Shown one piece after another: positions 1 to 64,000 of a DNA stretch of 64,000 nucleotides. How positions within the stretch are numbered: the stretch's first letter is position 1; every line of letters starts with the position of its first letter. The stretch is from Trypanosoma brucei (lineage: Eukaryota). Made by a program: the position numbers and the translations under genes. The notes below the pieces were generated by a model that saw only the letters and a program-made list of their open reading frames with translations, made no database searches and had not been told where the DNA came from. The DNA lies in assembly GCA_000002445.1 (NCBI GenBank), contig CP000071.1, positions 1,952,001 to 2,016,000 of the forward strand, written 5' to 3'.

Positions 1-355
1 TTGGTGCAATGTCGGTGTTGGGTGAACGGAACAACGTCCTGAGGCGTTGACCGTGTCGGATCATATCGCTTACTGTTGAAGTGTGCCCTGCAGAGCTCAT
101 AGATCTGGAGCACCTTTCCGAATCCTCCCTGAGGTGGGACAACACCTCAGCTTGAGAATCAGGAACATATCGTGGTTTCGGTGAAGTCTCCGCAAGCTTA
201 GAGGCGCCGTGTTTACGGAGCCTCGCGATGAGATGCACTTTGGTTCCACTACCCAAGAGGCCTTTGGACAAACATCGATCGCGCAGCTCCCTCCAACTGA
301 GTTTTTCCTCCGGTAGTGGCTCACCACTTTGACAACCGGTGGTTGAAGAATGCAT
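1..355 (-). CDS. N-terminal part (>=118 aa) of a SAP-domain protein; start codon at 353-355, gene runs off the left edge
   Basis: By-hand translation of the minus strand in the frame of the ATG at 353-355 (plus-strand 'cat') is open through position 2 with no stop; an in-frame stop lies just upstream at 383-385. Residues ...EEKLSWRELRDRCLSKGLLGSGTKVHLIARLRKHGAS match the SAP motif (L..L.V.ELR..L..RGL...G.K..LI.RL). The ORF track misses it because it is open to the edge; the listed ORF 97..327 is in a different frame. Confidence 0.45.
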   Translation of the reverse strand, partial: MHSSTTGCQSGEPLPEEKLSWRELRDRCLSKGLLGSGTKVHLIARLRKHGASKLAETSPKPRYVPDSQAEVLSHLREDSERCSRSMSSAGHTSTVSDMIRHGQRLRTLFRSPNTDIAP

Positions 356-1554
356 TAAACTCGTACCCGCTTCCCCACGAGAGTTATGGAGCTGGTCAAA
401 GTGCCAGTCAGAATTGCCACTCCACACTGCCGGCTGGCCAGAGAGTAAAGGGGGACCACCTTCTGTGCGCTGCATTTTAAAACAGCGGAATGGCGAGAAG
501 GGGAAGCTAACGGACCTCCTCAGCGCAGCAACAGAAACCTCGCCGTCTCGTGCAAGCATTTCATCATTCGTAGAGTTGTCATCGCCCAAAACTTCTCGAC
601 CGTGGCGGGGGGCCAACATTGCGCAGAACGCTTCCGTCGCACGAACGGCCTCTGGACAACTGCCATGAAGCTGCGTCCCAGCGGCGCCACTGCTAATTGG
701 CAGTGGATATCGCCTCAACGCGGCGCAAAATTCTGGAAAGCGCTGAGGCCATCTACGCTCAATATACGAGGCAATTCTTTCGTTATGGCTGTTCGGCATT
801 AACACATCAAAGAGCAAGTTTGCATGCAAAAGACCTTCCCGTCCACCTTATACAAAAATGGATGTTCCCGCTTTTGACTGGCCTTTGAACGACGGTCAAC
901 GCTGGCGCCTTCCATTAGCCCGCAGAAGCGGGAAACGTTTGTGAGAATAAGAAGCAAAAAGGAATGGGATCAGTGCAATGTACAAGAGCAACAAAACGCA
1001 TGTTGGGCGGGTGAGTGAATGGACAACACAAACACGAAGAATCACCATTCACTTTTCACACACTCAGGCACACCAACGGAACAGACGTGATAGTAGATTG
1101 CTATTCGTTAGACAAAATAGGGACAGAAGAAAGGCAAAGGGGGACAAGATACGATCTCAGTGCTCTGGAAACTTGCTGATTCTCTTTTTTCTTTTCGGAC
1201 ATTTCTTTCTTTTTTTGTGCATATACCTCTCTCCACAACCAATCTTTACTGACCCATTCCCATTCGCTCCCACTTCCTTTTCTCACGTCTTCTACATTGT
1301 CCTTGGCTCCTTCACCTTCCCTCCCCTGGCTTCTGTCCCCCCCCCTACGCGTTAGGTGTGCTTAACAAGGGCTAAGTTAAAATAAAATAATGGTGATAAC
1401 AAGAAATACAAATAAACAAATAAATATATACGCTAAACGCACTTTGCCTATTTTATTACTTTTTTATTAAAAAAAAAAAAATAACTCCGTTAATTTACTT
1501 TTTGTATCCCTTTTCTTAGTTAAACACCTTAGGCTCCACCGAAAAAGAGTGAAC

Positions 1555-2067
1555 TCACACGCGTTCGCCCTTGAGACCATCCTTCCAGAAGTAGAAGGTG
1601 GGTGTCTCACCATCCCACTTGCAGAGGACAATCATGCCATTGTCGGGGTCCTCCTCATTACCCTCAGGAATGAAAAACTGATACTCATCAATTTCCTTTA
1701 TCACCTTCTTCACGAAGGCGGCGGCGTTAGTCTGGAAGGCCTTCTTTGCGCCCTCATCCTCAATTTTCTCCAATAGCTGCTTCATGTAACCACGAATGTG
1801 GGCCATGTAGGAGCCCTTGTCATAGTTCGTCTCAGTGTAGCGGTTATTGTGAACCACATCAATGACGCGCTGCTTCCCGTCGTCCACGTCACCCGCCGCA
1901 CCCTCGCCGGCATCCTCATCAGCATTAGCAGAAATACCGTAGTCCTCACCACCAATCTCAATGTAGCGGCCTTGTACGGCGTACACGATCTCGTCCAACA
2001 AATCCATTGGCTTGTCGTTGTCGCACACGACTTCGGCATTTGTTAAGATATCCCTGAAGATCTTCAT
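1555..2067 (-). CDS. TCTP: Translationally controlled tumour protein (TCTP), paralog A (170 aa)
   Basis: 170-aa ORF with the TCTP signature (MKIFRDILTNAEV..., IGGEDYGISANADED..., FYFWKDGL). It is the leftmost of two tandem copies and is probably TCTP1 (Tb927.8.6750) if the window runs in chromosome orientation; that assignment is from memory. Confidence 0.93.
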   Translation of the reverse strand: MKIFRDILTNAEVVCDNDKPMDLLDEIVYAVQGRYIEIGGEDYGISANADEDAGEGAAGDVDDGKQRVIDVVHNNRYTETNYDKGSYMAHIRGYMKQLLEKIEDEGAKKAFQTNAAAFVKKVIKEIDEYQFFIPEGNEEDPDNGMIVLCKWDGETPTFYFWKDGLKGERV

Positions 2068-2203
2068 TCTGGCGAAATTGCTTTATTGTCTATAAGCGTT
2101 GGTAAGCTCCTACATACAACGGGGCAAAACAAAAAGGGATAAGAAGATATCAAAGGAAATAAAGAAGCTAGCATAAAGAAACGTGTTAGAAGTGATTTCG
2201 TAG
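2068..2203 (-). promoter_or_regulatory. Shared 5'UTR and polypyrimidine tract with trans-splice acceptor region upstream of TCTP (the same sequence at 3678..3813 serves paralog B)
   Basis: The plus strand is purine-rich (acggggcaaaacaaaaagggataagaagatatcaaaggaaataaagaagctagcataaagaaacg), so it is pyrimidine-rich on the coding (minus) strand immediately upstream of the ATG. It is conserved between the two copies. Confidence 0.6.
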
Positions 2204-3158
2204 TTTTCCAATGGAAAGTTCTCCCTGAAGACACCCGTCCACATCTTTTTTCTTTCCTGCTTTGAATGCACCGTCTCCCATTATATTCTATCTTTATTTC
2301 CTTCATTTTTTAAAAAAACCACACGGTTACTTCTTTTCTGTGTCTTTCCCCCTTTATTTTTTCTCGCTCTATCTCCCTCCTTTTAAATATTCTTTTTTGT
2401 TTTATGGACTGTTTCTCTCCGGTGCACCTGGTGGGAGAACAGTGCGTCACTTTGAACTCCTCACGCGATCACCTCTTCCACAGCCGTATCCATTAACCTT
2501 CACACTACGAAAGTTAATTTCCTGTAACTCCATCTATTAAGTCAGTTTCCGCGATGTTCATATTAAGTTCCCCTTATTTGACAGCGTTTCTTTTTTTTTT
2601 ACTTTTCTTCTTCTGCTCTTAGTTTCAGCAGTAATTAAACATTTTACCTGCTGCCAGCGAATTCACGAATAAAGGAATCACCGAAGAAGGGTGCACAAAC
2701 CTCTCAACTCACACGTGGATGAGCCTCATCTTTTATTTGTTCCAGGTATCTTATTCACCGTCATTGCTCGCCTCCACGTGCACACGCACGCATTCCTTGA
2801 CAGATTCCTTTCTTCTTTTTCAAGCACTGGTATAGAGGCTGAGCCAAACAGACACAGACAGAGAGGAAAGAAACCCAGCATTCTCGCCTATATTAATCCA
2901 TCTTCAGCTTTTCCTCATTCTCCCTTACTTATTATCTTCATCCGCTTCTCTTCTCCCCCACTCTTACAAGCAGAGCGGACCGTGCGCGTTGCGGAAACAC
3001 AAGTGATCGGTAAAATAAAAAAAGTGAAAACAATCCCTCTGAAGTACAAGGAATCTTCAAAACAACAAGCAGGATGAATGGTGAAAACAAAGTGGGCGAG
3101 GACGAGAGAATTAAAGATGACAGTCGCCATAAAGCAACATTAGATTCACTTAGCAACA

Positions 3159-3813
3159 GCGAACTCACACGCGTTCGCCCTTGAGACCATCCTTCCAGAA
3201 GTAGAAGGTGGGTGTCTCACCATCCCACTTGCAGAGGACAATCATGCCATTGTCGGGGTCCTCCTCATTACCCTCAGGAATGAAAAACTGATACTCATCA
3301 ATTTCCTTTATCACCTTCTTCACGAAGGCGGCGGCGTTAGTCTGGAAGGCCTTCTTTGCGCCCTCATCCTCAATTTTCTCCAATAGCTGCTTCATGTAAC
3401 CACGAATGTGGGCCATGTAGGAGTTCTTGTCATAGTTCGTCTCAGTGTAGCGGTTATTGTGAACCACATCAATGACGCGCTGTTTTTCGTCAGCCACGTC
3501 ACCCGCCGCACCCTCAGCGGCATCCTCATCAGCATTAGCAGAAATACCGTAGTCCTCACCACCAATCTCAATGTAGCGGCCTTGTACGGCGTACACGATC
3601 TCGTCCAACACATCCATTGGCTTGTCGTTGTCGCACACGACTTCGGCATTTGTTAAGATATCCCTGAAGATCTTCATTCTGGCGAAATTGCTTTATTGTC
3701 TATAAGCGTTGGTAAGCTCCTACATACAACGGGGCAAAACAAAAAGGGATAAGAAGATATCAAATAAAATAAAGAAGCTAGCATAAAGAAACGTGTTAGA
3801 AGTGATTTCGTAG
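3159..3813. repeat. 655-bp tandem-duplication core, copy 2
   Basis: See copy 1. The 5' flank is identical except 2 substitutions (caaaggaaat vs caaataaaat). The flanking 3' regions are unrelated. Confidence 0.9.
3165..3677 (-). CDS. TCTP: Translationally controlled tumour protein (TCTP), paralog B (170 aa)
   Basis: Second 170-aa TCTP ORF, 1610 bp to the right of paralog A. It differs at 10 nt giving 5 residues (L23V, G54A, D62A, G64E, G85N). It is probably TCTP2. Confidence 0.93.
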   Translation of the reverse strand: MKIFRDILTNAEVVCDNDKPMDVLDEIVYAVQGRYIEIGGEDYGISANADEDAAEGAAGDVADEKQRVIDVVHNNRYTETNYDKNSYMAHIRGYMKQLLEKIEDEGAKKAFQTNAAAFVKKVIKEIDEYQFFIPEGNEEDPDNGMIVLCKWDGETPTFYFWKDGLKGERV

Positions 3814-4198
3814 CTAAATTAAAAGTGAGGCAGTCGAGTACGGTGGTGGGAAAGTCGCAAAAGAGATTGGGAATAAAATTCTTCAGTACTGTGCACAACC
3901 ACGGCTATGCTTCATCTTCCTCCCCGCCCCCCCACGCTTCTCTTAACACCACCATGGCGCCGACTGAATTACATGACTTATGTTGGAATAATAGGAAGGG
4001 GAGACAAAAGACCAAGCAGTACCGTATCAAACTAATAAGTGACCGATAGCCTTCTCTCACTTTCCACTTTTCCAGCCCTTCCTTCCCTCAGGCATTATTT
4101 GGTTCCGTTTCGTTAGTTTTAACTTCTCACCTTCCGTACTGTTCTTGAGAAGGGGAGCGCGGATTTTCCTAAACCCGAGCTTCACTGCTGTTAACACA

Positions 4199-5458
4199 TT
4201 AGCAAAACACTCGCTGCACATCGTCTGTAATAATGTAGACGAGTGGCTCCCCCTTGCTTCCACATGCACCTAATACATGCGGCGAGTTTGGATGGAATGA
4301 CAGTGACATCACGGCACCCGTACGGTATGAGCGCTTTACAATCTCCTTAGGCGGACACGTGGTGTCGCGTGCGTCCCACAAGCTAATCATATTGTCCTTC
4401 CCTCCTGCGGCAAGGAGACCCGGGACATGCGGAGAGGCGGAAAACGTCGTATCCGCCTCATGGACTTGCATCTGCCATAAGGCCTCCGCGTTCATACGCG
4501 CCTCAAACGCTGCCCAGTTGCCTGTGCTCGTTGATGCGTATAACACTCGGCCCCCGCTATGGGGGTCAAACTCCACGTGCTCAACCGTGCTACCGGTAGC
4601 AAAGCGAAGGGCTGCGCTACTGGGGCTGCGACAGTCGCGCAGCACCATCGTTGCATCGAAGCCACCAGAAAGCAAAAGATTGGCTTCGCTACGATGCCAA
4701 TCAAGACTCTGGACTTTCTCTGGTTCAGTATACGTCCCGATACAGCTGGAAGTGTTGAGGTCCCACATCTTAATAGTCGTGTCAGCACTACCTGAAGCGA
4801 GTATATGCTGCGCGCACGTGTTCCACCTCACACAAATAACTGAATCCTTATGTGATCCCTCCTGCAGCAGGCTGCTCTTCACCCTCTTCCTGTAGTTGTC
4901 TTCCCACTTGACGCACCCACCCAACAGACACGCCGGCTCCACAGCATCCATCACATCAAGGTTCCACAATTCAACAAATGGACGCATCGTTCCCACGGCA
5001 CAAATTGACATTGTTCCGTCCGTCAACCACGCGGTGCTAAGAGGGAAAGCGGCGACCTCCATGTCGTGGTGTACGTAAATGTTGTTTTCGGGCTCGTCAT
5101 AGACATACAACTCTAAGCGCGGTTGCGCGGCGTCAGCGAGTGCGGTAGCAAAGACGAGGTCCGTCTCTTTGAAGTTCGTGTCGTTAATCTCATCTTCGTC
5201 ATCGGACTCCACCTGCTCCAAAATAGTGTCGGCCCCGCCACCGAAGCACATCCCACCCGTGTCGCCAGCGTCATCGCTACTCGCATCGCCACTGTCTGCT
5301 AAGTTCGTGCCTTCATGAGGAATCGTCTCGTCTTCTTCAACGCCGAGTTCCGGGTTTCGCCTCCGCAACTTTGCTCGAACCGTATCAATATCATCACCCG
5401 TACGGATTGGGATGGGCTTCATGCCACCCTTTGGTACCCACGAAAGGGACGTAAGCAT
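4199..5458 (-). CDS. PWP1: Periodic tryptophan protein 1 (PWP1) homolog, WD40 repeat protein (419 aa)
   Basis: Block-by-block similarity to yeast/human PWP1: N-terminal SLSWVPKG (cf. ATNWVPRG), acidic tract, LELYVYDE, IYVHHDM..AAFPL, VGTM.PFVELWNLDVMD, SGSADTTIKMWDL, and WD repeats (GGFDATMVLRD, GGKDNMISLWD). Confidence 0.82.
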   Translation of the reverse strand: MLTSLSWVPKGGMKPIPIRTGDDIDTVRAKLRRRNPELGVEEDETIPHEGTNLADSGDASSDDAGDTGGMCFGGGADTILEQVESDDEDEINDTNFKETDLVFATALADAAQPRLELYVYDEPENNIYVHHDMEVAAFPLSTAWLTDGTMSICAVGTMRPFVELWNLDVMDAVEPACLLGGCVKWEDNYRKRVKSSLLQEGSHKDSVICVRWNTCAQHILASGSADTTIKMWDLNTSSCIGTYTEPEKVQSLDWHRSEANLLLSGGFDATMVLRDCRSPSSAALRFATGSTVEHVEFDPHSGGRVLYASTSTGNWAAFEARMNAEALWQMQVHEADTTFSASPHVPGLLAAGGKDNMISLWDARDTTCPPKEIVKRSYRTGAVMSLSFHPNSPHVLGACGSKGEPLVYIITDDVQRVFC

Positions 5459-5894
5459 CCCCTTTAACTTGGTTACGTCACACCCTTCTCCTCCCTGCTG
5501 CGATTACCTGTCTGGGTGACAGCCTCAGCTATTCCTTTATTTAGTTTTCCCTTTCCGCTGACAAACCCCGCCACCACAACGTGCTTCAAGCACACACACC
5601 ACAAAAGCAAAAAAAAAAAAGGGAAATCACAAATTAGTAGGGCAAAGAATGAGTTTCACTTCATAGCCATAGACAACACAAGAAGCTCCGTATACACATA
5701 AGATAAGAAGAGAACAGCGGCTCGTAGAAAAGTTGAAGAGGGGAAGTAGGACTTGTGCGCCGTGTGTGGCGTGTAACAAAACCAAAAAGTTTGCCCAGCG
5801 TCGTCAGCGAATCCTTTCTCATCTCACCAAGTCAATGAGCACAGGGTAACCTTCAAAGGGCAGCTCCCCGCCGCCATGGAGCTACGAAACAGAA

Positions 5895-7079
5895 CTAAAG
5901 ATTAGATGACAACAGCGGCAACCTCTCCGCCACACGCCGCCCCAGAGCAATGAGCCTTCCACAACATTCCCGACACATCCTGCACATCTGCGATGACTTT
6001 GACCCCACAACAAAACGAGCGGCGCCACCATCACTATCATCCTCACCCCATTCCCCAAGGTTGCTACACTCAGAAGCATCAACACCAGTAACGTAGCTAT
6101 GGGGTGACGGTTCTCCCTTTCCATTAGTTTTCCCCACCATCCCGCTTTTGCCGCCCGAGCCTGTGCTGGTACTACTGACCTTCCCTTCGCTGTGTAGTTG
6201 AGCCGTGCAGTCAGTGAGAGAGGCGGGAGGATGGCGTATTATGAAGTCACGAAGCCTTTTTGCCATGCGCATTTGTGCAGCCAATACAAGACGCCGCACC
6301 AGCCGCGGTAGATGCCCCATTGGGTGCACAAGCGAGACACAGCTCATTTGGCACCCCTCACAACCTCCTGTTACTTTCGTGGGCTTTGCCAGCATGGCGA
6401 AAAATATCAAACGTGCCCGTATGTACTTCGCGCGCCGTTCGTTGCAAAGATCCACGCGATCGGGTGGTGTTGACAGACCCTTCAACCACACTGTGCCATC
6501 AGGCTGCACCTCCTCCGCCACAGCCATCTCCAAGTCACGACTACGGACAAATGGTACGGGAGAGCGAATAACCATATAGTACAGCCCCACACGTCGCTGG
6601 CCGGGCTGCAGTTGCAGCAAGTTTGCGTCCGCGACGTCCGTTAGCGTGCTAACAGGGGCAGTTGCTGGCCGAGGCAAGGTCCGCACGAAGCGAAGTTTCG
6701 ACGCGCAGTCGTCCCACTGGCATCGTTTGGATGCATGCATATACAAGGGAAGAGCGGATGGTGGGCATGGAAGATGCGTCCTCACGAATATCATATCCAT
6801 CGGAGACTCCTCCGTTGGTCTGCTATAGAGGGAAGTGTTAGAATCACTGTCATGAGCAATGGGACGGAACCCGGAACTCACGGGATCCTGCATGAGGAGT
6901 TGTGCGACGTCTGTGAAATCAACGGCAGCACAATAAACGTCAACATCCTTGCTTCGGGAGGCATTGTTCTGTGATGCTCGGCCGGCGATCGTCGCGGGGT
7001 CAGCGCCAACAGTGGGCTGAGGATGGGTGTGGACGACAGGTGCTAACTGTGCCACAGGCATGGCACGCCCTCTCAACAT
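5895..7079 (-). CDS. Hypothetical protein (394 aa); start codon uncertain (alternative Met 6 codons downstream)
   Basis: Long ORF in the same orientation as the array, with coding-like composition. No family recognised. Confidence 0.5.
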   Translation of the reverse strand: MLRGRAMPVAQLAPVVHTHPQPTVGADPATIAGRASQNNASRSKDVDVYCAAVDFTDVAQLLMQDPVSSGFRPIAHDSDSNTSLYSRPTEESPMDMIFVRTHLPCPPSALPLYMHASKRCQWDDCASKLRFVRTLPRPATAPVSTLTDVADANLLQLQPGQRRVGLYYMVIRSPVPFVRSRDLEMAVAEEVQPDGTVWLKGLSTPPDRVDLCNERRAKYIRARLIFFAMLAKPTKVTGGCEGCQMSCVSLVHPMGHLPRLVRRLVLAAQMRMAKRLRDFIIRHPPASLTDCTAQLHSEGKVSSTSTGSGGKSGMVGKTNGKGEPSPHSYVTGVDASECSNLGEWGEDDSDGGAARFVVGSKSSQMCRMCRECCGRLIALGRRVAERLPLLSSNL

Positions 7080-8006
7080 CTGTAGTTTTTGGCCCTAGCG
7101 GGGCACCGAAGGGAATACCCACAAGTTCCACGTTGTGTTTCTCCGTGCGTAGGAGGGCGGGGGGCTGGCGACAGATTTCCGGAGGAGGGAAAGCAAAACT
7201 CGGCTCCCGGTGGAGCACCCTCTGCTAATGTATATCTGAGTCTAATTAGATATTGCATATAAACCCCCAGCCGCGCACGAGAGCACGCGTTGACTCATTG
7301 TGGTGAGAATGATTAGAATAAGAGGAAATGAAGGGAAACAACAAAAACAAAAAGGGAGCATAAAGCGTCAAGTACAGGCACGTTGACAGACTAAACTTCA
7401 AATACTGTCCTCAGACACAACTCGGGAGCTGCCATATATTAACATCATCTTGTCGATGCACAAAAACTGCTAAACCACTCAGGGAGTGAAAAAGTGTGGC
7501 CACGCCATGCATTGCATAATGTGGTGTGCCTCTACATAACTCCACATCACCCACTTGTGTTTGGTTCCCAAAAGATACCTGTCCATCGCCCGACTTTCGC
7601 AGGGGAAAGAAGTGGCGTTGGGAGTCAACGCAGCATGGGGTAACGGATATACAGGATGGAACCCTGTACAACAAAAGGAAAAGATGAAAAGCAACTCTAA
7701 AGCAACTTACAAATTGCGCATGCATCCAGACCAGCACGCTACCTGCACCCTTGCCATACCACCTCACACACGATCGTGGCCCTAGAAAGATGAACCACAC
7801 GCATATTTGACAGGGCATTTAACTCTTCCGATGTGACCCCCATCGACAACCGCCCATCCAATAGCTTTCTTCTTGTTGTGCCACTCCTTCTCATTTACTG
7901 ATACACAATCCTTTCCACCGCTTCTCACGGCGTAGCCGTGGTGACGGGGCTGTAACCTCCACACTTGCACACTCGGTGGTACCTCCCCGGGGCGCGTGCA
8001 AAATTG

Positions 8007-11000
8007 TTAAACAGTCCTCCCCACTGTGGATGCCGTAACAGAAGGTTGCAGCTGTGTTTGTTTTCTCATGCCATCCACCATCCAGTCGCTTGTGGGCATC
8101 AGATCAGGAGATATCATGCTTGGTTTAGGTATGACAACTGGAGGTAGCACAGAGCGCGCGAAGCACGACGAGTAGTCAAACTTTCTCCTCTTCTTCATTT
8201 CCTCTTGCCGCCGCTTGTATTCGTCCATCCGCTCCGACAAGCGGCGCCTTGTTTCAAGGGCCAGTCGCAGGGTACTCGAGGTCGATGGCCCCAAAGCCTG
8301 TTGATCAAGTTCCATTGAGAGGTCTCCATCTCCAGGAAGTAATCCCTGTAGTTTCCGCCGGAACGCACCCCTGGCATACCCATATGGCCGCACTTTATCC
8401 AACCGCGAAGTTAAGGAAACCAACACAGCTTTTGCCCGGCTGGCGTCATGCACTTCACTGGAAAAATGGGACCTTGCGCTGCCCTTCCCTGACAAACTTC
8501 CACGCAACTCTAAGGCACTAGAGCACCCCAAAGAGTGGTTTCCCGCGTTGGTAGGCGATTCGTCACCCGCACTGCTCGTTGTACTGGAGGCTGCACGAGA
8601 TCGCGGATGAGAGTGGGACCGGCGAGTCTGCCCTTGGGGAAGCGCAGTCTGTTCACTACCCAGTGGGGCACCAGAGCAGCTGGCCCCCTCAGAGATCACT
8701 GGTACAGTCTGCGGACAAGTAGGTTGTCCTGCCAACTGTTCCATACTGTCCTGTATTGAGGAGGAAGGAGTAGTGGGGCAGGCCACATCCCCTTGAACGG
8801 CAGTAGCCTCTGTCAAGAAGAAGGAAGGGACAGATGGCGTTCCTGGCGGCATGATTGTGGTGGCCACCACACTCACACGCTTTCCCCGCGACAAGGGGAC
8901 GGAAGCGCCGTCCTCCGCAGCGGCAGCGCCCACGTTCATTATGCTCTGGAAACTGTTTTCTGGCTTCATAATGCTCTCTACCAACACCTCCTCCATGGTG
9001 TTGCAGTTTTGTTTCCCCTCAACGAACGACGGTTCACCCGCGTATGTAGTTACGTCTTCGAGGTCCCACCTGTCCCGACCAAATACCCCCACAAGCAAAA
9101 CTTTGTTAAAAGACCACCCAGCTGGCTGCAAGCCGCTGTTGGAGAGGGAAGGTTTCCTCAGGGCATCCTCAATACGAAAGAGGCGCACCTGACGGTCAAG
9201 GGAGCCGACGATAATAAAACGGTGCCCCTGAAAGGAAAACACCTCGAGGGTTGTGACCTCATCGGAAGCGCCCGAGAAAGCAAAACGACGCACAACGAAC
9301 TGCTGCAGCTCTGCCACCGGCGTTGTGACTGCATGCAGGTCGAAACCACATACCCGGCCTCTTGAATCACCGTATATCATTAAGCCATCGTCGGAAATGA
9401 AAAGCGCTTTGCGAATAAGGCAATCGAATCGGCGAATCAAACGCAGATGGCTTATTACCGTCTGAGTAACAAATGAGTAGATGCAGAGCACACCGGTGTC
9501 AAGGACGGCCACAATCAGATTCTGCCCCTGCTCGTTTACATAGGCAAGTTGCAGTACGGCACTTCTTCTTGCTTCACTTTGCTCCCCAAGCCGACACTCA
9601 GCTATCGGATGTCCGCCTCCAATACTGTATACATACAGTGTTCCATCCCCAGTACCTATGCAGAGATACGTATCACGTGCCACACAGCACGCCGTTATAG
9701 AAGTAAGACCAGGAACCCGAAATACCACTGATTTGGATTCCTCCACCCCACTCGGAAGAACCTTTCGACTATACGTAGTTACGCGGCACGTACGTGCCGC
9801 CCAAGCTATCAGCTTACTTTGGTGTGAAAATGTAAATACATCGGAGTCAAGTTGGTCGGAAGCATCTTGTACCAGCATCTCTGATTCAAGCGGCGCGTAC
9901 GTCTCTGGATCCCATGTTATCAGAGAGCAGTCTTGGCCCCCGGTAACAAGCCTCACCTGCGAGCTTGTCGACCAAGAACAGGACGCAACAGTGGCATGGC
10001 TCCTTGAGATATCGCCCATGCGTACGGCATGGGAGACAACCACATGACGCTTCATCTCCCCCGTGGTGAGCTTCCAAGCGCGCCAAGTTCCTTCATCAAA
10101 CGTATGTACCATCAAGGATGCTTTATGTATGACGGCAGCCACAACACCACCGCTGTGTGAGCACGGCTGGCGGCTATCCCTCACGGCAGCACCCCGGTGC
10201 TCAGCGACTTCCCCATCGTCTTCCTCAACCATATTTCCGAACTCTGCACCCGTGGACTGCGCGGTGGCCCCCTCACAACGCTGGCGGCGAGTGCGACTTG
10301 CAGAGGAACTTGAATCCTTACTCTTTGAAGCGGCATATAGGACGGGACCACGTAAAGCACAAATAAGAGTAGAGTGGAACGGATGCCACGCAACAACGCC
10401 ATCGGAATCCCGCTCACTGCGTTCCATCATTTGCCTTGAAAAATCAGAGGCAGTGAAATTGGATTGGGGCTCCGGTTGCTGTATAGTCGCGATAGACTTA
10501 CTGGCGTGTACCTCGTACACTTTGATGGTCTTATCCGCCAACAATACCGCCAGGCGGCCCCTATGTGGGTGCATAGAGGCACTAAGAATTTCCTGCGATT
10601 CAGGGGGGAAACTACGAAACGGATCACCGTGGCGGCCAATCACCCACACCGAGACCCGCCGGTTGACATGTACAGTGATGAAGTACTTTGAAGGCGGTAT
10701 CCACTCCATAGACCTAATGGCTCGCATCTGGTGACCAATTCTACGGGGCTCTCCCGCAGGTTCAAAAGATGGTCCAACAGGAAGGCGGTAGACGAAGCCA
10801 TCAGCGCCAGCGGTGAAGATAGAGGTCGCATAAGATGAATAGAACAGTCCTGACACCATCTCCTTGTGCATAGTAACAAGAAACTCCAGTCGCACAGGTT
10901 TGGTGTTCGCTCCCGAGAGCAGTGCACTTGCACGAACATCAGCACTCACATCAAAGGCACCCACCTTTCCTTCCGCCGTCCCGAAGCAAAACATGCCTAA

Positions 11001-12359
11001 GTGTGGCTCGAACCAAGTTGCTGTGGGATTCAAGAAACCAACAACAGGTTTGGCAAGAACCTTTTTAGGAAGTACGTCCTTCTGCGCATCACGGCGTCGA
11101 CGATGAAACATTATTGATTGCTCATTTTCACGTAATCTAATACGATACAACCCACACTCTCCTGGCCGCATTCCGTAACGCTGAACATCTTGAGCGGAGG
11201 GCTGATTCACTTCGTTGCAAGCAGTTAGAAGGGACTCGCAACCTACATATTTCTGAATGATGTCACCACTCGAAAAATCCAAAAGAGTCAGCTGATTGTT
11301 TGTGGTCGAAATGAGAATGTAGTCTTCATCCATTAGTAGGTACATACCAATTACCCACGACGAGCCAGTGTTAAACAAGTTGCGCACGAACGCCCCCGTG
11401 GCAGCACTCCACACTTTAACAAAACCATCTTTACTACTCGTAATAATAAATGCACTAAGCGGTGCCACCAGCACATGATCTGGGGACTGAAGGTGAATTT
11501 CATATTTCCATAGAGCTTTCCCGTCACGCTTCTTATCCTTCCTCGCCCTCGCCCAGTCAGGCCACCCCTCGTTATCCTTCCTCGAGTCTTTCGAGTACCG
11601 CCCAGAACTCACTTTGTCGCAGATTTGCGTGTAAGAAATTGTTTCATCACCGAAGTCGTGGGAGTGTTCGTAGTCCCGCACAAAGTTATTCGTAATATCG
11701 CTCCACCGTACCAAGCTGTGCGTTCGTGTTTTCTTCTGCAACAGTTCAATCAAACCAGCAGACGCCTGCTCCACCATCTGAGTATGCCGCCCTTTACGAC
11801 GCACCCTCATGATGGTGGCACTCTCACTTCCTTCCGAAGAGTGTTCATCCTCTTCATCCTGACTATGAAGGGAGCCACTGCGGGACTCCTTGGAGTCATT
11901 CAAAAGTAGTTTGAGAAGCTCCTTATTACTCAGTTCACACGCATCCCACAGCGCATCATGCACATCAAGACGGATGGACAGGGAATTCACCCACTCCTCC
12001 ACCTCTTTAATGTATTCCTTCCAGTTACTATCATATGACATGGTTAGTGTTAGATCCATGTTTACGTCTTCATCCGGATCACCACTGCAGTTTGCAACAT
12101 TTAGCCTGGCGTCGATAATTCCCACCACGAAGTGAATTGTCCACTCATTTGTTAACGCGGGGTCCCCGTCATCCGAAATGCTGTACTTGGAAAAGCACTG
12201 AAACAGACGCCTAAACTGTTCCACACCCATGAGTGAACCCCATGACTGTGTCGACGTGAGTATCTGATTTGGCGCGTACCGCGCCGCCAACCTGGCGCCC
12301 AGTCTTATACTAACTTCCTCCTCCTCATCTTTTGAAGACTCCATCCGCATCGTCACCAT
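8007..12359 (-). CDS. Large WD40/beta-propeller repeat protein (1450 aa), hypothetical
   Basis: 4.35-kb uninterrupted ORF. It has multiple WD-like repeats (e.g. GFVKVWSAATGAF, LVTGGQDCSLITWD) and S-rich low-complexity segments. Confidence 0.7.
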   Translation of the reverse strand: MVTMRMESSKDEEEEVSIRLGARLAARYAPNQILTSTQSWGSLMGVEQFRRLFQCFSKYSISDDGDPALTNEWTIHFVVGIIDARLNVANCSGDPDEDVNMDLTLTMSYDSNWKEYIKEVEEWVNSLSIRLDVHDALWDACELSNKELLKLLLNDSKESRSGSLHSQDEEDEHSSEGSESATIMRVRRKGRHTQMVEQASAGLIELLQKKTRTHSLVRWSDITNNFVRDYEHSHDFGDETISYTQICDKVSSGRYSKDSRKDNEGWPDWARARKDKKRDGKALWKYEIHLQSPDHVLVAPLSAFIITSSKDGFVKVWSAATGAFVRNLFNTGSSWVIGMYLLMDEDYILISTTNNQLTLLDFSSGDIIQKYVGCESLLTACNEVNQPSAQDVQRYGMRPGECGLYRIRLRENEQSIMFHRRRRDAQKDVLPKKVLAKPVVGFLNPTATWFEPHLGMFCFGTAEGKVGAFDVSADVRASALLSGANTKPVRLEFLVTMHKEMVSGLFYSSYATSIFTAGADGFVYRLPVGPSFEPAGEPRRIGHQMRAIRSMEWIPPSKYFITVHVNRRVSVWVIGRHGDPFRSFPPESQEILSASMHPHRGRLAVLLADKTIKVYEVHASKSIATIQQPEPQSNFTASDFSRQMMERSERDSDGVVAWHPFHSTLICALRGPVLYAASKSKDSSSSASRTRRQRCEGATAQSTGAEFGNMVEEDDGEVAEHRGAAVRDSRQPCSHSGGVVAAVIHKASLMVHTFDEGTWRAWKLTTGEMKRHVVVSHAVRMGDISRSHATVASCSWSTSSQVRLVTGGQDCSLITWDPETYAPLESEMLVQDASDQLDSDVFTFSHQSKLIAWAARTCRVTTYSRKVLPSGVEESKSVVFRVPGLTSITACCVARDTYLCIGTGDGTLYVYSIGGGHPIAECRLGEQSEARRSAVLQLAYVNEQGQNLIVAVLDTGVLCIYSFVTQTVISHLRLIRRFDCLIRKALFISDDGLMIYGDSRGRVCGFDLHAVTTPVAELQQFVVRRFAFSGASDEVTTLEVFSFQGHRFIIVGSLDRQVRLFRIEDALRKPSLSNSGLQPAGWSFNKVLLVGVFGRDRWDLEDVTTYAGEPSFVEGKQNCNTMEEVLVESIMKPENSFQSIMNVGAAAAEDGASVPLSRGKRVSVVATTIMPPGTPSVPSFFLTEATAVQGDVACPTTPSSSIQDSMEQLAGQPTCPQTVPVISEGASCSGAPLGSEQTALPQGQTRRSHSHPRSRAASSTTSSAGDESPTNAGNHSLGCSSALELRGSLSGKGSARSHFSSEVHDASRAKAVLVSLTSRLDKVRPYGYARGAFRRKLQGLLPGDGDLSMELDQQALGPSTSSTLRLALETRRRLSERMDEYKRRQEEMKKRRKFDYSSCFARSVLPPVVIPKPSMISPDLMPTSDWMVDGMRKQTQLQPSVTASTVGRTV

Positions 12360-12867
12360 TTTCCTACCTTTTTCGTCCGTCTTCTAATCTGCTTCACAAT
12401 TATGCGTGTATATAGACAAATGTAATTTGTTTTTTTTTCTCTTTGCAAACTTCCTTTGGTAACTACGTAGCCGCCACAATCTTTCTGTTTAAAATAGAGA
12501 GACGGCAGCACACAGTGACCGGTTCGTTACAAATACTTGTGACTGCCCAACTAAAACCAAAATTATAACAAACAATCGTCGTTGTAGCTCGGTCACTACT
12601 ATAGGTGGAGGACGGGGAAAAGAGCTGCATGTAATGACTGCCAAAGGGAGCGGCACAGACACAAGCGTATTAGTGGTAAGTGAGTGAAAAAGTGTATTTC
12701 ATTAGTATTTAGCTACAGAATCTTTGCACGACCGCCTACTGATTTCAACCGAATCAGCTACCCCAAACCCAACTCTCATACAGACGCACAGACATATACG
12801 TATACATGTGTATAGACAAGCAGCATATTTAAAAGCAGGCAAATGCGGATGTCAGCACCACAACGCC

Positions 12868-14418
12868 TCAATCAGATATCTCCTCTGCCATCCGCAGTCG
12901 CGAATGTGACTTTTGTAAGCGACTCATGAACTTCTTCTTAAAAACTATATCGTTGGGATGCAGTAGCAACGCATCCACAGCCTCCCTATTCTGCAGCAAG
13001 TAACGCATCTCCTCCACACCGCCCGCCCATTCGCCATGTACAAAGAATACCGGAAACACAGCGTGCTCCTCATGCCGGCGGAATACGGCCTTGCGTAGAA
13101 GCCTCTGCCATGAATGAAAATCGTCCAACGGTAATTTGAGAGGAGGTCGTGAACCATCCTTTGCACTGCATTCGCCCGTGTCGGTCACGGCATCACTGCG
13201 ATCTGCGCAAGAGCAAGAAGAGTGACCCTCATTACTAGAGTTATCACACCCTGCCGCCCTACCCTGTAGAACCGCAAGACCGCTCTCCACCTCACCATTT
13301 TGCACGGCAGTGCACATCATACTTGTGAGGTCGTCGACTGACAACACATAAGGCACGATTCGTCGATGAGCAAACGCCTTTAACCACTTTCTCTCTATGA
13401 AAGCACGCTGCCGCTCTACGTCCTCCTCGCACCGAAACTGTCCAGGGGGGCCACGCCCATATATATCGCACTCGGCTTCATTCCCATTGTTACTCCTACT
13501 GCCACCTCTTTCATAACTCCCCTGACTCAAGTTGTAATTCCTACCGTAAATCACGACCGCGAGGTGTGGCTTCAAAATGCATTCCCGGAACCAACGTTGC
13601 ACACACTCTACAGCCACGAGCTCACGCTCAGCCGCAACGAAGTCAACGTCAGGCACCGCTTCCGACGCCTGTGTAATCTGGAAACGAAGAAGCGTCTCAC
13701 TCTGTCGCTCATTAACCGAACGAACGAAGCGTGCAATCCGGTGCTGCAGCTCACCTCTCACCTCATTCTCTCCCCTTTCCTCAACCTTTCCACATAGCTC
13801 ATCACCCACACGGTACTGCCCAGAGGCTGCAGTACCCGAAGTGGTGAGAGATTTAATGTCCACGCACACACCGCACACTTTTTGAACACGGTTGAACCGC
13901 GACACGTCGAACCGACCGCTCCACGCGACCGATAGGCGGACGGCAGCGACGGGGACCTGCAATCCCTGCGCAACCACGCCACGGTACTGATCCCTAAGCC
14001 GGTAGTCGTAATGAGAAAATCCAACAAGAAGGTCCGGGTTGACACTACCATCACATGGGAGTGGTGGCAATGGCGAGTCGAAGACAGCTTTTATGCGCTG
14101 CAGACGCTGATCATACAAAATATCGAGTGGGGTACGACCAGTGGTAGGGTCTACCTCCTCGTAGCACCAACCTTCACCCGAAGGCGCAGCCGCGGTCGCG
14201 GACGCCACATCACCACTGCTGCTGGTGCCACTAACCCCACTATCTCTGATGTCCCCATCAGCACTCGTCACACCACCTTTGCCCACACCACTTCCATCGA
14301 AGGAAATCCCACATTGAGACAGTTTCAACGGTAGGGAAGACCGCAGCTTCGACATTCCATGTGTGAACCGTGATGTCGGTAGTGTGACGGTGCGCGCAAG
14401 GAATAGTCGCCACGACAT
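12868..14418 (-). CDS. Hypothetical protein (516 aa after start correction) with a C-terminal glutaredoxin-like motif
   Basis: The ORF-track call (to 14625) reads through the (CA)40 microsatellite as a CVCVCV... run. The first Met after the repeat is MSWRLFLAR at 14416-14418 (plus-strand 'cat'). The C-terminus HAVFPVFFVHGEWAGGVEEMRYLL resembles the glutaredoxin fold motif (P.hFh.G..hGG). Confidence 0.55.
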   Translation of the reverse strand: MSWRLFLARTVTLPTSRFTHGMSKLRSSLPLKLSQCGISFDGSGVGKGGVTSADGDIRDSGVSGTSSSGDVASATAAAPSGEGWCYEEVDPTTGRTPLDILYDQRLQRIKAVFDSPLPPLPCDGSVNPDLLVGFSHYDYRLRDQYRGVVAQGLQVPVAAVRLSVAWSGRFDVSRFNRVQKVCGVCVDIKSLTTSGTAASGQYRVGDELCGKVEERGENEVRGELQHRIARFVRSVNERQSETLLRFQITQASEAVPDVDFVAAERELVAVECVQRWFRECILKPHLAVVIYGRNYNLSQGSYERGGSRSNNGNEAECDIYGRGPPGQFRCEEDVERQRAFIERKWLKAFAHRRIVPYVLSVDDLTSMMCTAVQNGEVESGLAVLQGRAAGCDNSSNEGHSSCSCADRSDAVTDTGECSAKDGSRPPLKLPLDDFHSWQRLLRKAVFRRHEEHAVFPVFFVHGEWAGGVEEMRYLLQNREAVDALLLHPNDIVFKKKFMSRLQKSHSRLRMAEEISD

Positions 14419-14446
14419 CTGATTGTCCTTTTGCTTCCCTTTGTAG

Positions 14447-14447
<1 letters not shown>

Positions 14448-14527
<80 letters not shown>
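14448..14527. repeat. (CA)40 / (GT)40 perfect dinucleotide microsatellite
   Basis: 80 nt of uninterrupted 'ca' repeats directly visible in the sequence, about 30 nt upstream of the corrected start of the 516-aa gene. Confidence 0.97.
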
Positions 14528-14528
<1 letters not shown>

Positions 14529-15087
14529 GCAAACAAACAAGAGGAACGGACGCAGGAAGGGTAGCAAGCCTGTATACAAAGAAGGTCACAAATAAAATAA
14601 GACGAAAGCATCCGGACGAGCACATAAACGAGGAGGGAAGGTCGGTCTAGGTGAAAAGTAATGATGAATGATATTTGATGGCTCCACAGCCCTACAATTA
14701 TTCAATACTGATAACGGCACCAACAAAAAAAAAATTGACCGCCTCTGTTAGCCGTCATCATACATACACCGTGTGTAGCAGAACGATAGACATTCCGCGC
14801 TATCATGACAAATACATCTCCCTTGCTCGGACACACGCCACAACAAAGAAATAGTGAAGGAATCAAATCAGTGCACCGACCCACATATTTGCAAGAAGGG
14901 TAAAGAAACAACGATGGAATGCCGACACCACAACAAATATACCCAAAACCTGCGGACAAATGAGAACGTCACGCCCATGCACATTCAACAACACATACAC
15001 AACCTATATGTGCCGAAGTGCTACCGCCAGCTGGGGCGGTGCAACCAACGACACGATTAACAAAAAGAGAAACGGGAACCATCAAAT

Positions 15088-16410
15088 TTATTCCGTTTCC
15101 CCCAGTATCCACGGATCTTGCAAAAGCTCCTCAACCGTTGGCCGCTGAATCGGATCACGCACTAAGCAGCGGCGCATAAAGGCTAAGCAACCCGACGTTG
15201 CCTCGGTTACAGGAAGTTCTGTTGGTCCCTCTGGTGATTGGGCAATCATCATAATTGCCGCTGCCGCGTTGGCCTGGCTCGGCCACGGTGGTTTTCCCGT
15301 GTGCATCTCAGCTACTGTACAACCCACCGACCAAACATCCGCCTTGTAACTATACCCACCAGCCTCACCCGTCACGTCTACCACTTCTGGTGCCATCCAA
15401 TATGGTGTTCCTATCACCGTTCGACTCTGTGCCACCGCATCCGATAACCGACGGGCGGCACCAAAGTCCACCAGTTTAATTTGTGCCTCACGCTCTGGGT
15501 CACAGGAAGTGTCTACAAGTATGTTGTCGCCCTTAATGTCACGGTGAATGATGCGTTGGGAGTGCAAGTAGAGCAGCCCACAGAGAAGCTGTCGCGTCCA
15601 ACGGCGAATAACATTGGGAGGAAGTGGTTTAAACTTCTTCACGAGCGCAGAAAGAGAGCCACCACCAATATACTCCATGAACATGCAAATAGCGGAGTTT
15701 GTTGGATCGAAGTATACGCCCTTGAAGGTGCAGAGGTTCTTGTGACTAAGGCGTTGCATCATGTTAATCTCGCGCGATAGCGAAACGAGCTCCTTCACAC
15801 TAAACGTTCCAGTTTTATTACCAACTTCTACACACTTCACGGCGTAGAAAGCACCGCTATCAAGAAGTCCAAGAAACACCGAACCATACGTCCCCCGTCC
15901 GATCAGCAATCCCTTGCGCCACGTACCAAGCTCAGAAGAATTCGCGGTTTGAAGCATCTCAGGCGTAATGCCCTCAGGGTTGAGTGTTGTCAGAGCGGTG
16001 TATTTTGCCTCTTCCTCAGGTGATGCCCGCAGCGTGCCCTCATCCAAACTTTCTTGCGTACTAAATTCATGCTTAACAGTCGAAAGCGGCGTGGGCGATT
16101 GTATGGGAGGAAATCTAGTGGAGCTAGTTCCGAGAGGTTCCTGGGGATTGTGGCTGGTGTTCGGTGAAGGCTTGAGAGTCGAGCTCGCCCTGGCACTCCG
16201 CTGTGTGGCGTTTGCACCACTGGGTTTCGAAGCTTGTCCGACATTCGCGGTCAAATTTTTTTGCGGGCTTGACGTCCCCTTCTTCTTCGTCCCACATTTC
16301 GAGCAGAATTTTGCCGTTGATTTCGTGAAGGGAGCGCCACAGTGATCACACACGGGAGGTTTCCCTAACGTTGCAGGTGTGCAACTCATTTCACCGCAGA
16401 AGAAAAGCAA
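15088..16410 (-). CDS. Ser/Thr protein kinase (STE11/MAP3K-like catalytic domain) with an N-terminal C4 zinc-ribbon (440 aa)
   Basis: Kinase motifs GRGTYGSVFLG, AVK, HRDIKGDNILVD, DFGAARRL, GTPYWMAPEV. The N-terminus has CDHCGAPFTKSTAKFCSKCG (CxxC-x10-CxxC). Confidence 0.85.
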   Translation of the reverse strand: MLFFCGEMSCTPATLGKPPVCDHCGAPFTKSTAKFCSKCGTKKKGTSSPQKNLTANVGQASKPSGANATQRSARASSTLKPSPNTSHNPQEPLGTSSTRFPPIQSPTPLSTVKHEFSTQESLDEGTLRASPEEEAKYTALTTLNPEGITPEMLQTANSSELGTWRKGLLIGRGTYGSVFLGLLDSGAFYAVKCVEVGNKTGTFSVKELVSLSREINMMQRLSHKNLCTFKGVYFDPTNSAICMFMEYIGGGSLSALVKKFKPLPPNVIRRWTRQLLCGLLYLHSQRIIHRDIKGDNILVDTSCDPEREAQIKLVDFGAARRLSDAVAQSRTVIGTPYWMAPEVVDVTGEAGGYSYKADVWSVGCTVAEMHTGKPPWPSQANAAAAIMMIAQSPEGPTELPVTEATSGCLAFMRRCLVRDPIQRPTVEELLQDPWILGETE

Positions 16411-16806
16411 CCCACAGGGGCGAATAAGACGTGTAGTCAGGCACTGTTGACCCCTAGATGTTTTTCTTCTGTTTGACTGGTTCCCTTACCACACACTGTC
16501 TACAGAAGCGGTGGTAAACTTCGGAGACGGGTTTCCTTTTATTAATACGAGCACACGAACCAAAAAAAAATAAAAAAAGGAGGAAACACATCAGAAAACG
16601 AATGGAGCACTACCGGCAACAGGGAACCCACAAAATGGTCCATAATACACCAACGGAGACGGCTATCGGGGAAGCCACTTACGCTTATGAGCATCCCTGC
16701 AGTGAGGGTACAATAGGTGGAGGAAGTATAATGTTGTGAAACGATATGACCAAAACAACGACTTCAATAGCAAAGGGAAGACATAGGACATGAAAAGAAA
16801 AACGGG

Positions 16807-18099
16807 CTAAACGACCGATCCTTGTGGCACGTTGCCACCGGCACCCTTACGTTGCATATCCATTCCATCATCCTGGGGATTCCTGTTATACCACTGGACC
16901 GCGGCGTGGCGCTCCAAAATGAGTGCTGCACGCTGTCGCCGACATGTGGCATCTCCTCCCACCGATGTAGCATTGTCGCCATTAACGTTGTACTGGTCCA
17001 TGCAATGAGTCCGCTGCACAGCCTTGGCCCACTCCACTTCCTCAGACGTTGGAACGAAAGCCTCATGACACGCCGCAATCTGCGATGGCCGCAGCACCAC
17101 CCGTCCGTCAAACCCAAAAGCACGACACCGCTGCATATCATGACGGAAGCCAATAGAGTCGGAAACATCACTGAATCCACCGTCGAAGAGATACATCCCG
17201 TGCGCCTTGGCCGCAGTCATGACCTGACAAGCACTGTGAAGCGCTGGGAGCGAACGAACATGCTTCAGTTGGGTGGCCTCAACATCTTCGGAAAAGTTCA
17301 AGCTACCGGAGCGTTTTTCGCTATTAACGCTTGGGTACTGCATTTCATACGCGAGTTCTTCACGGTCGACTATGGCATACCGATAGTGCCCCTGTGCGCA
17401 AACCGCAGATGCCTGTAGCACGGACAAGGGTGTGTTGAATGCTGCCCATAGTTTGTGACTGGGGTGGATGAACTCCTGAACCAACTCATATGTGTTTGCC
17501 GTAACCGATGGCAGCACCACGCCCTCAATGAGGTCACCCAACACGCCAACAAGCTCCATGTCAAGGAATCCTCTTGCTGCATCAAACTCCGGAGAGTTGA
17601 CACGCACAACCCAGCGTGCTCGTCCTCCATTGAAAATTTGACCCACCGTCCCCTCCCCACTTTGTGTCTTCCACTCACCGTCGTCACTGCACCCTTCCAT
17701 GTGGTCTCCCCGCACACTTTCGCGAAGAAAACGCAGGAGACGATCCCGCGCTTCCGAAGCTCCACCGCTGCGGTCGCTTCCGCCAAAAACGCCACGTGTT
17801 AAGTCGAGCATTACGACATCAGCGACTACATCATACCGCTTCTGTCGTCGGAGCGCATCCTTAATATCACCTGCAGGGACAACAAGCACACTACGAGGGC
17901 ATGCATTGGGGTTAGTGTGAATGGGTAATTGGAGGTTTTCGGTGTTTTCGGCTCCACTGCCGCGGCTGCTTGTCTTCGCCGATGCCGTTTCCTGGTTGGA
18001 AACAGCAGCACACCACGCGCTATATCCGTCCTGCAAGCGTTTGAAACAGCCGAAGACGCCGGTGGCTGCAGGACAGCGAAGAGGGTAACATTTCCACAT
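16807..18099 (-). CDS. HpcH/HpaI aldolase / citrate lyase beta-subunit-like (CitE/CLYBL-like) protein (430 aa)
   Basis: Core resembles CitE: SVLVVPAGDIKDA...VVADVVMLDLT, then ...FGFDGRVVLRPSQIAACHEAF (cf. GFDGKWAIHPSQV..NEAF). There is an N-terminal extension of about 65 aa. Confidence 0.55.
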   Translation of the reverse strand: MWKCYPLRCPAATGVFGCFKRLQDGYSAWCAAVSNQETASAKTSSRGSGAENTENLQLPIHTNPNACPRSVLVVPAGDIKDALRRQKRYDVVADVVMLDLTRGVFGGSDRSGGASEARDRLLRFLRESVRGDHMEGCSDDGEWKTQSGEGTVGQIFNGGRARWVVRVNSPEFDAARGFLDMELVGVLGDLIEGVVLPSVTANTYELVQEFIHPSHKLWAAFNTPLSVLQASAVCAQGHYRYAIVDREELAYEMQYPSVNSEKRSGSLNFSEDVEATQLKHVRSLPALHSACQVMTAAKAHGMYLFDGGFSDVSDSIGFRHDMQRCRAFGFDGRVVLRPSQIAACHEAFVPTSEEVEWAKAVQRTHCMDQYNVNGDNATSVGGDATCRRQRAALILERHAAVQWYNRNPQDDGMDMQRKGAGGNVPQGSVV

Positions 18100-19561
18100 T
18101 TGTCTCCTCTCCTCCCCTCAACAGCTTTAAGATCCCAATGCCGCTTTTCTTAAATAACTATACCCTCAATCCCTGTACACGAGGCTGTGCGACGGTGCCT
18201 ATAAGTTTGGGAGGTTTAAAATGTATTTACCACGCATCTTCGCAAGAAGGAGTAAAGGCAACAAAAAAAGACAAAAAAAGGAGAGAATGAAACAGGTCAC
18301 AGCAGGACCCTGTGTGAGACCCCGTAAATTTTTAAAAGGGGGCTCGCAATCAGATTGCAGCTGCTAAACCCAGGTAGTGGAAAGAGCACAGTAACTCGTC
18401 CGCCACAACTACCCCCGCACGCTGCGCTCTTCCCGGAAAACAAAAGCCTTTGTGAGGTGCCCTATACACCCCAAAGGTACAGCGAAGTAAATATGACCAA
18501 AAATAGCACACACACGCAAACATATACAAATACACATACACACACACACGCATACCTCCCGCCCTGACGGCGCGGCACCACATCCCGTTTCAGCCCTCTG
18601 GTCCACAGCCGCTTTCCACCGTGTTGGTTGGCGGCGGGCATAGGCACACTGCCCTCTGCTTTTCCTCACGACAACCAAGGGAATGGAAGGGGAAGGAAAG
18701 GAAAGGAAGGGTTAAGAAAGAAAGCAATGAACCTTTCCCCTGCAACAAGAAAAAAAAACAAATATGCTTGCATCATTGCTCTGTTTCTCGTGTTCTCGTC
18801 TATCTTCTGCGGGACACAAGATACTTCATCAATGTGTACAAGTCACAGGCAGTTTGTGGTTACTAGCAGTAACCGTCACACTAAAGTCATCCCCAGTAAA
18901 CGACGAAAACCAAAAAGGGACGAGACGCTTGCATACGGTAAGCTAAAAGGTTCAATTCGGGGGGCCCAGGTTTGTAGTACGAACGAGGTGACACATCTCC
19001 GGTAAAGGGGCCACTTGGTAAACCACCTCCAGTAGTCAACAAATGAAACGTACGCCCAACACGCGGCCAATGCAAAACGCGCACGTGAACTAAACCAAAG
19101 GTCCAGGAGAAAAAATGAAAGATACATACCTATATTAAAAAAACTAAGGAAATGTTGGCCTCGTCTCGACCCCTCCTAAAGACACTTTGCGAAGCGGTAC
19201 TCCGATATTGCACTTCATTAAAAAAAGGGGCCCCAAATAACAACAACAGCAACATTATGATCTACATCAGTTGGTTTATGTCGCCCCACAAGTGTACACA
19301 TACAGACTCGTGTGTTTATGTGTTAGCGCTTCGACTTCACTAGGCCCTGTCAATCACTTGCACTCTTTTCTCACCCCTTTACATTCCCAAGTGCTGATGG
19401 ACAATACCAAAGATGAAATGAGCCAATCAAAAGTAGGTAAACGTTGCCCCTTCCCCCCCCCCGCACAAGCGGCTGCGGGCCCAAGACCACCTCGCTTGCC
19501 AGACTCACCTTTCCCCTCACACAACCCGTTAAAACCAGTGCACTCCGTTTTATCACCATCG

Positions 19562-22500
19562 CTACACCATACCGGAAAGAAAACATGGAATCTCCCCAAA
19601 GCATATCGTCGGACCGCAGAAGCCGTCCAATATTTTGAGTGAACCCATTGACGCGGCCGTCGCCTCCGGTGATAATTGAGCACTGGGCTCACTATCTGTA
19701 TCGCTTGCCCCACCGAAGCCAAGGCCAAAGAGGCCCAACTGCTGCTGTTGCTGCCGGTATGCATCCTGGAGCGTCTGCCAGCGGTGTGCCCACTGCCAAA
19801 GCGTCCACGGTATGAAGAACTTGCACATTTCGCGGCATAGTGCCGGGCTCGCTTGAACAGGGACGCGCGCCGGGATCCCCATGTTTCCCCGAAACTGCTG
19901 CTGAAAGTCAATTAATTCCCGAGCCTCCTTCATCACATCCTTGATATGCGACCCCCGCATAAACTCATTTTCAGAATAACTATAAAGGAGCTCAGCCTTG
20001 ATATCCTCCGCATCGAATATCTGCTGCCGCACCGCATTGCGCACCTTCTTACGCATTGACTGCAGCTTCTGTATATGTAACAAAAAATCCTCCACGTCAC
20101 TGGAAGCACTCTCTTTGCGCTCCGGTGGAGATCCTCCAGAAACATTGTTGCCGTTACCCGCGCTCGCGCCGCTGCTGTTGGGCACCGTCAGGGACGTTAG
20201 TCGGACCAATGCGTTGATGGCCCCACTAAAAGGACCACTTGGTTGACCCCGTGGAGACGGACGGTTGATGGGCACCGGGGGAAAGGGTGCAGCCGTTGCC
20301 TCTGCCGTCTGAGGGGTTGCCGCTACTGTAGCGGCAACGGTAGCAACGGAGCTTCCTAAACTAGAGCCAACATCAGAGTCCTTCCAAAAATAGAAGAATA
20401 TCCCCATCGTGCTAGCGTAAACCAGCGGCGATACCCCAACCCCCACCGGTACCGTCAAGGGCTTCGTTATGTCTTTCATTGAAGGGCCATTGCGGAGCGG
20501 CCCACCGTATGCACTAAGAAGAATATGGGGCATGTGATTGTACGTTGCCACGTGGACGTCGCAGGCCTTATCAATACCCTGGAAACCGAAATCGATAGGC
20601 TTCACATCGCTGTTAACTGTTTTCCCTCTTCCAGGACAAGCCCCCGCAGCACCAGCAGCAGCCGGTACTATGAGGGATGGCAATGTAAGACCTGCCAGAG
20701 CTGCCACAACACATTCAACGGATTCCGTCCGGTTTGGCATTGCAACAACAGGGTCTGAGAACTGAAGAAGAAATATTCCATTTCCTCGCTCACAAGAGGA
20801 CATTGCAACATCAGGAAGCACCAAATCACCACCACAGTCGAGGCGTTTCGTTAGTATAGCACCCTGCGTGGAAGTTGTATCCGAGTTGTTGTTCAGGAGT
20901 GCCGCCCCATTAGACGGCGTGCCCTCTTGCCGGGATGTTCCCAATTGCGCTGCACCACGTAAATACGAACTCCACTCCTCCTGCACTTGTTGCTGCTGAA
21001 CTTGATGGGCTTCCCGGTGCGGCTGTGCGGGGGTTGGGGGAACGCCCTTCAATTCCAGCACAATCAGCGGAAAAGTTGGTAACGGTGGGTTATCATCGTG
21101 CAACGCCCCTGAACAAACGTGATTATCCAACTCCATAACGTGAAGCGACATCCGCAACTGCGGTTCATCCAGCGGAATTGATATAAGTCGTCTGTCTCGG
21201 CCCTTACCTCCAGTCAAATATGTTCGTTGCATAAACTCAAGGCAGTACGATGAAGCGTCGTTGGGCGGTCGCACAAGGCGGAGAACGCCCCACTGCCCAA
21301 CAGGGAGTGTATGTTTAGCCTTTGATGTCTGAGGAGGCAGCGACCGCTGCGCAGCAAACAGCTCCCGCATATCAAACCCGAAGGGTAAAAATGTTAACTC
21401 GCAGTAGACACCCTCGCACAGCAGCTTCTCCATACACGCCTCCTGCAGTTTGCCCTCATCACCATAGCATCCGGTAAGATTACGAACACTCTTAACCTCG
21501 TCACCACTGGACATCACCAGTGGAATGGGAGCAACAAGCATAGATGTGCCTTCGCCACTGCCAGAAGCGCTGTTGTTGGAAGTGGTATTGAAACTTCCTG
21601 AGGTGTGAAGAGTTTTGGTGAGTGAATTCCAACAATCCGGAGATTGCTCCAAAGATTTGTCAATGGCGCCTAGCAGTTTACTCACATTAACCACATGCTC
21701 CTTCACGCCCTTGTCGATACCTTCATACTGCTTAACCGCACGAGAATCTGCGGACGCCGGGGTTATAACGTTCTTCACGGTGTCTGCATCGAAACCAACG
21801 GACTCAAGGGCCCAGCGTATGGACTCCGGTCGGAGGAGAATTCCCTCCATCATCTCCAGCTCCAGTGCCACAGCGAGCATCAACTCCTGTCGCATCACCC
21901 GTGCCCACAGCCCTTCCCATATCTCATCACACCTCACAAAGCAAGTCGATTCCCTACGGAGGTGAGACATCTCCTTAGAAAGAAGCAGCTGCATGTTAAA
22001 AATAGATTCCATGCCGTCGTCAAAGTTACTATCAGCCATGGACTGGAGGCTGGTGCCGCTCAATGCCGAGCCGTCGGGTGGAGCGTGCAACTGCTCGTCC
22101 AAGCACTGTTCTAAATCCTCCTGTATCATTGTTCGCTGCCGTATGGCACGAATGCCTTCCAGCAGCAGCAGCTTCTCACCTGCACACTTGGTTACCTCCG
22201 CCGCCAAGTCTTTCAGCCGCTGCTTGATTTCCATAGCGTGCGCATCGCGAAGCACAGGCTGACTGTTCTCCTCGGCGAGTTGGGCATTACAGCACTTCAT
22301 TTTCTCCACAGTAAGCTTCATTTCTTCAATATCCTTCTTTCTGCGTTCGACAACGCTGTTGATGTACTCGGTTTGCTCACGCTTTATATCTTCCTTGACC
22401 CGCTGCAGATAATCATCATGAGCCTGATAGTGGTTCTGCAAGTGACGCTCCGTCAGTTTGGATATTATGTGGTCACGGATCCTAGTTCGCTTTTTCCTAC

Positions 22501-25021
22501 CAAGCGGCAGCAGCCGGAAATTCGACGCTTCTTCCAGTGAATACTCCACCAGAGAACCGTCGCTCGGCCTCGTCGACGAGGTCTCCGATAATAAACCCTC
22601 CGTTCTATCAGTGGAATCTTTGCTGAAGTGCGCAAGCCGGACCTCTTTACACAGTAGCATGTACTCCTCCATAGACTTGCGGTACTTTATGGCCCGCTCC
22701 TCAACGTCAGGGTCCTTAAGATCCTCAAACACAGCAACAAGGTCATCGGTGGCGTTAAGAAAGTTGCGGGACCTCACTGAGGCGTGCCGCAGTTGCTCGG
22801 CAAACTTCAGGGCCCCAAGAGTTTCTTTCGAGGCGCACGGTGACACATGAGCAAGGACGAGCACCCTGCCGTGCTCCAAACACGGCCGCAACAACCGTGT
22901 TAACTTTGAATCACGATAGGGCACGTGGTTAGAATGTTGATAAAGAGCCAGCAGTACCGCAGAGAACGCAGACAGAGATTTGTTTATGTACTGTGCCTCC
23001 CGCAGTTCAGTCCCCTCCACCTTCGATTGCTTAACGCACTCCGAACCAGCTAGGTCAACAACCGCTACGTACGAGTACGCGCTAGTTAGATATGTAGAGC
23101 TTGCTGAGCTGGTGCTATGACCACGAGTGGTAGTATTGGAGCATCCCCCATCAGCCCCTGTCGCTAGGGGGGAGGGAAGAGCTGTGGTAAAGCCGTCGAG
23201 CACCTCTGTCAACTCAAAGTGCAGCTGCAATATAAATATTGCGTGCGAGCGAGAACTTACATCGTTGCACTGATGAGCTTTTGTCACACGGTTGCGCGCT
23301 GCCATTGCATAGCAACGGTGGAAATCCGAGACAGAGTTGATACGTACTCCACCCCCTACTCGTGATGCACCGTCGTTCCCTTCTGCATCGGGACAACCGC
23401 CCCCATATCCCCCTCTACGCCCCGCATAGAATGCGGGTTCGTTGAGTTTCTGACAAAAAGCATCCAGCCCCGCAATATCCCCCAAAATGGGTATACGACG
23501 CTTCGTTGGATGGAGTAAGTCACGGAATTCATCCAAATACAACTCTACACCATAGAACGTTAAATCCTTCAATGTAAGCAGGGAGCCATGGGCACTTTTA
23601 TCGACGGATTTCTCCCGAAACGTTCCCGTGGGATTGGTGGCACGTTTGGTCACAAAGGGATGTTTGGCCATCAGTCCCTCATTTCGGTCAATTTGCACCA
23701 CGGAACCGCATCGATCAAGCAAAGAAAGCACAAGCCGAGGCAGCAATCCGATGCCCTCACTACAGACAAACTCCCTTCCACCTCCCTCTCCGGCCCCCTT
23801 CCCACAACTTGTAGCTTCCCCGAAACTGGCAAAGTTCTTTGGGCGATGGCTAGTTTGGGGACTGAGTTCACGAACATTCGAAGAGTCTACCTCCGCCTGG
23901 GATGAACTCGATAACTGTGAGCTTGCTGTTCCTTCACCTACGCACTCCAACCCGAGTGCCTTGCTCGTGATACGCTGTGAAGATACATCAACAGAGGTGG
24001 GGGTGCTGCTTGCATCCAACCTAGTGGTACCCGTTGGACGGCCGCCAGAGTAAGCCGATGCACTTGGTCTCGGTGTCGATTTCACGTCACGCCCAGAAAG
24101 TGGCAACAGTGGCTTCTTCACCGTACGTGCCGTCCGCTGCTTCCCTAATGGAGACACAGCTGAGCGCAGAGGCGAGGGAGATGGCCGTTTCCCTGATGCA
24201 CTTCCTATGACGCTATACGTTTTTCCGCTACCAGTAGGGCCGTAGCACACAATAGAAATGTTTTGCGCAAGGAGAGCCATGTCAACAAACTCAAGCACAC
24301 TCTCCTCAAAAACCTCTTCCTGTGTGGATTCCTCATTGTGGATGAAATCGAACCTAAAATGGTCCTCTCGGGCGGCACGGGCGCTACGGTGCATCGAAAC
24401 ATCCGGCGTAACAGCCCTTCGGGTAGGCTGCGCGGTGGAGAAGGTAAAGCCACTGATGTTGTGAAAGCTGGGAACTGGACTGTTGCACTCCACACCGCGG
24501 GCCCTGTCAGCCGCCAACTGCTCGTCCGACAGCAGCTCTACTGGAGTGCTCAGTGACATGGGCGGCAGTAGCCAAGGGGAAGTCCTCGGTCGAGAAGGTG
24601 ACTTCTGGACTTGATCACAGCTCTTCAGAAAGCGTGGCGGACGGTGCTGGGTTCGTTTCGGTGTGCACGGCGTCGATCGACATCGTGAACCGAACAGTAC
24701 ACAGGGTGATGTTGGCGTGCCTTCCATCGATCCTACAGTTCGGGTCGGTGATATGACGGTTCGACCATATAGAGGCTCCCGTACTGACTTGCCAATGCTT
24801 ACAACAATATTCTGCTGATCGAGACACCACACGCAGCGTTTTTCGTTCGATTCCCCTAAATACTCCAAAACAGGCCGGGTGCGAACGTGCATTACCGGTT
24901 CAACTATCCGACGCTGCTTTCCCTCGGTACCATATCGTCCCCGGTTAAACTCCCGGGGAGTCACGGCGACGCTGCTGGGTGCTGCCGCGGAGTCGTCAGT
25001 CGTATTAGCTCCACGTCGCAT
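19562..25021 (-). CDS. Kinesin-like protein (1819 aa); N-terminal motor domain interrupted by several large insertions, long tail
   Basis: Motor motifs HVRTRP (beta1), FRFDFIHNEESTQEEVFE, P-loop YGPTGSGKTYSV (~res 260), switch I SSRSHAIF (~590), switch II VDLAGSE (~657), INKSLSAF, VPYRDSKLTRLL. The spacing is far larger than in canonical motors. Confidence 0.85.
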   Translation of the reverse strand: MRRGANTTDDSAAAPSSVAVTPREFNRGRYGTEGKQRRIVEPVMHVRTRPVLEYLGESNEKRCVWCLDQQNIVVSIGKSVREPLYGRTVISPTRTVGSMEGTPTSPCVLFGSRCRSTPCTPKRTQHRPPRFLKSCDQVQKSPSRPRTSPWLLPPMSLSTPVELLSDEQLAADRARGVECNSPVPSFHNISGFTFSTAQPTRRAVTPDVSMHRSARAAREDHFRFDFIHNEESTQEEVFEESVLEFVDMALLAQNISIVCYGPTGSGKTYSVIGSASGKRPSPSPLRSAVSPLGKQRTARTVKKPLLPLSGRDVKSTPRPSASAYSGGRPTGTTRLDASSTPTSVDVSSQRITSKALGLECVGEGTASSQLSSSSQAEVDSSNVRELSPQTSHRPKNFASFGEATSCGKGAGEGGGREFVCSEGIGLLPRLVLSLLDRCGSVVQIDRNEGLMAKHPFVTKRATNPTGTFREKSVDKSAHGSLLTLKDLTFYGVELYLDEFRDLLHPTKRRIPILGDIAGLDAFCQKLNEPAFYAGRRGGYGGGCPDAEGNDGASRVGGGVRINSVSDFHRCYAMAARNRVTKAHQCNDVSSRSHAIFILQLHFELTEVLDGFTTALPSPLATGADGGCSNTTTRGHSTSSASSTYLTSAYSYVAVVDLAGSECVKQSKVEGTELREAQYINKSLSAFSAVLLALYQHSNHVPYRDSKLTRLLRPCLEHGRVLVLAHVSPCASKETLGALKFAEQLRHASVRSRNFLNATDDLVAVFEDLKDPDVEERAIKYRKSMEEYMLLCKEVRLAHFSKDSTDRTEGLLSETSSTRPSDGSLVEYSLEEASNFRLLPLGRKKRTRIRDHIISKLTERHLQNHYQAHDDYLQRVKEDIKREQTEYINSVVERRKKDIEEMKLTVEKMKCCNAQLAEENSQPVLRDAHAMEIKQRLKDLAAEVTKCAGEKLLLLEGIRAIRQRTMIQEDLEQCLDEQLHAPPDGSALSGTSLQSMADSNFDDGMESIFNMQLLLSKEMSHLRRESTCFVRCDEIWEGLWARVMRQELMLAVALELEMMEGILLRPESIRWALESVGFDADTVKNVITPASADSRAVKQYEGIDKGVKEHVVNVSKLLGAIDKSLEQSPDCWNSLTKTLHTSGSFNTTSNNSASGSGEGTSMLVAPIPLVMSSGDEVKSVRNLTGCYGDEGKLQEACMEKLLCEGVYCELTFLPFGFDMRELFAAQRSLPPQTSKAKHTLPVGQWGVLRLVRPPNDASSYCLEFMQRTYLTGGKGRDRRLISIPLDEPQLRMSLHVMELDNHVCSGALHDDNPPLPTFPLIVLELKGVPPTPAQPHREAHQVQQQQVQEEWSSYLRGAAQLGTSRQEGTPSNGAALLNNNSDTTSTQGAILTKRLDCGGDLVLPDVAMSSCERGNGIFLLQFSDPVVAMPNRTESVECVVAALAGLTLPSLIVPAAAGAAGACPGRGKTVNSDVKPIDFGFQGIDKACDVHVATYNHMPHILLSAYGGPLRNGPSMKDITKPLTVPVGVGVSPLVYASTMGIFFYFWKDSDVGSSLGSSVATVAATVAATPQTAEATAAPFPPVPINRPSPRGQPSGPFSGAINALVRLTSLTVPNSSGASAGNGNNVSGGSPPERKESASSDVEDFLLHIQKLQSMRKKVRNAVRQQIFDAEDIKAELLYSYSENEFMRGSHIKDVMKEARELIDFQQQFRGNMGIPARVPVQASPALCREMCKFFIPWTLWQWAHRWQTLQDAYRQQQQQLGLFGLGFGGASDTDSEPSAQLSPEATAASMGSLKILDGFCGPTICFGEIPCFLSGMV

Positions 25022-25495
25022 ATATGTTGATGACTACCTGGTTCCGGCGGTGGAAAAAAGAATATTAGTAAAAAAAAGTACATATGCTTATAGGTGGCGA
25101 CGACTAGCAGCAATAGTGACGAGGAAGGTGCAAAAATTGCTCGCCCCACTCACTTACAAAAAACGAGTACAAAACCTTTGTCTCCAACGGCTTCGAGTTC
25201 CCAAATGCCAAAAAAAAAAAAAAGATCCCCTTACATCCCCTCAAACGGTCACATGTCACAGAAATGTGTAATATATGCATATACATATATTTGCTGAAAC
25301 CAACACAATGAAAAGGGGGAAGCGGTGTATAATTTTCGCGACAGTTGTGGGTGTGTGAGCATGTAAATGGAGTCGCTGTCTCCTGTTGAAAGGGGGGAAA
25401 TTTGTATCAAATTTCAAGTGGGGAGGAAACAAGCCACAAACACGCCGGTGTGAGGATGAAACCAGAAGCTTAACCAGAAACAAAAAAACGAGGGA

Positions 25496-25517
25496 ATATA
25501 TATATATATATATATAT
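25496..25517. repeat. (AT)11 microsatellite
   Basis: 'atatatatatatatatatatat' is visible in the intergenic region between the kinesin and MLH1. Confidence 0.85.
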
Positions 25518-26049
25518 GTATACAGAGGGGTGGTGGGGAAATTGCTGCCACTTAATAGTGAAAGCAATACACTAAACTTAATGCTGCATTACGAAGGTGC
25601 GCTGCAAAAGAAAGAAAATACGCGTGATGACAAGAAAAAATAGTAAAAGAAACTCAGCATAGAATAAAGGTATGACAGGAGGGAAAACGTGTAAAAAAGA
25701 GAACCCGAAAGCAGGAGTGGGGGAAGAAAGCACACGAGGTTTACTCGGTCTGTTGGTGTGCATTGAGCACAATTATTCATTTCCCGCCCCTTGGTAACCT
25801 TCGGTTCCACTATCCCTTTCTTCTGAAGACGCGCATCCCGCCCTTCTCTTGAGCATAGTAACTTTCCACACCAACCCGGGTAACGAGGTCTTGAAGAGTT
25901 CAATGTTAACCACGACAGAAAGAAGAGGATATATAAGCCCAAAATGCACCGCAATTAAGCGCTTTTCAACGACAGAAAAGTAAAATGAACCAACAAGTGA
26001 AAGTCAAAAAAAGAAAACTAAGAAAAAGAAAAGAGGGAAAACGAAAAGC

Positions 26050-28716
26050 TCAGCAACGCTCGAAGACCTTGTACAGCTCATCCACAGAAACTACCGCCTG
26101 CACGGTTCCGTCGACCAGCGCGTCACACGGAGGCACAAAGAAGGTTGAGTTCGTCGCGCACGGCAAAAGGCCAAAGCGAATGGCATCACAAAATGGAGGA
26201 ACATCATCTTGCCGAATACCATCCTTTATTACATTCGGCAGCCACGAGCTGTGCAGCTGCACACCATACAATGTCTCTGCAATGTGCCGAGCTATGGCAG
26301 TGAAACACTCAATCTCCCCGGCATTATACGGAACTTCTGCTGCAAGCCGCCATATAAAAAGAGGCACAGCCCGAAGCGGGGGTGGCCACGAAGTGCCCAT
26401 AGAAAGTGGAAGCGCGATCAGGTGGCCATCAGCACTGATTTCCACGGCAAAGTAATCCTGCAACATGTAACGCCAGTTGCAGAGGCGGCGCCCCAAGCGA
26501 GACAGAAGAGAACCCGGTCCTCCGTCAGCGCGCTTTTGTGAAGGTGGAAGCTGAACGTCATTCTGTAGTGCAAAGGAAAGCAAATCTGACAAGTGTATAG
26601 GCTCCTCAAACGACAACTGAGGCACAGCAGAGAGAGAGGGGGTGGCCCACCGAAGGAAAATTCGCTGATACACGACGTGCCGGACGAGCCGTAGGGAATC
26701 AACAACGTAAAGTGTCGTACCCGATTGGGCGAAGAAGAGGTGCCCCTTAAGAACACCAACGTAGGCCAAATTCTGAAAAAGGGATTGAGCAGTTTGTGAT
26801 GTACCCGCGCGAATGTTCGATACAATGGTCGACACACTAGTGAGCAAAAGAAATCCCGCCTCCTCCTGGCTCCCAGCCGAATCAGCGCCCTCCACCATGC
26901 GCACAGCGGCATCCCCCGTCGATGCAGCCGCCTTGTTATCTTCAGCGGCGATATAATCCGACGCGCCGCACCCCACGCCCACCCCTGCGGTATCTATTAC
27001 AGAACTCACCACATCCTGAACCTCTTTTCTATGCTTCTTGAAATGCTCTATTGTGTACTCCACTTCTTCACCATCCTCATCGGTGGTATCTAACAGCAAA
27101 ACTGGGGTCATGGAAAGAGTCCCAGTGCTTTGGTTTTCCGACCAGCCCCTGGCCCCACTCCCGCTGCTGGCTTCGGCATCAGTCACGGTGGTTACTGCAG
27201 GGCTGGATGATGCAGCACACGTCAAACCCGAGGGAGCCTTACCATCATCGGCGGTTCTCGCAACCTGAAAATTTCCCCCAGTAGCTGTATCTTGAGATTC
27301 CATGGACGACCCAGTACCCGCACTGCGGACCTGTGCGTCACCGCCTCCACCTGCGCGCTCCTCAATGGACTCACTACGCAGCGGAGCATCTCCATTGCCC
27401 TCAGCGGTCGGCTTCGGCCGGCGCACGAAGGCGTCGAGCGCGCCTCGCTGTGGCTCCACCCGCACAAGTGAACAAGGTGCCACAGCAGCCACACCACCAC
27501 GGGCACCAGTGGGTAATGGGTTAAACGGCGAGGTTGAGGAATGAGGCTGCATCGGCTGGTTGGACCGTTGACTCTCCCTATCGCCTAGCATAACCGCCTT
27601 GGAGTGAATCTGCCGAATATCCATCTGCCTGCGAGCCGCAGACGCCTGAAGAGCACCCTGAACGCATTCGGACAGTTGCGATACAATTATTTCTTCATCA
27701 AGAAGACAGACCTCATGTTTTGTTGGGTGAATATTCACGTCCACCCTGTCAGGTGGCACCGTGACGAAGAGGACGGTAAACGGGCGGTTCCCGCGCACCA
27801 ACACACCACTGTACACTGCGTCAAGAGCCCGGCGAATGGCCGTACTGTCCACCAGCCGATTGTTGACGAATACGCAAAGATACGATTTACGGCTAGCGAG
27901 TGTTATATCGCTGGTGTAACCTGTGATAAGGAAACGCCCTTCACCCGATGGTCCAGACGTTGCCAGCACACTCTCTGGCGTGCAGTTATCTTCGCTAGGT
28001 GATTCACCGGTGCAACGAACCTCACACAGGCGGGAAGCGACCTCCCCACCCCAGTGCTGACGGATGTTCGCCAATGTGTTGGAATCCTTGGGGAAACACA
28101 CACAATTCTTTGTAACACCAGCAACACTACCATCGGAGCGACGGCACGAGAACGCGACGCTCGGGAAGGCTAGTGCATAGCGAGAAACCACGTCTTCAAC
28201 ACGGCTACACTCCTCAGAAGGCCGACTGAACGCCCGCCGGCGGACAGCAGCATTGTAAAACATCTTCTCCGCTCGTATACATGTCCCCGGATTTCCGGCA
28301 CATGGCTTCGGTTCCTCCTGCATCCGCCCGTCGACATAGTGGCAGCGCCACGCGACGGTGTCATTGTGGCGCATCGTGGTCACAGTTACTCGTGCCACGT
28401 ATGAAATCGAGCACAGTGCCTCACCACGGAACCCAAAAGAACGAATGTTATTCAGTTCATCAAAAGCGCGTAACTTGCTTGTGGCGTAACGTTCGCACAG
28501 CAATGGGAGATCACCAAAACGTATACCATGACCATCGTCTGTAACCTGCAGCAATTCTAAGCCACCATCCTGAACAACCACCTGAATGCACGTACTACCC
28601 GCATCCAGGGAGTTTTCCAATAACTCCTTCAGTGCAGCACTTGGACGCTGAACCACTTCGCCAGCGGCAATACGGTTGATAACATCTTCTGGTAGCCGCT
28701 CAATACCCCTCATCAA
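26050..28716 (-). CDS. MLH1: DNA mismatch repair protein MLH1 (MutL homolog) (888 aa)
   Basis: N-terminal GHKL ATPase region [38 protein letters not shown]...DDGHGI...CERYATSKL...FGFRGEAL is nearly collinear with human MLH1 ([28 protein letters not shown]...). Length and C-terminal dimerisation region are consistent. Confidence 0.9.
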   Translation of the reverse strand: [888 protein letters not shown]

Positions 28717-29256
28717 AAATTTTTTATTTCCCTTAAAACGAAAAGTAGGGGGAGAATACCGGAAATATATATATATATATGTAGATAGATGTAAATGTGT
28801 GAAAGAGCGGTTCGAACGAAGACAAACACGGTGGTGAATGTAACAATAACGTCAATGCGCAGTTTTTAAAGTGTATAATGGAACAAATAGAGGTCGGAAG
28901 GACACAAATTGCGCCGCATCGTGCTACATTGAAATACGCACACCAACTGAACGGCAACACTTACGAGCGCGAACATTATGTCCGAATTATCCTGCCACCG
29001 TGTGCCGTTTGCCATCCTCAGTTAAAAAGCCTTCACTAGCTGTATGTCGGAAACCATGCACGGCCGCGCTCCATTCCAGTGAGACATGTATCAGGAAGCG
29101 AGTAGTAACCAACAGTAAAATGAAGAGCACGGTCTCTCTCGTTGCGTAACATTCTGCAGGTAGGATAAAATGCATACCCATATCTAAGAAGGTACCACCC
29201 ACCAAAGTTAAAAAATCAGTGAGCGCACGATTGCCACCAGACAAACGAGCACTGGC

Positions 29257-30117
29257 CTATCGGAACATCCTTCCAACACAGTAAAGCAGAAATTGATGGA
29301 GACCAATCTTCTCACAGTGTCCAGTCGTGATGCTCCTGAAGAGCTGCATTCCCGATTCGATATCTGGGACGTCACCGATTCTGACCGCCAGCTTGGAAAA
29401 GTCATCTGCATCCAGAAAACCGTCCCTGTCCCTGTCATACAGGCGAAACTGCATCATCACACAGTTATACTGCTGTTGAGACATTCCATAGAGCACACTA
29501 GGATCGGGACGGTTTTTGCTTAACCATGAAAGAAATTCTTCAAGACACAGCGTACCAGTTCCGTCTTCATCCATCTCGCGAAACATTCGGTCGATGTCAT
29601 CGTCAGTCCTAGCGAAGTTCAACCACCTGGCAAGGCGCCCCATCTCTTCACGACACAGATGCCCGCTCTCATCGCTATCAAAGAAGACAAACAATGCTAC
29701 GATGGAGTCGTATTCCTCTTGCGTGAGGCCGTACCGAAGCCACGGCGTATCTGCAACAGATTGTTGTCTCGACCCTTGACATGTAGACTGCGCATTCGTT
29801 GTAGATGGCGCTTCGGTACTGCCCGACCAACTGGCAGTGGGGCAAGTGTGTGAATCACTTCCTTCACGTCTGCCGGTCCAACCGCACGACGAACAGCGCA
29901 CAGGCAGGTTTTGCGCGAGGTTCACTAGGCTCCTGTGCGGCTGCTTTGTGCAATTTACAGGGGCACGGCACACGGGACACACCCTTGGGGCTCCAATGCA
30001 CTCTTGGCAAAAAATGTGACCACACGGTTGCAACTCCACGGGTTTTTTCCAGGAATCCAAACAAAGTGCGCAGCAGAGCTCGTCAGGGCAGTTAGTTGCC
30101 AGCATAAATGAAGTCAT
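29257..30117 (-). CDS. RING-finger (C3HC4) protein with three EF-hand Ca2+-binding loops (286 aa)
   Basis: RING: CALCLDSWKKPVELQPCGHIFCQECI...CPVCR. EF-hand loops: DSDESGHLCREE, DEDGTGTLCLEE, DRDRDGFLDADD. Confidence 0.75.
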   Translation of the reverse strand: MTSFMLATNCPDELCCALCLDSWKKPVELQPCGHIFCQECIGAPRVCPVCRAPVNCTKQPHRSLVNLAQNLPVRCSSCGWTGRREGSDSHTCPTASWSGSTEAPSTTNAQSTCQGSRQQSVADTPWLRYGLTQEEYDSIVALFVFFDSDESGHLCREEMGRLARWLNFARTDDDIDRMFREMDEDGTGTLCLEEFLSWLSKNRPDPSVLYGMSQQQYNCVMMQFRLYDRDRDGFLDADDFSKLAVRIGDVPDIESGMQLFRSITTGHCEKIGLHQFLLYCVGRMFR

Positions 30118-30970
30118 CGCTGCTCCCTGTAGCGAACAAATGGAGGGAAAACGAGACTCTTACAGGTTGGGGAGTGAATTTCCGCAAAGGAGTAAAAAAA
30201 AACACTTAGGTTACCAAACCGCAGGGGTTCGGCGTCATCAAGATAGAGGGTTTGATTGCAAAACAGTCTTTCCCCATGAGATCCAAGAGGCCATTCACCA
30301 CATCCAAGGCATTACAAAGTCCAACGAACACACCGTGAGGGCATGCAAGTGAGTCGAAGGTTGCCCAATCACCTGAGTTTCACCAAAGTCTCAAACGACG
30401 CCAGGGTCCCACCAGGCCTACGCGCTGACTGTTTGCACCACAGTACCGCACCCACATAACGTGTGCAGAGCACCTTTAAATTGAGCGAGTCCATCTGTTC
30501 AGCACTGCCGCCGGCCCCAACGGAGTGCGGCACGTAACCCACATTTAGGAAAAGTACTTCGAATCCTTGGATGGGGGATAGGCATGAGCAAGCACCCTCT
30601 CTCTTACTCTTTGCGGGGTTTCCCCTTGATCCACGTAAACCCGCCACCTAACTCTATTTCCACTGAGCCCCCCACCCTCCTCAGTTATTGAAGCACCGAA
30701 CATCCCACGGCAGAGGATCCCAGAGTTCATGGCCGGTAAATCAAAAGAGAGAGAGGGTAAATGATCTAAAAAGTGCCGTGACAGTGTAGGAGCGCAAAGA
30801 AAGTAAAGCACAACATTAAAACAATGTAACAAAAAACGGACAGTAGATAGCGAGCTGTACGATAAAGAAAAACACCCCAGCAGTGCTACACACCGAGGAA
30901 CACAACACGATGCTTCACTGTGGATCCACCATTGTCCAATCTTAGCAGCCTCCCTCAACCCCGGCAGATG

Positions 30971-33217
30971 CTATCGAAACCGGAGCATTTTGATGGATTT
31001 ACTGTCCCCGTACGAACCCGGTGCAGAGTACTGGTACATGGAATACCAATGGTTGACGAAGGACCATATCTCCATATCCCACGAAGGGTCAAGCCGCTTC
31101 ACGGCCGTGCGTTGACACCGCGGGGTGTGGTCTTCCAGCACCGTCCCTTGAATGGCTGCTAAACGATCTCCTCCTTCGCACTCCGCCCTATGCGCAGCTT
31201 CATTTGCCGTCGCCACTGCGGCTAGAAGTGTATTAACCATAAATGGGGAGGTTAGGGTAAAGTGAAAGGAGGGATGTTGCTGCTGCCCGTCCTCCTTTTC
31301 AGCGTTTGGCCGTGTACCAAAAACCTCAGCGACGTTTTCAATTAGCCCCCTCTTTGGCACGAACGCAGAAAGAAGCCCCGCCGCTCCGGTTGCCCGGCGT
31401 TGTACGACATCACAAACGGTCTCCACTACATTTACCATTGTTACCTCGTCAGCGACCACAACGTTGTTTTCAACAGCTGCTGATGATGCTGATAAAACGC
31501 TTTCGTAAGCAAGACAGCGAGTTGCAACGGAGGTGAAAACAAGGCTCAGTTTTTCGGCTGTGACGGGGCTGACGGTCGTCACGAAGGGCGCCATGTTCGA
31601 TATGACAGCGCTGCACATTGGACTAAGCAGCCGTATAGAGTGATGTGGCATTAGCAGGAAGTAGCATAGTGTGATGACTATAAGATCATTGTAAGTCCCA
31701 ACAAAGGTGTCAAAACTGAACGGGATTGACTCGCGGAATGGGGTATTGCACTGGAGGCAGAAGCTGCTAGACCCAGTAAGTCGCATAAGAATAAACAACA
31801 CTAGCTGCAAACGGGAAGACAACCGCGGACTCCTTCTTGCGTCTAGAGCGTAGTCAACCAAAGGCAAAATGTATTTCAATGTAACCTGTTCGCACCCAAA
31901 AGCCTGTGAACAAGCCGGTGACAAGTCAATGAGGCGCCACAAAAGCATCATTGACTCATTCGAAGCTGCAAAACGACGCTGTGAGTCAGGTAGATACGTG
32001 CGCTTCGCATATAATCTAAGGCCGACGATGTTTTGAAGATTGTGAACAATGTGCGTCGCTTCTTCCCTCGTCAAACAACGAAAAAAATCCCTTGCACCCT
32101 GGGATACGGCGACACCCGATGCCGCACTGCCATCTTCCAACTGGTCACACTCACAGGAGGCTCCAGTGTTCCCAACTGGGGCACTGGGATAACAAATTAC
32201 GGAGCTCAAGAACCGGGCGCTCATGAGGACCACATCCTCCTCCTCTCCAACCCAGTAACTCGTGTACGGAAGCAGACCATACGGCACATACGAAAGTAGA
32301 GCATTCAGGGTTGACGCCACAAGCGGTTTCAGCAGCGACGCGTTCTCAGGGCTTAAAAGCACCTCTGTGAAGAAAACATCAGGGGTGTTGGGAGGAAGCA
32401 ATAAAGGGTAAGACAACAGCACAGTTAGTGTACCAAGAAGTTCGTGACGGACAGCATGCGTTGTAGCTGTCACCGCTTTAGACTCTGCAGCCACCCGTTG
32501 ACCAGCAACACCTGAGTACCACAGGAGTGACACGTCCGAATGGGTACACCCAGATGTTTCGGTGGGAGTGGTCCCCACACCTGCCCCCAAACCTTCAAGG
32601 AAGCAGCAATCGAGTAGCAACCGGACGAGAAACTTCCCAAGGGGTTCGCTTTGTCCTGGAAGGGGGGGAAATGTCTCTTCCGGCTGCTCGTCGTTGCAGA
32701 CACACCCACGTGCAAAAAATGACTGTACAAACATTTCGGTAAATGCTGTTCTCTTTCTTTTGTCGCGCAATGCTTTAGAGGAAGCTTGCATCGGCACTGC
32801 GTCCCCACCATCTGCCTTGGAGTTGTCACTGCTGCCAGTGACCTCAGCTGATGAACCATCTACTTCCTCGCACGGGGTACCGCCGTCCTCCATGGCAATA
32901 GGAAGAATCCGCCTCATCACCCGCAATGCATTTAGAAACGGTTGCACACCCACCACCTGCCCCTTTGAATTGGAACTACGACAGCTTGCGGCGGTGTTGG
33001 CGAGCACCTCAACGCACTTTAGCAGAAGCAACGCAAAGTTCCTTGTGTAACAGTGCCGCATAGTTCTTAGCGTGTGGAACGGTAAGGCGCGTTGCAACTC
33101 TTCATGGGAAAGTGGAGTATCAAGAAGAAGCTGAAGCACGCCGTCGCTGATTGGTACGTCAGATGTCATGGTGCGCAAAGCCCTTGCGACATCTATCGTA
33201 GAACCAGATGTACCCAT
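30971..33217 (-). CDS. Hypothetical protein (749 aa after start correction); N-terminus MGTSGS fits an N-myristoylation consensus
   Basis: The ORF-track N-terminal 86 codons translate a polypyrimidine tract (FVLLFLVLLY...). The first Met after that tract is MGTSGSTIDVAR at 33215-33217 ('cat' on plus). Gly2 and Ser6 match M-G-x-x-x-S/T. Confidence 0.6.
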   Translation of the reverse strand: MGTSGSTIDVARALRTMTSDVPISDGVLQLLLDTPLSHEELQRALPFHTLRTMRHCYTRNFALLLLKCVEVLANTAASCRSSNSKGQVVGVQPFLNALRVMRRILPIAMEDGGTPCEEVDGSSAEVTGSSDNSKADGGDAVPMQASSKALRDKRKRTAFTEMFVQSFFARGCVCNDEQPEETFPPLPGQSEPLGKFLVRLLLDCCFLEGLGAGVGTTPTETSGCTHSDVSLLWYSGVAGQRVAAESKAVTATTHAVRHELLGTLTVLLSYPLLLPPNTPDVFFTEVLLSPENASLLKPLVASTLNALLSYVPYGLLPYTSYWVGEEEDVVLMSARFLSSVICYPSAPVGNTGASCECDQLEDGSAASGVAVSQGARDFFRCLTREEATHIVHNLQNIVGLRLYAKRTYLPDSQRRFAASNESMMLLWRLIDLSPACSQAFGCEQVTLKYILPLVDYALDARRSPRLSSRLQLVLFILMRLTGSSSFCLQCNTPFRESIPFSFDTFVGTYNDLIVITLCYFLLMPHHSIRLLSPMCSAVISNMAPFVTTVSPVTAEKLSLVFTSVATRCLAYESVLSASSAAVENNVVVADEVTMVNVVETVCDVVQRRATGAAGLLSAFVPKRGLIENVAEVFGTRPNAEKEDGQQQHPSFHFTLTSPFMVNTLLAAVATANEAAHRAECEGGDRLAAIQGTVLEDHTPRCQRTAVKRLDPSWDMEIWSFVNHWYSMYQYSAPGSYGDSKSIKMLRFR

Positions 33218-33340
33218 CTGATGGGGGTATGACCTTCCCTTGTCCACACATGAAGCATAAAGCAAAACCAAAAAAAGGAGCACGAAAGTGACAGCATAAA
33301 CCGCAACAAATAAGGGGCGAAAGCAAGGCAAAGGGAAAGC
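33218..33340 (-). promoter_or_regulatory. Polypyrimidine tract / trans-splice acceptor region for the 749-aa gene
   Basis: The plus strand is strongly purine-rich (ggagcacgaaagtgacagcataaaccgcaacaaataaggggcgaaagcaaggcaaagggaaagcggg), so it is poly-Y on the minus strand directly 5' of the MGTSGS start. Confidence 0.55.
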
Positions 33341-33817
33341 GGGCATCTGTGTCGAAAGAAAACATACATGGTTACGTGAGTTGTGACTGCAGGTGCAGCC
33401 GTGACGCACGTACAGACACAACAAATGCGGCATTGAGGGGAAAAAAAAGTCGCTGCATCCCATGAATGTATTCAACTAAAGGGGGAAAAAGGAAGACGAG
33501 GCCTAAAAAGTACAAACACGTAATTCGCGAAGTGCCGACAACGACAATCACGAAGCTCCCGAAAAGCAGACGTGCCACCAAACACCACAAATACAAAGGG
33601 GGAGAAATATCCACCAATTGGGCAGCCCCCGATACACTATAAACTACCAAAACACAACACTTCCGTCCACAGGATGCTAGGGTTTCAAAAGGAAATGTGT
33701 GCGCGGTTCCGTCCGACCTACCACGTGCGGAGCCACGGGATTTGACGCAATTAGGCGTATTTGGTCGACATCTTCGCTACCTATTACATCACCATTACGT
33801 CACCTCCATCCCCCCCC

Positions 33818-33856
33818 ACGCACACACAAACACACAAACACACACAAACACACACA
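33818..33856. repeat. Imperfect CA-rich microsatellite (cacgcacacacaaacacacaaacacacacaaacacacacac)
   Basis: Visible directly in the intergenic region. Confidence 0.7.
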
Positions 33857-34192
33857 CTTTCCTGCGTTCTTCTACCTCGGTCCTTTGCAAGAAGAAAAGT
33901 AATAATTAAGGGGCCACAAAGTATACACGTCTATGTCTATGCACGTGCACTCATTTAAATGCTACCCTTAGCACACATAACGACAAATGTAAACAGACGT
34001 ACTCAAACGAATACCACAGTACAATCTACACTAGTGCCTCCGCACATGTGATTTTCTGTCAGATATGTACAAACAAACAACGGTAAAACCAAATTACATG
34101 CATGTGCTCAAACTCGATTGCGTACGTGTCCGCAGACCGCATCTTCTTCTGGGACAGCCCGCACAATTTACATCTACTGACACATCTACGCC

Positions 34193-36703
34193 TCAATACA
34201 CTTGTTCCTCCAACCTAAATTCAGGGTACACCCTGTTGCGGCGAAGCAAGCGCTCCTTATCCCTTAGTGCTCGCAGCTCTACGGCCCTTCTCCTCGCAGC
34301 GTACACGCGGTAAGCACATTGTATGACCACCGCAGCACTGTGCCTGTGGGACTCCAAACGTCCTACTTCCTCGGCTAGAAGCTTCACTCGGTGGTGTTTT
34401 ACAGCTCTTTTCATGCGTTTGCGCACCAAGTAACCACGAAAAGCCGCTTGAATTCTTGTCGCGAGCTCCCTAAGCGCCGCAGCACGATAACAATTTCGAC
34501 CGTAGCAGCGCCTCACGTGCACCTCTCTACCGTGAACTCGGCGGACTAAAAACCCTCGAAAAGTCTTCTGAATTACAGTGGCACTGTGCTCTCTGGAATA
34601 CCTATAATGATGAAGCACGTACCGCTTGAATTGTCCTGTATCACGCCACTTGGCCAATAAAAAGGCATGCCGGCGATACGCAACTTGAATTTGTCGGGCA
34701 GCAAATTCACGTCTTTCATGCTCCGCTCGCTCCAACAACTCATTCCGCCTTTCCTCACGGTACTGGAGGAAGCTGGCACGCGCAACGCGTGCCCGGTACA
34801 TACCTTGCATCCTCGCTATCCGTTGTATATAAGCCTGTTTCTCAGCCCTCCGCCTCTGTAACTCCCTCTTCGCTAACCAAATCCGCGCATTTTTCTGCAA
34901 CGTAATAACCGCGGCCCCCTCGAAGTGCCTCGCTCGCATCAACGGGAGTGCTGAAACCTCGCTACACTTCTTAGCTGCAACAACCATACGAAGGAAGCGG
35001 ATGATTCGCTTCGCACACAATTTTTCCAATGTCTGCTGCACCAACCGCTTGGTTTTCATAGCCTCCTTCAGCTTGACAAAATCCTGTACGAAATTGAAGG
35101 CAATAAGCGCCTCCTTTATCATATGAGTTGCCCTCCATCGCTCCTCGAACGCGTTTTCGGCCTGTACAAGAGCCGAAAGTCGGCTGTTCAACACCTTCTT
35201 GAGGCCGGCAACATTCCGTAGCGCATCATTAATGGTCTTCTCTGACATAGGTGGCAATGGAACGATGGTCTTCACGATACCGGCCATCACTGGGGACGGA
35301 ACAAGATTGGGCTTCCCTTTGCCCTGTGGAATGATAAATCCCTGATTGTGGCGTGGAGCAAACGGTGACCATACAGACCTTTTGGCAAACGTGAGGCACC
35401 CCCTCTCAGCCTCATCGGCAATCTGCAGGGGTGTCTCCTTCAGCAATGACAGCATTGCAACACCCCTCAGGGAGTCAAATGTAACAAACGAAAAAGGCGA
35501 TTCATATGTTTCATCCTTTCCAAAAACGCGCTCTTGGGCCTCCCTTGGCCCCATGAGTGGGACGATTAAATTCTCTAAACCTTTGTTAAGTATTGCCCAT
35601 CGCACCTCGTCATTGATGGGAGGAGGTTCAAACAAATCGCTTTTGTCGTCACCTGTTGCTGAGGACGCCCCACTTTTAGCCTTTCCCCTCATGTTTAGAC
35701 TCCTGGAAGCCCTATGAGAGGCTCTCTTCCGACTCACACCCGACACCCTCTGGCGCATCGGGAAATCCAACCCCAAAATGGCATCCAGATCGAGCGCTGC
35801 CGCCGCTTGCCGGGCGATAGCTTCATTTCGTCGCTGCTGCACGATTTCCTGGAACCTTTTATGGGAATCTTCAATAATCTTGGACCATTGTTGGTATGGA
35901 TTCCCAACAATTGTGCACTCCGCATCCGTATAATACTTTTCTGCCTCCGGCAATGAGCTGTACTCACCAGCTATGCCCAAGTTGAAATATGCGCACGCAA
36001 TAAGGAGATCATCCAAATCTTTGTTCACACCGTCCCCACTACACAACGTAATGCCGTTATCTTCGGCGTTATCCTCTTGTTTGCAGACTTCTATAGCCGT
36101 TAGACGGGCCTCTTGGAAGGAACATTTGCTTATGTGCACGACACACATGTTAAGAAGCGCTATACGAGCTAACTGCTCAGTTAATGCCGAGTTCAACGCC
36201 AACTGTAGAAAGTAAAAGGCCCTATCGAGGTCTCCCCGTCGGATAAGTAGACAACCCCAGTTATTCAGGGTTACAGCCACAAGAAACGACATACCCTCAT
36301 CTTCAATAATACTGCTGTTGCTGCCGGATCCCATGCTGCACTTCGCTACATCCTCTATGCGTGCGGTTAAAAGACCCCCCCGTACATAACCTCTTTCTTC
36401 CAACTTCCTTAGGGAGTAAAGCAAAAAATCCTCCGCCTGCTTATCATTTGCAGAGGCCGCATTGGCACCGAACATGTTGCAGTACAGTATAAAATATCTG
36501 AACAAGACATCTTGTGGCACCGGATCACAAGACTCCAACGGTGTGTAGGGCGGGGCAACAAGCAACTCTTTTTGCGAGGTAGAGAGGGCGCGTTCATAGG
36601 CTTTCATCGCCAAGAGATACTTGGATCCGGTATACAACTGCACGGCCTTCTGCATGTAGTCCTCCTCCGTCGGTGCATCGCCCTCTGGTACGCTGCTTGC
36701 CAT
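34193..36703 (-). CDS. IQ calmodulin-binding-motif protein with TPR-like N-terminal half (837 aa after start correction)
   Basis: At least four IQ motifs in the C-terminal third (IQRIARMQGMYRARV, ATVIQKTFRGFLVRR, ATRIQAAFRGYLVRKR, AVVIQCAYRVYAARRR). The ORF-track N-terminus MLLHLLVNFFLFFFP is a translated poly-Y tract; start corrected to MASSVPEG at 36701-36703. Confidence 0.7.
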   Translation of the reverse strand: MASSVPEGDAPTEEDYMQKAVQLYTGSKYLLAMKAYERALSTSQKELLVAPPYTPLESCDPVPQDVLFRYFILYCNMFGANAASANDKQAEDFLLYSLRKLEERGYVRGGLLTARIEDVAKCSMGSGSNSSIIEDEGMSFLVAVTLNNWGCLLIRRGDLDRAFYFLQLALNSALTEQLARIALLNMCVVHISKCSFQEARLTAIEVCKQEDNAEDNGITLCSGDGVNKDLDDLLIACAYFNLGIAGEYSSLPEAEKYYTDAECTIVGNPYQQWSKIIEDSHKRFQEIVQQRRNEAIARQAAAALDLDAILGLDFPMRQRVSGVSRKRASHRASRSLNMRGKAKSGASSATGDDKSDLFEPPPINDEVRWAILNKGLENLIVPLMGPREAQERVFGKDETYESPFSFVTFDSLRGVAMLSLLKETPLQIADEAERGCLTFAKRSVWSPFAPRHNQGFIIPQGKGKPNLVPSPVMAGIVKTIVPLPPMSEKTINDALRNVAGLKKVLNSRLSALVQAENAFEERWRATHMIKEALIAFNFVQDFVKLKEAMKTKRLVQQTLEKLCAKRIIRFLRMVVAAKKCSEVSALPLMRARHFEGAAVITLQKNARIWLAKRELQRRRAEKQAYIQRIARMQGMYRARVARASFLQYREERRNELLERAEHERREFAARQIQVAYRRHAFLLAKWRDTGQFKRYVLHHYRYSREHSATVIQKTFRGFLVRRVHGREVHVRRCYGRNCYRAAALRELATRIQAAFRGYLVRKRMKRAVKHHRVKLLAEEVGRLESHRHSAAVVIQCAYRVYAARRRAVELRALRDKERLLRRNRVYPEFRLEEQVY

Positions 36704-36868
36704 ATCTAAATTACTACGTTTACGAGTGCATGTGGGGAAGAAGAACAGAAAAAAATTAACGAGGAGGTGCAATAGCAAAAGCTCTTACATTCGCTTGAAT
36801 AAAATTCAAAAAAGAACATAAGCAAATCTCCGCCGAAAAAAAAAAATTCTCACCAAATGGCGAACAAT

Positions 36869-39550
36869 TTATGTGGAAGGTGTTAGTAGAAGTTGTCGAC
36901 GGCGCCTTCCTTCACCGTTAATCGTGTTGCGCCCCCCCTTAGAGGTATCTTTTGAAAGCAGCATGTAGCTGCTACCACTTGCTCCCCCCAAACTGCCGAA
37001 TTCATCCGCTGCATGCTCCTTGTGAAGTGCTACCGCACACCACTTGAGGAAGGAAACGATGTCCGATACGTCATCCGTTTGCAATACCCATGTGTCATTG
37101 GCCTCGATGTACTGATCAAGTTCGGCAGACGCACCGATAGGAGTTCGGTAACAAACCACAATCTTCATTGCGCGGCCAAAAAACAAAACGTCATCAACCA
37201 GCAGTTCCCCAAACCGCATTCCCACAACTTGGAATACAATCCTTCGAGTACCTAACTTCGAGGCTTCCCGATGAAGCATTCTTGCGCTGTGCCACGAATC
37301 AACCTTAAAGACAACACCCACTTGAATACAACTGTTAACGAACTCATCGTATGCTTCCTGAGACTGGGGTTGGGACTCCAGCTGTAATTGCGACCACATA
37401 CGCTCAACATGAAGCTTAGAACCAACGCTCATGACCCCAACATGGGATGCCGTCTGTGATGGCAACCTACCCTTATCACTCTCGCCCTCCGCATTTTTTT
37501 CCAACATATATTCAGCGATGCTCCTTACGCCGAGATGAGAAACAGATGGCAAGTGCTCTTTTGCATTTTCCGATACTTCTAATTGCGGTGAATGTGTCTT
37601 CGGCGCATGCCCATAAAGCAGTTGGTATTCCAAAGAAGTGGTATCTTTCAGTTGGCCATAATCACCCAAATGAGGAAAGGATACGTCCATTCCCCGGGGG
37701 CGAAGAAGATGTAATTTGCTGGGGAAACATTCCACAAACCATTGGAGTAAGCGTCGGTAACCGAATATACGGTCCCTCTCACCTACTGACGGAATTGAGA
37801 GGACGTGGGTTCCCGCCCCCGGACAACCACTGGTACTGTGCGCATCAACGAGGGTGACTGCCGTTCCTGGCAACGCTCGATCTACAAAATTGCCGTAGGC
37901 ATCCACCATATAGTCCACGTATCCCTTGGACTGATCGACAATAAAGGGCATCCCCTTTGTGATGCATCCCTCCCTGACGACAACAGTTAGCACAAGGCAA
38001 TTTGAACTGGTAGGGTTATTACTGTTCATTTTATTACGGACAGCATTGACGGAAGAGTTGATACGTACGGACACGCTGTTCCGCTCAAAGCGAGATTGCT
38101 GTTTTCTGGAAGTCATATCCTTCCTCTTTACGATATCCTGAACACCCTTTTTTGTTCTGAACCCTTCCTCGTCAAAGAGGTGTTTCGACGACTCTAAAAC
38201 AACACCTTGAATTGAACAGCAATGCGAAGTATAATCCGCCGCCCGGCTCATACATTTTGGCGGAAATGCGGATGTCATAAGCTCCACAACAGACCAAAAA
38301 AGATCGATATTCCTGTCGCCCTTGGCCGAAACGCACACCCCAACACAGCTACGGCTTAAGTCAACACAGGGATTTTTCCTACTACCTCGGTAAGTATGGT
38401 CAATAGTCTTCATGGGAGCAAATAATTGAAGAAGATTTGCAGCGCCATCGCACGCGTCAGTTAATACTTCGGTCGCGGATTGGTCAGCGCGAAGTCTCTC
38501 CAGGTCCCTGTGGCTTCGAACTAGCGTAACATTCAAACCAGCCCCTCGAAGATCGATAAGGGTCTTGGACACGGCTTCAGCAGCTTTCCGAGCGTTCGAA
38601 AATAAATCCATTTTATTGAGCACGACAACGACAGGGTTATCAACGTTTAACGCTACCTTAATGGTTTCGTAGGTCTGGCTTCCAACGCCATCAACCACCG
38701 ATACTACTAAAGCGATAAAATCGGCAACATTTTGCGCGTGTAGACGCGTTTCAGTAAATGTACGCTCACCCGGTGTATCCAGTAAAGTAACCGTCGGGCG
38801 GCGTCCCTCAATATACGGAACCGTAAAGGCCCTTAGACACTGGGTCGATCCCCTAGACTCTTCGCCGCGTAAGTTGGTCTCTTGTAAAGTATCAAGGAAG
38901 GTAGTTTTTCCATGCTGGGTGTGACCCATAACTGCGATTACCGGAACTCGAGTAAACGTACGTGGATGCAAACGTTTGAGATAATCAATACCGGTAGAGA
39001 CGTACACATCTTTTTCAACCCACTGAATGAATCGATTGCTCCCAAATCCAGTGGCGTCACGGGAAATTCGGAGCTCCTCTCTTTTCAGCTCCATTGCCGA
39101 TTCCCTTCGCACATAATCGGGAAGTCTCTTCAGTATAATGTTCGTAGCAATCTGGTATGGTACAATACACGTGGCAAGGCGTTCGTTCCGGAGACCATAC
39201 TCTTCCCAGACAGCGCGCTCAACTTCCTTTTCCCGCAAGTTAAGCAGTGGAGCCAAGTCTTCTCGAACTTTGCCACGAGTGTTGCAGTCAAAAGACTTGC
39301 AGCGGGCGGAACTGTTCCTCGCGAGAAAGTCTTCTTCGCAGAAATTTGCAAGCCTGTTTGTGCAAGAACGAACAAAACCAACAAAGGAGGTTACGTCCAT
39401 AACCGAAGGAAGTGAGTAAAATGCATTGCATGGCCTCTTCTGAAAAAAACGAGTGTGACGCATGCTTACACCATCGCTTTCTAGAAGGAGAAAGTGAGGA
39501 CAAACGACAGATATTGACAACATGATCAATAAGAGATCGGGCTTAAACAT
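36869..39550 (-). CDS. Translation initiation factor IF-2-like GTPase (possibly organellar) (893 aa); start codon uncertain
   Basis: G domain collinear with bacterial/mitochondrial IF-2: VIAVMGHTQHGKTTFLDTL (G1), TLLDTPGERTF (G3), VVVLNKMDL (G4), followed by the long IF2-type C-terminal region. Confidence 0.68.
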   Translation of the reverse strand: MFKPDLLLIMLSISVVCPHFLLLESDGVSMRHTRFFQKRPCNAFYSLPSVMDVTSFVGFVRSCTNRLANFCEEDFLARNSSARCKSFDCNTRGKVREDLAPLLNLREKEVERAVWEEYGLRNERLATCIVPYQIATNIILKRLPDYVRRESAMELKREELRISRDATGFGSNRFIQWVEKDVYVSTGIDYLKRLHPRTFTRVPVIAVMGHTQHGKTTFLDTLQETNLRGEESRGSTQCLRAFTVPYIEGRRPTVTLLDTPGERTFTETRLHAQNVADFIALVVSVVDGVGSQTYETIKVALNVDNPVVVVLNKMDLFSNARKAAEAVSKTLIDLRGAGLNVTLVRSHRDLERLRADQSATEVLTDACDGAANLLQLFAPMKTIDHTYRGSRKNPCVDLSRSCVGVCVSAKGDRNIDLFWSVVELMTSAFPPKCMSRAADYTSHCCSIQGVVLESSKHLFDEEGFRTKKGVQDIVKRKDMTSRKQQSRFERNSVSVRINSSVNAVRNKMNSNNPTSSNCLVLTVVVREGCITKGMPFIVDQSKGYVDYMVDAYGNFVDRALPGTAVTLVDAHSTSGCPGAGTHVLSIPSVGERDRIFGYRRLLQWFVECFPSKLHLLRPRGMDVSFPHLGDYGQLKDTTSLEYQLLYGHAPKTHSPQLEVSENAKEHLPSVSHLGVRSIAEYMLEKNAEGESDKGRLPSQTASHVGVMSVGSKLHVERMWSQLQLESQPQSQEAYDEFVNSCIQVGVVFKVDSWHSARMLHREASKLGTRRIVFQVVGMRFGELLVDDVLFFGRAMKIVVCYRTPIGASAELDQYIEANDTWVLQTDDVSDIVSFLKWCAVALHKEHAADEFGSLGGASGSSYMLLSKDTSKGGRNTINGEGRRRRQLLLTPST

Positions 39551-40260
39551 CGGTAGGTGTTCACATCAATATATGTATACAGCAAAAGTTTAATAAACAA
39601 TACCCCTGGACAGAATCAGCCAGTGAGAAAAGAAACGGAAACATTAAATAAAAAGGGGATGTAGTAGGGTACACTGATAACTACACCAAACATACCTAAT
39701 AAAAATAATACTAGTGATACTAATAAACAAACTTCTTTAAAAGATGCCCAGTCTTTTCCTTCGTTCCTCCACGAAGTGCAAGTTGTCCTGTACGGGAAAC
39801 TCTCTACGCCTTGAAGAATAAGGCAACACAGAAAAAGGGCAGCATTGCCCTCAATGAAAGCAAGAAGACTCCACTGTCAACCCATAGAGTATAAAGCATC
39901 TTCTCACGAGCCATGACATAGCTCGGATGGGTGTAAAAGACATTGGTTGCCCTCCCTCGTACTATCTTGTCCGCAAGCGTTGCACATGACTTTTCCACCT
40001 GAAGTGAAATTGAGCGAGCGTATCGCGTGACGACGGGATTTGAAAGGCGATATCCAAGTGAACGAATCATTATTTTTTTTTTGACAACCCCTAGTACAAT
40101 CAAATATGGTTGCAACAAGTGAACAGTTGAGGAAATGGAGGGGGGAAAATAGTGGCAAATGAGCAATAATAAAGCAGAACTTACCAAACAGTGGGTCAAA
40201 AATGTTCGATATATGATTCACAAGAAGGAGAAATTAGTATAGCACGTACAAGTCAAAAAA

Positions 40261-40896
40261 TCATGTGGCAACGGATCTGAAATCAAGAACAAATTGGGTT
40301 TCGCCTTTCTCATTCCGGCTTGCTTGAATTTTGATGGGCCCACTGGGGTACATTACTTGAACAAACCCCCGCAAGATACTAACCGCATACCTCAACACAT
40401 CACTGTCGGGGGGCAAAACACTCCCACTCTCCTTTCCTTGATCGGTGGGTCCATCACCCCCACAATACTTTTCTGAAGAGTCATACGGGTACCCATCAAC
40501 TGCAGAAACGATTTGGTCCGACTTTGCATCCGAAAATCCTTGAAGCCAGCGAAAATTGTTGTCGATTAAGCAAAAATAAATTTTGTCCATATGCTTCATT
40601 CTGTCAACCTTCTTTCCAAACACGGTCTTCCACAGGTGCTGACCCACAAAACGAGCTACGTCATTGGGGGTCGAACCCCCAAATGTTGCTTCTCGATATA
40701 ATAAACGCTCAGCCGAGCGTAAACCTACAAGGAGACCCAGTCTCTCGATGCCTTTGGAGCCAAATTCAGTATCAACCTCTTTGTTCCTACAAAAATTGAT
40801 CTCTTTCTTCTGACTGTTGCCTCTCAGCGCATATGAAACAAGTTCTAAACTCAGTTCTGACACCACACTCTCACTAACCAAGCCATGTTGACTCAT
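40261..40896 (-). CDS. TRAPP complex subunit, Bet3-fold family, closest to TRAPPC5/Trs31 (211 aa)
   Basis: Motif block LWKTVFGKKVDRMKHMDKIYFCLIDNNFRWLQ parallels human TRAPPC5 VWKALFGKEADKLEQANDDARTFYIIEREPL. Size is typical. Confidence 0.65.
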   Translation of the reverse strand: MSQHGLVSESVVSELSLELVSYALRGNSQKKEINFCRNKEVDTEFGSKGIERLGLLVGLRSAERLLYREATFGGSTPNDVARFVGQHLWKTVFGKKVDRMKHMDKIYFCLIDNNFRWLQGFSDAKSDQIVSAVDGYPYDSSEKYCGGDGPTDQGKESGSVLPPDSDVLRYAVSILRGFVQVMYPSGPIKIQASRNEKGETQFVLDFRSVAT

Positions 40897-41115
40897 CCTT
40901 TCCTCACTTCACTACATATATGTATATTTTAAAGAGCAAATGTAGTTGGATCGTCCCTTAGCAACCTTATGATAGAGTTTAGCGACTACTTCAGTTACCA
41001 TCACATATTATACTACCGCTTACAAATGAAATTGCGGTATCACAAACATCGTTGTATAAACACACTGAGAGCACCGTTTTGTTTGGAGTAGTCTTTACCT
41101 GAAAAGGGGGGGAAA

Positions 41116-41703
41116 TTATTGCTTCGCCTTGGGGACAACCTCAGACACAGCGTACGGACTACCAACAATGACACACCCCTCCTGTACGTACGGAACAAGT
41201 GCATCTCTCAACCCCATAAGTGCATCTAACCCACCGGTTACCCTTCCAAACGCCACGTGCCTCTTATCTAAAGAATCCAATTCCAGTCGATTGTCTGTTA
41301 AACAAAAGAAAAATGACTCGTCAAAGCTTGTGGATGAACGGCAAAGAGAGGCAATGCCCACCCCGTGGTTTACACGTCCGATTTCTGCTTCTAGCTCGGA
41401 AAGAGGAACGGCCCGAGGGCCTGAACCATCGGCAACCTGGAGTGCCTCTTTTGTCAACCTGACAAAACGGCACCCCTTGTAAGAGCCCCTCTTCGCGTTA
41501 CGCTTGTCACCCACAGTTGGGAAGGCACACGTTTGCAAGAAAAGATCACATGCTTTGGGGACTTTGTTTACGAATAATTCTACATCGATTCTTGTGAACG
41601 GTTCATCACCATCTTTCACAACAAACATCGAAACCACAGGCATGTTATCATCCCCGGTTCCCTCATGAAACTTGTGGACTTTGTTGGACCTCTTGACTGG
41701 CAT
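41116..41703 (-). CDS. Divergent cyclophilin-type peptidyl-prolyl isomerase-like protein (195 aa)
   Basis: Cyclophilin fold landmarks: ELFVNKVPKACDLF, YKGCRFVRL, ...ESFFFCLTDNRLELDSLDKRHVAFGRVTGGLDALMGL (cf. SQFFICT...LDGKHVVFGKVKEGM). Confidence 0.72.
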   Translation of the reverse strand: MPVKRSNKVHKFHEGTGDDNMPVVSMFVVKDGDEPFTRIDVELFVNKVPKACDLFLQTCAFPTVGDKRNAKRGSYKGCRFVRLTKEALQVADGSGPRAVPLSELEAEIGRVNHGVGIASLCRSSTSFDESFFFCLTDNRLELDSLDKRHVAFGRVTGGLDALMGLRDALVPYVQEGCVIVGSPYAVSEVVPKAKQ

Positions 41704-41980
41704 CGCTACGTGACTTCACTTCAAACCCCACAACTCCAACACCAGTAGAAACGAGACAGACTAAATACGTCCAAATGTCACCAATGCAACGTCCTACGTG
41801 AAAGCAGAAGTCAAAAAGAGAGCAAAATAATTTTTACACCAGGGGTTTCAATTACATGAAAGGAATTCGCCTGTGAGAACTCGTGTGCACGCGATTTCCA
41901 TTTTTTTTTCCAGAAAAAAGAAAGCGAAGGACCAGGAAGTAAGTATAAATGAGTATGCCACGCCTGCTACACGTATGCAG

Positions 41981-42775
41981 TTAATACTTCAACGGCTGAT
42001 CAACAGGGTGGTTAACTTCAACATCCCTGACCAACTCGGGTAGTTTACCAAAAACACGATGGTATTCGTCCAGTGTCAAGAAAAGGTCACTCTTCACATA
42101 CATTTTCAGAGACGACGTGTTTGGAAAAAGAGTTGGGTGGCTCGTCCTCGCGTTGTCCAAAAAATTTTTTCTCTTAGAAACGCCTTCTGAAAGGACAAGC
42201 GAAAGTAACTTCGTAAGCTTACGTACGTCATCTGCGACCATCTCCGCAATAACATCTTCAGGTACGTCCACCTTTTCAGACTGGGCTACAACCCCAGGAA
42301 TCTTATCTACAAAACAAACGTATTGACCACCAAGTGGAACGACATCGTCATTTAAATATAGCACCCGCACGTCAGAGAAAATAGGTTCCTCCGTAGACTT
42401 GCATTCGGCGTCCATGAGTATCAAAAGTTCAGCCACATATCGATCAACCGCTTCAAAGAGCCCAACAAAGTGTGTCCCATAATCGAGAAAGATACCCGAC
42501 GGTGGTGAAGGGGGGCAACTCTGCTCGCTCAATGGGTTTCGACTCTTAACTGTAGCTGCATCGATCAGTTCCTGAAACACCTGGGAAAATGGACGCGAGG
42601 AGTCCTCCTTTAATTCGCCTGCAATTACTACCTTGGAAATAAAGGGATCCGTTCTATTTCTTTCCATCGTATGAAACTGCTTGAGCATTACATCCAGCAA
42701 TGTTTGCGCCTCCTCAAATGTATCTGCAGCCCGTAGTTGAGCATCCTCGGCTACACTCGACCCACCTTTTGTCAT
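41981..42775 (-). CDS. Hypothetical protein (264 aa); first gene of the minus-strand array
   Basis: Clean ORF with a purine-rich (poly-Y on minus) tract just upstream at 42776-43000. No family recognised. Confidence 0.5.
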   Translation of the reverse strand: MTKGGSSVAEDAQLRAADTFEEAQTLLDVMLKQFHTMERNRTDPFISKVVIAGELKEDSSRPFSQVFQELIDAATVKSRNPLSEQSCPPSPPSGIFLDYGTHFVGLFEAVDRYVAELLILMDAECKSTEEPIFSDVRVLYLNDDVVPLGGQYVCFVDKIPGVVAQSEKVDVPEDVIAEMVADDVRKLTKLLSLVLSEGVSKRKNFLDNARTSHPTLFPNTSSLKMYVKSDLFLTLDEYHRVFGKLPELVRDVEVNHPVDQPLKY

Positions 42776-45700
42776 ATTTCAATATCGACGGAAGCTAGTT
42801 GATGCGGTGGAAAGTGATAGGGTTAGCAATATCAGACGGAATTTGGCTCTCGAATAAGACACTGAAAGTAAGAAGACTAGGTGCGTCACTAGAAAAGAAT
42901 ACGGCATACGTCATGCCCACATAAACACAAAGGCAAACCGGGAACATATTGTATGCCCCTTCATACCATCCAAGGATATAACAGTAGGGTTAAAGCACCA
43001 TGTGATCAGTATGACTGGGTTCAAAAAAAAATACTTACATCACGTATTAATAGTCTTCCAGGATGCAAAACATAACAGACTGACTATGGTGAGATTTGCC
43101 CCCACAGATGCCATGAGACTTCTGACCGTCGCTACCGCTGGATGTAGGAACGGCGATTTAGTGATATGCATCGAAGTGAGCAGACTGGATGCTGCAACAT
43201 TTTCAAACGGCATCCGATTCCCAGAAAATGTCTCTGAAAGTTCCAACTCAAGTAAAGGTGGAAAACACGCTAATGCCAGTGAGCAGTAGCTGATGCAACC
43301 CACGTAACGGTCAGAAGTGTATCAGAAATGATTCACGATGTTTTCTATATCACAGGTGGAGAGTGATTGTAAAAAAGAGGCTCAGATATTCCCTCTGGCC
43401 GAGACTGCAGAATCTAGGTGGGAAGCGCCGCATCGTAAAACAAAAATAACGCCTTCGGAGTCCACCATGTCGCGCAGAGAGTTTTCGGTGATATATTAGT
43501 TAGTGCCACGAAAAAAGAACGCAGTAAAAAAAAACCACATGGTACAAAAAGGTTGAATCACCTAACAAAGGAAAAGGGGAAAAAGAGCGTCCAACAACAA
43601 CCATTACACAAAGAAAAAAGTAAAAGAAATGTAACGACACACCACCAAAGTGTGTAGCAATCCTTTGCGGCCGCATACCTCCGACAAAGCGTACCACATA
43701 AATGCACTTCTTGAAGATATGCAAGTTTGCACAAACCCACTTGCCCGAATGTATGCATTTTCCTAGACCGCACCCTGTCCCCTCTTTTTTTCCTTTTTAC
43801 AGGTGGCTGAGATGCTATGAAAACATGGAGACCCTCCCCATCTCACAAACACACCCCCTCGCGAGAACACAAACAACGCTCTCGTTATAAACGGCCTGTT
43901 CCACGGCAAAGCGTGGCGTTAGGAAAGCTCTTACATATTCCTCATTACGACTAGGCGCGTCGAACGAAGAGGAAGGGGTACACGGGAGAGCACTTCCACA
44001 TCCTACCTCTTTCAAGCTTGTGCAGAAAGCGGATCGGGTCCCCCGTGGGAAAGCAACCATCTTCATGCAGCACTTTTAGGGTAGGACACCGCAGTCCGTG
44101 TGGGGAAGTTCCCTTGAGGCATACCTCCAGAGTATTAAGCTGAGTAGCTACATTGTGTCCGTGTTTGTACCTGACGAAAACAACTCGTTCGACGCCTTTC
44201 GTTGGGAAGTCTGGGCACCGGAGGAGTTTTGGAGCCAGATTTGGCACCAGGGCGGTTCCGTCACCCACATCTCCTCTTGCTGTGTCTCCCGCCGGGTGCT
44301 CATGCCTAGCGACTCTGGCCACCCCTGACATGGACATATTGCTTACCCCACCAACCGCACCTGTGGCACCTTCCACTCCGACTTTCGATTAATGCTTTCT
44401 TTTTTTGCGTGTGTGTAGCAGTTCCCGACCCCTTGCTGAGGAAGAAGGATGTTGATGTTTTCGCTATCTTCCTGTTCGCCCCCATCCCTGCACTCCTTGC
44501 CATCTTGACCTTCATTTACTAGGCTAGCCCTCTCATTGCCTCACATATTCCGCCCCCTAATTCCGGCGTCAGTATTCCCCCGATCAACGGGGGTGTTGCC
44601 TCTTCATATATTTGGGCACGTAACCCCAGTGACAGTGCCTTGGACATGTAGGATGTCTCGGTTGTTCGACCACCATATGAACATGCCACCACTACTCCGT
44701 GGTGACTCCCGCATACAAAACCTGTGATCTGCCAACTGAACATTCCACCCGAACGTTTCGAGCGTACTCAGCGTCCAAACATTTCTCCGACTGCTTGTGT
44801 GTCGCTCCCTGTGGAGCGATACCCGTCCTTTCCGCTCTTGCGCAGTTGGGCCTGCGCCTGCCACCCTTCGACTGGCGGAAAGCTGTTCACCAAAAGCGCT
44901 GGATTCGCCACCGGTCATGGGTTTTGCATAGGAATCGCGCGATTTCACGCGCTTTGTTTTTTCGCAGACACCTGGGAGATGCTGTCCCTCCACCTGTTGA
45001 AAGTTTTCAAACACGGATATTGGCATCCGTCTGACGGGGTCATCCTCCATATATTTCCTCTGGAGTGCCCCTGGAACGTACCCCCCGGATCTCGCACTTC
45101 TCTGCTCCAGGTTGGAAATGCCACTCTCTTCTTCCTGGGAATAGGTTCCGTTTGAGCACGGTAGATTGCGGATGGCATTATCTCACTCGTGGTGCGCACA
45201 CCTTACAACTACTAGGGAGGCCGTTCCGTCATCTTGGATGCACGCTATCTCCTGGGATGTGGCCGATCTGATTTCTCAAAAGAAGAAAAAGAAAAACATC
45301 TTCGGTTGGTGGCTCGCGGTACTGATTCCGCTGGTAGCCTACCAGCGGCATCAGAGGTTACACAGCCGTAATCACTGCCAGAGTTGTTTTTGGTTAACCC
45401 GTTCTGCCGATGCACCGTATCCTTGGAAAGCGATAACTGGGCAGGCATCTGCTTCGCGGTTCTTTTTCTCCCATGTGGCCATATCCCTTTGGCTATTTTC
45501 ATTCGCGCGGTGGAGCCACAAACCAAAACTATTCCCCCGCCCGTTAACCCTCTGAGGCAAAGGGGAGCCACAAAAGTTGTTGGTGGTTCACGCTTACTAC
45601 CGCAACCGGTGGTGTTTCCACCACAGCCCAGCGGTTGCCGCTCAGTTGCGGCCACACTGGAACCCTCTTGAAAGCAGGCTGCTGTGACAGTAAGCGGGTT

Positions 45701-47222
45701 GGCAACAGCTACGCTGGGGCAAGGGTTATTGTTGAAGCATCCAAGCTAGGTGGGTCCCCTACATCTTTTGAGTGACGGTGGCTGAGAATGGATATCCCAC
45801 CTTGATTTGTCAGCAGCTCACACCAGCAAACTTCTAAAGTGCTGTTATTATCGTCATGCCGCGATGGTTCAGAGAAGAGAATGGTGTTGGCTGCTCGCCA
45901 TTTTCTTTTTTTTTTTTGGGGGGGGGTCTGGGTGGGGCACAGGCGTGTACGCCTCCCTCTCGAGAGTCAACGCCCAGTCGTTTATAAGACCGTGACGTGG
46001 CCAGAGTGGCCCATGGTAGGTATAATAGATTTCCCTCTGAACATTATGTTATAAAGCGGGGAAATTTGTGCTAACACTCAATTTTACGTTTGCCATACAC
46101 TGCCTTTTTGGCACTGTTAAACTGTCACTTGCTCAGGAATGCCAGTGCTGGTGGTTTGGATTCTCGTACACAGTGTTTACCCGGATGTTTACAGCGTTTC
46201 CGGCAGCGTTGGTTGACCGTTTACTGTAATCTCGAATGACTTCTGATCTTGGGTTGCAGGTGTTTGCTTACCCAACGTGGCTGTGACGGAGGTCCCAGTG
46301 ATGTGTTTTCTCCCCCGTCACTTGTAAACGCTGGAGGCTACTTAATATCTGTTGATAGGTTTTTAAAGTGGGGAAGGAAAAGTATCACCTCTGCAAGGAA
46401 ATTAACAACATCCCGCTTATCTCGTCTCGCAATGCGTCACTAGCGGGATGCTTCCCCCTTCGCACTGAAGTAGGAAACTCTGCCATTTTTAAAAAAAACC
46501 TGGCAAAAAGTAGATGCACAGTGACCTCTTGTAAAGCGGCGTTGTTAACTTAATCCGTGCGTTTTTGTTTAGTCGCTTTCAAGCGACATTTCTGTGTATA
46601 TCTAGGCATGTGTGAGGATCCTCTCCATATCCTCGCCGGTCTGATGTTTGCTTTGTTGCGCACCTGAGCGTTAACCGGGCATCCACGGGGTTATGTTGAA
46701 CACCTAACTGTGTGATTCTGACAGGTGAAATACTGTTTATCCTTGCCGAGTGATTTATGTTGATTAATGGCTGAGTGACAAACGTCCCTGATTATGCTAA
46801 CAGCACCGTCAGACAACTGACACTCGCTTGATGGTTCACATAGTGTCGTCACACTCTCTACATTCCATAGCCGGCGCTGTACTTAGATTTGTTTGTTTTG
46901 CAGTCTTACTTTCACAAGGAGTAACGACCTTACTTGAAGTATATATGTGTGTGCTGTGCTTGATTGACGGAGTTTCCCAAGGGAGCTGTTTCTCACCTCT
47001 TCCTTTGTGGTGCCGTATTTACGGTGGCAAGTGCGACCAGTCACGCTTCGTATTGGTGGTGGTGGTTCTTTGTCGGCCACTTTAACCGCCGCTTTTGGGC
47101 ACTAATAAATTTATCGGTACCATTTTATAAGGTGTGTATATTTTTTTGCCCGCAGTTGGCACGTATAAAACAGCTTCCGGCTCCTTTCCTTTTCTATTTG
47201 CTCATCATTACGTAGAGTTTCG
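42776..47222. promoter_or_regulatory. Divergent strand-switch region; candidate RNA polymerase II transcription start region for both polycistronic arrays
   Basis: 4.4 kb with no ORF over 150 aa. Every gene to the left is minus-strand and every gene to the right is plus-strand. Plus-strand intergenic composition flips from purine-rich (left array) to pyrimidine-rich (right array). Contains the T12-G9 run and GT-rich stretches. Confidence 0.6.
45906..45937. repeat. T12 homopolymer followed by a G9 run and GGG-T-GGGG (G-quadruplex-capable)
   Basis: 'ttttttttttttgggggggggtctgggtgggg' is visible directly. Runs of G are the one sequence feature repeatedly noted at trypanosome divergent strand-switch regions. 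Confidence 0.85.
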
Positions 47223-48518
47223 ATGGCCGAACCGTTCTCGACGATCCTTGGAACCGACGGCAGCGGTGGTCGGTGTAAATACCTGAACAAAGGGATTGTA
47301 GGATTGGGTTCCTATGGTGAAGCATATGTAGCGGAGAGCGTGGAGGATGGGTCTCTTTGTGTAGCAAAAGTCATGGATTTAAGCAAGATGTCTCAGCGGG
47401 ATAAGCGGTACGCGCAGAGCGAAATCAAGTGTCTGGCCAACTGTAATCATCCAAACATTATTCGTTACATTGAGGACCACGAGGAAAATGATCGGTTGCT
47501 TATTGTCATGGAATTCGCTGACTCAGGCAACCTTGATGAGCAAATAAAGCTTCGGGGCACAGGAGATGCGCGCTACTTTCAAGAACACGAGGCCTTGTTT
47601 CTCTTCTTACAACTGTGTCTTGCCCTTGACTACATCCACAGCCATAAGATGCTGCACCGCGATATCAAATCTGCCAATGTGCTGCTCACATCAACAGGAC
47701 TAGTTAAGCTGGGAGACTTTGGATTCAGTCATCAATATGAAGACACCGTATCAGGCGTCGTTGCAAGTACGTTCTGTGGCACACCGTACTACCTGGCACC
47801 AGAGCTGTGGAATAATAAAAGGTACAATAAGAAGGCTGATGTGTGGTCGTTGGGTGTTTTATTGTACGAAATTATGGGCATGAAGAAACCATTTTCAGCA
47901 AGTAATTTGAAAGGTTTGATGTCGAAGGTTCTTGCTGGCACATATGCTCCCTTGCCGGATAGCTTCTCGTCCGAATTTAAACGTGTTGTTGATGGTGTCC
48001 TTGTAGCGGACCCTAATGACAGACCAAGTGTAAGGGAAATTTTTCAGATACCGTACATCAATAAGGGTCTTAAATTATTTGTGCAAGCACTGAAGAAAAA
48101 CGAACGAATCTCGGACTCGGTGAAGGAGGTCCTCGTAACACAGGTCAGCGAAATCTTATCCTCGGAAGTGAGCCCTGATGCACATCGTTTCCTGGTATCA
48201 CAAATTAACTACGACGTTACACACCGAGGACATGTAAACAAACTGGGTGGTGGAAACGGGAAGTCGTGGAAACCGAGGTTTTTGCAGATTGTTCGCGGAC
48301 AGCTCATTTTAACAGATGATGAAGAAGGAAATAATCCAAAAGGCCTAAACCTTGAACAAGTGCAGGGTGCTTGCCCGGTGCCTCACAGTACTGCAAAGAG
48401 AGATTTTGTGTTTGCCCTCAATACGGTCGGCGGAAAGGGTATGTGGTTTCAGGCTGTATCACATGGGGACATGGAAATGTGGGTTCACGCGATTCAACGT
48501 GGTATAGGTGTCGCCTAA
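47223..48518 (+). CDS. NEK (NIMA-related) Ser/Thr kinase with C-terminal PH domain (431 aa)
   Basis: Kinase motifs LGSYGEAYVA, CVAKVMDL, HRDIKSANVLL, DFGFS, GTPYYLAPELW. C-terminal approx. 100 aa KSWKPRFLQIVRGQLILTDD...DFVFALNT...WFQAVSHGDMEMWVHAIQRG matches the PH-domain pattern. Confidence 0.85.
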   Translation: MAEPFSTILGTDGSGGRCKYLNKGIVGLGSYGEAYVAESVEDGSLCVAKVMDLSKMSQRDKRYAQSEIKCLANCNHPNIIRYIEDHEENDRLLIVMEFADSGNLDEQIKLRGTGDARYFQEHEALFLFLQLCLALDYIHSHKMLHRDIKSANVLLTSTGLVKLGDFGFSHQYEDTVSGVVASTFCGTPYYLAPELWNNKRYNKKADVWSLGVLLYEIMGMKKPFSASNLKGLMSKVLAGTYAPLPDSFSSEFKRVVDGVLVADPNDRPSVREIFQIPYINKGLKLFVQALKKNERISDSVKEVLVTQVSEILSSEVSPDAHRFLVSQINYDVTHRGHVNKLGGGNGKSWKPRFLQIVRGQLILTDDEEGNNPKGLNLEQVQGACPVPHSTAKRDFVFALNTVGGKGMWFQAVSHGDMEMWVHAIQRGIGVA

Positions 48519-48855
48519 ATGTGCTTTCGCTTGCTTAACGATTGTTTTAATTATTTTTTTTTATTGCTGTGAATACATATTTTTATTCTTTCAATTATTA
48601 GAAGAGACATGGGACTGCGGGGGTAATCTATAGTTGTTCGTTTGCTTTTTTTGCTTGTTTGTTTGTGCGTATGTGTGTCCGGTATTAACGCTCTGTGTTG
48701 CTTTTGTGGCAGCTTGTGCTATATACGAGCCCAAAAGAAAACTGTTTTTGGTGGCGTCACTCCCTGTTCGGTTCATAAACTTTCGTTGTTGCTCCATCCG
48801 CGCGCTCCGTGCCAAACATTATAGGGTATTATTACGCAGTGTATTTTTATATTAG

Positions 48856-51800
48856 ATGGCAACCAACGCGCGCATTCTAGGGTTCAACTCTCCCTCTGCT
48901 CTCGTCGCTGCGGGTGACGACTTTCTCCTAGGAGCGGGGGGTGGCATCGTTATCCGACGCAAGGAAGAGTCGTCCCAGTGGATCCCTTGTGAAGGGCGCT
49001 ACGCGATCGGTGCGCTGGCGTTTTCACCCTCTGCAGGTTTGCTGTGCGTAACTGAGGTGAAGCTGGATGTGTCGCTGCACGTTTTCCGATTTCCAGAACG
49101 TCACCACCTGCAGTGTATTGATAATGTTGCGACCGTGGATGTGCAGCACATGTTATTCTCGAGTGATGGAGAAATGTTAGCCCTTCTAACATGTATACCA
49201 ACAACTTGTGTTACTTTTTATTCAGCCGCTCGCGGCAACAGATTGGTGAAATGTGCCTCGACCGAGCTAGGCGGTGTCTTCTGCAAGCACTTAACGTTTC
49301 CGTTGCATCGGCATGATTGTATAGCCGTTTTGGAACCACACGGTGTTCGAATTGCGTGCAACATGGATTCGGCCACATTTGTACCAAGTATTCTCACATT
49401 GAGTTCGAAGGGACACTATTTTCACTCTTGCGTATGGGGCACTGAGGGTCTGTACTGTGGTGCTGGTAGGGGTCAGGTAGTTCTCTTGGACGAGCTGAGA
49501 ACAGATATGAAGAATTGTATAAACTGCGAAACACCTCACAATGTTACTGCTCTACTGCAAAACGGGACTCTTTTATTCATTGGAACGGAGTGTGGTGATG
49601 TGTTTACTTACAATATTGATCAGAAGGCACAACGGCTGCTTGTGAGATTAGGTCGTTCGGTAGTTCGTTTACTGACGTTACCAGACGTAAATGATGTTTT
49701 AGTTGCAACCAGTACCGATGTAACAAAAATTTCTGTGGACACCGCGCAGTCTGTTTTTGTTCGACGCCGGAGCGCCTCCGACACTGTGAAGCTTCTGGTG
49801 TTGGGAGGTCTCGTCGTGATAGTGTGTTTAGATGGGAGTCTCGTTACTTATGATCAGGACACGAATACAGCGGTGCACAACCCTGTCAGATTTCCCGAGA
49901 AAGTTGTAGATGCGTGCGTCGTGGACTCCGTAGTGGTAGTCGTATATGACAGCGGGTTCGTCCGTTCCTTCACAGTGGAAAATACCGTTAGTGTTGTTTC
50001 CCAGATGAAGGTAAGTGACTGTCCCTTGACCGCTTGCACATCTGACGGAGTTTCACTCTTAGCTGTATGTGACAAAAATGTAGTCCATTTCATTGAGGTG
50101 GCAGATGGACTTCTTGAAACCGCAGCCTCCTCGGATATATTCGCTTGTGCCGTGACTAACTTGCGATGGGCAGTGAATGGTGGACAATCGGTGCTGGCAG
50201 CATGTAACAATGGCGAGGTGCACAACTTACGCTTCACTGGGAAGTGTGATTCCGCGTCAGCTGGTGTGACTGTTGATATGACTTGGCGCTTGGACTTCCC
50301 GGTTAACGACTTTCTGCCTCTCTACGGTGACGGCGATGTGATCAACGTCTTCGTCCACTCGGTGGACAAAGACACCAAGATGTACGCCCTGGAGCGGCAG
50401 CGAGTAAAGGAGAGTAAACCCCTGAGGCCTTACTTCCTTATGCGTGATCATGAATGCGGTGGCAATGTGCTGCAGCGTCTTGGAGGGGATAGCATCATTT
50501 CCGCAGGAGGAGATGGCAGAGTAGTTGTAAGGGATATCTCACACTACTTGATGAAATTACCTCCTGTGCCACCGACGAAAGAAAAGAAACACCCACTTAA
50601 GGAATTTTTGTTACGACCGTTTGGTAGGGGCGGTATTACGTGCCTCTCGGTGTGGAATGCTGCCGGAGGGTTTGTCTGTGGAGGAAACGATAGTGTTGTT
50701 CATTTAGTTCCCGTTGGGAAATCACCTATCCACTATTCATGGAGTGAACCCTTCTGGCACCAAAGAGCTATCTCAACATCACCGAGTCGTGCAAGTTCTC
50801 CAAGTGATGCTGAAACACTTTCAGCAGAACGGTCGCGCTGCCGTATAATATCGGCTCTGGCCGACCTGAGGATGGAAGTAGAGAAGCTGCTCCAGGAAAG
50901 AACCCCAACTGTGCGCGCAGAAGACTTCCTTTTGCCTGAACAACGACAAGCGTTTAACGAGGAATGTGAGGTGGAGATCCACAAGGCGAGGGAAGATGAC
51001 TACTACAGCCTGGTTCACAATGAGTTCGTGCAACACACGATCAAAACTGAATGTTGGGACGTCATGGAGGTGCAACGCTCGAAAATCGTGAGCATGACAG
51101 ATCCCGAAACGGAAGTTCACAACTTCCATCTGCGAAAACCTTGTGCCCAACGAGCAAAAATACAGAAAAAAATCAAACTGATGAGGGCTATACAGATAAA
51201 GACTGAGGAGTGCTTTACGTTGTCATCACTAGTTAAAAGGGCTAAGGAGGGGAACTTATGCACGGAGCAGCAGGTTTGCGGGCCCCCCAGTGATGTAGAC
51301 GAATTGCTTTATGACACTTTGGACGTCTACACCGGCCCTCGCGCGACCATACAGTTGATTTTGCTAGAATGTAAAATTCTTCACGAAAAAAAGTCATTCA
51401 ACATCCGGTTTGACACCTTGCGGGAGCGCAAGAGCCGAGAGCTGAATCTCATTGCGGAAAGGAACGGACGTTGCGTTCGCATCATGCAGCAGCTGGGAGA
51501 GCACACGTGCCCACCAAATGTTTTATTCACTCCTGTTTTTGATATAGAGGAAGACCCCCAAACTGTCTTTGAGGTTTTTGACTCTGAGATTGACCCTGAA
51601 CTCCTCAAACTAGCCGTCAAAAGTGACGATGGGGAGCTTGTAGTTTCCCCTTCCGATGAAGCTGCTTTAAAGACCTGGATGGATGGCCTCGAGAAAGTCA
51701 CCGAGGTTCTTCGCGTCAACGTGCCGATTCCCCCATTCGCTGACAACTCACTCGAGCAATATGTACCGCCTGAAGAGCGGAGTGATGAGCAACAGAGAAT

Positions 51801-53238
51801 ATTTGAGGAGTATGAAAAAGAGGTTGCAGAACAAACTGTGTTGATCAATGAGAAGAAAGAGTTACTGCGAGGGGAAGTTGCAGCATTGGTGAAAGCTAAC
51901 ATGACTTCTGCGAAAGCAATAGATGATGAGATTGACGTGCTAAGAACTGACCGTATGCTAGTCGCTCAACTCGTGGACGAGCTGGAGCTACACCAGGTGA
52001 ATGCGCTGTGTCTGTTTCTACTCAAGAAAACGATCCGCAATAAGTTTCTGGGTGTCAAGCGAGAGGAGGAGGACCTTCTGTGCCGGTTGAGGCAATTGGA
52101 TAGTCTTTACGAGTACCGCCTGAAATTGTATTTGGCCTCGGAGGCGAGGGTGCAGGACTGCATTGAAGAAGAAAAGAACATGATTACGGACATGCGCTGT
52201 TTGCCCCCATTCACCGATCCGGATTGGGGAGAGAGACTGAACAGGCGCTTCACGACTTGGCGTTCCAAGTACGAGGATGGCCTGGCTAAGGTCCCGGAAC
52301 CCACTCGCTCGGGTGTGGTTCCTATTCCACTATGGGAACAGTACTGCCAGTGCTGTAGGGCAGTCGTGGAGGCAAGGGATAAAATAATTCACCTTAGAGG
52401 CGAAGCAGACGCACTCAATGATGAAGTGGTAGAGGTTGAGACGGAAAAAAAGAAAGCACAGTTTGCACTTGACGACAAGGAAAAGGCCGAGGAGGCATGT
52501 AGAAAAGAAGTCATAGAGAAGGTACTCGACATACAAAACTTGTACACGCTGCAGCAAGGACAGGTGCAGGATGAGAACGCTATGGTGAGCGATGATTTCA
52601 CCGACTTCTCCATTCGATGGGTGAAGAACATTACAGATTACAACGACCTTATCTTCGCTAGCTTTGACGAAATACGATCCCTTATGAGTCGTTCATCACA
52701 ACTTCGGCAGTCTATGAAAACATGCTCTTGGGAAACAGAACGTCTGTTATACTGCATTGGAACGCTAGAAATGGAATTACGGCAGTTGCACACATTAAGA
52801 GTGACTCGGCAGATGCAGGAGACCATCCATACCGGCGCTGTAACGTCTCTCGAAAGGGAAATAAACAAGATGGATGCACGAATCGAGGCTGTTCGAAGTG
52901 TCATGTCAAAGAAGGTTGAGGAGCGTAACCGGGTCATATCAAAGCTAAAAATGCAAATTAACGACAGACGCGCGGAGAACCAGTACCTGAACAACCAAGT
53001 CCAAGCTCTGACAAACAGCGTTGAGGATAAGAAAGCTGTATGGGGTATGCTTGGGGAACACAACAATGATAAAGATCGTCTCCGTGAGAGGATGAGGGAA
53101 CTATACGAGAATAGCGAACTTGAGGAGTTGGCTCGCTGCCAGCAAGAGGAACTTGTTCGCCTTAAAAACGAGGTAGATCGCTTGCGTGAGGCCACATTTC
53201 CCTCATTTGCTGTTGTTACGAGGAGGACCGCCAGATGA
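48856..53238 (+). CDS. Large WD40/beta-propeller (N-terminal ~650 aa) plus coiled-coil (C-terminal ~800 aa) protein (1460 aa), CFAP43/44/57-like architecture
   Basis: 4.4-kb ORF. N-terminal half has repeated beta-strand/WD-like units. C-terminal half is heptad-rich and E/K/R/L/Q-dominated. Confidence 0.7.
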   Translation: MATNARILGFNSPSALVAAGDDFLLGAGGGIVIRRKEESSQWIPCEGRYAIGALAFSPSAGLLCVTEVKLDVSLHVFRFPERHHLQCIDNVATVDVQHMLFSSDGEMLALLTCIPTTCVTFYSAARGNRLVKCASTELGGVFCKHLTFPLHRHDCIAVLEPHGVRIACNMDSATFVPSILTLSSKGHYFHSCVWGTEGLYCGAGRGQVVLLDELRTDMKNCINCETPHNVTALLQNGTLLFIGTECGDVFTYNIDQKAQRLLVRLGRSVVRLLTLPDVNDVLVATSTDVTKISVDTAQSVFVRRRSASDTVKLLVLGGLVVIVCLDGSLVTYDQDTNTAVHNPVRFPEKVVDACVVDSVVVVVYDSGFVRSFTVENTVSVVSQMKVSDCPLTACTSDGVSLLAVCDKNVVHFIEVADGLLETAASSDIFACAVTNLRWAVNGGQSVLAACNNGEVHNLRFTGKCDSASAGVTVDMTWRLDFPVNDFLPLYGDGDVINVFVHSVDKDTKMYALERQRVKESKPLRPYFLMRDHECGGNVLQRLGGDSIISAGGDGRVVVRDISHYLMKLPPVPPTKEKKHPLKEFLLRPFGRGGITCLSVWNAAGGFVCGGNDSVVHLVPVGKSPIHYSWSEPFWHQRAISTSPSRASSPSDAETLSAERSRCRIISALADLRMEVEKLLQERTPTVRAEDFLLPEQRQAFNEECEVEIHKAREDDYYSLVHNEFVQHTIKTECWDVMEVQRSKIVSMTDPETEVHNFHLRKPCAQRAKIQKKIKLMRAIQIKTEECFTLSSLVKRAKEGNLCTEQQVCGPPSDVDELLYDTLDVYTGPRATIQLILLECKILHEKKSFNIRFDTLRERKSRELNLIAERNGRCVRIMQQLGEHTCPPNVLFTPVFDIEEDPQTVFEVFDSEIDPELLKLAVKSDDGELVVSPSDEAALKTWMDGLEKVTEVLRVNVPIPPFADNSLEQYVPPEERSDEQQRIFEEYEKEVAEQTVLINEKKELLRGEVAALVKANMTSAKAIDDEIDVLRTDRMLVAQLVDELELHQVNALCLFLLKKTIRNKFLGVKREEEDLLCRLRQLDSLYEYRLKLYLASEARVQDCIEEEKNMITDMRCLPPFTDPDWGERLNRRFTTWRSKYEDGLAKVPEPTRSGVVPIPLWEQYCQCCRAVVEARDKIIHLRGEADALNDEVVEVETEKKKAQFALDDKEKAEEACRKEVIEKVLDIQNLYTLQQGQVQDENAMVSDDFTDFSIRWVKNITDYNDLIFASFDEIRSLMSRSSQLRQSMKTCSWETERLLYCIGTLEMELRQLHTLRVTRQMQETIHTGAVTSLEREINKMDARIEAVRSVMSKKVEERNRVISKLKMQINDRRAENQYLNNQVQALTNSVEDKKAVWGMLGEHNNDKDRLRERMRELYENSELEELARCQQEELVRLKNEVDRLREATFPSFAVVTRRTAR

Positions 53239-53560
53239 TGGCGGTGCCCTGCTGACACTGGCGAGGGGGGGCAAGTGAGGCAGAAGTCGGTGTTATTCGG
53301 ACAAGTGGCAGAAGGAAGTATTATGTAGCAAGTTGGAAACTAGAGAGTTGCGCTCCATTTCGTGACACGGTGGTTCATGTATTTTAGAGCATATACTATC
53401 AGTGAACTAACGTCATCAGAAAAATTTGCCCCACTAGGGCCTTGCAATTGTGGCCTGTGTGCTTACCCGTGTGCTACTAACTTCTATCTTCTGCACAAGC
53501 GCTTTCTTTTTTTTTAAGTAATTGTTGTTGTTGTTGCTTTAGCTGGAAAGTAGTGGTGCT

Positions 53561-53920
53561 GTGAAGCGAATGGAATTTAACGCATCAACTACCAACGAGC
53601 GTGAGCGGCGAATCAAATCTGTGGAGGAAGTACTGCTCCGCATCGCTAAGCATGAGGGTGTTGTTGGATATCTTGTGCTGAACCCTGCAGATGGGCGAGT
53701 TATGAGGTATTCAGGTTTTTCATCAGATGAACGGAAAGTCAAAAAGTATGCAGATAAAATAAATGGCTTCACAGCGTTGGCAGCCTCCACCATCCGTACT
53801 ATTGACTGGAAGGATGACCTAACCTTCCTTCGTATGGGTCTCGGGTTGACCGAAATACTGATAGCACCAGACGTAAACAAGCAGTATGTTTTGATTGTCG
53901 TGCAAGAGATCAGATCTTGA
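53561..53920 (+). CDS. Dynein light chain roadblock-type (LC7/robl) (119 aa)
   Basis: VEEVLLRIAKHEGVVGYLVLNPADGRVMRYS...DLTFLRMGLGLTEILIAPDVNKQYVLIVVQE is collinear with roadblock/LC7 (VEETLKRLQS.KGV.G.IVVN.EGIPI.ST...[28 protein letters not shown]). Confidence 0.8.
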   Translation: MKRMEFNASTTNERERRIKSVEEVLLRIAKHEGVVGYLVLNPADGRVMRYSGFSSDERKVKKYADKINGFTALAASTIRTIDWKDDLTFLRMGLGLTEILIAPDVNKQYVLIVVQEIRS

Positions 53921-54212
53921 TAGAGGAGCTGTGGAAATTGCTATGGCAGATGATGCAGGCTGTGCGGTGGTAGCTGGCTGGGAGATGTTTCTTTTGCTTT
54001 AAATTTCTTTCTGAGCATTCGTTTTGCCTTGTGGAAATGGGAGACTTGGGGACGGCAGGATAATTGTGTTGTTGTCGTGTATCCTTTTCCGAAAAGAGGT
54101 GGCGCAAATACCTCCTGTTGCCTAATTCCGTTTGTTAATGTTCATGTGTGTGCATGTATGTGCGCGTGCTTATGTGTTGTCCCTTTCGTTCTTTTTGTCG
54201 TTACGGGTAGTG

Positions 54213-55370
54213 ATGTACGCTGTGAAACCGTGGGGTAAGGTCCTGCTCGTTGGCAGCGGTGTAGGCGCGTATGCGATGGGGATAGGCATGCGGTGGAGAG
54301 AGTCTAATGTCCAGTTAGTCGAGAAGCGGCGTGATCCCAGCCATGAGCTCAGCAACAGGAGACGTTGCGTGATTACAAGCCAAACACTGAAACTCCTAAG
54401 GGACCTCGGCTGCACTAATGCCAAGGTCGAGAGGATTCTTCAAAAGGCTAAGGGTTGGCGTTTTGTTAGGCCAGACTTGGAGACGATTAGGGAAGGCAGT
54501 ATTTTTCCTGGTTGTGCAGATGGTGAGTCGGTGTACCATTGCGCGGAGGGTGCACTGCAGCGCACACTGCGCACCGAGTACTTACGGTTCGGTGGTGACA
54601 TCAGTTGGGAGACGGAAGCTTTTGATGCATTTGAGACAGGTGATGGAAGTGGGGCTTGGAGCTTGCAGAAGATGTATGGCCTTGAAACAGAGGCTGAGGC
54701 CATCATCACGACCGCTAAAGGAACCTCACTTGCCTCGCTCGTGATTGCGGACGATCCCGACCGGCTGGCGGTGTTATTTGACGAAGAGACAGGCGTCTCC
54801 CCGGGGGGAAGGCAGACCACGGAAAGAATCTTTGGAGCAGCTGATGTAGTAATCGTTGTGGGATCAGGGTTGGTAATTCACATGTGGCATGCTGATAATG
54901 TCATTACATGGAGGCTCATTAGAAAAGCCCGGAGGGAAATTCAAGATCTCCACTCTATAGCACTACATCCAGCTATCCAAGAGGTGCTAGGGAGCAGTAC
55001 CAGCAAGTCCTCCCGCGTCTTGATCGTTCCAGCCACCACACCAGCAATAAAAGACTCTGCCCGCGATGTAAAAGTGAGCGTGTTGGGCGATGGCCTGCTC
55101 CCTGTTGATCCATTTGAGTGGCGGGGTGATCGGGCGCGATGTGGTGTGGAGGAGGCGTCGGCGCTCTGCCGGGCCTTTTACGGGAAAAAGTACCACCGCG
55201 GTAACGTTCCTCGCCTCTTGAGAGAGGTGGAACAGGACGCGCTAGCGAAGCGGGCGGCCATACTCGCGAGAGATCTAAGGGATGCTGAGCATTTTTTGGC
55301 TGTTCTTCCAATTATTGATGGGGAAGACCATGCTCATACAGAGAGCACGTTCTCTCAATTGCCAAAGTAA
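54213..55370 (+). CDS. FAD/NAD(P)-binding (monooxygenase-like) protein (385 aa after start correction)
   Basis: The ORF-track N-terminal 27 codons translate a poly-Y tract. The next Met (MYAVKPWGKVLLVGSGVGAYAMG) gives a Rossmann GxGxxG dinucleotide-binding start typical of FAD monooxygenases. Confidence 0.5.
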   Translation: MYAVKPWGKVLLVGSGVGAYAMGIGMRWRESNVQLVEKRRDPSHELSNRRRCVITSQTLKLLRDLGCTNAKVERILQKAKGWRFVRPDLETIREGSIFPGCADGESVYHCAEGALQRTLRTEYLRFGGDISWETEAFDAFETGDGSGAWSLQKMYGLETEAEAIITTAKGTSLASLVIADDPDRLAVLFDEETGVSPGGRQTTERIFGAADVVIVVGSGLVIHMWHADNVITWRLIRKARREIQDLHSIALHPAIQEVLGSSTSKSSRVLIVPATTPAIKDSARDVKVSVLGDGLLPVDPFEWRGDRARCGVEEASALCRAFYGKKYHRGNVPRLLREVEQDALAKRAAILARDLRDAEHFLAVLPIIDGEDHAHTESTFSQLPK

Positions 55371-55561
55371 GGAGTGAAATGAATGTGGTCGAGGAAGGAA
55401 ACAGCCAACTTCTGAAACAAGACGAGTGGTGTGAACCACTCCGCTTGAAGCATCATCGGGATAGTTGGGCTCAAGGGGGGTTCTCTTCGTGTGCTGTTCT
55501 GTACTTTTTTCTATCCTCCACATTGCATTCACTTGTTCTGGTCGTTATCACTCTTCTAGGG

Positions 55562-57598
55562 ATGCTCCGATACAACGTGTTCTACCATGGAGACTTTAAG
55601 AAAGTCCTGGTCGCCAACCGTGGAGAGATTGCATGCAGAGTATTCCGTACCTGTCGCGAAATGAACATCCGTACGGTAGCCGTTTGTTGTGAGGGTGAAC
55701 CCAACGCGAAGCACGTGTTGGAGGCCGATGAGGCATTCGTCTTGGGCCCACCCCCAGCGTCCACGTCCTATCTGCGAGGCGACCGCATCATATGCGCAGC
55801 GAAAAAACTTCAAGCTGACGCCGTGCACCCGGGCTACGGATTTCTTTCCGAAAACGCTGAGTTCGCTTCGGCGGTTTTGGCAGCGGGGCTGAAGTTTGTA
55901 GGACCACCGCCGGCCGCCATGTTGTCAATGGGCTCCAAGAGTGAGAGCAAGCGCATCATGGAAGCGGCTGGTGTGCCCATCGTGCCTGGCTACTACGGAG
56001 AAGATCAAAACCCCGATCGGCTGTTACATGAGGCCAAAACTATTGGCTTTCCGGTCCTGATCAAGGCTGTTTCCGGCGGTGGCGGAAAGGGGATGAAGAT
56101 TGTGATGGAAGAAACTGAGTTCCACCTCATGCTTGAGAGCGCCAAGCGTGAGGCCATTAACTTCTTTAAGGATGATCGCGTTATTTTGGAGCGATACGTA
56201 ATGCACCCCCGCCACATTGAATGCCAAATTTTTTTCGATAGTTTTGGCAATGGTGTTTTCTTCTTTGAGAGAGATTGCAGCGTCCAAAGGCGCCACCAGA
56301 AGGTGATTGAAGAGGCCCCGGCGCCAGGTCTCAGCGTGGACATGCGCCGCCGAATCGGCGACGTAGCTTTGACGGCAGCAAGGGCTGTCGGATACGTCGG
56401 AGCCGGTACGGTGGAGTTCATATTTGACACTGAGAAAGACGAATTTTTCTTCATGGAGATGAATACTCGCCTTCAGGTGGAACACCCGGTGACAGAGCAG
56501 GTGTGTCAGGTGAGGGGGAGGCCATTGGATCTCGTGCGGCTGCAGTTGCAAACGGCAATGGGCCTTCCTCTGGGATTCCGTCAGGAGGACATTTCTATGA
56601 GCGGAGCCAGCGTCGAGGCTCGTATTTACGCCGAATCGCCGAGGAATGGGTTCCTTCCCGTGGGTGGCCGCCTACGTTACCTTAAAGAGCCTCCCCAAGG
56701 CAACCGAGGTACTGTAAAGGTGCGCTTGGACACGGGTTTCCGTGCCGGTGACGACGTGTTAGTTCACTACGATCCTATGATCGCAAAATTGGTTGTGTGG
56801 GGTGACAACCGCGCCACCGCCCTCGAGGGTCTGCGGACGGCACTGGCTTCTTATCACATTGTGGGTGTGGAGACAAATATTGACTTTCTTCAGTGCTGCC
56901 TCTCGAACCCCGGCTTCGTCGAGGGGGGCGTGACAACTAGGTTTATTGAGGATAACAGCGTTAATTTGCTCCAACCAAGGGAAATCCCAAATAATGTTTT
57001 GGCACTAGCGGCTGTGTCGTATCTCTGCTCGCAAAGAGGCACGTCTACGTTGTTTTGGCCGAACCGCCAGATATCTCAGGGTGTCTGCTTTACTGTGGGT
57101 GGAAACCCTGTTGTCGTTCGTGTCACTGTCTCCACAAAGATGTGTTTCACCTGCGACTTTGACAGCAGTTCTGTGACAGTCTATGTTGAGAGCACGACCA
57201 ACATGCCGGATTCTTCTACCTTCATTAGGGTTACGGTGGACGGAGAAACACGGTTTGGTTTCACGTCATTTGTCACCGACAGCGAGGTAGCTGTAGCACT
57301 GCCGCAGGGTTTCTACACGTTGGCCCTGCAACCTCTGGCCACAGACTTTGGGAGTACTTCTGCTCAGGCCAACGGCTCCGCGTCCGTGCTCAGCCCTATG
57401 CCTGGGAAGGTCACAAAGCTGCTCGTTGCCGATGGTACGCTTGTGCAGCAGGGTCAGGCAATACTTATACTTGAGGCGATGAAAATGGAGCATGTTGTGA
57501 AGGCATCATGTGACGGAGAGGTGAAGTTTTGCGTTCATGCAGATGGCATAGTCGGAGGAAGCACTTTACTTGCCCATATTGCCTCTGCTGCAGTTTAA
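55562..57598 (+). CDS. MCCA: 3-methylcrotonyl-CoA carboxylase alpha subunit (biotin carboxylase plus biotinyl domain) (678 aa after start correction)
   Basis: Biotin carboxylase N-domain KVLVANRGEIACRVFRTCREMNIRTVAV, ATP-grasp GGGGKGMKIV, C-terminal biotin attachment EAMKMEH. About 700-aa single-chain BC+BCCP architecture. The ORF-track N-terminus reads through a poly-Y tract (VLYFFLSSTLHSLVLVVITLLG) ending in AG before ATG 55562. Confidence 0.82.
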   Translation: MLRYNVFYHGDFKKVLVANRGEIACRVFRTCREMNIRTVAVCCEGEPNAKHVLEADEAFVLGPPPASTSYLRGDRIICAAKKLQADAVHPGYGFLSENAEFASAVLAAGLKFVGPPPAAMLSMGSKSESKRIMEAAGVPIVPGYYGEDQNPDRLLHEAKTIGFPVLIKAVSGGGGKGMKIVMEETEFHLMLESAKREAINFFKDDRVILERYVMHPRHIECQIFFDSFGNGVFFFERDCSVQRRHQKVIEEAPAPGLSVDMRRRIGDVALTAARAVGYVGAGTVEFIFDTEKDEFFFMEMNTRLQVEHPVTEQVCQVRGRPLDLVRLQLQTAMGLPLGFRQEDISMSGASVEARIYAESPRNGFLPVGGRLRYLKEPPQGNRGTVKVRLDTGFRAGDDVLVHYDPMIAKLVVWGDNRATALEGLRTALASYHIVGVETNIDFLQCCLSNPGFVEGGVTTRFIEDNSVNLLQPREIPNNVLALAAVSYLCSQRGTSTLFWPNRQISQGVCFTVGGNPVVVRVTVSTKMCFTCDFDSSSVTVYVESTTNMPDSSTFIRVTVDGETRFGFTSFVTDSEVAVALPQGFYTLALQPLATDFGSTSAQANGSASVLSPMPGKVTKLLVADGTLVQQGQAILILEAMKMEHVVKASCDGEVKFCVHADGIVGGSTLLAHIASAAV

Positions 57599-58404
57599 AG
57601 CTTAGAGGCGCTTCGACTGCAAGTTGTAGGGGCCTTCAACCGGTTTTGTTTTCCTTGCCCTGTGCAGCGCCATCCACATTGGCTCGTACAGCGCATCCAA
57701 CGAAGCTGTGAGTCTTGGTTTTGCAACTACTGTAGTTGGGGACTTGTGTTGTATTTAAAGGTTTATTTGTTTATGTGGTTGTGAGTGTGAGCAACTTAAC
57801 GAGCGGACGGATAACTCAACGATGCTAGCGGGTTGTAGTAGCCTTACCAGTGTAGTGAAGAAAAAGATGCTTGGGGGCTCGAGGGTTGCCGTGCAAAATG
57901 TGCCGCGTTATTTTCCTTCTTTTTCACTGTCGTCGCTCACCGGAAAAACTGGCAGATTGGAGGTTCCTTCGCTTGCCTCGGAGTGTGGACCCTTTATTCA
58001 TCTCTCGTTTGTAGCTTCAGATCCATTATTTTCTTTATACCTGCCTTTTTTTTTTAGTACTTGGGGGGGACGCTTATCGTATGATGGGAAGGGGGATAGC
58101 CTGCCGAGGGTTCCCGCCTTGTTAAAGCGTGTCACCATTGCTGCCTAAGGGCCAGCCGCGCAAAGCTGAATAAATGATGTTGGTCAGCTGCAGAGCGTTG
58201 AAGTGTAAGATATTTTCTGCCGGAAAGACATCCACGCGTTTCCTTCTTTCCTACTCTTTCACAAACTAGCGCTAGATCGTCACGGCCGCGGTACAGGAGG
58301 TGATTCCTTCCAGTAGTCACGTTAATTGTTGTACAGGGCCAAAGTGACGTAAAACGGTGGTAAAGGATTTAGAACATTTAAACTAGATTATTGAGGGACC
58401 GGTT

Positions 58405-60924
58405 TTGACTTTACGAGGGAATATGGAGGTTGACTACTCCGTGGTTGTAAGTCCGTCAACAATGGCCGATCTTAACGCCTCCCCACGGAGCTCCACAGGT
58501 GCCGCGAGCCGCTCCCGCCGTCAGAGTGTGGGGTTTAATGAGCGTACAAGTAGCCACAACTCCCGCCACAGTGGCCGTATAAGCGGGCGTTCGAGCGTTC
58601 GTGATGAGGCGCAGACTTCGCACGAGTTGCTTCGGAAGCAGCGGGTCGTCCGTTGTATGCAAATCGAACGTGAGCGCGCGGCCCGGTCGAAGATGGAAAG
58701 GGCTGAACATGATGACTGGCTGCGGTTGCGTTCTATGGAGCGGTCCGAGGTTGTTCACCGCATGACAGATGAACAGATAGTCGAGATGCTCCAGCGCGAG
58801 GCCAGGGAGATCGAGAGGGAACGACTGGAGGCGGAGGAAGCTATTCGGCGCGGGGCGGAAGAGGCTGCCGCCCGCCAGCGACTGAGAACAAGACAAAACG
58901 TGAACAACCGCAACAGCGCCAAGGTTTCACAATACGCCAAGCAGAACTCGAAGGCGTGCGAACGACTTGATCAGGCAGCAACGGAAGGCGCCGCGTCAAG
59001 CGATTGCCGACTGGAAGTTTCGGGGGAGACCAAATCAGAACCGGGACAATCGCTGATGCCACAAATGACAGAAACGGAATCATGTCGAGAGGGAGCAAGT
59101 GAATCACTATTTGCTATGGTGAAAGGGACACCAGAGTCACTGAGGATGTCAGTTGAAGCGCGCTCAACTCCGGGAGGCAAATTTACCCCCAAAGGGAGCA
59201 GGACATACGCTCAAAGGATTGGGTCTTCCGAGGCAACCAGCCCTGCGGTCACTGCAATGGCATCAGTAATTGACTCGCCGATTTCAGTAGCAGACCGTTC
59301 AAACGATATTATGGCGAGGCTTCGCCGTGCGCAGGAGGACATTGTTGCGCTGAGGGATGAAGTAAGGAACGCCAAACAGTCACAGCAGGAGGCAGAGGCA
59401 AAACTTCGAATGGAAGCCGAACGGGCAGACAATGAGGCTCAGGCGAAGCGGATGTTTGCCAAACGAGCAGACACGTACAAAGCAAGTGTGGAGGAGTTGC
59501 AGAGAAGGACAGCTGAAGTGGAGGAAGAACTGCAAACGCTGAGGCAGAGGGAGAAAAACGACCAGACGGTGCAGAAAGTAAAGGATGAACTAAAGATGGC
59601 AACGGAGCAAATTAGAGCACTTGAAGAAGAGAACAAAGATTTGAAAGACAGACAGCAGGAACTGTACAATGAGAATGCGAGGCTTTCGGCCAACGCGAGA
59701 CGGAGGGCATCTGGTATTTCGCAAAGTGAGTTACTCCCGGAATTTGACGCCGTTTCCGAGGGCGGATCAGGCGATATGAACGCTTCTGACACGGAAATGA
59801 GGAACAGAGGACAAGACAGAGAGGCTCTTGGCTCCTTTGTTGTAAAATACAACATGTTGGTCGATCAGTTCGAAGAACTTCAGAGGCAATCTGCCGAGCA
59901 GCAACTGGAACTACAGCGCATTATCTCTGAGAACAAAGAACTTAAGAACCGATCTCACGGGCAGCCCCCTGCGGCATCGAAACGCCAGCCGGTGTCCGAA
60001 GCAACCGTGAGGTCGGAAGGAACGTCCGGCGACGGAAAGGAAATCGAGCATCTGAGGTGGGAGGCGAAGAAGTACAAACAAGAGGCGATTGAAACCCGCA
60101 AGGAGCTAAAGGCGCTAAAAGAGTCTTCCGAAAACGAGATTTCATCTCTGAAGGAATGGTGTGAACGGCTGAAGGTGAAGTGCAAACGGCAGACGGATGA
60201 CATCAAGAAGTATATGTCACAAAATAAGGCTGTGGATGCAACCAAGGGTGAAACAAAAAAGAAGAGCCCAGACACCGCTGAAGATGTCGATGGAGCAAAG
60301 GCGGCATGTGCCGCGGAGGTCGGTCGGCTTCAGGATGAGATTTTGCAACTGCGTTCGCGTCTAAGCGAAAGCACAAAGAAGGAGCAGGCCGCCATTTCCC
60401 TTGCTGAGTCACTAAAAAGGGAAAAAGTCGACCCTTACAATCGTGACAAAAGGAAGGAGGAGGAACTCCAGAGGCAAGTTGATACACTTACTAGGACGGT
60501 GAAAGAGCGGCGAGAAGCGGAAGCTCGGTGGAAAGAGTCACAGCAAGCCACTGAGAATGAATTGAAGAGTCTTCTGGCGGAACTTACGGCCAGCCGCAAG
60601 ACAATAGAAAATTTAAAGCACGAAGTGAGCTCGCTGCGAGAGGAACAAGAGGCATGTACCCCTTTGAAGCAGGAGCACAGTGACGAAAATGCTGAGTTGC
60701 GGTTGACTGTCACAGCTATCAATACAGAAAATGAGGAGCTACGTGAGAAAATAGCAACTCTCCAGAAGGAGCTTGAAGAGTTGAGGCGAAGGTATATTGA
60801 TTTGGAGAGGGAAGCTGAGGAACGCAACGCCAAAGCCCAGAAGGAAATTAACGAACTCAGGCGTGAGAATGAAAACTTAAGACGTCCCCCTGCAACCAAG
60901 GTTAACAGTAAGAAATGTTGCTAG
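58405..60924 (+). CDS. Coiled-coil protein, hypothetical (839 aa)
   Basis: Uninterrupted ORF, E/K/R/Q/L-rich heptad-like sequence over most of its length, Ser-rich N-terminus. Start Met uncertain (M1 vs M7 vs M20). Confidence 0.6.
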   Translation: MTLRGNMEVDYSVVVSPSTMADLNASPRSSTGAASRSRRQSVGFNERTSSHNSRHSGRISGRSSVRDEAQTSHELLRKQRVVRCMQIERERAARSKMERAEHDDWLRLRSMERSEVVHRMTDEQIVEMLQREAREIERERLEAEEAIRRGAEEAAARQRLRTRQNVNNRNSAKVSQYAKQNSKACERLDQAATEGAASSDCRLEVSGETKSEPGQSLMPQMTETESCREGASESLFAMVKGTPESLRMSVEARSTPGGKFTPKGSRTYAQRIGSSEATSPAVTAMASVIDSPISVADRSNDIMARLRRAQEDIVALRDEVRNAKQSQQEAEAKLRMEAERADNEAQAKRMFAKRADTYKASVEELQRRTAEVEEELQTLRQREKNDQTVQKVKDELKMATEQIRALEEENKDLKDRQQELYNENARLSANARRRASGISQSELLPEFDAVSEGGSGDMNASDTEMRNRGQDREALGSFVVKYNMLVDQFEELQRQSAEQQLELQRIISENKELKNRSHGQPPAASKRQPVSEATVRSEGTSGDGKEIEHLRWEAKKYKQEAIETRKELKALKESSENEISSLKEWCERLKVKCKRQTDDIKKYMSQNKAVDATKGETKKKSPDTAEDVDGAKAACAAEVGRLQDEILQLRSRLSESTKKEQAAISLAESLKREKVDPYNRDKRKEEELQRQVDTLTRTVKERREAEARWKESQQATENELKSLLAELTASRKTIENLKHEVSSLREEQEACTPLKQEHSDENAELRLTVTAINTENEELREKIATLQKELEELRRRYIDLEREAEERNAKAQKEINELRRENENLRRPPATKVNSKKCC

Positions 60925-63900
60925 TGATAGCACGCGGCCCTCGCTTTTGTGCGTCGGCGCGGAGATGCGATTTGGATGGCAACCGTCGGTTTATCATTTT
61001 CTATATAATCGAAGAATGGGGAACTACAGGAGTCACTTTCGCAGAGACTCCAATATATCAATAGATGCTTCAACGGGAATGAAGTGCCTCTCTACCACTA
61101 ATTTCTAACGCCATACGCGTATATTTTTTCCGCAAGAGGAGCTGGATTATGTATTACATTTTGTGGATGCGCTTCTGCGTGCAAGTGCTCACAACTTCCT
61201 TTCTTTCCGTAAGGTTGGCTGCCGCTACCATCATTAATCTGTCAATTGTTTATCAACTTCGCTAACGAGATACGTAGCCTTTTCTCCGTTCTCTCTCTAT
61301 TGCTTGTCACATGTGTTTGTCTGCTTCGACGAATATCGGTTGCAGCAGCAAAGCGCATAGACCGGCGTAGGCAAGATTAAATGCAGGGTTCAACAGAGAA
61401 AACTACGTTGGAGGAGCGAATGATACAAAGGCGCTCGAGTCTCCCCAGTTTGCAGTTGCCGAGTAACTCAAGCATCCCCCCTTTGTCTAAAAACAGTTCG
61501 TTTGCAGAGGGCAGAGTTGTCTCGGACCCGAAGTTGTGGACTGAACGTTTTAACGACGTCTTCCACGTACCACCTGCTCATACATCCCCGGAGGCTAACT
61601 GTCCGAGGGGGCCAAACAAGTCTGAGGAAAAGTCACCCACACCCGAGGTGACGTGCTGCGGTCTTTTTTTTTAGACCAAAGGTTGAGCGGGTATCTTACC
61701 AGTTGTTTTTGTCTATATGCTCCTGTTTATATGCATGTGTTGTTATTCTTTGCCTCTCCATCCATCTCTCTCCCGTAGATCGTTAAGCGCGTGCGGTGGT
61801 AGAGCATTTCAGCTGAGGAAATGGTTTGTCTTATTTGTGATGTTGGCCCAGCAAATGAGAGCCGGCTGTTTTGTGTGTATGTGTGTGTTCGTTTCTTCGC
61901 TAACTTCCATCACTTATCACCTCTATATTTCTATGGAAATTTGAAGAATTTTTTTAATTCATCAGTGAGGAGTTACCCGTTGGCAGGGGTCGACAGACAT
62001 TTCTTCAGGCAATTTGATTCTCACCCTTTCACTACTTGCAGACGTTTAACTTGTATTCGGATAAAGGTAAGCAACGATAGTAAAGGGCATGGTTAGCACC
62101 CACAGAGTTGTGCAGCGGCCGCGTGTAAGGGTTTCCGAATGGTCGCCTTGCAATTAGGGCTCGTAACGGCAAGTGTTGCCTAAAAAGAGGCATTCAGTTT
62201 CAATCATTAGATAAATCAGCAGAGCATGGGAGCGGCAAGGGGTGCGCACAAGTCTCTTACACCTTCTGAACGTTGTTATCTAGTGAACCAGGCAAACAAT
62301 ATTACGTCAGTGTAACGTTGGAGTATGTTGAGGGCCGGTGGGTCGTAACAAACAAAACAAAAGGCGGGGAGCTCCTCACTCTCCTCACCTCTTTGTCACA
62401 CCTGTAAGCTCGAACAAATGCAAGGAATTGTGCTTGATGCCATAGTTCAGGGCTGTTTACTCTTCCTTGCTATTACACGTGTAACTGACTTAGACGCTGC
62501 GCTTCGTTTCGCAAAGAGTTATCCCTCACCTCAGGAAGTTATTGATCGGAATGTCTTCATGTGCCTCCTCAGTGGAACGATGTGATGACAACACCTCAGC
62601 CTCGTGCACCGCGAATTTAGGGTCAGGGACTGCATTTCATTCGAGAGTCATTTGCCAGCAGCCCCCTTCCAGTGGGGTGGCAACCGTTTTGATTGCTTTT
62701 TTGTGTGCGCGTCGCTGATTATCAGTAGGTACCATTAGCTGAATCATTCCCAGCGGCGGCTGAGCGCTACTTCGAGATCCATGAGGATCAGGTGATGTCG
62801 TCTCTTCCCCCTTGAAGTGTCGCGAGATTTCCCATTTAACGTCGCGATAAGGGACATGTGAATACCTGCCGCATGTAAAGTGAGGGAGACCGTGGCACTG
62901 TCGTCACCCCGCCGTGGGGAGAGGGAAGTGCGATATGTGCATATATGTGACAGTGCAGGGAAATCGTGAGTGTTAAATGAACGGGTCCTACGCAGTCCGC
63001 GGGAAGCTGCCGAGGTTCTCCACATGTCGGCGACTTGTTGCAAATGGTATGAAAGAGCTTGTAACCGTAGTTCGCGAGCTATCCGAAGTTTTCCGCGCCC
63101 CACCACACTTGTCGTGGACATTCAGTTGCTTCCTCGCTGTGGCTCCAAACCACGTTCAATGCAAATTCACTTTAACAAGAGGTGGTGGAATGATGGATAT
63201 GGTGTACCCTTTAATTCCGTTTCCCCCTTCTCTTTTAAAACCGACTGAGCCGGTGGACGGGTTTTTAAAAAGAGAAGGAAGGGACAAAATGCCGATCTGG
63301 TGCGCCCGACAATACAATCCGGGGGTCACCACTTCCCTAGGAAAGATTACGAATGGAAGCATAGAAAAGCGGAGCGTGGCAATGAAAGGTGGCTAATACG
63401 TGAAGCGCACGGGGTAATTCGTCAGAAAATCTGGTCTGACGCATCACCAAAAGTAGTGCATGGTCGGCAGAGGAGGGAAGCTCGCAGCGTACTAGAGGTA
63501 AACAGCCAGCAAGTAGGCAGACACTTACTCCGGTACCCAAGGCTAAAAGGAATGAGGGCAGAAACAGAATTAATTGGTGCAGTGGAAAAACAAAAGGGGT
63601 CCGATGGCTGAAGCTGGCACAGTCCCTCATGAAGCTGTCCTCGCTTTTGAATCACAAAAAGAATGACCTTATCACAAACGACAATCACGTAGCCGCAGGA
63701 GGGAAGCACTGAAGCCCAGATGGTGGCAACAGGTCCCGTGACCCAAGTACTGGGCCAATGAAGGTTTACCAAGTCCGACAGCACATTCACAAACAAACGA
63801 GAGTTTGCGTGGGCACGCACGTGTAATGCGGGGGGAACCCCTAGTCACCTTCTCAGACCTTCTGTGAACAATTTGAAGGAGGCAGGTGATGGCAACACGG

Positions 63901-64000
63901 CTCATGCAGGTTCAATGCGTAAGCAAGCAAAAAAATTGTTTGCTATGAACCCTCTCCCTTCTGTCTGTGATAGTCTGTTATCAGCGATCTGTTTGAACAG

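What the first reader, a model, noticed from the sequence alone, without database searches (positions are those of the whole stretch)
1549..3813. Tandem TCTP paralogs: 655-bp conserved core with unrelated 3'UTRs and only non-silent differences
Seen directly: two TCTP genes sit 1610 bp apart. Identity covers only the CDS plus 136 nt upstream (655 bp, 12 mismatches). It begins about 6 nt past the stop codon and stops abruptly. The roughly 950-bp 3' flanks are unrelated in sequence: copy A's is U-rich in mRNA sense right after the stop, copy B's is not. All 10 CDS differences fall in five codons that each change an amino acid (L23V, G54A, D62A, G64E, G85N); no silent-only substitution exists across 513 nt. 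That pattern suggests ongoing gene conversion over the core, with five maintained protein differences and independent 3'UTR-based regulation. This matches what is published for T. brucei TCTP1/TCTP2 (stage-specific expression via distinct 3'UTRs), so it is described, but the exact block boundaries and absence of silent changes are worth a look.
Basis: partly seen in the sequence, partly recalled or inferred. Interest (0 to 1): 0.5.

Follow-up and report, generated by a model that had tools for sequence, protein, structure and literature searches.

The report
Known trypanosome TCTP1/TCTP2 gene pair
These are the two published TCTP genes of Trypanosoma brucei, kept almost identical by copying between the copies but given different tails that switch them on in different life stages; the claim that they have no silent differences is wrong.

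Summary
The repeat is real. Two 170-aa TCTP genes lie on the minus strand, 1555-2067 and 3165-3677, 1610 bp apart. They sit in a roughly 653-bp near-identical block (1551-2203 and 3161-3813) with unrelated flanks.

The proteins are identical to T. brucei TREU927 TCTP1 and TCTP2 (Tb927.8.6750/6760). Jojic et al. 2018 already describe the identical 5'UTRs, the ten ORF changes, the five residue changes and the stage-specific 3'UTRs.

- The ten differences fall in six codons, not five.
- K65 (AAG/AAA) is purely silent, and three more changes are silent third positions.
- Nei-Gojobori gives 6 replacement and 4 silent changes, dN/dS about 0.36.

Gene conversion is supported:
- Paralog dS is 0-0.05 in six genomes, against more than 1.2 between species, in the same tandem syntenic position in four of them.
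- T. b. gambiense and an equiperdum-type genome show mosaic sites: the codon-54 doublet is swapped, and -105, -89/-88 and the 5' block edge differ.

Only codons 62, 64/65 and 85 differ consistently. They lie in or next to the flexible loop, at variable columns, so selection on the protein differences is unproven.

Verdict: already known, low interest.

The parts
1555..2067 (-). TCTP1 coding sequence (170 aa; L23 G54 D62 G64 G85). This is the downstream copy in the direction of transcription.
   Evidence: ORF. Pfam TCTP PF00838 scores 159 bits against a cut-off of 24.3. Protein identical to P0047 = XP_847505, T. b. brucei TREU927. AlphaFold model pLDDT 84.6, and the best Foldseek PDB hits are TCTPs with TM 0.72-0.78.
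3165..3677 (-). TCTP2 coding sequence (170 aa; V23 A54 A62 E64 N85). This is the upstream copy.
   Evidence: ORF. Pfam TCTP scores 158 bits. Protein identical to P0045 = XP_847506.
1551..2203 (-). Homogenised block, copy A. It holds 4 nt past the stop, the CDS and 136 nt upstream. It has 12 mismatches to copy B.
   Evidence: Position-by-position comparison at offset 1610 and blastn of the two copies.
3161..3813 (-). Homogenised block, copy B.
   Evidence: In T. b. gambiense and the equiperdum-type genome this copy's similarity to TCTP1 runs 20 nt further upstream, to -156.
2068..2203 (-). Shared upstream 136 nt of TCTP1. It contains a polypyrimidine tract (about 2117-2183, 75-85% pyrimidine in mRNA sense), candidate splice-acceptor AGs at -44, -41 and -24 (2111/2110, 2108/2107, 2091/2090), and a short 5'UTR. 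The only two mismatches are the doublet at 2155-2156 (-88/-89), inside the pyrimidine tract.
   Evidence: Sequence read directly. A transcript contig (L013) carries TCTP sequence from -21 only, which points to the AG at -24/-23 as the acceptor. This is inferred, not mapped.
3678..3813 (-). The same 136-nt trans-splicing signal plus 5'UTR upstream of TCTP2.
800..1554 (-). TCTP1 3' flank (3'UTR plus intergenic spacer down to the ERCC4-domain gene). It is A+U-rich near the stop codon.
   Evidence: Composition and motifs. Unrelated to the TCTP2 flank. The ERCC4 gene's ATG is at 799.
1476..1483 (-). UAUUUUUU (UA(U)6) motif, 72 nt after the TCTP1 stop codon. This is the RBP10 recognition motif.
   Evidence: Motif scan; there is none in the 961-nt TCTP2 flank. 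Clayton 2019 (PMC6597758) states that TCTP1 mRNA carries an RBP10 motif.
2204..3164 (-). TCTP2 3' flank (3'UTR plus spacer). The first 160 nt (3005-3164) are pyrimidine-rich.
   Evidence: Jojic et al. [quoted passage not shown]
1873..1907 (-). Cluster of 7 of the 10 CDS differences (codons 54, 62, 64, 65), encoding part of the flexible loop. The counterpart in copy B is 3483-3517.
   Evidence: Clustering P about 5.5e-5. The loop at residues 39-65 has no secondary structure and pLDDT below 50 for residues 45-62.
4199..5458 (-). Upstream neighbour, a WD40-repeat protein (419 aa). Used as a synteny anchor.
   Evidence: Pfam. The same neighbour is seen in T. theileri, L. major, Angomonas and T. 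b. gambiense.
1..799 (-). Downstream neighbour, the 5' part of a SAP/ERCC4-domain (MUS81-like) gene that runs off the window. Used as a synteny anchor.
   Evidence: Its N-terminus matches the T. b. gambiense ERCC4 gene product, with the ATG at 799.

Best explanation
This is the chromosome-8 TCTP1/TCTP2 locus of Trypanosoma brucei, a tandem duplication that is probably old.

The two genes lie in one polycistronic unit on the minus strand, TCTP2 first and TCTP1 second. They share a roughly 650-bp block made of the trans-splicing signal, the 5'UTR and the CDS. Recurrent short-tract gene conversion (interparalog recombination) keeps that block almost identical.

The sequence after the stop codon is not exchanged. 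It has become two unrelated 3'UTRs:
- The TCTP1 3'UTR carries a UA(U)6 RBP10 motif and gives procyclic-form expression.
- The TCTP2 3'UTR, in particular its first 160 nt, gives bloodstream-form expression.

The remaining paralog differences concentrate in a short stretch (codons 54-85) that encodes the flexible loop and the start of helix 2. That stretch has escaped homogenisation longer than the rest of the block.

Basis of each step:
- Shown here: gene identity, block edges, silent-site identity, cross-species concerted pattern, strain mosaics.
- Taken from the literature: stage-specific expression through the 3'UTRs.
- Inferred: that conversion, and not repeated duplication, is the homogenising process; and why the tract stops at the stop codon (loss of homology, reinforced by selection on the 3'UTR elements).
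For: Identity:
- The proteins equal XP_847505 and XP_847506.
- Pfam TCTP scores 159 and 158 bits, and the model has the TCTP fold.
- Jojic 2018 describes the same five residue changes, ten ORF changes, identical 5'UTRs and distinct 3'UTRs.

Concerted evolution:
- Paralog dS is 0.041 (T. b. brucei), 0.041 (T. b. gambiense), 0.030 (T. theileri), 0.020 (T. cruzi), 0 (L. major) and 0.048 (Angomonas). Between species dS is 1.2-2.7.
- The order WD40, TCTP, TCTP, ERCC4 is conserved in T. brucei, T. theileri and L. major. Angomonas keeps WD40 followed by the tandem pair, but no ERCC4 gene was called downstream.
- In every species where the two copies are tandem, similarity is confined to a block around the CDS, and the edges differ between species: -136..+4 (with scattered matches to about +10), -156..+11, -101..+125, -167..+261, -8..+1.
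- A simple recent tandem duplication would give a full 1610-bp repeat unit. Only 653 bp are alike.

Direct exchange within T. brucei:
- The GC/CT doublet of codon 54 lies in opposite paralogs in T. b. gambiense.
- At -105 the states are G/G, A/A or G/A depending on the genome.
- The -89/-88 doublet is erased in the equiperdum-type genome.
- The 5' block edge differs by 20 nt.
- The mosaic TCTP1 allele is present in independent RNA-seq reads. CT at 161-162 and AC at 185-186 are spanned by single 31-mers.

3'UTR elements: UA(U)6 lies at +72 of TCTP1 only, consistent with PMC6597758.
Against: - No DNA of T. congolense or T. vivax could be fetched. It is therefore not shown that each 3'UTR type has an ortholog in another species, which would date the duplication directly. 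Flanks of T. theileri and T. cruzi do not align with T. brucei flanks.
- T. cruzi has a different layout. Its copies are 14 kb apart inside a larger segmental duplication and share their 3' flank. Not every lineage need descend from one tandem pair.
- The mosaic sites rest on one assembly per subspecies. The equiperdum-type assembly has at least one indel error in TCTP1, and near-identical paralogs can be cross-polished.
- The swap at codon 54 is reciprocal in appearance, which simple one-way conversion does not produce in one step.
Confidence: 0.85

Rival explanations
1. Gene conversion homogenises the core, while five amino-acid differences are actively maintained by selection, giving stage-adapted protein isoforms. 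On this view no neutral difference survives.
For: - Codons 62, 64/65 and 85 are paralog-specific in all three Trypanozoon genomes.
- Each of these codons carries two or more differences, and every silent difference lies within 4 nt of a replacement difference (P about 6e-5).
- Silent divergence is 0.19 in codons 54-85 and 0 elsewhere (p = 0.0015). This is the 'island of divergence' pattern expected if conversion tracts crossing selected sites are removed.
Against: - Four of the ten differences are silent, one of them in a codon of its own; dN/dS is 0.36 and not significantly different from 1.
- L23 is a derived change absent from T. b. gambiense, and the codon-54 state is swapped between paralogs there.
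- All five positions are among the most variable columns of kinetoplastid TCTP (mean entropy 1.67 vs 0.96, P = 0.015). Three lie in the disordered loop.
- The paralogs encode identical proteins in L. major, Angomonas and T. congolense, and in T. theileri they differ at other positions. No isoform difference is conserved.
- The three genomes are about 99% identical, so shared differences may only reflect shared ancestry.
- A non-coding doublet (-89/-88) shows the same adjacency without any codon to select on.
Confidence: 0.2
2. A recent duplication with no gene conversion. The 653-bp block was copied recently into a nearby site, and the few differences are simply what has accumulated since.
For: Low paralog divergence (dS 0.04) and sharp block edges are what a young insertion would show.
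Against: - The same tandem pair, each with its own private flanks, occurs between the same neighbour genes in T. theileri and L. major and after the same WD40 gene in Angomonas. That would require at least four independent, equally recent, equally placed duplications.
- Sites that conflict with the paralog split among T. brucei subspecies need exchange after the duplication.
- Silent divergence is strongly uneven along the gene.
Confidence: 0.04
3. An ancient duplication in which the similarity is held by purifying selection on the protein alone, with no exchange.
For: TCTP is highly conserved, with dN 0.09-0.17 across trypanosomatids.
Against: - Silent sites are saturated between species (dS above 1.2) but nearly identical between paralogs (dS 0.05 or less).
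- 136 nt of non-coding upstream sequence are 98.5% identical.
- Protein-level selection cannot preserve silent sites or the exact upstream sequence.
Confidence: 0.01

Closest known systems
T. brucei TCTP1 (Tb927.8.6750) / TCTP2 (Tb927.8.6760), Jojic et al. 2018, J Cell Sci 131:jcs206417 (PMC5992589)
   Same: This is the same locus. The proteins are identical, in tandem, with the same five residue changes, ten ORF changes, identical 5'UTRs and unrelated 3'UTRs. The paper shows those 3'UTRs to be sufficient for procyclic-specific (TCTP1) and bloodstream-specific (TCTP2) expression.
   Different: Nothing differs in the object itself. The paper does not mention gene conversion, silent versus replacement changes, or T. 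b. gambiense (0 text hits). It reads the high paralog similarity as pointing to a duplication just before the Trypanosomatida diverged.
Concerted evolution and sequence mosaics in T. brucei tandem gene arrays (Jackson 2007, PMC1855330; Jackson et al. 2010, PMC2854126)
   Same: Tandem duplicates are homogenised by gene conversion. Mosaics specific to a subspecies occur between T. b. brucei and T. b. gambiense. Copies with remodelled UTRs behave differently from the rest of an array.
   Different: Those surveys covered arrays of more than three copies and do not mention TCTP. Here a two-copy array keeps converting across the CDS even though both flanks are entirely unrelated.
RBP10-controlled procyclic-specific mRNAs with UA(U)6 in the 3'UTR (Mugo & Clayton 2017, as reviewed in Clayton 2019, PMC6597758)
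   Same: The TCTP1 3' flank has a UA(U)6 motif 72 nt after the stop codon, and the TCTP2 flank has none. The review names TCTP1 as carrying an RBP10 motif.
   Different: Binding and its effect were not tested here. The element in the first 160 nt of the TCTP2 3'UTR that overrides it has not been identified.
TCTP paralog pairs of other trypanosomatids (L. major, Angomonas deanei, T. theileri)
   Same: They are tandem pairs with a homogenised CDS-centred block and private flanks. In L. major and T. theileri the pair has the same neighbours on both sides. In Angomonas only the upstream WD40 neighbour is shared.
   Different: The block edges differ, from -8..+1 in Angomonas to -167..+261 in L. major. 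In L. major and Angomonas the two proteins are identical, so there are no isoform differences.

Membership tests
TCTP / fortilin / HRF protein family (Pfam PF00838) | Full-length match to the TCTP profile above the curated threshold | tested here: met
   159 and 158 bits against a cut-off of 24.3, covering residues 1-166 of 170. PDB TCTP sequences match at E = 1e-23 to 1e-13.
TCTP / fortilin / HRF protein family (Pfam PF00838) | TCTP fold: a beta core, a helical hairpin and a long flexible loop | tested here: met
   AlphaFold model with pLDDT 84.6, helices at 84-101 and 105-124, and a disordered loop at 39-65. The top 22 Foldseek PDB hits are all TCTPs, and the top 19 have TM 0.72-0.78.
T. brucei TCTP1/TCTP2 locus (Tb927.8.6750/6760) | Protein sequences identical to the TREU927 entries, with the five published residue differences | tested here: met
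   Copy A = P0047 (XP_847505) and copy B = P0045 (XP_847506). L23V, G54A, D62A, G64E and G85N are as in PMC5992589.
T. brucei TCTP1/TCTP2 locus (Tb927.8.6750/6760) | Tandem arrangement, identical 5'UTRs, unrelated 3'UTRs | tested here: met
   Offset 1610. The upstream 136 nt are identical apart from a doublet in the pyrimidine tract. The 3' flanks are unalignable. The window is 99.0% identical over 8 kb to T. b. gambiense chromosome 8.
T. brucei TCTP1/TCTP2 locus (Tb927.8.6750/6760) | Stage-specific expression driven by the 3'UTRs | not testable with these tools
   Taken from northern blots and CAT reporter experiments in PMC5992589.
Concerted evolution of tandem duplicates by gene conversion | Paralogs within a genome are closer at silent sites than orthologs between species | tested here: met
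   Paralog dS is 0-0.05 in six genomes, against more than 1.2 between species.
Concerted evolution of tandem duplicates by gene conversion | The duplication predates the species compared (same tandem pair in the same syntenic position) | tested here: inconclusive
   The order WD40, TCTP, TCTP, ERCC4 is seen in T. brucei, T. theileri and L. major, and Angomonas has WD40 followed by the tandem pair. T. cruzi has a different, larger segmental duplication. Orthology of each 3'UTR type across species could not be shown, and no T. congolense or T. vivax DNA was available.
Concerted evolution of tandem duplicates by gene conversion | Mosaic sites among close relatives that conflict with the paralog split | tested here: met
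   Codon 54 doublet, -105, -89/-88 and the -137..-156 edge. The mosaic allele was confirmed in independent reads. Caveat: there is only one assembly per subspecies.
Concerted evolution of tandem duplicates by gene conversion | Formal recombination test on a population sample (GENECONV, PHI or similar) | not tested
   Only three genomes with six sequences and few informative sites were available.
RBP10-regulated procyclic-specific mRNAs | UA(U)6 motif in the 3'UTR | tested here: met
   Motif at 1476-1483, 72 nt after the TCTP1 stop codon; none in the 961 nt after TCTP2. Whether it lies upstream of the poly(A) site is assumed, not mapped.
RBP10-regulated procyclic-specific mRNAs | RBP10 binding, and dependence of mRNA level on RBP10 | not testable with these tools
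   Stated only in the review PMC6597758.

The most novel reading that the evidence does not exclude
Codons 62, 64/65 and 85, and perhaps 54, form a small island of divergence. On this reading, selection for stage-specific TCTP isoforms (changes in the flexible loop and at the start of helix 2) removes every conversion tract that crosses it, while the rest of the block is homogenised. The silent changes next to these codons would be hitchhikers shielded from conversion. This would be a compact natural example of selection opposing gene conversion at single-codon resolution.
Probability: 0.2. Interest if true: 0.45.

Novelty: already known. Interest (0 to 1): 0.2.

Why it matters
The locus is a textbook-style case of how trypanosomes, which lack gene-specific promoters, obtain stage-specific expression. 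They duplicate a gene, keep the coding part identical and let the 3'UTRs diverge. That is published.

This check adds the following:
- A correction: there are silent differences, dN/dS is unremarkable, and only three of the five protein differences hold across subspecies.
- Explicit evidence that the coding block is homogenised by exchange between the copies.
- The conserved upstream 136 nt are the trans-splicing signal plus a short 5'UTR.
- The block edges move between subspecies and between species.

None of this changes how the system is understood.

Tried and rejected
- Exact look-ups of the window's TCTP1 and of T. congolense TCTP found no contig. The closest outgroup could therefore not be compared at the DNA level.
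- Sensitive blastn of T. brucei 3' and 5' flanks against T. theileri and T. cruzi flanks gave only short low-complexity hits. Orthology of the 3'UTR types across species remains untested.
- A Logan contig (L013) appeared to place a TCTP gene next to a chromosome-10 TPR gene. I considered a third genomic copy or an engineered line and rejected both. Sister contigs carry the spliced-leader 3' end at the same point, so the runs are RNA-seq and the contig is a chimera of two mRNA 5' ends.
- I considered whether the adjacent doublets are single multi-nucleotide mutations. Outgroup codons show that some could instead be one change on each paralog: GAT at codon 62 and GGT or GGC at codon 54 in other trypanosomes, and Ser85 in T. 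congolense. The question is left open.
- tRNA, tandem-repeat and whole-window repeat scans found nothing bearing on the finding.
Full report
**What is there**

The window carries two 513-nt ORFs on the minus strand, at 1555-2067 and 3165-3677, exactly 1610 bp apart. Both are full-length TCTP proteins. Pfam PF00838 scores 159 and 158 bits against a cut-off of 24.3. PDB TCTP sequences match at E down to 1e-23. An AlphaFold model (pLDDT 84.6) finds only TCTP structures as significant Foldseek hits, the best 19 at TM 0.72-0.78.

A position-by-position comparison at offset 1610 shows near-identity from 1551 to 2203 (3161 to 3813), with 12 mismatches. Identity drops to background on both sides within a few bases. 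This pair is the only repeat of 80 nt or more in the whole 64-kb window.

The 961 nt after the upstream copy and the 1000 nt after the downstream copy do not align. The best local hit is 38 nt at 76%.

**Identity**

The two proteins are identical to XP_847505 (Tb927.8.6750, TCTP1; copy A) and XP_847506 (Tb927.8.6760, TCTP2; copy B) of T. b. brucei TREU927. The window is 99.0% identical over 8 kb to T. b. gambiense chromosome 8.

Jojic et al. 2018 (PMC5992589) describe this pair:
- The genes are in tandem, with identical 5'UTRs.
- The 3'UTRs differ drastically. They are sufficient for procyclic-specific (TCTP1) and bloodstream-specific (TCTP2) expression.
- The first 160 nt of the TCTP2 3'UTR can override the TCTP1 3'UTR.

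The ten CDS differences are at nt 67, 161, 162, 185, 186, 191, 192, 195, 253 and 254. They fall in six codons:

| Codon | TCTP1 | TCTP2 | Effect |
|---|---|---|---|
| 23 | TTG | GTG | L to V |
| 54 | GGC | GCT | G to A, plus a silent third position |
| 62 | GAC | GCT | D to A, plus a silent third position |
| 64 | GGG | GAA | G to E, plus a silent third position |
| 65 | AAG | AAA | silent only (Lys) |
| 85 | GGC | AAC | G to N |

Nei-Gojobori counting gives 4 silent and 6 replacement differences on 101 and 409 sites. That is dS 0.041, dN 0.015 and dN/dS 0.36, not significantly different from 1 (Fisher p = 0.12).

The remark that only copy A's 3' flank is U-rich is also wrong. U is 41% vs 45% in the first 160 nt. 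Copy A is A+U-rich (74%) with a U13 run, and copy B is pyrimidine-rich.

**What survives of the claim**

The differences are strikingly clustered:
- Four adjacent doublets occur among the ten differences (P about 5e-6).
- Seven of the ten lie within 35 nt (P about 5.5e-5).
- All four silent differences lie within 4 nt of a replacement difference (post hoc P about 6e-5).
- Silent divergence is 0.19 in codons 54-85 and zero in the other 80 silent sites (p = 0.0015).

**Anatomy of the block**

Read in mRNA sense, the shared 136 nt upstream are not just 5'UTR. They hold a polypyrimidine tract at about -116 to -50 (75-85% pyrimidine), then AG dinucleotides at -44, -41 and -24. The only two upstream mismatches (-89/-88) lie inside the tract, which fits the published 'identical 5'UTRs'.

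An RNA-seq contig (L013) carries TCTP sequence from -21 to stop+4 only. That is the part common to both mRNAs, and it points to the AG at -24/-23 as the spliced-leader acceptor. This is an inference, not a mapping.

The block is therefore the trans-splicing signal, a short 5'UTR, the CDS and 4 nt.

Downstream of TCTP1 a UA(U)6 motif lies 72 nt after the stop codon (1476-1483). There is none in the 961 nt after TCTP2. Clayton's 2019 review states that TCTP1 mRNA carries an RBP10 motif.

**Is it gene conversion?**

Three lines of evidence say yes.

First, the silent-site comparison. Paralog dS within a genome is:

| Genome | Paralog dS |
|---|---|
| T. b. brucei | 0.041 |
| T. b. gambiense | 0.041 |
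| T. theileri | 0.030 |
| T. cruzi | 0.020 |
| L. major | 0 |
| Angomonas deanei | 0.048 |

Between T. brucei and any of the other species, dS is 1.2-2.7. Purifying selection on the protein cannot explain identical silent sites and an identical upstream sequence.

Second, synteny and block structure. The same tandem pair lies between the same WD40 and SAP/ERCC4 genes in T. brucei, T. theileri and L. major. In Angomonas it follows the same WD40 gene, but no ERCC4 gene was called downstream. In each of these species similarity is confined to a block centred on the CDS, with private flanks. The block edges differ between species:

| Genome | Block, relative to the ATG and to the end of the stop codon |
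|---|---|
| Window (T. b. brucei) | -136 to +4 (scattered matches to about +10) |
| T. b. gambiense | -156 to +11 |
| T. theileri | -101 to about +125 |
| L. major | -167 to +261 (100% identical) |
| Angomonas | -8 to +1 |

A simple recent tandem duplication would leave a full 1610-bp repeat unit, not a 653-bp one.

Third, exchange within the T. brucei complex. I compared the window with T. b. gambiense DAL972 (L012) and an equiperdum-type assembly (L015). Several sites conflict with the split into paralogs:
- The GC/CT doublet of codon 54 sits in TCTP1 rather than TCTP2 in T. b. gambiense.
- Position -105 is G/G, A/A or G/A depending on the genome.
- The -89/-88 doublet is erased in L015.
- The 20 nt from -137 to -156 upstream of TCTP2 resemble TCTP1 in two genomes but not in the window.

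The mosaic TCTP1 allele is also present in independent RNA-seq reads. CT at 161-162 and AC at 185-186 lie 26 nt apart, inside single 31-mers of the assembly.

Jackson 2007 and Jackson et al. 2010 described concerted evolution and subspecies mosaics for larger T. brucei arrays but do not mention TCTP. Jojic et al. do not mention conversion.

**Are the protein differences maintained by selection?**

This is not shown. The evidence against it:
- V23 is the ancestral state. L23 is a derived change in TCTP1 that is absent from T. b. gambiense.
- Codon 54 is swapped between the paralogs in T. b. gambiense.
- Only codons 62, 64/65 and 85, plus the base at stop+5, are paralog-specific in all three genomes. 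Those genomes are about 99% identical, so this may be shared ancestry.
- Residues 54, 62 and 64 lie in the disordered loop (residues 39-65; pLDDT below 50 for 45-62). Residue 23 is in a short strand, and residue 85 is in the first turn of helix 84-101.
- All five positions are among the most variable columns in 40 kinetoplastid TCTPs (mean entropy 1.67 vs 0.96, P = 0.015). G/A at 54 and D/A at 62 are the two commonest states there.
- The paralogs encode identical proteins in L. major, Angomonas and T. congolense. In T. theileri they differ at other positions.

The evidence for it is the multi-hit codons and the local excess of silent change. This is the pattern expected if tracts crossing these codons are removed by selection. 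It is equally expected if a cluster of mismatches (seven in 35 nt) simply blocks heteroduplex formation. I give the selection reading about 0.2.

**Caveats**

- No T. congolense or T. vivax DNA was reachable.
- Flanks do not align beyond the T. brucei complex, so the age of the two 3'UTR types is not dated.
- T. cruzi has a different layout. Its copies are 14 kb apart in a larger segmental duplication and share their 3' flank.
- The mosaics rest on one assembly per subspecies. L015 has at least one indel error in TCTP1.

**Verdict**

The object is the published TCTP1/TCTP2 pair. Gene conversion over the core is well supported, and it is an expected instance of a known process. The 'only non-silent differences' claim is refuted.

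Noticed in passing
L013 = L019 (Logan ERR7929162 contig); compare L020:300-503 and L018:3830-4003: The contig joins the reverse complement of TCTP mRNA (from -21 to stop+4) to the 5' end of a chromosome-10 TPR-gene mRNA. Sister contigs from the same run series carry the spliced-leader 3' end (...TTTCTGTACTATATTG) at that junction. The runs are therefore RNA-seq and the contig is a chimera of two mRNA 5' ends. The TCTP part stops exactly where the two paralog mRNAs stop being identical.
   Followed up: yes
window 1814-1815, 1876-1877, 1882-1883, 1906-1907, 2155-2156 (and +1610): Ten of the 13 paralog differences (the 12 in the block plus the mismatch at 1550) form five adjacent doublets, one of them non-coding. 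P is about 5e-6 for the four CDS doublets. They may be multi-nucleotide mutations, or one change on each paralog at a long-unconverted spot. Outgroup codons allow the second reading for codons 54, 62 and 85. Unresolved.
   Followed up: partly
L002 and L003 (T. cruzi CM026604.1), L004 and L005: In T. cruzi the two TCTP genes are about 14 kb apart inside a larger segmental duplication (TCTP, then an ERCC4 gene, then a 486-aa gene). They share the whole 3' flank (99.8%) and 177 nt upstream. There are no distinct 3'UTRs as in T. brucei.
   Followed up: partly
L007:5150-5647 (T. rangeli): A gene model annotated as a 166-aa TCTP lies directly upstream of the intact TCTP gene. It aligns to the intact copy out of register (99% over 382 nt, with gaps). 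It looks like a truncated or frameshifted copy, or an assembly problem.
   Followed up: no
L015:4611-5122 (GCA_003543875.1): The TCTP1 ortholog has a 1-nt deletion at CDS nt 288, and no gene was called there. Its ten diagnostic sites are TCTP1-type. This is probably a long-read assembly error, and it is a warning about the other variants in this assembly.
   Followed up: partly
window 14448-14527: A perfect (CA)40 microsatellite lies inside the 5' end of a mechanical minus-strand ORF (12868-14625). The real start codon of that gene is probably downstream of the repeat.
   Followed up: no
window about 42800-47200: All long ORFs up to 42775 are on the minus strand, and all from 47223 onward are on the plus strand. 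This is a divergent strand-switch region, a likely start of two polycistronic units.
   Followed up: no

What the first reader, a model, noticed from the sequence alone, without database searches (positions are those of the whole stretch)
22774..24904. Kinesin whose motor domain is expanded to ~710 aa by multiple large low-complexity insertions
All canonical motor motifs are present and in order (beta1 VRTRP, P-loop GPTGSGKT, switch I SSRSH, switch II DLAGSE, VPYRDSKLTRLL), but spacing is abnormal. About 130 aa lie between beta1 and the FxFD block. About 160-320 aa of S/P/T/G-rich sequence lie between the P-loop and switch I (normally ~110-150 aa in total). About 55 aa separate switch I and switch II (normally ~35). 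Loop insertions of this size in loops L2/L5/L8-type positions would alter microtubule binding or regulation. It is followed by a >1000-aa tail. This looks like a kinetoplastid-specific 'orphan' kinesin with unusual motor architecture.
Basis: partly seen in the sequence, partly recalled or inferred. Interest (0 to 1): 0.55.

Follow-up and report, generated by a model that had tools for sequence, protein, structure and literature searches.

The report
Trypanosome kinesin with doubled-size motor
This is a real Trypanosoma brucei kinesin gene (by position Tb927.8.6830) whose motor has all its catalytic motifs but is stretched to about 710 residues by five floppy loop insertions that sit at the same sites in every related parasite, an extreme and undescribed form of a known kind of motor decoration.

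Summary
ORF 19562..25021 (-) encodes the 1819-aa T. brucei TREU927 "kinesin, putative" (XP_847513.1 / Q57TT0). By gene order it is Tb927.8.6830, which TrypTag places at the anterior cell tip.

All kinesin motifs are present and in order, but the motor spans residues about 39-750. An AlphaFold2 model gives a confident kinesin core (pLDDT above 90; Foldseek TM about 0.7 to kinesin-1, -5 and -8). Five segments have pLDDT below 50:
- L2: 80-213
- L5: 279-416
- L6: 449-472
- L8: 537-552
- L10: 618-642

Every orthologue found has enlarged motif spacings in the same intervals (T. grayi, T. cruzi, Porcisia, Leptomonas, Phytomonas, Angomonas and unnamed assemblies). Lengths vary widely (L2 about 96-593 aa, L5 62-213 aa) and the sequences are not conserved. 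The L2 insert is net basic everywhere and enriched in [ST]P in Trypanosoma.

The gene is not an assembly error, a repeat expansion or an intron. The motor fits no named kinesin family.

Most likely it is an active N-terminal motor carrying disordered loops, with the basic L2 acting as a phospho-tunable microtubule tether. That function is inferred, not shown. Large loop inserts are known (kinesin-6, Cin8, Plasmodium kinesin-5), but the scale, the number of sites and the large L5 insert are unusual.

The parts
19562..25021 (-). Complete CDS, 1819 aa plus stop. T. brucei TREU927 'kinesin, putative' XP_847513.1 / Q57TT0; by position Tb927.8.6830.
   Evidence: ORF list, translation, exact-sequence look-up. 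Gene ID inferred from neighbours: MLH1 = Tb927.8.6840 and NrkA / MCC = .6930 / .6970.
24908..25021 (-). Residues 1-38: short, basic, disordered N-terminal extension.
   Evidence: pLDDT below 50; net charge +4.
24785..24907 (-). Residues 39-79: beta1 with VRTRP (N4 motif), family signature RP.L..LGE, beta1a and beta1b.
   Evidence: pLDDT 79-95 with strands 43-48, 64-66 and 71-76; signature restricted to this family within the sample.
24383..24784 (-). Residues 80-213: L2 insertion of about 134 aa. Disordered, S/P/R/T-rich, net charge about +10, ten [ST]P sites.
   Evidence: pLDDT below 50. Not conserved in sequence. Present at about 96-593 aa in all orthologues and net basic in all. [ST]P count 10 against 4.3 in shuffles, p=0.003.
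24188..24382 (-). Residues 214-278: beta1c, beta2 (FRFDF), alpha1, beta3, P-loop GPTGSGKT, alpha2a.
   Evidence: pLDDT 91-96; motif positions; aligned to KIFC3 and Kar3.
23774..24187 (-). Residues 279-416: L5 insertion of about 138 aa that interrupts helix alpha2. Disordered, S/G-rich. A weak acidic-then-aromatic motif (NFASFGE, about 395-401) lies near its C-terminal end.
   Evidence: pLDDT below 50. 62-213 aa in orthologues. Motif alignment. Flanks align to the L5 base of cut7.
23678..23773 (-). Residues 417-448: alpha2b (GLLPRLV...).
   Evidence: Helix 426-436 with pLDDT 90-95.
23606..23677 (-). Residues 449-472: L6 insertion, about 24 aa disordered (36-78 aa between sequence anchors in orthologues).
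   Evidence: pLDDT below 50; lengths in orthologues.
23414..23605 (-). Residues 473-536: beta4, beta5 and the first part of L8.
   Evidence: Strands 479-495 and 498-501 and helix 519-527, pLDDT about 90.
23366..23413 (-). Residues 537-552: glycine-rich extension within L8.
   Evidence: pLDDT below 50 at 537-541 and 548-552.
23171..23365 (-). Residues 553-617: alpha3, L9, switch I (NDVSSRSH), beta6.
   Evidence: Model; motif positions; alignment to KIFC3.
23096..23170 (-). Residues 618-642: L10 insertion at the tip of the beta6-beta7 hairpin.
   Evidence: pLDDT below 50; 16-55 aa between sequence anchors in orthologues.
22778..23095 (-). Residues 643-748: beta7, switch II DLAGSE, L11, alpha4, L12/alpha5 (VPYRDSKLTRLL followed by the family signature RPCLE), beta8, alpha6.
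   Evidence: pLDDT 72-94. Best-conserved part in orthologues and against PDB kinesins. RPCLE signature.
22688..22777 (-). Residues 749-778: putative neck linker and the start of the neck helix.
   Evidence: Short strand 749-751 at low confidence, then helices 755-778.
21833..22687 (-). Residues 779-1063: post-motor block conserved across trypanosomatids, probably stalk or a family-specific domain.
   Evidence: Collinear BLAST blocks reaching about residue 1063-1154 in all orthologues.
20672..21454 (-). Residues about 1190-1450: conserved beta-rich tail block, with only a faint PH-like resemblance.
   Evidence: AlphaFold2 tail model has pLDDT 64-80 only in this block. Foldseek gives no significant hit; the top non-significant hits are PH-like domains. 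Conserved blocks.
19742..20074 (-). Residues about 1650-1760: conserved helical C-terminal block (FR.K.R..V.QQI.DAEDI ... VPWT.WQWA.RW).
   Evidence: BLAST blocks in all orthologues; invariant columns in alignment A2.

Best explanation
**What it is (shown).** This is a genuine, translated, trypanosomatid-wide ungrouped kinesin with an N-terminal motor; by position it is Tb927.8.6830. The catalytic core is intact. Five surface loops (L2, L5, L6, L8, L10) have expanded into intrinsically disordered, compositionally biased segments that roughly double the size of the motor.

**How it most likely works (inferred).**
- The core is a working microtubule-stimulated ATPase, and the neck follows the motor as in plus-end-directed N-kinesins.
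- The L2 insert is basic and rich in proline, serine and threonine, and L2 emerges next to the microtubule-binding face. It probably acts as a second, electrostatic tether to the acidic tubulin tails.
- The dense [ST]P sites in the Trypanosoma L2 would let proline-directed kinases weaken that tether.
- The large L5 insert sits over the nucleotide pocket. It probably slows or gates nucleotide exchange, or serves as a docking surface through its short acidic-aromatic motif.
- The net result would be a slow, high-affinity motor that organises microtubules or accumulates at tips, working at the anterior cell tip, rather than a fast cargo transporter.

**My probabilities.**
- Architecture and orthology: about 0.9.
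- Active motor: about 0.7.
- L2 as a tether: about 0.4.
- Phospho-regulation of L2: about 0.3.
- A specific regulatory role for L5: about 0.2.
For: **Identity.** The sequence matches XP_847513.1 / Q57TT0 exactly. Proteins of the same 1819-aa length occur in T. b. gambiense, T. equiperdum and T. b. equiperdum.

**Kinesin core.**
- Pfam Kinesin scores 175 bits.
- All N1-N4 and L12/alpha5 motifs are present and conserved in 12 family members.
- The GPT variant of the P-loop also occurs in 15 of 129 other kinesins.
- AlphaFold2 gives the core pLDDT above 90.
- Foldseek target-normalised TM is 0.63-0.76 to kinesin-1, -5, -8, -3 and -4 structures.

**Inserts.**
- pLDDT is below 50 at 80-213, 279-416, 449-472, 537-552 and 618-642.
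- The same inter-motif intervals are enlarged in every orthologue: RxRP to P-loop 174-671 aa and P-loop to switch I 300-441 aa.
- Identity in the inserts is about 2 of 14 sequences, against 8-13 of 14 in the core.
- The insert DNA is open only in the motor's frame; the other five frames carry 1-7 stops each.
- There are no tandem repeats.

**L2 properties.**
- Net charge is positive in all 12 family members examined, between +3 and +22 in the reliably delimited rows.
- [ST]P exceeds composition-matched shuffles in T. brucei (p=0.003), T. grayi (p=0.001), T. cruzi (p=0.024) and the environmental relative P0023 (p=0.022).

**Precedents from the literature.**
- The MKLP2 L2 insert contacts alpha-tubulin and its L8 insert contacts beta-tubulin (PMC5602324).
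- The disordered 99-residue L8 insert of Cin8 drives non-canonical microtubule binding (PMC5582858).
- The basic, P/S/T-rich disordered N-terminal extension of T. brucei KLIF is a second microtubule-binding element needed for bundling (bioRxiv 10.1101/2021.11.04.467292).

**Localisation.** TrypTag lists Tb927.8.6830 under cortex 'Anterior tip', and its text says that kinesins localise there (PMC9981465).
Against: - There is no biochemical, RNAi or phosphoproteomic evidence for this protein in anything I could search.
- The inserts have no conserved sequence, and their lengths vary up to six-fold. That pattern is also what neutral drift in tolerated loops would produce.
- [ST]P enrichment is not significant in Leishmaniinae, Phytomonas or Bodo.
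- The L5 motif is weak and lies in a low-confidence region.
- The Bodo relative has a short L5 and a very long L8 instead, so no single insert is indispensable.
- The gene ID, and therefore the localisation, rests on positional inference and not on a sequence match.
- Placing the loops relative to the microtubule relies on general knowledge of the kinesin fold. I did not dock the model.
Confidence: 0.55

Rival explanations
1. The inserts are neutral, tolerated expansions. They are disordered, compositionally biased sequence that accumulates at permissive surface loops, as in many parasite proteins, and has no specific function. The motor works despite them.
For: - The inserts have no sequence conservation.
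- Lengths vary widely: L2 about 96-593 aa and L5 62-213 aa.
- Whole orthologues swell to 2400-6702 aa, with extra sequence also at the N-terminus and in the tail. That points to general expansion and not to loop-specific selection.
- Bodo distributes its expansions differently.
- Precedent: the 105-aa L6 insert of Plasmodium kinesin-5 is poorly conserved and dispensable for folding and mechanochemistry (PMC8526983).
Against: - The same loop intervals are expanded in every lineage, and none has reverted to normal length.
- The positive net charge of L2 is maintained in all members despite complete sequence turnover.
- [ST]P exceeds compositional expectation in Trypanosoma and in a distant environmental relative.
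- L5 and L2 are functionally sensitive loops in other kinesins.
Confidence: 0.3
2. It is a catalytically crippled pseudo-motor. The huge L5 and L2 inserts have disabled motility, and the protein acts as a static microtubule-binding scaffold at the anterior tip.
For: - The motor is very divergent from all solved kinesins (about 110 bits).
- It has a P-loop Q-to-P change.
- A 138-aa insert sits in L5, next to the nucleotide pocket.
Against: - Every nucleotide-binding and switch motif is strictly conserved across the family. That would be unexpected if catalysis had been lost.
- The GPT P-loop occurs in 15 of 129 other kinesins.
- The core is modelled at pLDDT above 90 with canonical topology.
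Confidence: 0.12
3. It is an artefact. The extra sequence would reflect an assembly error, a wrong gene model, or unspliced introns within a normal kinesin gene.
For: None beyond the unusual spacing itself.
Against: - The 1819-aa length is identical in four independent T. brucei-group assemblies, with at most 8 substitutions.
- Expansions in the same intervals occur in more than 10 other species.
- The reading frame is uninterrupted through all inserts while the other frames are closed.
- There are no repeats.
- From general knowledge, cis-splicing is almost absent in trypanosomatids.
Confidence: 0.01

Closest known systems
Kinesin-6 (MKLP2/KIF20A) motor domain
   Same: The catalytic motifs are intact, but the motor is enlarged by family-specific loop inserts (L2 +18, L6 +99, L8 +5, L12 +6) plus an N-terminal extension. 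The MKLP2 L2 and L8 inserts touch tubulin (PMC5602324).
   Different: MKLP2 is about 40% larger than kinesin-1, whereas this motor is about 115% larger. Here the dominant inserts are in L2 (about 134 aa) and L5 (about 138 aa), not in L6. Part of the MKLP2 L6 insert forms an ordered subdomain, whereas these inserts are predicted to be fully disordered. The two share no specific sequence affinity.
S. cerevisiae kinesin-5 Cin8 (99-residue L8 insert)
   Same: [quoted passage not shown] The insert-free core of the T. brucei motor scores best against the fission-yeast kinesin-5 cut7, and the base of its L5 aligns with that of cut7.
   Different: Cin8 has one insert, in L8. This protein has five expanded loops, and L8 is only slightly extended. 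There is no evidence here for kinesin-5 tail features or for tetramer formation. At 113 bits, the similarity to kinesin-5 is no better than the similarity to a kinesin-14.
Plasmodium falciparum kinesin-5 (105-aa L6 low-complexity insert, enlarged L5)
   Same: It is a parasite kinesin with a compositionally biased, poorly conserved insert in an otherwise canonical fold. The insert is dispensable for folding (PMC8526983).
   Different: The Plasmodium insert is N/K-rich and sits in one loop, typical of Plasmodium low-complexity regions. Here the composition is S/P/T/G/R-rich, five loops are involved, and the L2 charge is conserved.
T. brucei KLIF (Tb927.8.4950) and other trypanosome orphan kinesins (KIN-A to KIN-G)
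   Same: KLIF is a kinetoplastid orphan N-kinesin with a basic, P/S/T-rich, phosphorylated disordered element that acts as a second microtubule-binding site. It works at the cell-tip and furrow cytoskeleton.
   Different: KLIF's disordered element is an N-terminal extension, not an intra-motor insert, and its motif positions differ (RxRA at 145, switch I at about 341). KLIF and KIN-G are different genes. I found no functional study of this protein.

Membership tests
Kinesin superfamily (Pfam PF00225) | Profile match above the curated threshold | tested here: met
   175.2 bits against a cut-off of 29.3, E=2e-51, split into separate stretches by the inserts.
Kinesin superfamily (Pfam PF00225) | Nucleotide-binding motifs N1 (GxxxxGKT/S), N2/switch I (NxxSSRSH), N3/switch II (DxxGxE) and N4 (RxRP), in order | tested here: met
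   GPTGSGKT at 261, NDVSSRSH ending at 593, DLAGSE at 656 and VRTRP at 46. All are conserved in 12 family members.
Kinesin superfamily (Pfam PF00225) | Microtubule-binding elements L11/alpha4/L12/alpha5 | tested here: met
   INKSLSA at 679-685 and HVPYRDSKLTRLL at 699-711 align to KIFC3, Kar3 and cut7. pLDDT is 83-94 in this region.
Kinesin superfamily (Pfam PF00225) | Kinesin motor fold | tested here: met
   The AlphaFold2 core has pLDDT above 90. Foldseek E=1e-17 to 1e-20 with target-normalised TM 0.63-0.76 to many kinesin motors.
Kinesin superfamily (Pfam PF00225) | Microtubule-stimulated ATPase activity or motility | not testable with these tools
   This needs recombinant protein assays.
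Any named kinesin family (kinesin-1 to -17, kinetoplastid X1/X2) | Clear preferential similarity or phylogenetic grouping with one family | tested here: not met
   Using the insert-free core, the best PDB hits are cut7 (kinesin-5, 113 bits) and KIFC3 (kinesin-14, 110 bits). With the full region, KIFC3, Kar3, KIF22 and KIF4 all score 90-105 bits.
Kinesin-6 | Large characteristic L6 insertion (about 100 aa in MKLP2) | tested here: not met
   L6 has only about 24 disordered residues here (36-78 aa between anchors in orthologues). The major inserts are in L2 and L5.
Kinesin-5 | Family tail features (BimC box) and bipolar tetramer formation | not tested
   Pfam finds nothing in the tail. I did not search for the BimC motif specifically, and oligomeric state cannot be tested here.
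This kinetoplastid orphan family (orthologues of Tb927.8.6830) | Signatures RxRP.L..LGE after beta1 and RLLRPCLE after alpha5, expanded L2, and collinear conserved tail blocks | tested here: met
   Within the 150-sequence sample, the RPCLE-type signature is confined to the orthologues, Bodo P0031 and two unnamed sequences (P0032, P0039). The RP.L..LGE signature is confined to the orthologues and Bodo, with one loose match (P0074). P0023 carries near-variants of both. Tail blocks are collinear in the orthologues.

The most novel reading that the evidence does not exclude
The conserved large L5 insert (62-213 aa in trypanosomatids, against an 18-residue 'long' L5 in Eg5 as I recall it) and the basic, [ST]P-rich L2 insert may together form a lineage-specific regulatory module built into the motor head. 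In this reading, L2 is a phosphorylation-gated second microtubule-binding site. L5 is an allosteric gate or partner-docking arm that uses its acidic-aromatic motif. Together they would switch the motor between diffusive or tethered and stepping modes at the anterior cell tip, where the new cortical microtubule array and the cytokinesis machinery are organised.
Probability: 0.15. Interest if true: 0.65.

Novelty: new variant of a known kind. Interest (0 to 1): 0.42.

Why it matters
Kinesin loops L2, L5 and L8 control microtubule binding, nucleotide turnover and drug binding. A motor that keeps every catalytic motif while carrying about 340 residues of disordered sequence in five loops is a natural experiment in how much the kinesin head tolerates. 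The inserts have been retained since before the trypanosomatids diverged, so it is also a test of whether disordered loops can act as built-in regulators.

The protein is parasite-lineage-specific and appears to sit at the anterior cell tip, a site tied to cortical microtubule organisation and cytokinesis in T. brucei. No functional study of it turned up. It is a tractable target for tagging, RNAi and loop-deletion experiments, and its unusual L5 pocket is of the type exploited by kinesin-5 inhibitors.

If the inserts prove neutral, the result still documents unusual loop tolerance in a motor.

Tried and rejected
- **Word-indexed homology search.** The search with residues 1-774 returned only four distant kinesins and not even the query's own cluster. 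Generic kinesins or low-complexity words probably swamped it. The exhaustive representative search found the orthologues instead.
- **Exact-contig look-up.** It found nothing.
- **KLIF.** I suspected KLIF (Tb927.8.4950) from memory. Its motif positions differ, so I rejected it. KIN-G is Tb927.6.1770. The Leishmania 'DEATH kinesin' LmxKIN29 is a 610-aa protein and unrelated.
- **Literature.** Searches for Q57TT0 and for Tb927.8.6820-6860 gave no main-text hits. The supplement of the 22-kinesin localisation screen and one phosphoproteome supplement are not held. Wickstead & Gull 2006 is not held.
- **Tail domain.** The AlphaFold2 model is poor (mean pLDDT 42). Foldseek against the PDB gave no significant match, and the top non-significant hits are PH-like domains. 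The afdb50 library was unavailable.
- **[ST]P enrichment as a family-wide property.** It is significant only in Trypanosoma and one environmental relative. In that script a looser RxRP pattern gave wrong L2 boundaries for Leptomonas and Lg18, so I ignored those two rows.
- **Repeat expansion.** Rejected as the origin of the inserts.
- **Subspecies substitutions.** There are too few of them (at most 8) to compare constraint in the inserts and the core.


Full report
**1. What is at the coordinates**

The region 22774..24904 lies inside one long ORF on the minus strand, 19562..25021, which encodes 1819 aa. The finding's coordinates correspond to residues 40-750.

The protein is identical to T. 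brucei brucei TREU927 'kinesin, putative' (XP_847513.1 / AAZ13447.1 / UniProt Q57TT0), on a 2.48-Mb chromosome. Proteins of the same length occur in T. b. gambiense, T. equiperdum and T. b. equiperdum, with at most 8 substitutions.

**2. Which gene it is**

The next gene at higher window coordinates (26050..28716, minus strand) is MLH1, which is Tb927.8.6840 (PMC4470938). Further along, after a strand-switch region, come three genes:
- a kinase with a PH domain at 47223..48518
- a CFAP43-like gene at 48856..53238
- a biotin carboxylase at 55379..57598

[quoted passage not shown] Gene numbers therefore rise with window coordinates, so the kinesin is Tb927.8.6830. This is a positional inference, not a sequence match.

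The TrypTag source data list Tb927.8.6830 among 18 cortex proteins at the 'Anterior tip', and the paper states that kinesins localise there (PMC9981465). No paper in the searchable library mentions the gene in its main text. It is not KLIF (Tb927.8.4950) and not KIN-G (Tb927.6.1770).

**3. Checking the observation**

The motifs are present and in order:

| Motif | Residues |
|---|---|
| VRTRP | 46-50 |
| FRFDF | 222-226 |
| GPTGSGKT | 261-268 |
| SSRSH | 589-593 |
| DLAGSE | 656-661 |
| VPYRDSKLTRLL | 700-711 |

Pfam Kinesin scores 175 bits, but the match is broken into pieces. PDB kinesins align in three separate blocks.

I compared the spacing with a convenience sample of 104-124 other kinesins from the hit list:

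| Interval | This protein | Sample median |
|---|---|---|
| RxRP to P-loop | 215 | 82.5 |
| P-loop to switch I | 328 | 122.5 (maximum 257) |
| Switch I to switch II | 67 | 33 |

**4. Anatomy**

I built an AlphaFold2 model of residues 1-779 from a 16-sequence alignment of orthologues and generic kinesins. The core is confident, with block-mean pLDDT mostly 83-96 and canonical strand and helix order. Five internal segments have pLDDT below 50, as does the N-terminus (residues 1-38).

| Segment | Residues | Position in the fold |
|---|---|---|
| L2 | 80-213 | between beta1b and beta1c |
| L5 | 279-416 | interrupts alpha2 |
| L6 | 449-472 | between alpha2b and beta4 |
| L8 | 537-552 | within L8 |
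| L10 | 618-642 | tip of the beta6-beta7 hairpin |

- Foldseek matches kinesin-1, -3, -4, -5, -8 and -14 motors at E about 1e-17 to 1e-20, with target-normalised TM 0.63-0.76.
- The inserts are biased toward S/P/T/G/R but are not repeats.
- Their DNA is open only in the motor's frame; the other five frames carry 1-7 stops each.
- After alpha6 there is a short low-confidence strand and then helices from residue 755. This fits an N-kinesin neck followed by a stalk.

**5. Relatives**

An exhaustive search of 1.84 billion representative proteins found clear orthologues:
- T. grayi
- T. cruzi
- Porcisia hertigi (3286 aa)
- Leptomonas pyrrhocoris (3273 aa)
- Phytomonas (2410 aa)
- Angomonas deanei
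- several unnamed assemblies, up to 6702 aa

All of them are collinear through the motor blocks, a strongly conserved post-motor block (to about residue 1063) and several tail blocks.

Every orthologue has enlarged spacings in the same intervals: RxRP to P-loop is 174-671 aa and P-loop to switch I is 300-441 aa. The inserts themselves are essentially unalignable, with about 2 of 14 sequences identical to T. brucei per column against 8-13 of 14 in the core.

Two short signatures mark the family: RxRP.L..LGE and RLLRPCLE. They extend it to a Bodo saltans kinesin, which has an expanded L2 and L8 but a short L5. Two environmental sequences carry the same or near-variant signatures, with an L2 insert of about 50-65 aa rich in TP/SP and basic residues, and otherwise near-normal spacing. 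Expansion therefore appears to have begun with L2. The large L5 looks trypanosomatid-specific.

**6. Properties that survive sequence turnover**

- The L2 insert is net positive in all 12 family members examined, between +3 and +22 in the reliably delimited rows.
- [ST]P dipeptides exceed composition-matched shuffles in T. brucei (10 against 4.3, p=0.003), T. grayi (p=0.001), T. cruzi (p=0.024) and one environmental relative (p=0.022). They do not in Leishmaniinae, Phytomonas or Bodo.
- Near the C-terminal end of L5, most orthologues have an acidic run followed by an aromatic-x-x-hydrophobic motif: NFASFGE, EWSGLLD, GWTKLGSGW, EWPMFDHTW and similar. This signal is weak.

**7. Is the motor likely active?**

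All nucleotide-binding and switch motifs are conserved across the family. The only unusual feature is GPT in place of GQT in the P-loop, and that variant also occurs in 15 of 129 other kinesins. This argues for retained catalysis, but it was not tested.

**8. Family placement**

With the inserts removed, the 395-aa core scores only about 110 bits against the best solved kinesins. These are cut7 (a kinesin-5) and KIFC3 (a kinesin-14), which belong to different families. 'Orphan' is therefore the appropriate label. I did not build a formal tree.

**9. Mechanism (inferred)**

From general knowledge of the kinesin fold and from the MKLP2 cryo-EM study, L2 and L8 flank the microtubule interface. 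The MKLP2 L2 insert contacts alpha-tubulin and its L8 insert contacts beta-tubulin, while L6 points away from the microtubule. L5 lies next to the nucleotide pocket.

A basic, disordered, [ST]P-rich L2 is therefore best read as a second, electrostatic microtubule tether that can be tuned by phosphorylation. Two precedents support this reading. KLIF's basic disordered N-terminal extension acts this way, and the disordered L8 insert of Cin8 changes microtubule binding.

The L5 insert most plausibly modulates nucleotide turnover or serves as a docking arm. With the anterior-tip localisation, this suggests a slow motor that organises microtubules or accumulates at tips.

The main rival is that the inserts are neutral, tolerated expansions, as argued for the L6 insert of Plasmodium kinesin-5. 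The extreme length variation, and the general inflation of orthologues to 2400-6702 aa, support this rival.

**10. Novelty and verdict**

Large intra-motor inserts are known:
- Kinesin-6 motors are about 40% larger than kinesin-1, with a 99-aa L6 insert.
- Cin8 has a 99-residue L8 insert.
- Plasmodium kinesin-5 has a 105-aa L6 insert.

This protein is more extreme. It has five expanded loops and about 340 extra residues, which roughly doubles the motor. One of the two largest inserts is in L5, for which I know of no comparable case; that last point rests on memory, not on a survey.

The gene is annotated and has been localised in a genome-wide screen, but I found no description of this architecture and no functional study. 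I rate it a new variant of a known kind, of moderate interest.

Noticed in passing
window ~42800..47200: A divergent strand-switch region. ORFs are on the minus strand up to about 42.8 kb and on the plus strand from 47.2 kb. GC skew changes sign near 45-46 kb, and GC falls to 0.44-0.46 at about 38-44 kb and again at 46-50 kb. It coincides with the published start of the chromosome 4/8 duplicon at NrkA Tb927.8.6930.
   Followed up: partly
window 20672..21454 (protein residues ~1190-1450): A conserved beta-rich block in the kinesin tail. It is the only moderately confident part of the tail model (pLDDT 64-80). Foldseek gives no significant hit, but the top non-significant hits are PH-like domains (ZFYVE21 C-terminal region, Sec3, OCRL, SHARPIN).
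   Followed up: partly
window 23774..24187 (L5 insert, around residues 395-401): A weak acidic run followed by an aromatic-x-x-hydrophobic motif recurs near the C-terminal end of the otherwise unalignable L5 insert in most orthologues. It is a candidate short linear motif.
   Followed up: partly
orthologues P0012, P0013, P0014, P0020 (not in window): Orthologues from Leishmaniinae and from unnamed assemblies carry an additional 350-630-aa N-terminal extension before beta1 and reach 2690-6702 aa in total. The whole protein, not only the motor loops, inflates in these lineages.
   Followed up: partly
P0031 (Bodo saltans kinesin CUF04801.1): This is a probable bodonid member of the family, sharing the RP.L..LGE and RLLRPCLE signatures. 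Its expansion pattern is different: long L2 and L8, an extra insert before beta3, and a short L5.
   Followed up: partly
P0022 (1106-aa database protein, not in window): This hit contains seven tandem copies of the switch I to switch II segment at a spacing of about 131 aa. It may be an assembly or gene-model artefact, or a genuinely repeated partial motor.
   Followed up: no
window 48856..53238 (+): A 1460-aa CFAP43-type protein (Pfam CFAP43_N, WD40_CFAP43 and CC_Cfap43, E down to 1e-157). It corresponds to Tb927.8.6940, the chromosome 8 copy of a near-identical chromosome 4/8 duplicated pair.
   Followed up: no
window 29257..30117 (-): A 286-aa protein that combines an N-terminal RING finger with EF-hand pairs. 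This is an uncommon domain pairing. By position it is Tb927.8.6850.
   Followed up: no
tool behaviour: The word-indexed homology search did not return the query's own cluster or any trypanosomatid orthologue for this compositionally biased query, although both are in the collection.
   Followed up: yes

What the first reader, a model, noticed from the sequence alone, without database searches (positions are those of the whole stretch)
42776..47222. 4.4-kb divergent strand-switch region with T12-G9 G-quadruplex motif and GT-rich stretches: candidate Pol II transcription start region
All 19 genes to the left are minus-strand and all 7 to the right are plus-strand. The only gap without a substantial ORF separates them. 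Plus-strand intergenic composition flips from purine-rich (43500-43800) to pyrimidine/GT-rich (46830-47220). Inside sit a T12 run fused to G9 and GGGTGGGG (45906-45937), several short palindromes (GGCCAgagTGGCC near 45995; CCCCCG-atcaa-CGGGGG at 44577-44593), and a GC-rich island at 44400-45700. Trypanosome divergent strand-switch regions are the known bidirectional Pol II initiation sites, and G-runs and GT-rich elements have been associated with them. This is the most likely regulatory landmark in the window.
Basis: partly seen in the sequence, partly recalled or inferred. Interest (0 to 1): 0.6.

Follow-up and report, generated by a model that had tools for sequence, protein, structure and literature searches.

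The report
Known trypanosome bidirectional transcription start region

Summary
The window is T. brucei TREU927 chromosome 8, bases 1,952,001-2,016,000. The gap 42776-47222 separates Tb927.8.6920 (minus strand) from NrkA/Tb927.8.6930 (plus strand).

The described features are present at the stated coordinates:
- the strand switch;
- T12-G9-TCT-GGGTGGGG at 45906-45937, the only canonical G4 motif on the plus strand and the top G4Hunter score in 64 kb;
- the composition flip;
- a GC-rich centre, which is wider than stated (about 43750-46000).

The two short palindromes are chance-level, and one is broken in sister subspecies. The "GT-rich" flanks are no richer than ordinary intergenic DNA.

- Kolev 2010 Table S14 lists 6920→6570 and 6930→7290 as divergent Pol II units, from 5'-triphosphate RNA-seq.
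- Bdf3 CUT&RUN peaks flank the gap on both sides.
- T-run/G-run 10-mers are among those Wedel 2017 found enriched on the coding strand at the 5' ends of start regions.

I add two points. The gap has three parts: two roughly 1.1-1.3 kb flanks of opposite strand polarity and a 2-kb strand-neutral, non-coding GC-rich core. The chromosome 4/8 duplication junction lies 20 bp upstream of the NrkA ATG, so the whole gap is chromosome-8-specific.

Verdict: already known, low interest.

The parts
41981..42775 (-). Tb927.8.6920 (TEX47-like hypothetical protein), first gene of the left-hand polycistronic unit
   Evidence: Exact protein match to AAZ13456. Pfam TEX47. Coordinates 1993981-1994775 in Tb927_08_v5.1. 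First ORF of the unit in Kolev Table S14.
42776..43860 (-). Left polar flank: GT-rich on the minus strand (A/C-rich on plus). Inferred to be the transcribed leader and splice-acceptor region of the left unit.
   Evidence: G+T on the minus strand 0.568, GC 0.438. Cumulative keto skew falls until about 44000. Wedel 10-mers occur on the minus strand only, at or below 43854. Its role as a leader is inferred.
43832..43860 (-). G-rich/GT-rich element on the minus strand (CGCGAGGGGGTGTGTTTGTGAGATGGGGAGGG), mirror counterpart of the T12G9 site, about 1.06 kb upstream of the Tb927.8.6920 ATG
   Evidence: G4Hunter -1.76, the only minus-strand hit in the gap at threshold 1.57. Contains Wedel 10-mers GTGTGTTTGT and TGTGTTTGTG. 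The G-rich segment (43830-43877) is identical in four Trypanozoon genomes; one substitution lies downstream at about 43879.
43861..45905 (.). GC-rich, strand-neutral, non-coding core between the two polar flanks. Inferred to be the non-transcribed gap between the twin start regions.
   Evidence: GC 0.532, higher than all 20 ordinary intergenic regions (0.35-0.50). G+T 0.508/0.492. Flat bottom of the skew curve. No Pfam, Rfam or tRNA match. ORFs are broken in sister genomes or have nonsynonymous > synonymous changes. Divergence from T. b. gambiense is 10-25 per 500 bp, against 4-10 in genes.
45322..45354 (.).
   Evidence: I4. DNA fold -13.0 kcal/mol. In T. b. gambiense two substitutions in the right arm weaken it, with no compensating change.
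45906..45937 (+). T12-G9-TCT-GGGTGGGG: homopolymer junction and canonical G-quadruplex motif on the coding strand of the right unit, 1.29 kb upstream of the NrkA ATG, at the point where plus-strand GT polarity begins
   Evidence: Sequence. Only plus-strand PQS in the window. G4Hunter 2.4, the window maximum. Matches four Wedel EV1 10-mers. Present but length-polymorphic in four genomes: T12G9, T8G13AGGAG, T9G10, T12G10.
45906..47222 (+). Right polar flank: GT-rich on the plus strand. Inferred to be the transcribed leader and the polypyrimidine/splice-acceptor region of NrkA.
   Evidence: G+T 0.568, GC 0.461. Cumulative keto skew rises from about 45800. Wedel 10-mers occur on the plus strand only.
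47203..47222 (.). Junction of the chromosome 4 / chromosome 8 segmental duplication: similarity to the chromosome 4-type copy starts here, 20 bp upstream of the NrkA ATG
   Evidence: blastn of the window against the T. b. gambiense chromosome 4 locus (L003) and the T. b. equiperdum chromosome 4-type locus (L007). Both alignments start at window 47203 with 98.0% identity over 6.8 kb, and nothing upstream matches. Jackson 2007 states that the duplicon begins with Tb927.8.6930, preceded by a strand-switch region.
47223..48518 (+). NrkA/NRKB (Tb927.8.6930), NEK-type kinase with PH domain, first gene of the right-hand polycistronic unit
   Evidence: Exact match to AAZ13457. Pfam Pkinase + PH. First ORF of the unit in Kolev Table S14.
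41600..42000 (.). Published Bdf3 CUT&RUN peak on the left flank (chr8 1993600-1994000)
   Evidence: PMC9241505 supplementary tables; coordinate offset of 1,952,000 derived.
50060..54441 (.). Cluster of four published Bdf3 CUT&RUN peaks on the right flank (chr8 2002060-2460, 2002770-3170, 2004257-4657, 2006041-6441)
   Evidence: PMC9241505 supplementary tables. Only unique alignments were used, so the duplicated right side may be under-sampled.

Best explanation
The gap is a divergent strand-switch region of T. brucei chromosome 8 (Tb927_08: 1,994,776-1,999,222). It holds the 5' ends of two oppositely directed RNA polymerase II transcription start regions.

Proposed mechanism. Steps 1-2 rest on published data for this locus. 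Steps 3-5 are inferred from sequence anatomy plus published genome-wide rules.

1. Pol II initiates dispersedly and mainly directionally on each side. It produces the Tb927.8.6920->6570 unit leftwards and the Tb927.8.6930->7290 unit rightwards.
2. Acetylated and variant-histone chromatin, read by Bdf3, covers the first genes on both sides.
3. The two roughly 1.1-1.3 kb flanks already carry the GT-rich-on-coding-strand polarity of transcribed DNA. They are the leaders of the primary transcripts and contain the first trans-splice acceptor regions.
4. Each flank is bounded on the inside by a G-rich element on its own coding strand: 43832-43860 on minus, and T12G9...GGGTGGGG at 45906-45937 on plus. 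Long G and T homopolymers of this kind are enriched at the 5' edge of start regions. In synthetic form they exclude nucleosomes, drive orientation-dependent transcription and attract H2A.Z. These two elements are therefore the best candidates for setting the inner borders and direction of the two start regions.
5. The 2-kb GC-rich, strand-neutral, unconstrained core between them is the non-transcribed inter-promoter gap.
For: Identity and coordinates.

Locus-specific published evidence:
- Kolev 2010 Table S14 lists both units as 'Divergent' putative Pol II units. Enrichment of 5'-triphosphate reads is reported at every divergent unit.
- Bdf3 peaks occur on both flanks and nowhere else within about 100 kb to the left.
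- 76% of divergent strand-switch regions lie within 5 kb of a Bdf3 peak.

Genome-wide rules:
- Pol II and small 5'-PPP RNAs peak at the 5' end of H2A.Z regions, with 4:1 sense bias.
- G10 is counted 132 vs 17 (coding vs non-coding strand) in the 5' fifth of 199 start regions. T-run/G-run junction 10-mers are also enriched.
- Synthetic GT-rich elements drive directional transcription and H2A.Z deposition and are nucleosome-depleted. The region between divergent start regions is non-transcribed.

Sequence anatomy here:
- Three-part composition.
- Strand-specific 10-mer hits that switch between 43854 and 44406.
- Mirror G-rich sites.
- T/G tract retained in four genomes.
- No gene, RNA family or retroposon hallmark in the gap.
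- No spliced or polyadenylated novel transcript listed in the gap.
Against: I could not map raw reads. The locus-level evidence is a gene-level table and peak lists, not a base-resolution start site.

No Bdf3 peak lies inside the 4.4-kb gap itself.

G-rich, G4-prone sequences and the Wedel 10-mers are not specific to the gap. At threshold 1.57 there are 18 further minus-strand G4Hunter hits along the left unit. 10-mer density in ordinary intergenic regions is equal or higher.

The left side has no G run of 8 or more.

The T/G tract varies in length and the whole gap evolves about 3 times faster than genes. There is therefore no conservation signal for any particular element, and no similarity to the NrkA upstream region of T. 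conorhini.

Staneva et al. 2022 found no shared motif under Pol II/SPARC peaks.
Confidence: 0.9

Rival explanations
1. The G-rich T12G9/G4 element works mainly as a replication-origin or ORC1/CDC6 landmark, or as an entry site for base J, rather than as a promoter element. Transcription start is then defined by chromatin alone.
For: [quoted passage not shown] The gap has A9 runs at 43023 and 43526 and T12 at 45906. In Leishmania, de novo base J insertion occurs near G4-prone G-rich sequences, and J marks some initiation sites.
Against: No locus-level origin, ORC1 or base J data could be consulted. The A-run/T-run arrangement follows automatically from two diverging units with T-rich coding strands. 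These roles are not exclusive of promoter function. The J evidence is mostly from Leishmania convergent regions.
Confidence: 0.2
2. The gap is long and compositionally odd mainly because it is an evolutionary breakpoint. It would be the scar of the chromosome 4/8 duplication, with the GC-rich core a decayed former gene or mobile element. On this reading its named motifs have no function of their own.
For: Similarity to the chromosome 4-type copies begins 20 bp upstream of the NrkA ATG in two genomes. Jackson 2007 places the duplicon boundary at this strand-switch region. Core GC (0.532) resembles coding DNA (0.50-0.51). The gap evolves at an unconstrained rate. The palindromes are not conserved.
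Against: No trace of a gene or element was found. Pfam found nothing on 10 ORFs. A search of 1.84 billion representative proteins found only the T. b. gambiense copy and a spurious repeat match. There is no Pr77 retroposon hallmark and no similarity to T. conorhini. Being a breakpoint does not conflict with being the start region, which the published data show it is.
Confidence: 0.15
3. The gap hides an unannotated gene or structured non-coding RNA, so the two arrays are not separated by a pure promoter region.
For: T. b. gambiense annotation places two small ORFs (126 and 112 aa) in the gap. ORFs 43951-44376(-) and 45245-45655(-) are intact in all four genomes. Kolev's transcript numbers Tb8.NT.101 and Tb8.NT.102 are missing from the final list between 1.98 and 2.01 Mb.
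Against: Substitutions in these ORFs are mostly nonsynonymous (1:5, 4:7, 6:10 synonymous:nonsynonymous) with no third-position bias, unlike the flanking genes (7:2, 3:1, 5:1, 10:3). Other ORFs are broken in sister genomes. There are no homologues outside T. brucei, no Pfam, Rfam or tRNA hits, and no listed novel transcript in the interval.
Confidence: 0.05

Closest known systems
Divergent transcription start regions of T. brucei (Siegel 2009; Kolev 2010; Wedel 2017)
   Same: Divergent gene arrays, a gene-free gap of a few kb, and flanking Bdf3 peaks. The locus is listed in the 5'-triphosphate-based table of Pol II units. G/T homopolymers sit on the coding strand at the inner edge, and the centre is strand-neutral.
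   Different: Nothing essential. Only the right side has a long G run. The right border coincides with the chromosome 4/8 duplication junction.
Synthetic GT-rich promoters GT_210_nt / GT_416_nt (Wedel et al. 2017)
   Same: They are built from the same class of 10-mers (G10, T-run/G-run junctions, GT repeats). They act in an orientation-dependent way, deplete nucleosomes and attract H2A.Z.
   Different: The natural element here is about 32 bp, not 210-416 bp of concatenated 10-mers. 10-mer density over the flanks is no higher than in ordinary intergenic DNA. Activity of this element is untested.
Sequence-specific core promoters in T. brucei strand-switch regions (Cordon-Obras et al. 2022)
   Same: Two oppositely oriented directional promoters within a divergent strand-switch region, as summarised in PMC11796357.
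   Different: The paper is not in the held library, so its motifs could not be compared. Staneva et al. 2022 could not find similar motifs under other Pol II peaks.
Mammalian CpG-island-type dispersed divergent promoters
   Same: Broad, motif-poor, divergent initiation next to a GC-rich island with G4-prone sequence. Kolev 2010 draws this analogy.
   Different: Here each side feeds a polycistronic array of dozens of genes. The GC-rich island appears to lie between the start regions, not under them (inference).

Membership tests
T. brucei divergent strand-switch region / Pol II transcription start region | Two adjacent gene arrays on opposite strands pointing away from each other, with no intervening protein or RNA gene | tested here: met
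T. brucei divergent strand-switch region / Pol II transcription start region | Enrichment of 5'-triphosphate (primary) transcript ends in both directions | not testable with these tools
   Raw data could not be mapped. Published Table S14 of Kolev 2010 lists both units at this locus as 'Divergent' putative Pol II units.
T. brucei divergent strand-switch region / Pol II transcription start region | H2A.Z/H2B.V, H4K10ac and bromodomain factor (BDF3) enrichment over the first genes of each unit | not testable with these tools
   Published Bdf3 CUT&RUN peak tables place peaks at window 41600-42000 and at four sites in 50060-54441. Histone data (Siegel 2009) are not held.
T. brucei divergent strand-switch region / Pol II transcription start region | G-to-C and T-to-A skew that switches sign, with G/T-run 10-mers on the coding strand at the 5' end of each start region | tested here: met
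   The right side is strong (T12G9). The left side is weaker (a G5/GT-rich element, no G run of 8 or more).
Sequence-specific Pol II core promoter (Cordon-Obras 2022) | Match to the experimentally defined promoter boxes | not tested
   Paper not held, so no motif was available.
DNA G-quadruplex | Four G3+ tracts with loops of 1-7 nt; G4Hunter at or above 1.57 | tested here: met
   45918-45937 GGGGGGGGGTCTGGGTGGGG; G4Hunter 2.4. Actual folding (G4-seq, Marsico 2019) was not checked.
ingi/RIME/DIRE/SIDER retroposon remnant | Pr77 hallmark at the 5' end | tested here: not met
   An nhmmer profile of 15 published Pr77 sequences gave no hit in the gap; the best hit in the window had E=2.1.
Replication origin (ORC1/CDC6 site; SNS-seq origin) | ORC1/CDC6 binding or nascent-strand peak; poly(dA) upstream and poly(dT) downstream of the centre | tested here: inconclusive
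   A9 runs at 43023 and 43526 and T12 at 45906 fit loosely, but this is expected of any divergent region. No binding or nascent-strand data were available.

The most novel reading that the evidence does not exclude
The chromosome 4/8 duplication junction lies only 20 bp upstream of the NrkA start codon. Two near-identical (98%) polycistronic units are therefore each listed as starting at a divergent strand-switch region, yet they are driven by completely unrelated upstream DNA.

Both upstream regions nevertheless show the same layout. A GC-rich, strand-neutral block with a G4-prone site is followed by a long T run (T12G9 on chromosome 8; T16 on the chromosome 4-type copy) and then a GT-polar flank.

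If this is convergence rather than coincidence, the pair is a natural promoter-swap experiment. It would show that composition and homopolymer architecture, not specific sequence, are sufficient to found a Pol II start region.
Probability: 0.25. Interest if true: 0.45.

Novelty: already known. Interest (0 to 1): 0.15.

Why it matters
As a landmark it matters only for annotation. It marks where two Pol II polycistronic units of T. brucei chromosome 8 begin, which has been in the literature since 2009-2010.

The added detail could help people designing promoter dissections at this locus. That detail is the three-part anatomy, the mirror G-rich elements, and the exact duplication junction 20 bp upstream of the NrkA ATG.

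It also flags that short-read signal to the right of chr8:1,999,203 is confounded by the 98%-identical chromosome 4 copy.

Tried and rejected
1. Retroposon relic. The palindrome region 'CAGTATTCCCCCGATCAACGGGGG' resembles ingi Pr77 nt 40-58. A profile of 15 published Pr77 sequences found nothing in the gap, so this was rejected.

2. Hidden protein gene. Pfam on 10 gap ORFs found nothing. A full HMMER search with ORF 43951-44376(-) found only the T. b. gambiense copy and a spurious tandem-repeat translation. Substitution patterns are non-coding.

3. Hidden RNA gene. Rfam at gathering and at E<=1, and ARAGORN, found nothing.

4. Deep conservation. tblastx and blastn against the 4.4 kb upstream of NrkA in T. 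conorhini gave no significant similarity. T. congolense orthologues had no retrievable DNA.

5. The TREU927 chromosome 4 and chromosome 8 records themselves were not retrievable by exact protein look-up. T. b. gambiense and T. b. equiperdum copies were used instead.

6. Siegel 2009 and Cordon-Obras 2022 are not in the held library. Histone-mark coordinates and promoter boxes could therefore not be compared.

7. The bacterial-type promoter/terminator scan is irrelevant to this eukaryote. Promoter-like sites were at shuffle level (3 vs 4.2+-2.1); terminator-like sites were somewhat more numerous (9 vs 4.7+-2.4) but have no meaning here.


Full report
**Identity of the window.** The proteins flanking the gap are identical to GenBank entries of Trypanosoma brucei brucei TREU927 chromosome 8:
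- AAZ13456, a hypothetical TEX47-like protein;
- AAZ13457, the serine/threonine kinase NrkA;
- AAZ13458, CFAP43.

Their Pfam domains agree with these names. Published coordinates fix the offset at window position + 1,952,000 = Tb927_08 coordinate. Those coordinates are Tb927.8.6920 = 1,993,981-1,994,775 (minus) and Tb927.8.6930 = 1,999,223-2,000,518 (plus). The finding is therefore chr8:1,994,776-1,999,222, the gap between Tb927.8.6920 and Tb927.8.6930.

**Check of the observation.** All large ORFs left of the gap are on the minus strand and all to the right are on the plus strand. The gene counts match published numbering. The gap has no ORF above 148 aa.

T12 (45906-45917), G9 (45918-45926) and GGGTGGGG (45930-45937) are read directly. 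This is:
- the only plus-strand G run of 8 or more in the 64 kb;
- the only plus-strand canonical G-quadruplex motif in the 64 kb;
- the top G4Hunter score in the window, 2.4.

Both palindromes exist, but short inverted repeats of that size are expected in numbers. I counted 56 five-bp stems against 40.8+-7.7 in shuffles, and 17 six-bp stems against 10.7+-3.7. GGCCA..TGGCC is destroyed by substitutions in T. b. gambiense and T. equiperdum.

The composition flip is real. The GC-rich island is wider than stated, at about 43750-46000. The 'GT-rich' flanks are within the range of ordinary intergenic regions of the same window: G+T is 0.568-0.593 on the coding strand, against 0.51-0.645 for ordinary intergenic DNA.

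**What is in the gap.** I found no recognisable gene or element:
- no Rfam family, at gathering threshold or at E<=1;
- no tRNA;
- no Pfam domain in the ten longest ORFs;
- no retroposon Pr77 hallmark;
- no homologue of ORF 43951-44376(-) among 1.84 billion representative proteins, apart from the T. b. gambiense copy and a spurious repeat match.

Against T. b. gambiense the gap differs at 10-25 sites per 500 bp, compared with 4-10 in the flanking genes. Gap ORFs are either interrupted in sister genomes or change mostly nonsynonymously (1:5, 4:7 and 6:10 synonymous:nonsynonymous). The neighbouring genes show 7:2, 3:1, 5:1 and 10:3 with a third-position bias. Kolev's list of novel processed transcripts has none in the interval. 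The gap is therefore non-coding and, at this shallow depth, unconstrained.

**Anatomy.** Composition divides the gap into three parts.

| Part | Coordinates | GC | G+T |
|---|---|---|---|
| Left flank | 42776-43860 | 0.438 | 0.568 on the minus strand |
| Core | 43861-45905 | 0.532 | 0.508 (plus) / 0.492 (minus) |
| Right flank | 45906-47222 | 0.461 | 0.568 on the plus strand |

The core's GC is higher than in any of the 20 ordinary intergenic regions of the window. The cumulative keto skew is a V with a flat floor from about 44000 to 45800.

The 10-mers that Wedel et al. found enriched on the coding strand of start regions occur on the minus strand only up to 43854, and on the plus strand only from 44406. 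Each flank is bounded on the inside by a G-rich element on its own coding strand: 43832-43860 on minus (G4Hunter -1.76) and 45907-45947 on plus (2.4).

The T/G tract is kept in four Trypanozoon genomes but varies in length: T12G9, T8G13AGGAG, T9G10 and T12G10. It decays without compensation in T. b. gambiense.

**Published evidence for this locus.** Kolev et al. 2010 Table S14 lists 'Tb927.8.6920 -> Tb927.8.6570, minus, Divergent' and 'Tb927.8.6930 -> Tb927.8.7290, plus, Divergent' among putative Pol II transcription units. The text states that 5'-triphosphate reads were enriched at every divergent unit, in both directions, coinciding with the histone marks of Siegel et al..

Bdf3 CUT&RUN peaks lie at window 41600-42000 on the left. 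On the right they lie at 50060-50460, 50770-51170, 52257-52657 and 54041-54441. The nearest other chromosome 8 peaks in the table are about 100 kb and 250 kb to the left. Bdf3 sits mainly at divergent strand-switch regions, and only unique alignments were used.

Wedel et al. 2017 report the following:
- Pol II and small primary transcripts peak at the 5' end of roughly 10-kb H2A.Z regions, with 4:1 sense bias.
- G and T homopolymer 10-mers are enriched there on the coding strand.
- Synthetic GT-rich elements drive directional transcription and H2A.Z deposition and are nucleosome-poor.
- The DNA between divergent start regions is non-transcribed.

**Explanation.** The gap is a bidirectional Pol II start region of the usual T. 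brucei kind. What is shown is the divergent arrangement, the listing as Pol II unit starts, and Bdf3 on both flanks.

What is inferred from anatomy and genome-wide rules is the rest of the model. The two polar flanks are the first transcribed DNA of each unit. The inner G-rich elements (T12G9 in particular) help set the inner border and direction, probably by excluding nucleosomes. The GC-rich core is the silent inter-promoter gap.

There are caveats:
- G-rich, G4-prone sequence on the coding strand is common all along the units: at threshold 1.57 there are 18 further minus-strand G4Hunter hits in the left unit.
- 10-mer density in the gap is not above that of ordinary intergenic DNA.
- The left side lacks a long G run.
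- No element shows conservation beyond neutral expectation.
- No Bdf3 peak lies within the gap itself.
- Others found no shared motif under Pol II peaks.

**Duplication boundary.** Jackson 2007 reported that the chromosome 8 duplicon begins at NrkA, preceded by a strand-switch region. My alignments put the junction at window 47203, 20 bp upstream of the ATG. This holds against both the T. b. gambiense chromosome 4 copy and the T. b. equiperdum chromosome 4-type copy, each at 98.0% identity over 6.8 kb with nothing upstream matching.

The whole gap is therefore chromosome-8-specific. Kolev's table also lists Tb927.4.5390 as the first gene of a divergent unit. The unrelated chromosome 4-type upstream DNA shows a similar layout:
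- a GC-rich block at about 5000-6000 with plus-strand G4Hunter hits;
- then a T16 run;
- then a roughly 2-kb GT-polar flank.

With only two cases this is suggestive only. The duplication also means that short-read signal to the right of the junction may be under-counted.

**Rivals.** Three alternatives were considered.
- A role as replication origin, ORC1 site or base J entry site is compatible with the literature. It could not be tested at this locus and does not exclude promoter function.
- The gap as a mere breakpoint scar with a decayed gene in the core finds no support from homology searches.
- A hidden gene or RNA is unlikely.

**Verdict.** Novelty is 'already known', and interest is low.

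Noticed in passing
window 47203-47222; L003 8349; L007 8350: The chromosome 4 / chromosome 8 segmental duplication junction lies 20 bp upstream of the NrkA start codon. Everything to the right is 98.0% identical to the chromosome 4-type copies, and nothing to the left matches.
   Followed up: yes
window 45322-45354: A 33-nt near-perfect palindrome (16-nt arms, 15/16 complementary, 1-nt loop), the strongest inverted repeat in the gap. I estimate about 5e-4 such repeats by chance in 4.4 kb. It is weakened by two uncompensated substitutions in T. b. gambiense.
   Followed up: partly
L003 8222-9463 (T. b. gambiense chromosome 4): The chromosome 4 copy of NrkA in T. b. gambiense is split into two ORFs (256 and 151 aa) and is annotated as a 207-aa product, so it appears to be a pseudogene. 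The chromosome 4-type copy in T. b. equiperdum (L007 8370-9662) is intact at 430 aa.
   Followed up: partly
L002 (T. equiperdum contig CZPT02000797.1), end corresponds to window 47657: The T. equiperdum contig stops about 455 bp inside the duplicated segment. This is probably an assembly break caused by the chromosome 4/8 repeat.
   Followed up: no
window 14448-14527: A perfect (CA)40 dinucleotide repeat lies inside the mechanically listed minus-strand ORF 12868-14625. The real start codon of that gene is probably downstream of the repeat.
   Followed up: no
window 1337-1345, 19453-19462, 33810-33817: C runs of 8-10 on the plus strand (G runs on the coding minus strand) sit in intergenic or UTR regions of the left unit. 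All four G runs of 8 or more in the window are on the coding strand.
   Followed up: partly
L005 3285-3860 (T. conorhini, upstream of NrkA): A duplication of about 495 bp lies upstream of the T. conorhini NrkA gene, seen as paired tblastx hits offset by 495 bp. The two small ORFs called upstream look spurious.
   Followed up: no
window 60925-64000: A second ORF-poor stretch holds only small ORFs (139 aa or less). Published non-annotated transcripts Tb8.NT.103 (about 62042-63146) and Tb8.NT.104 (from about 63248) map here. The 97-aa ORF at 61381-61674 matches Tb927.8.6990 by its published poly(A) site.
   Followed up: partly
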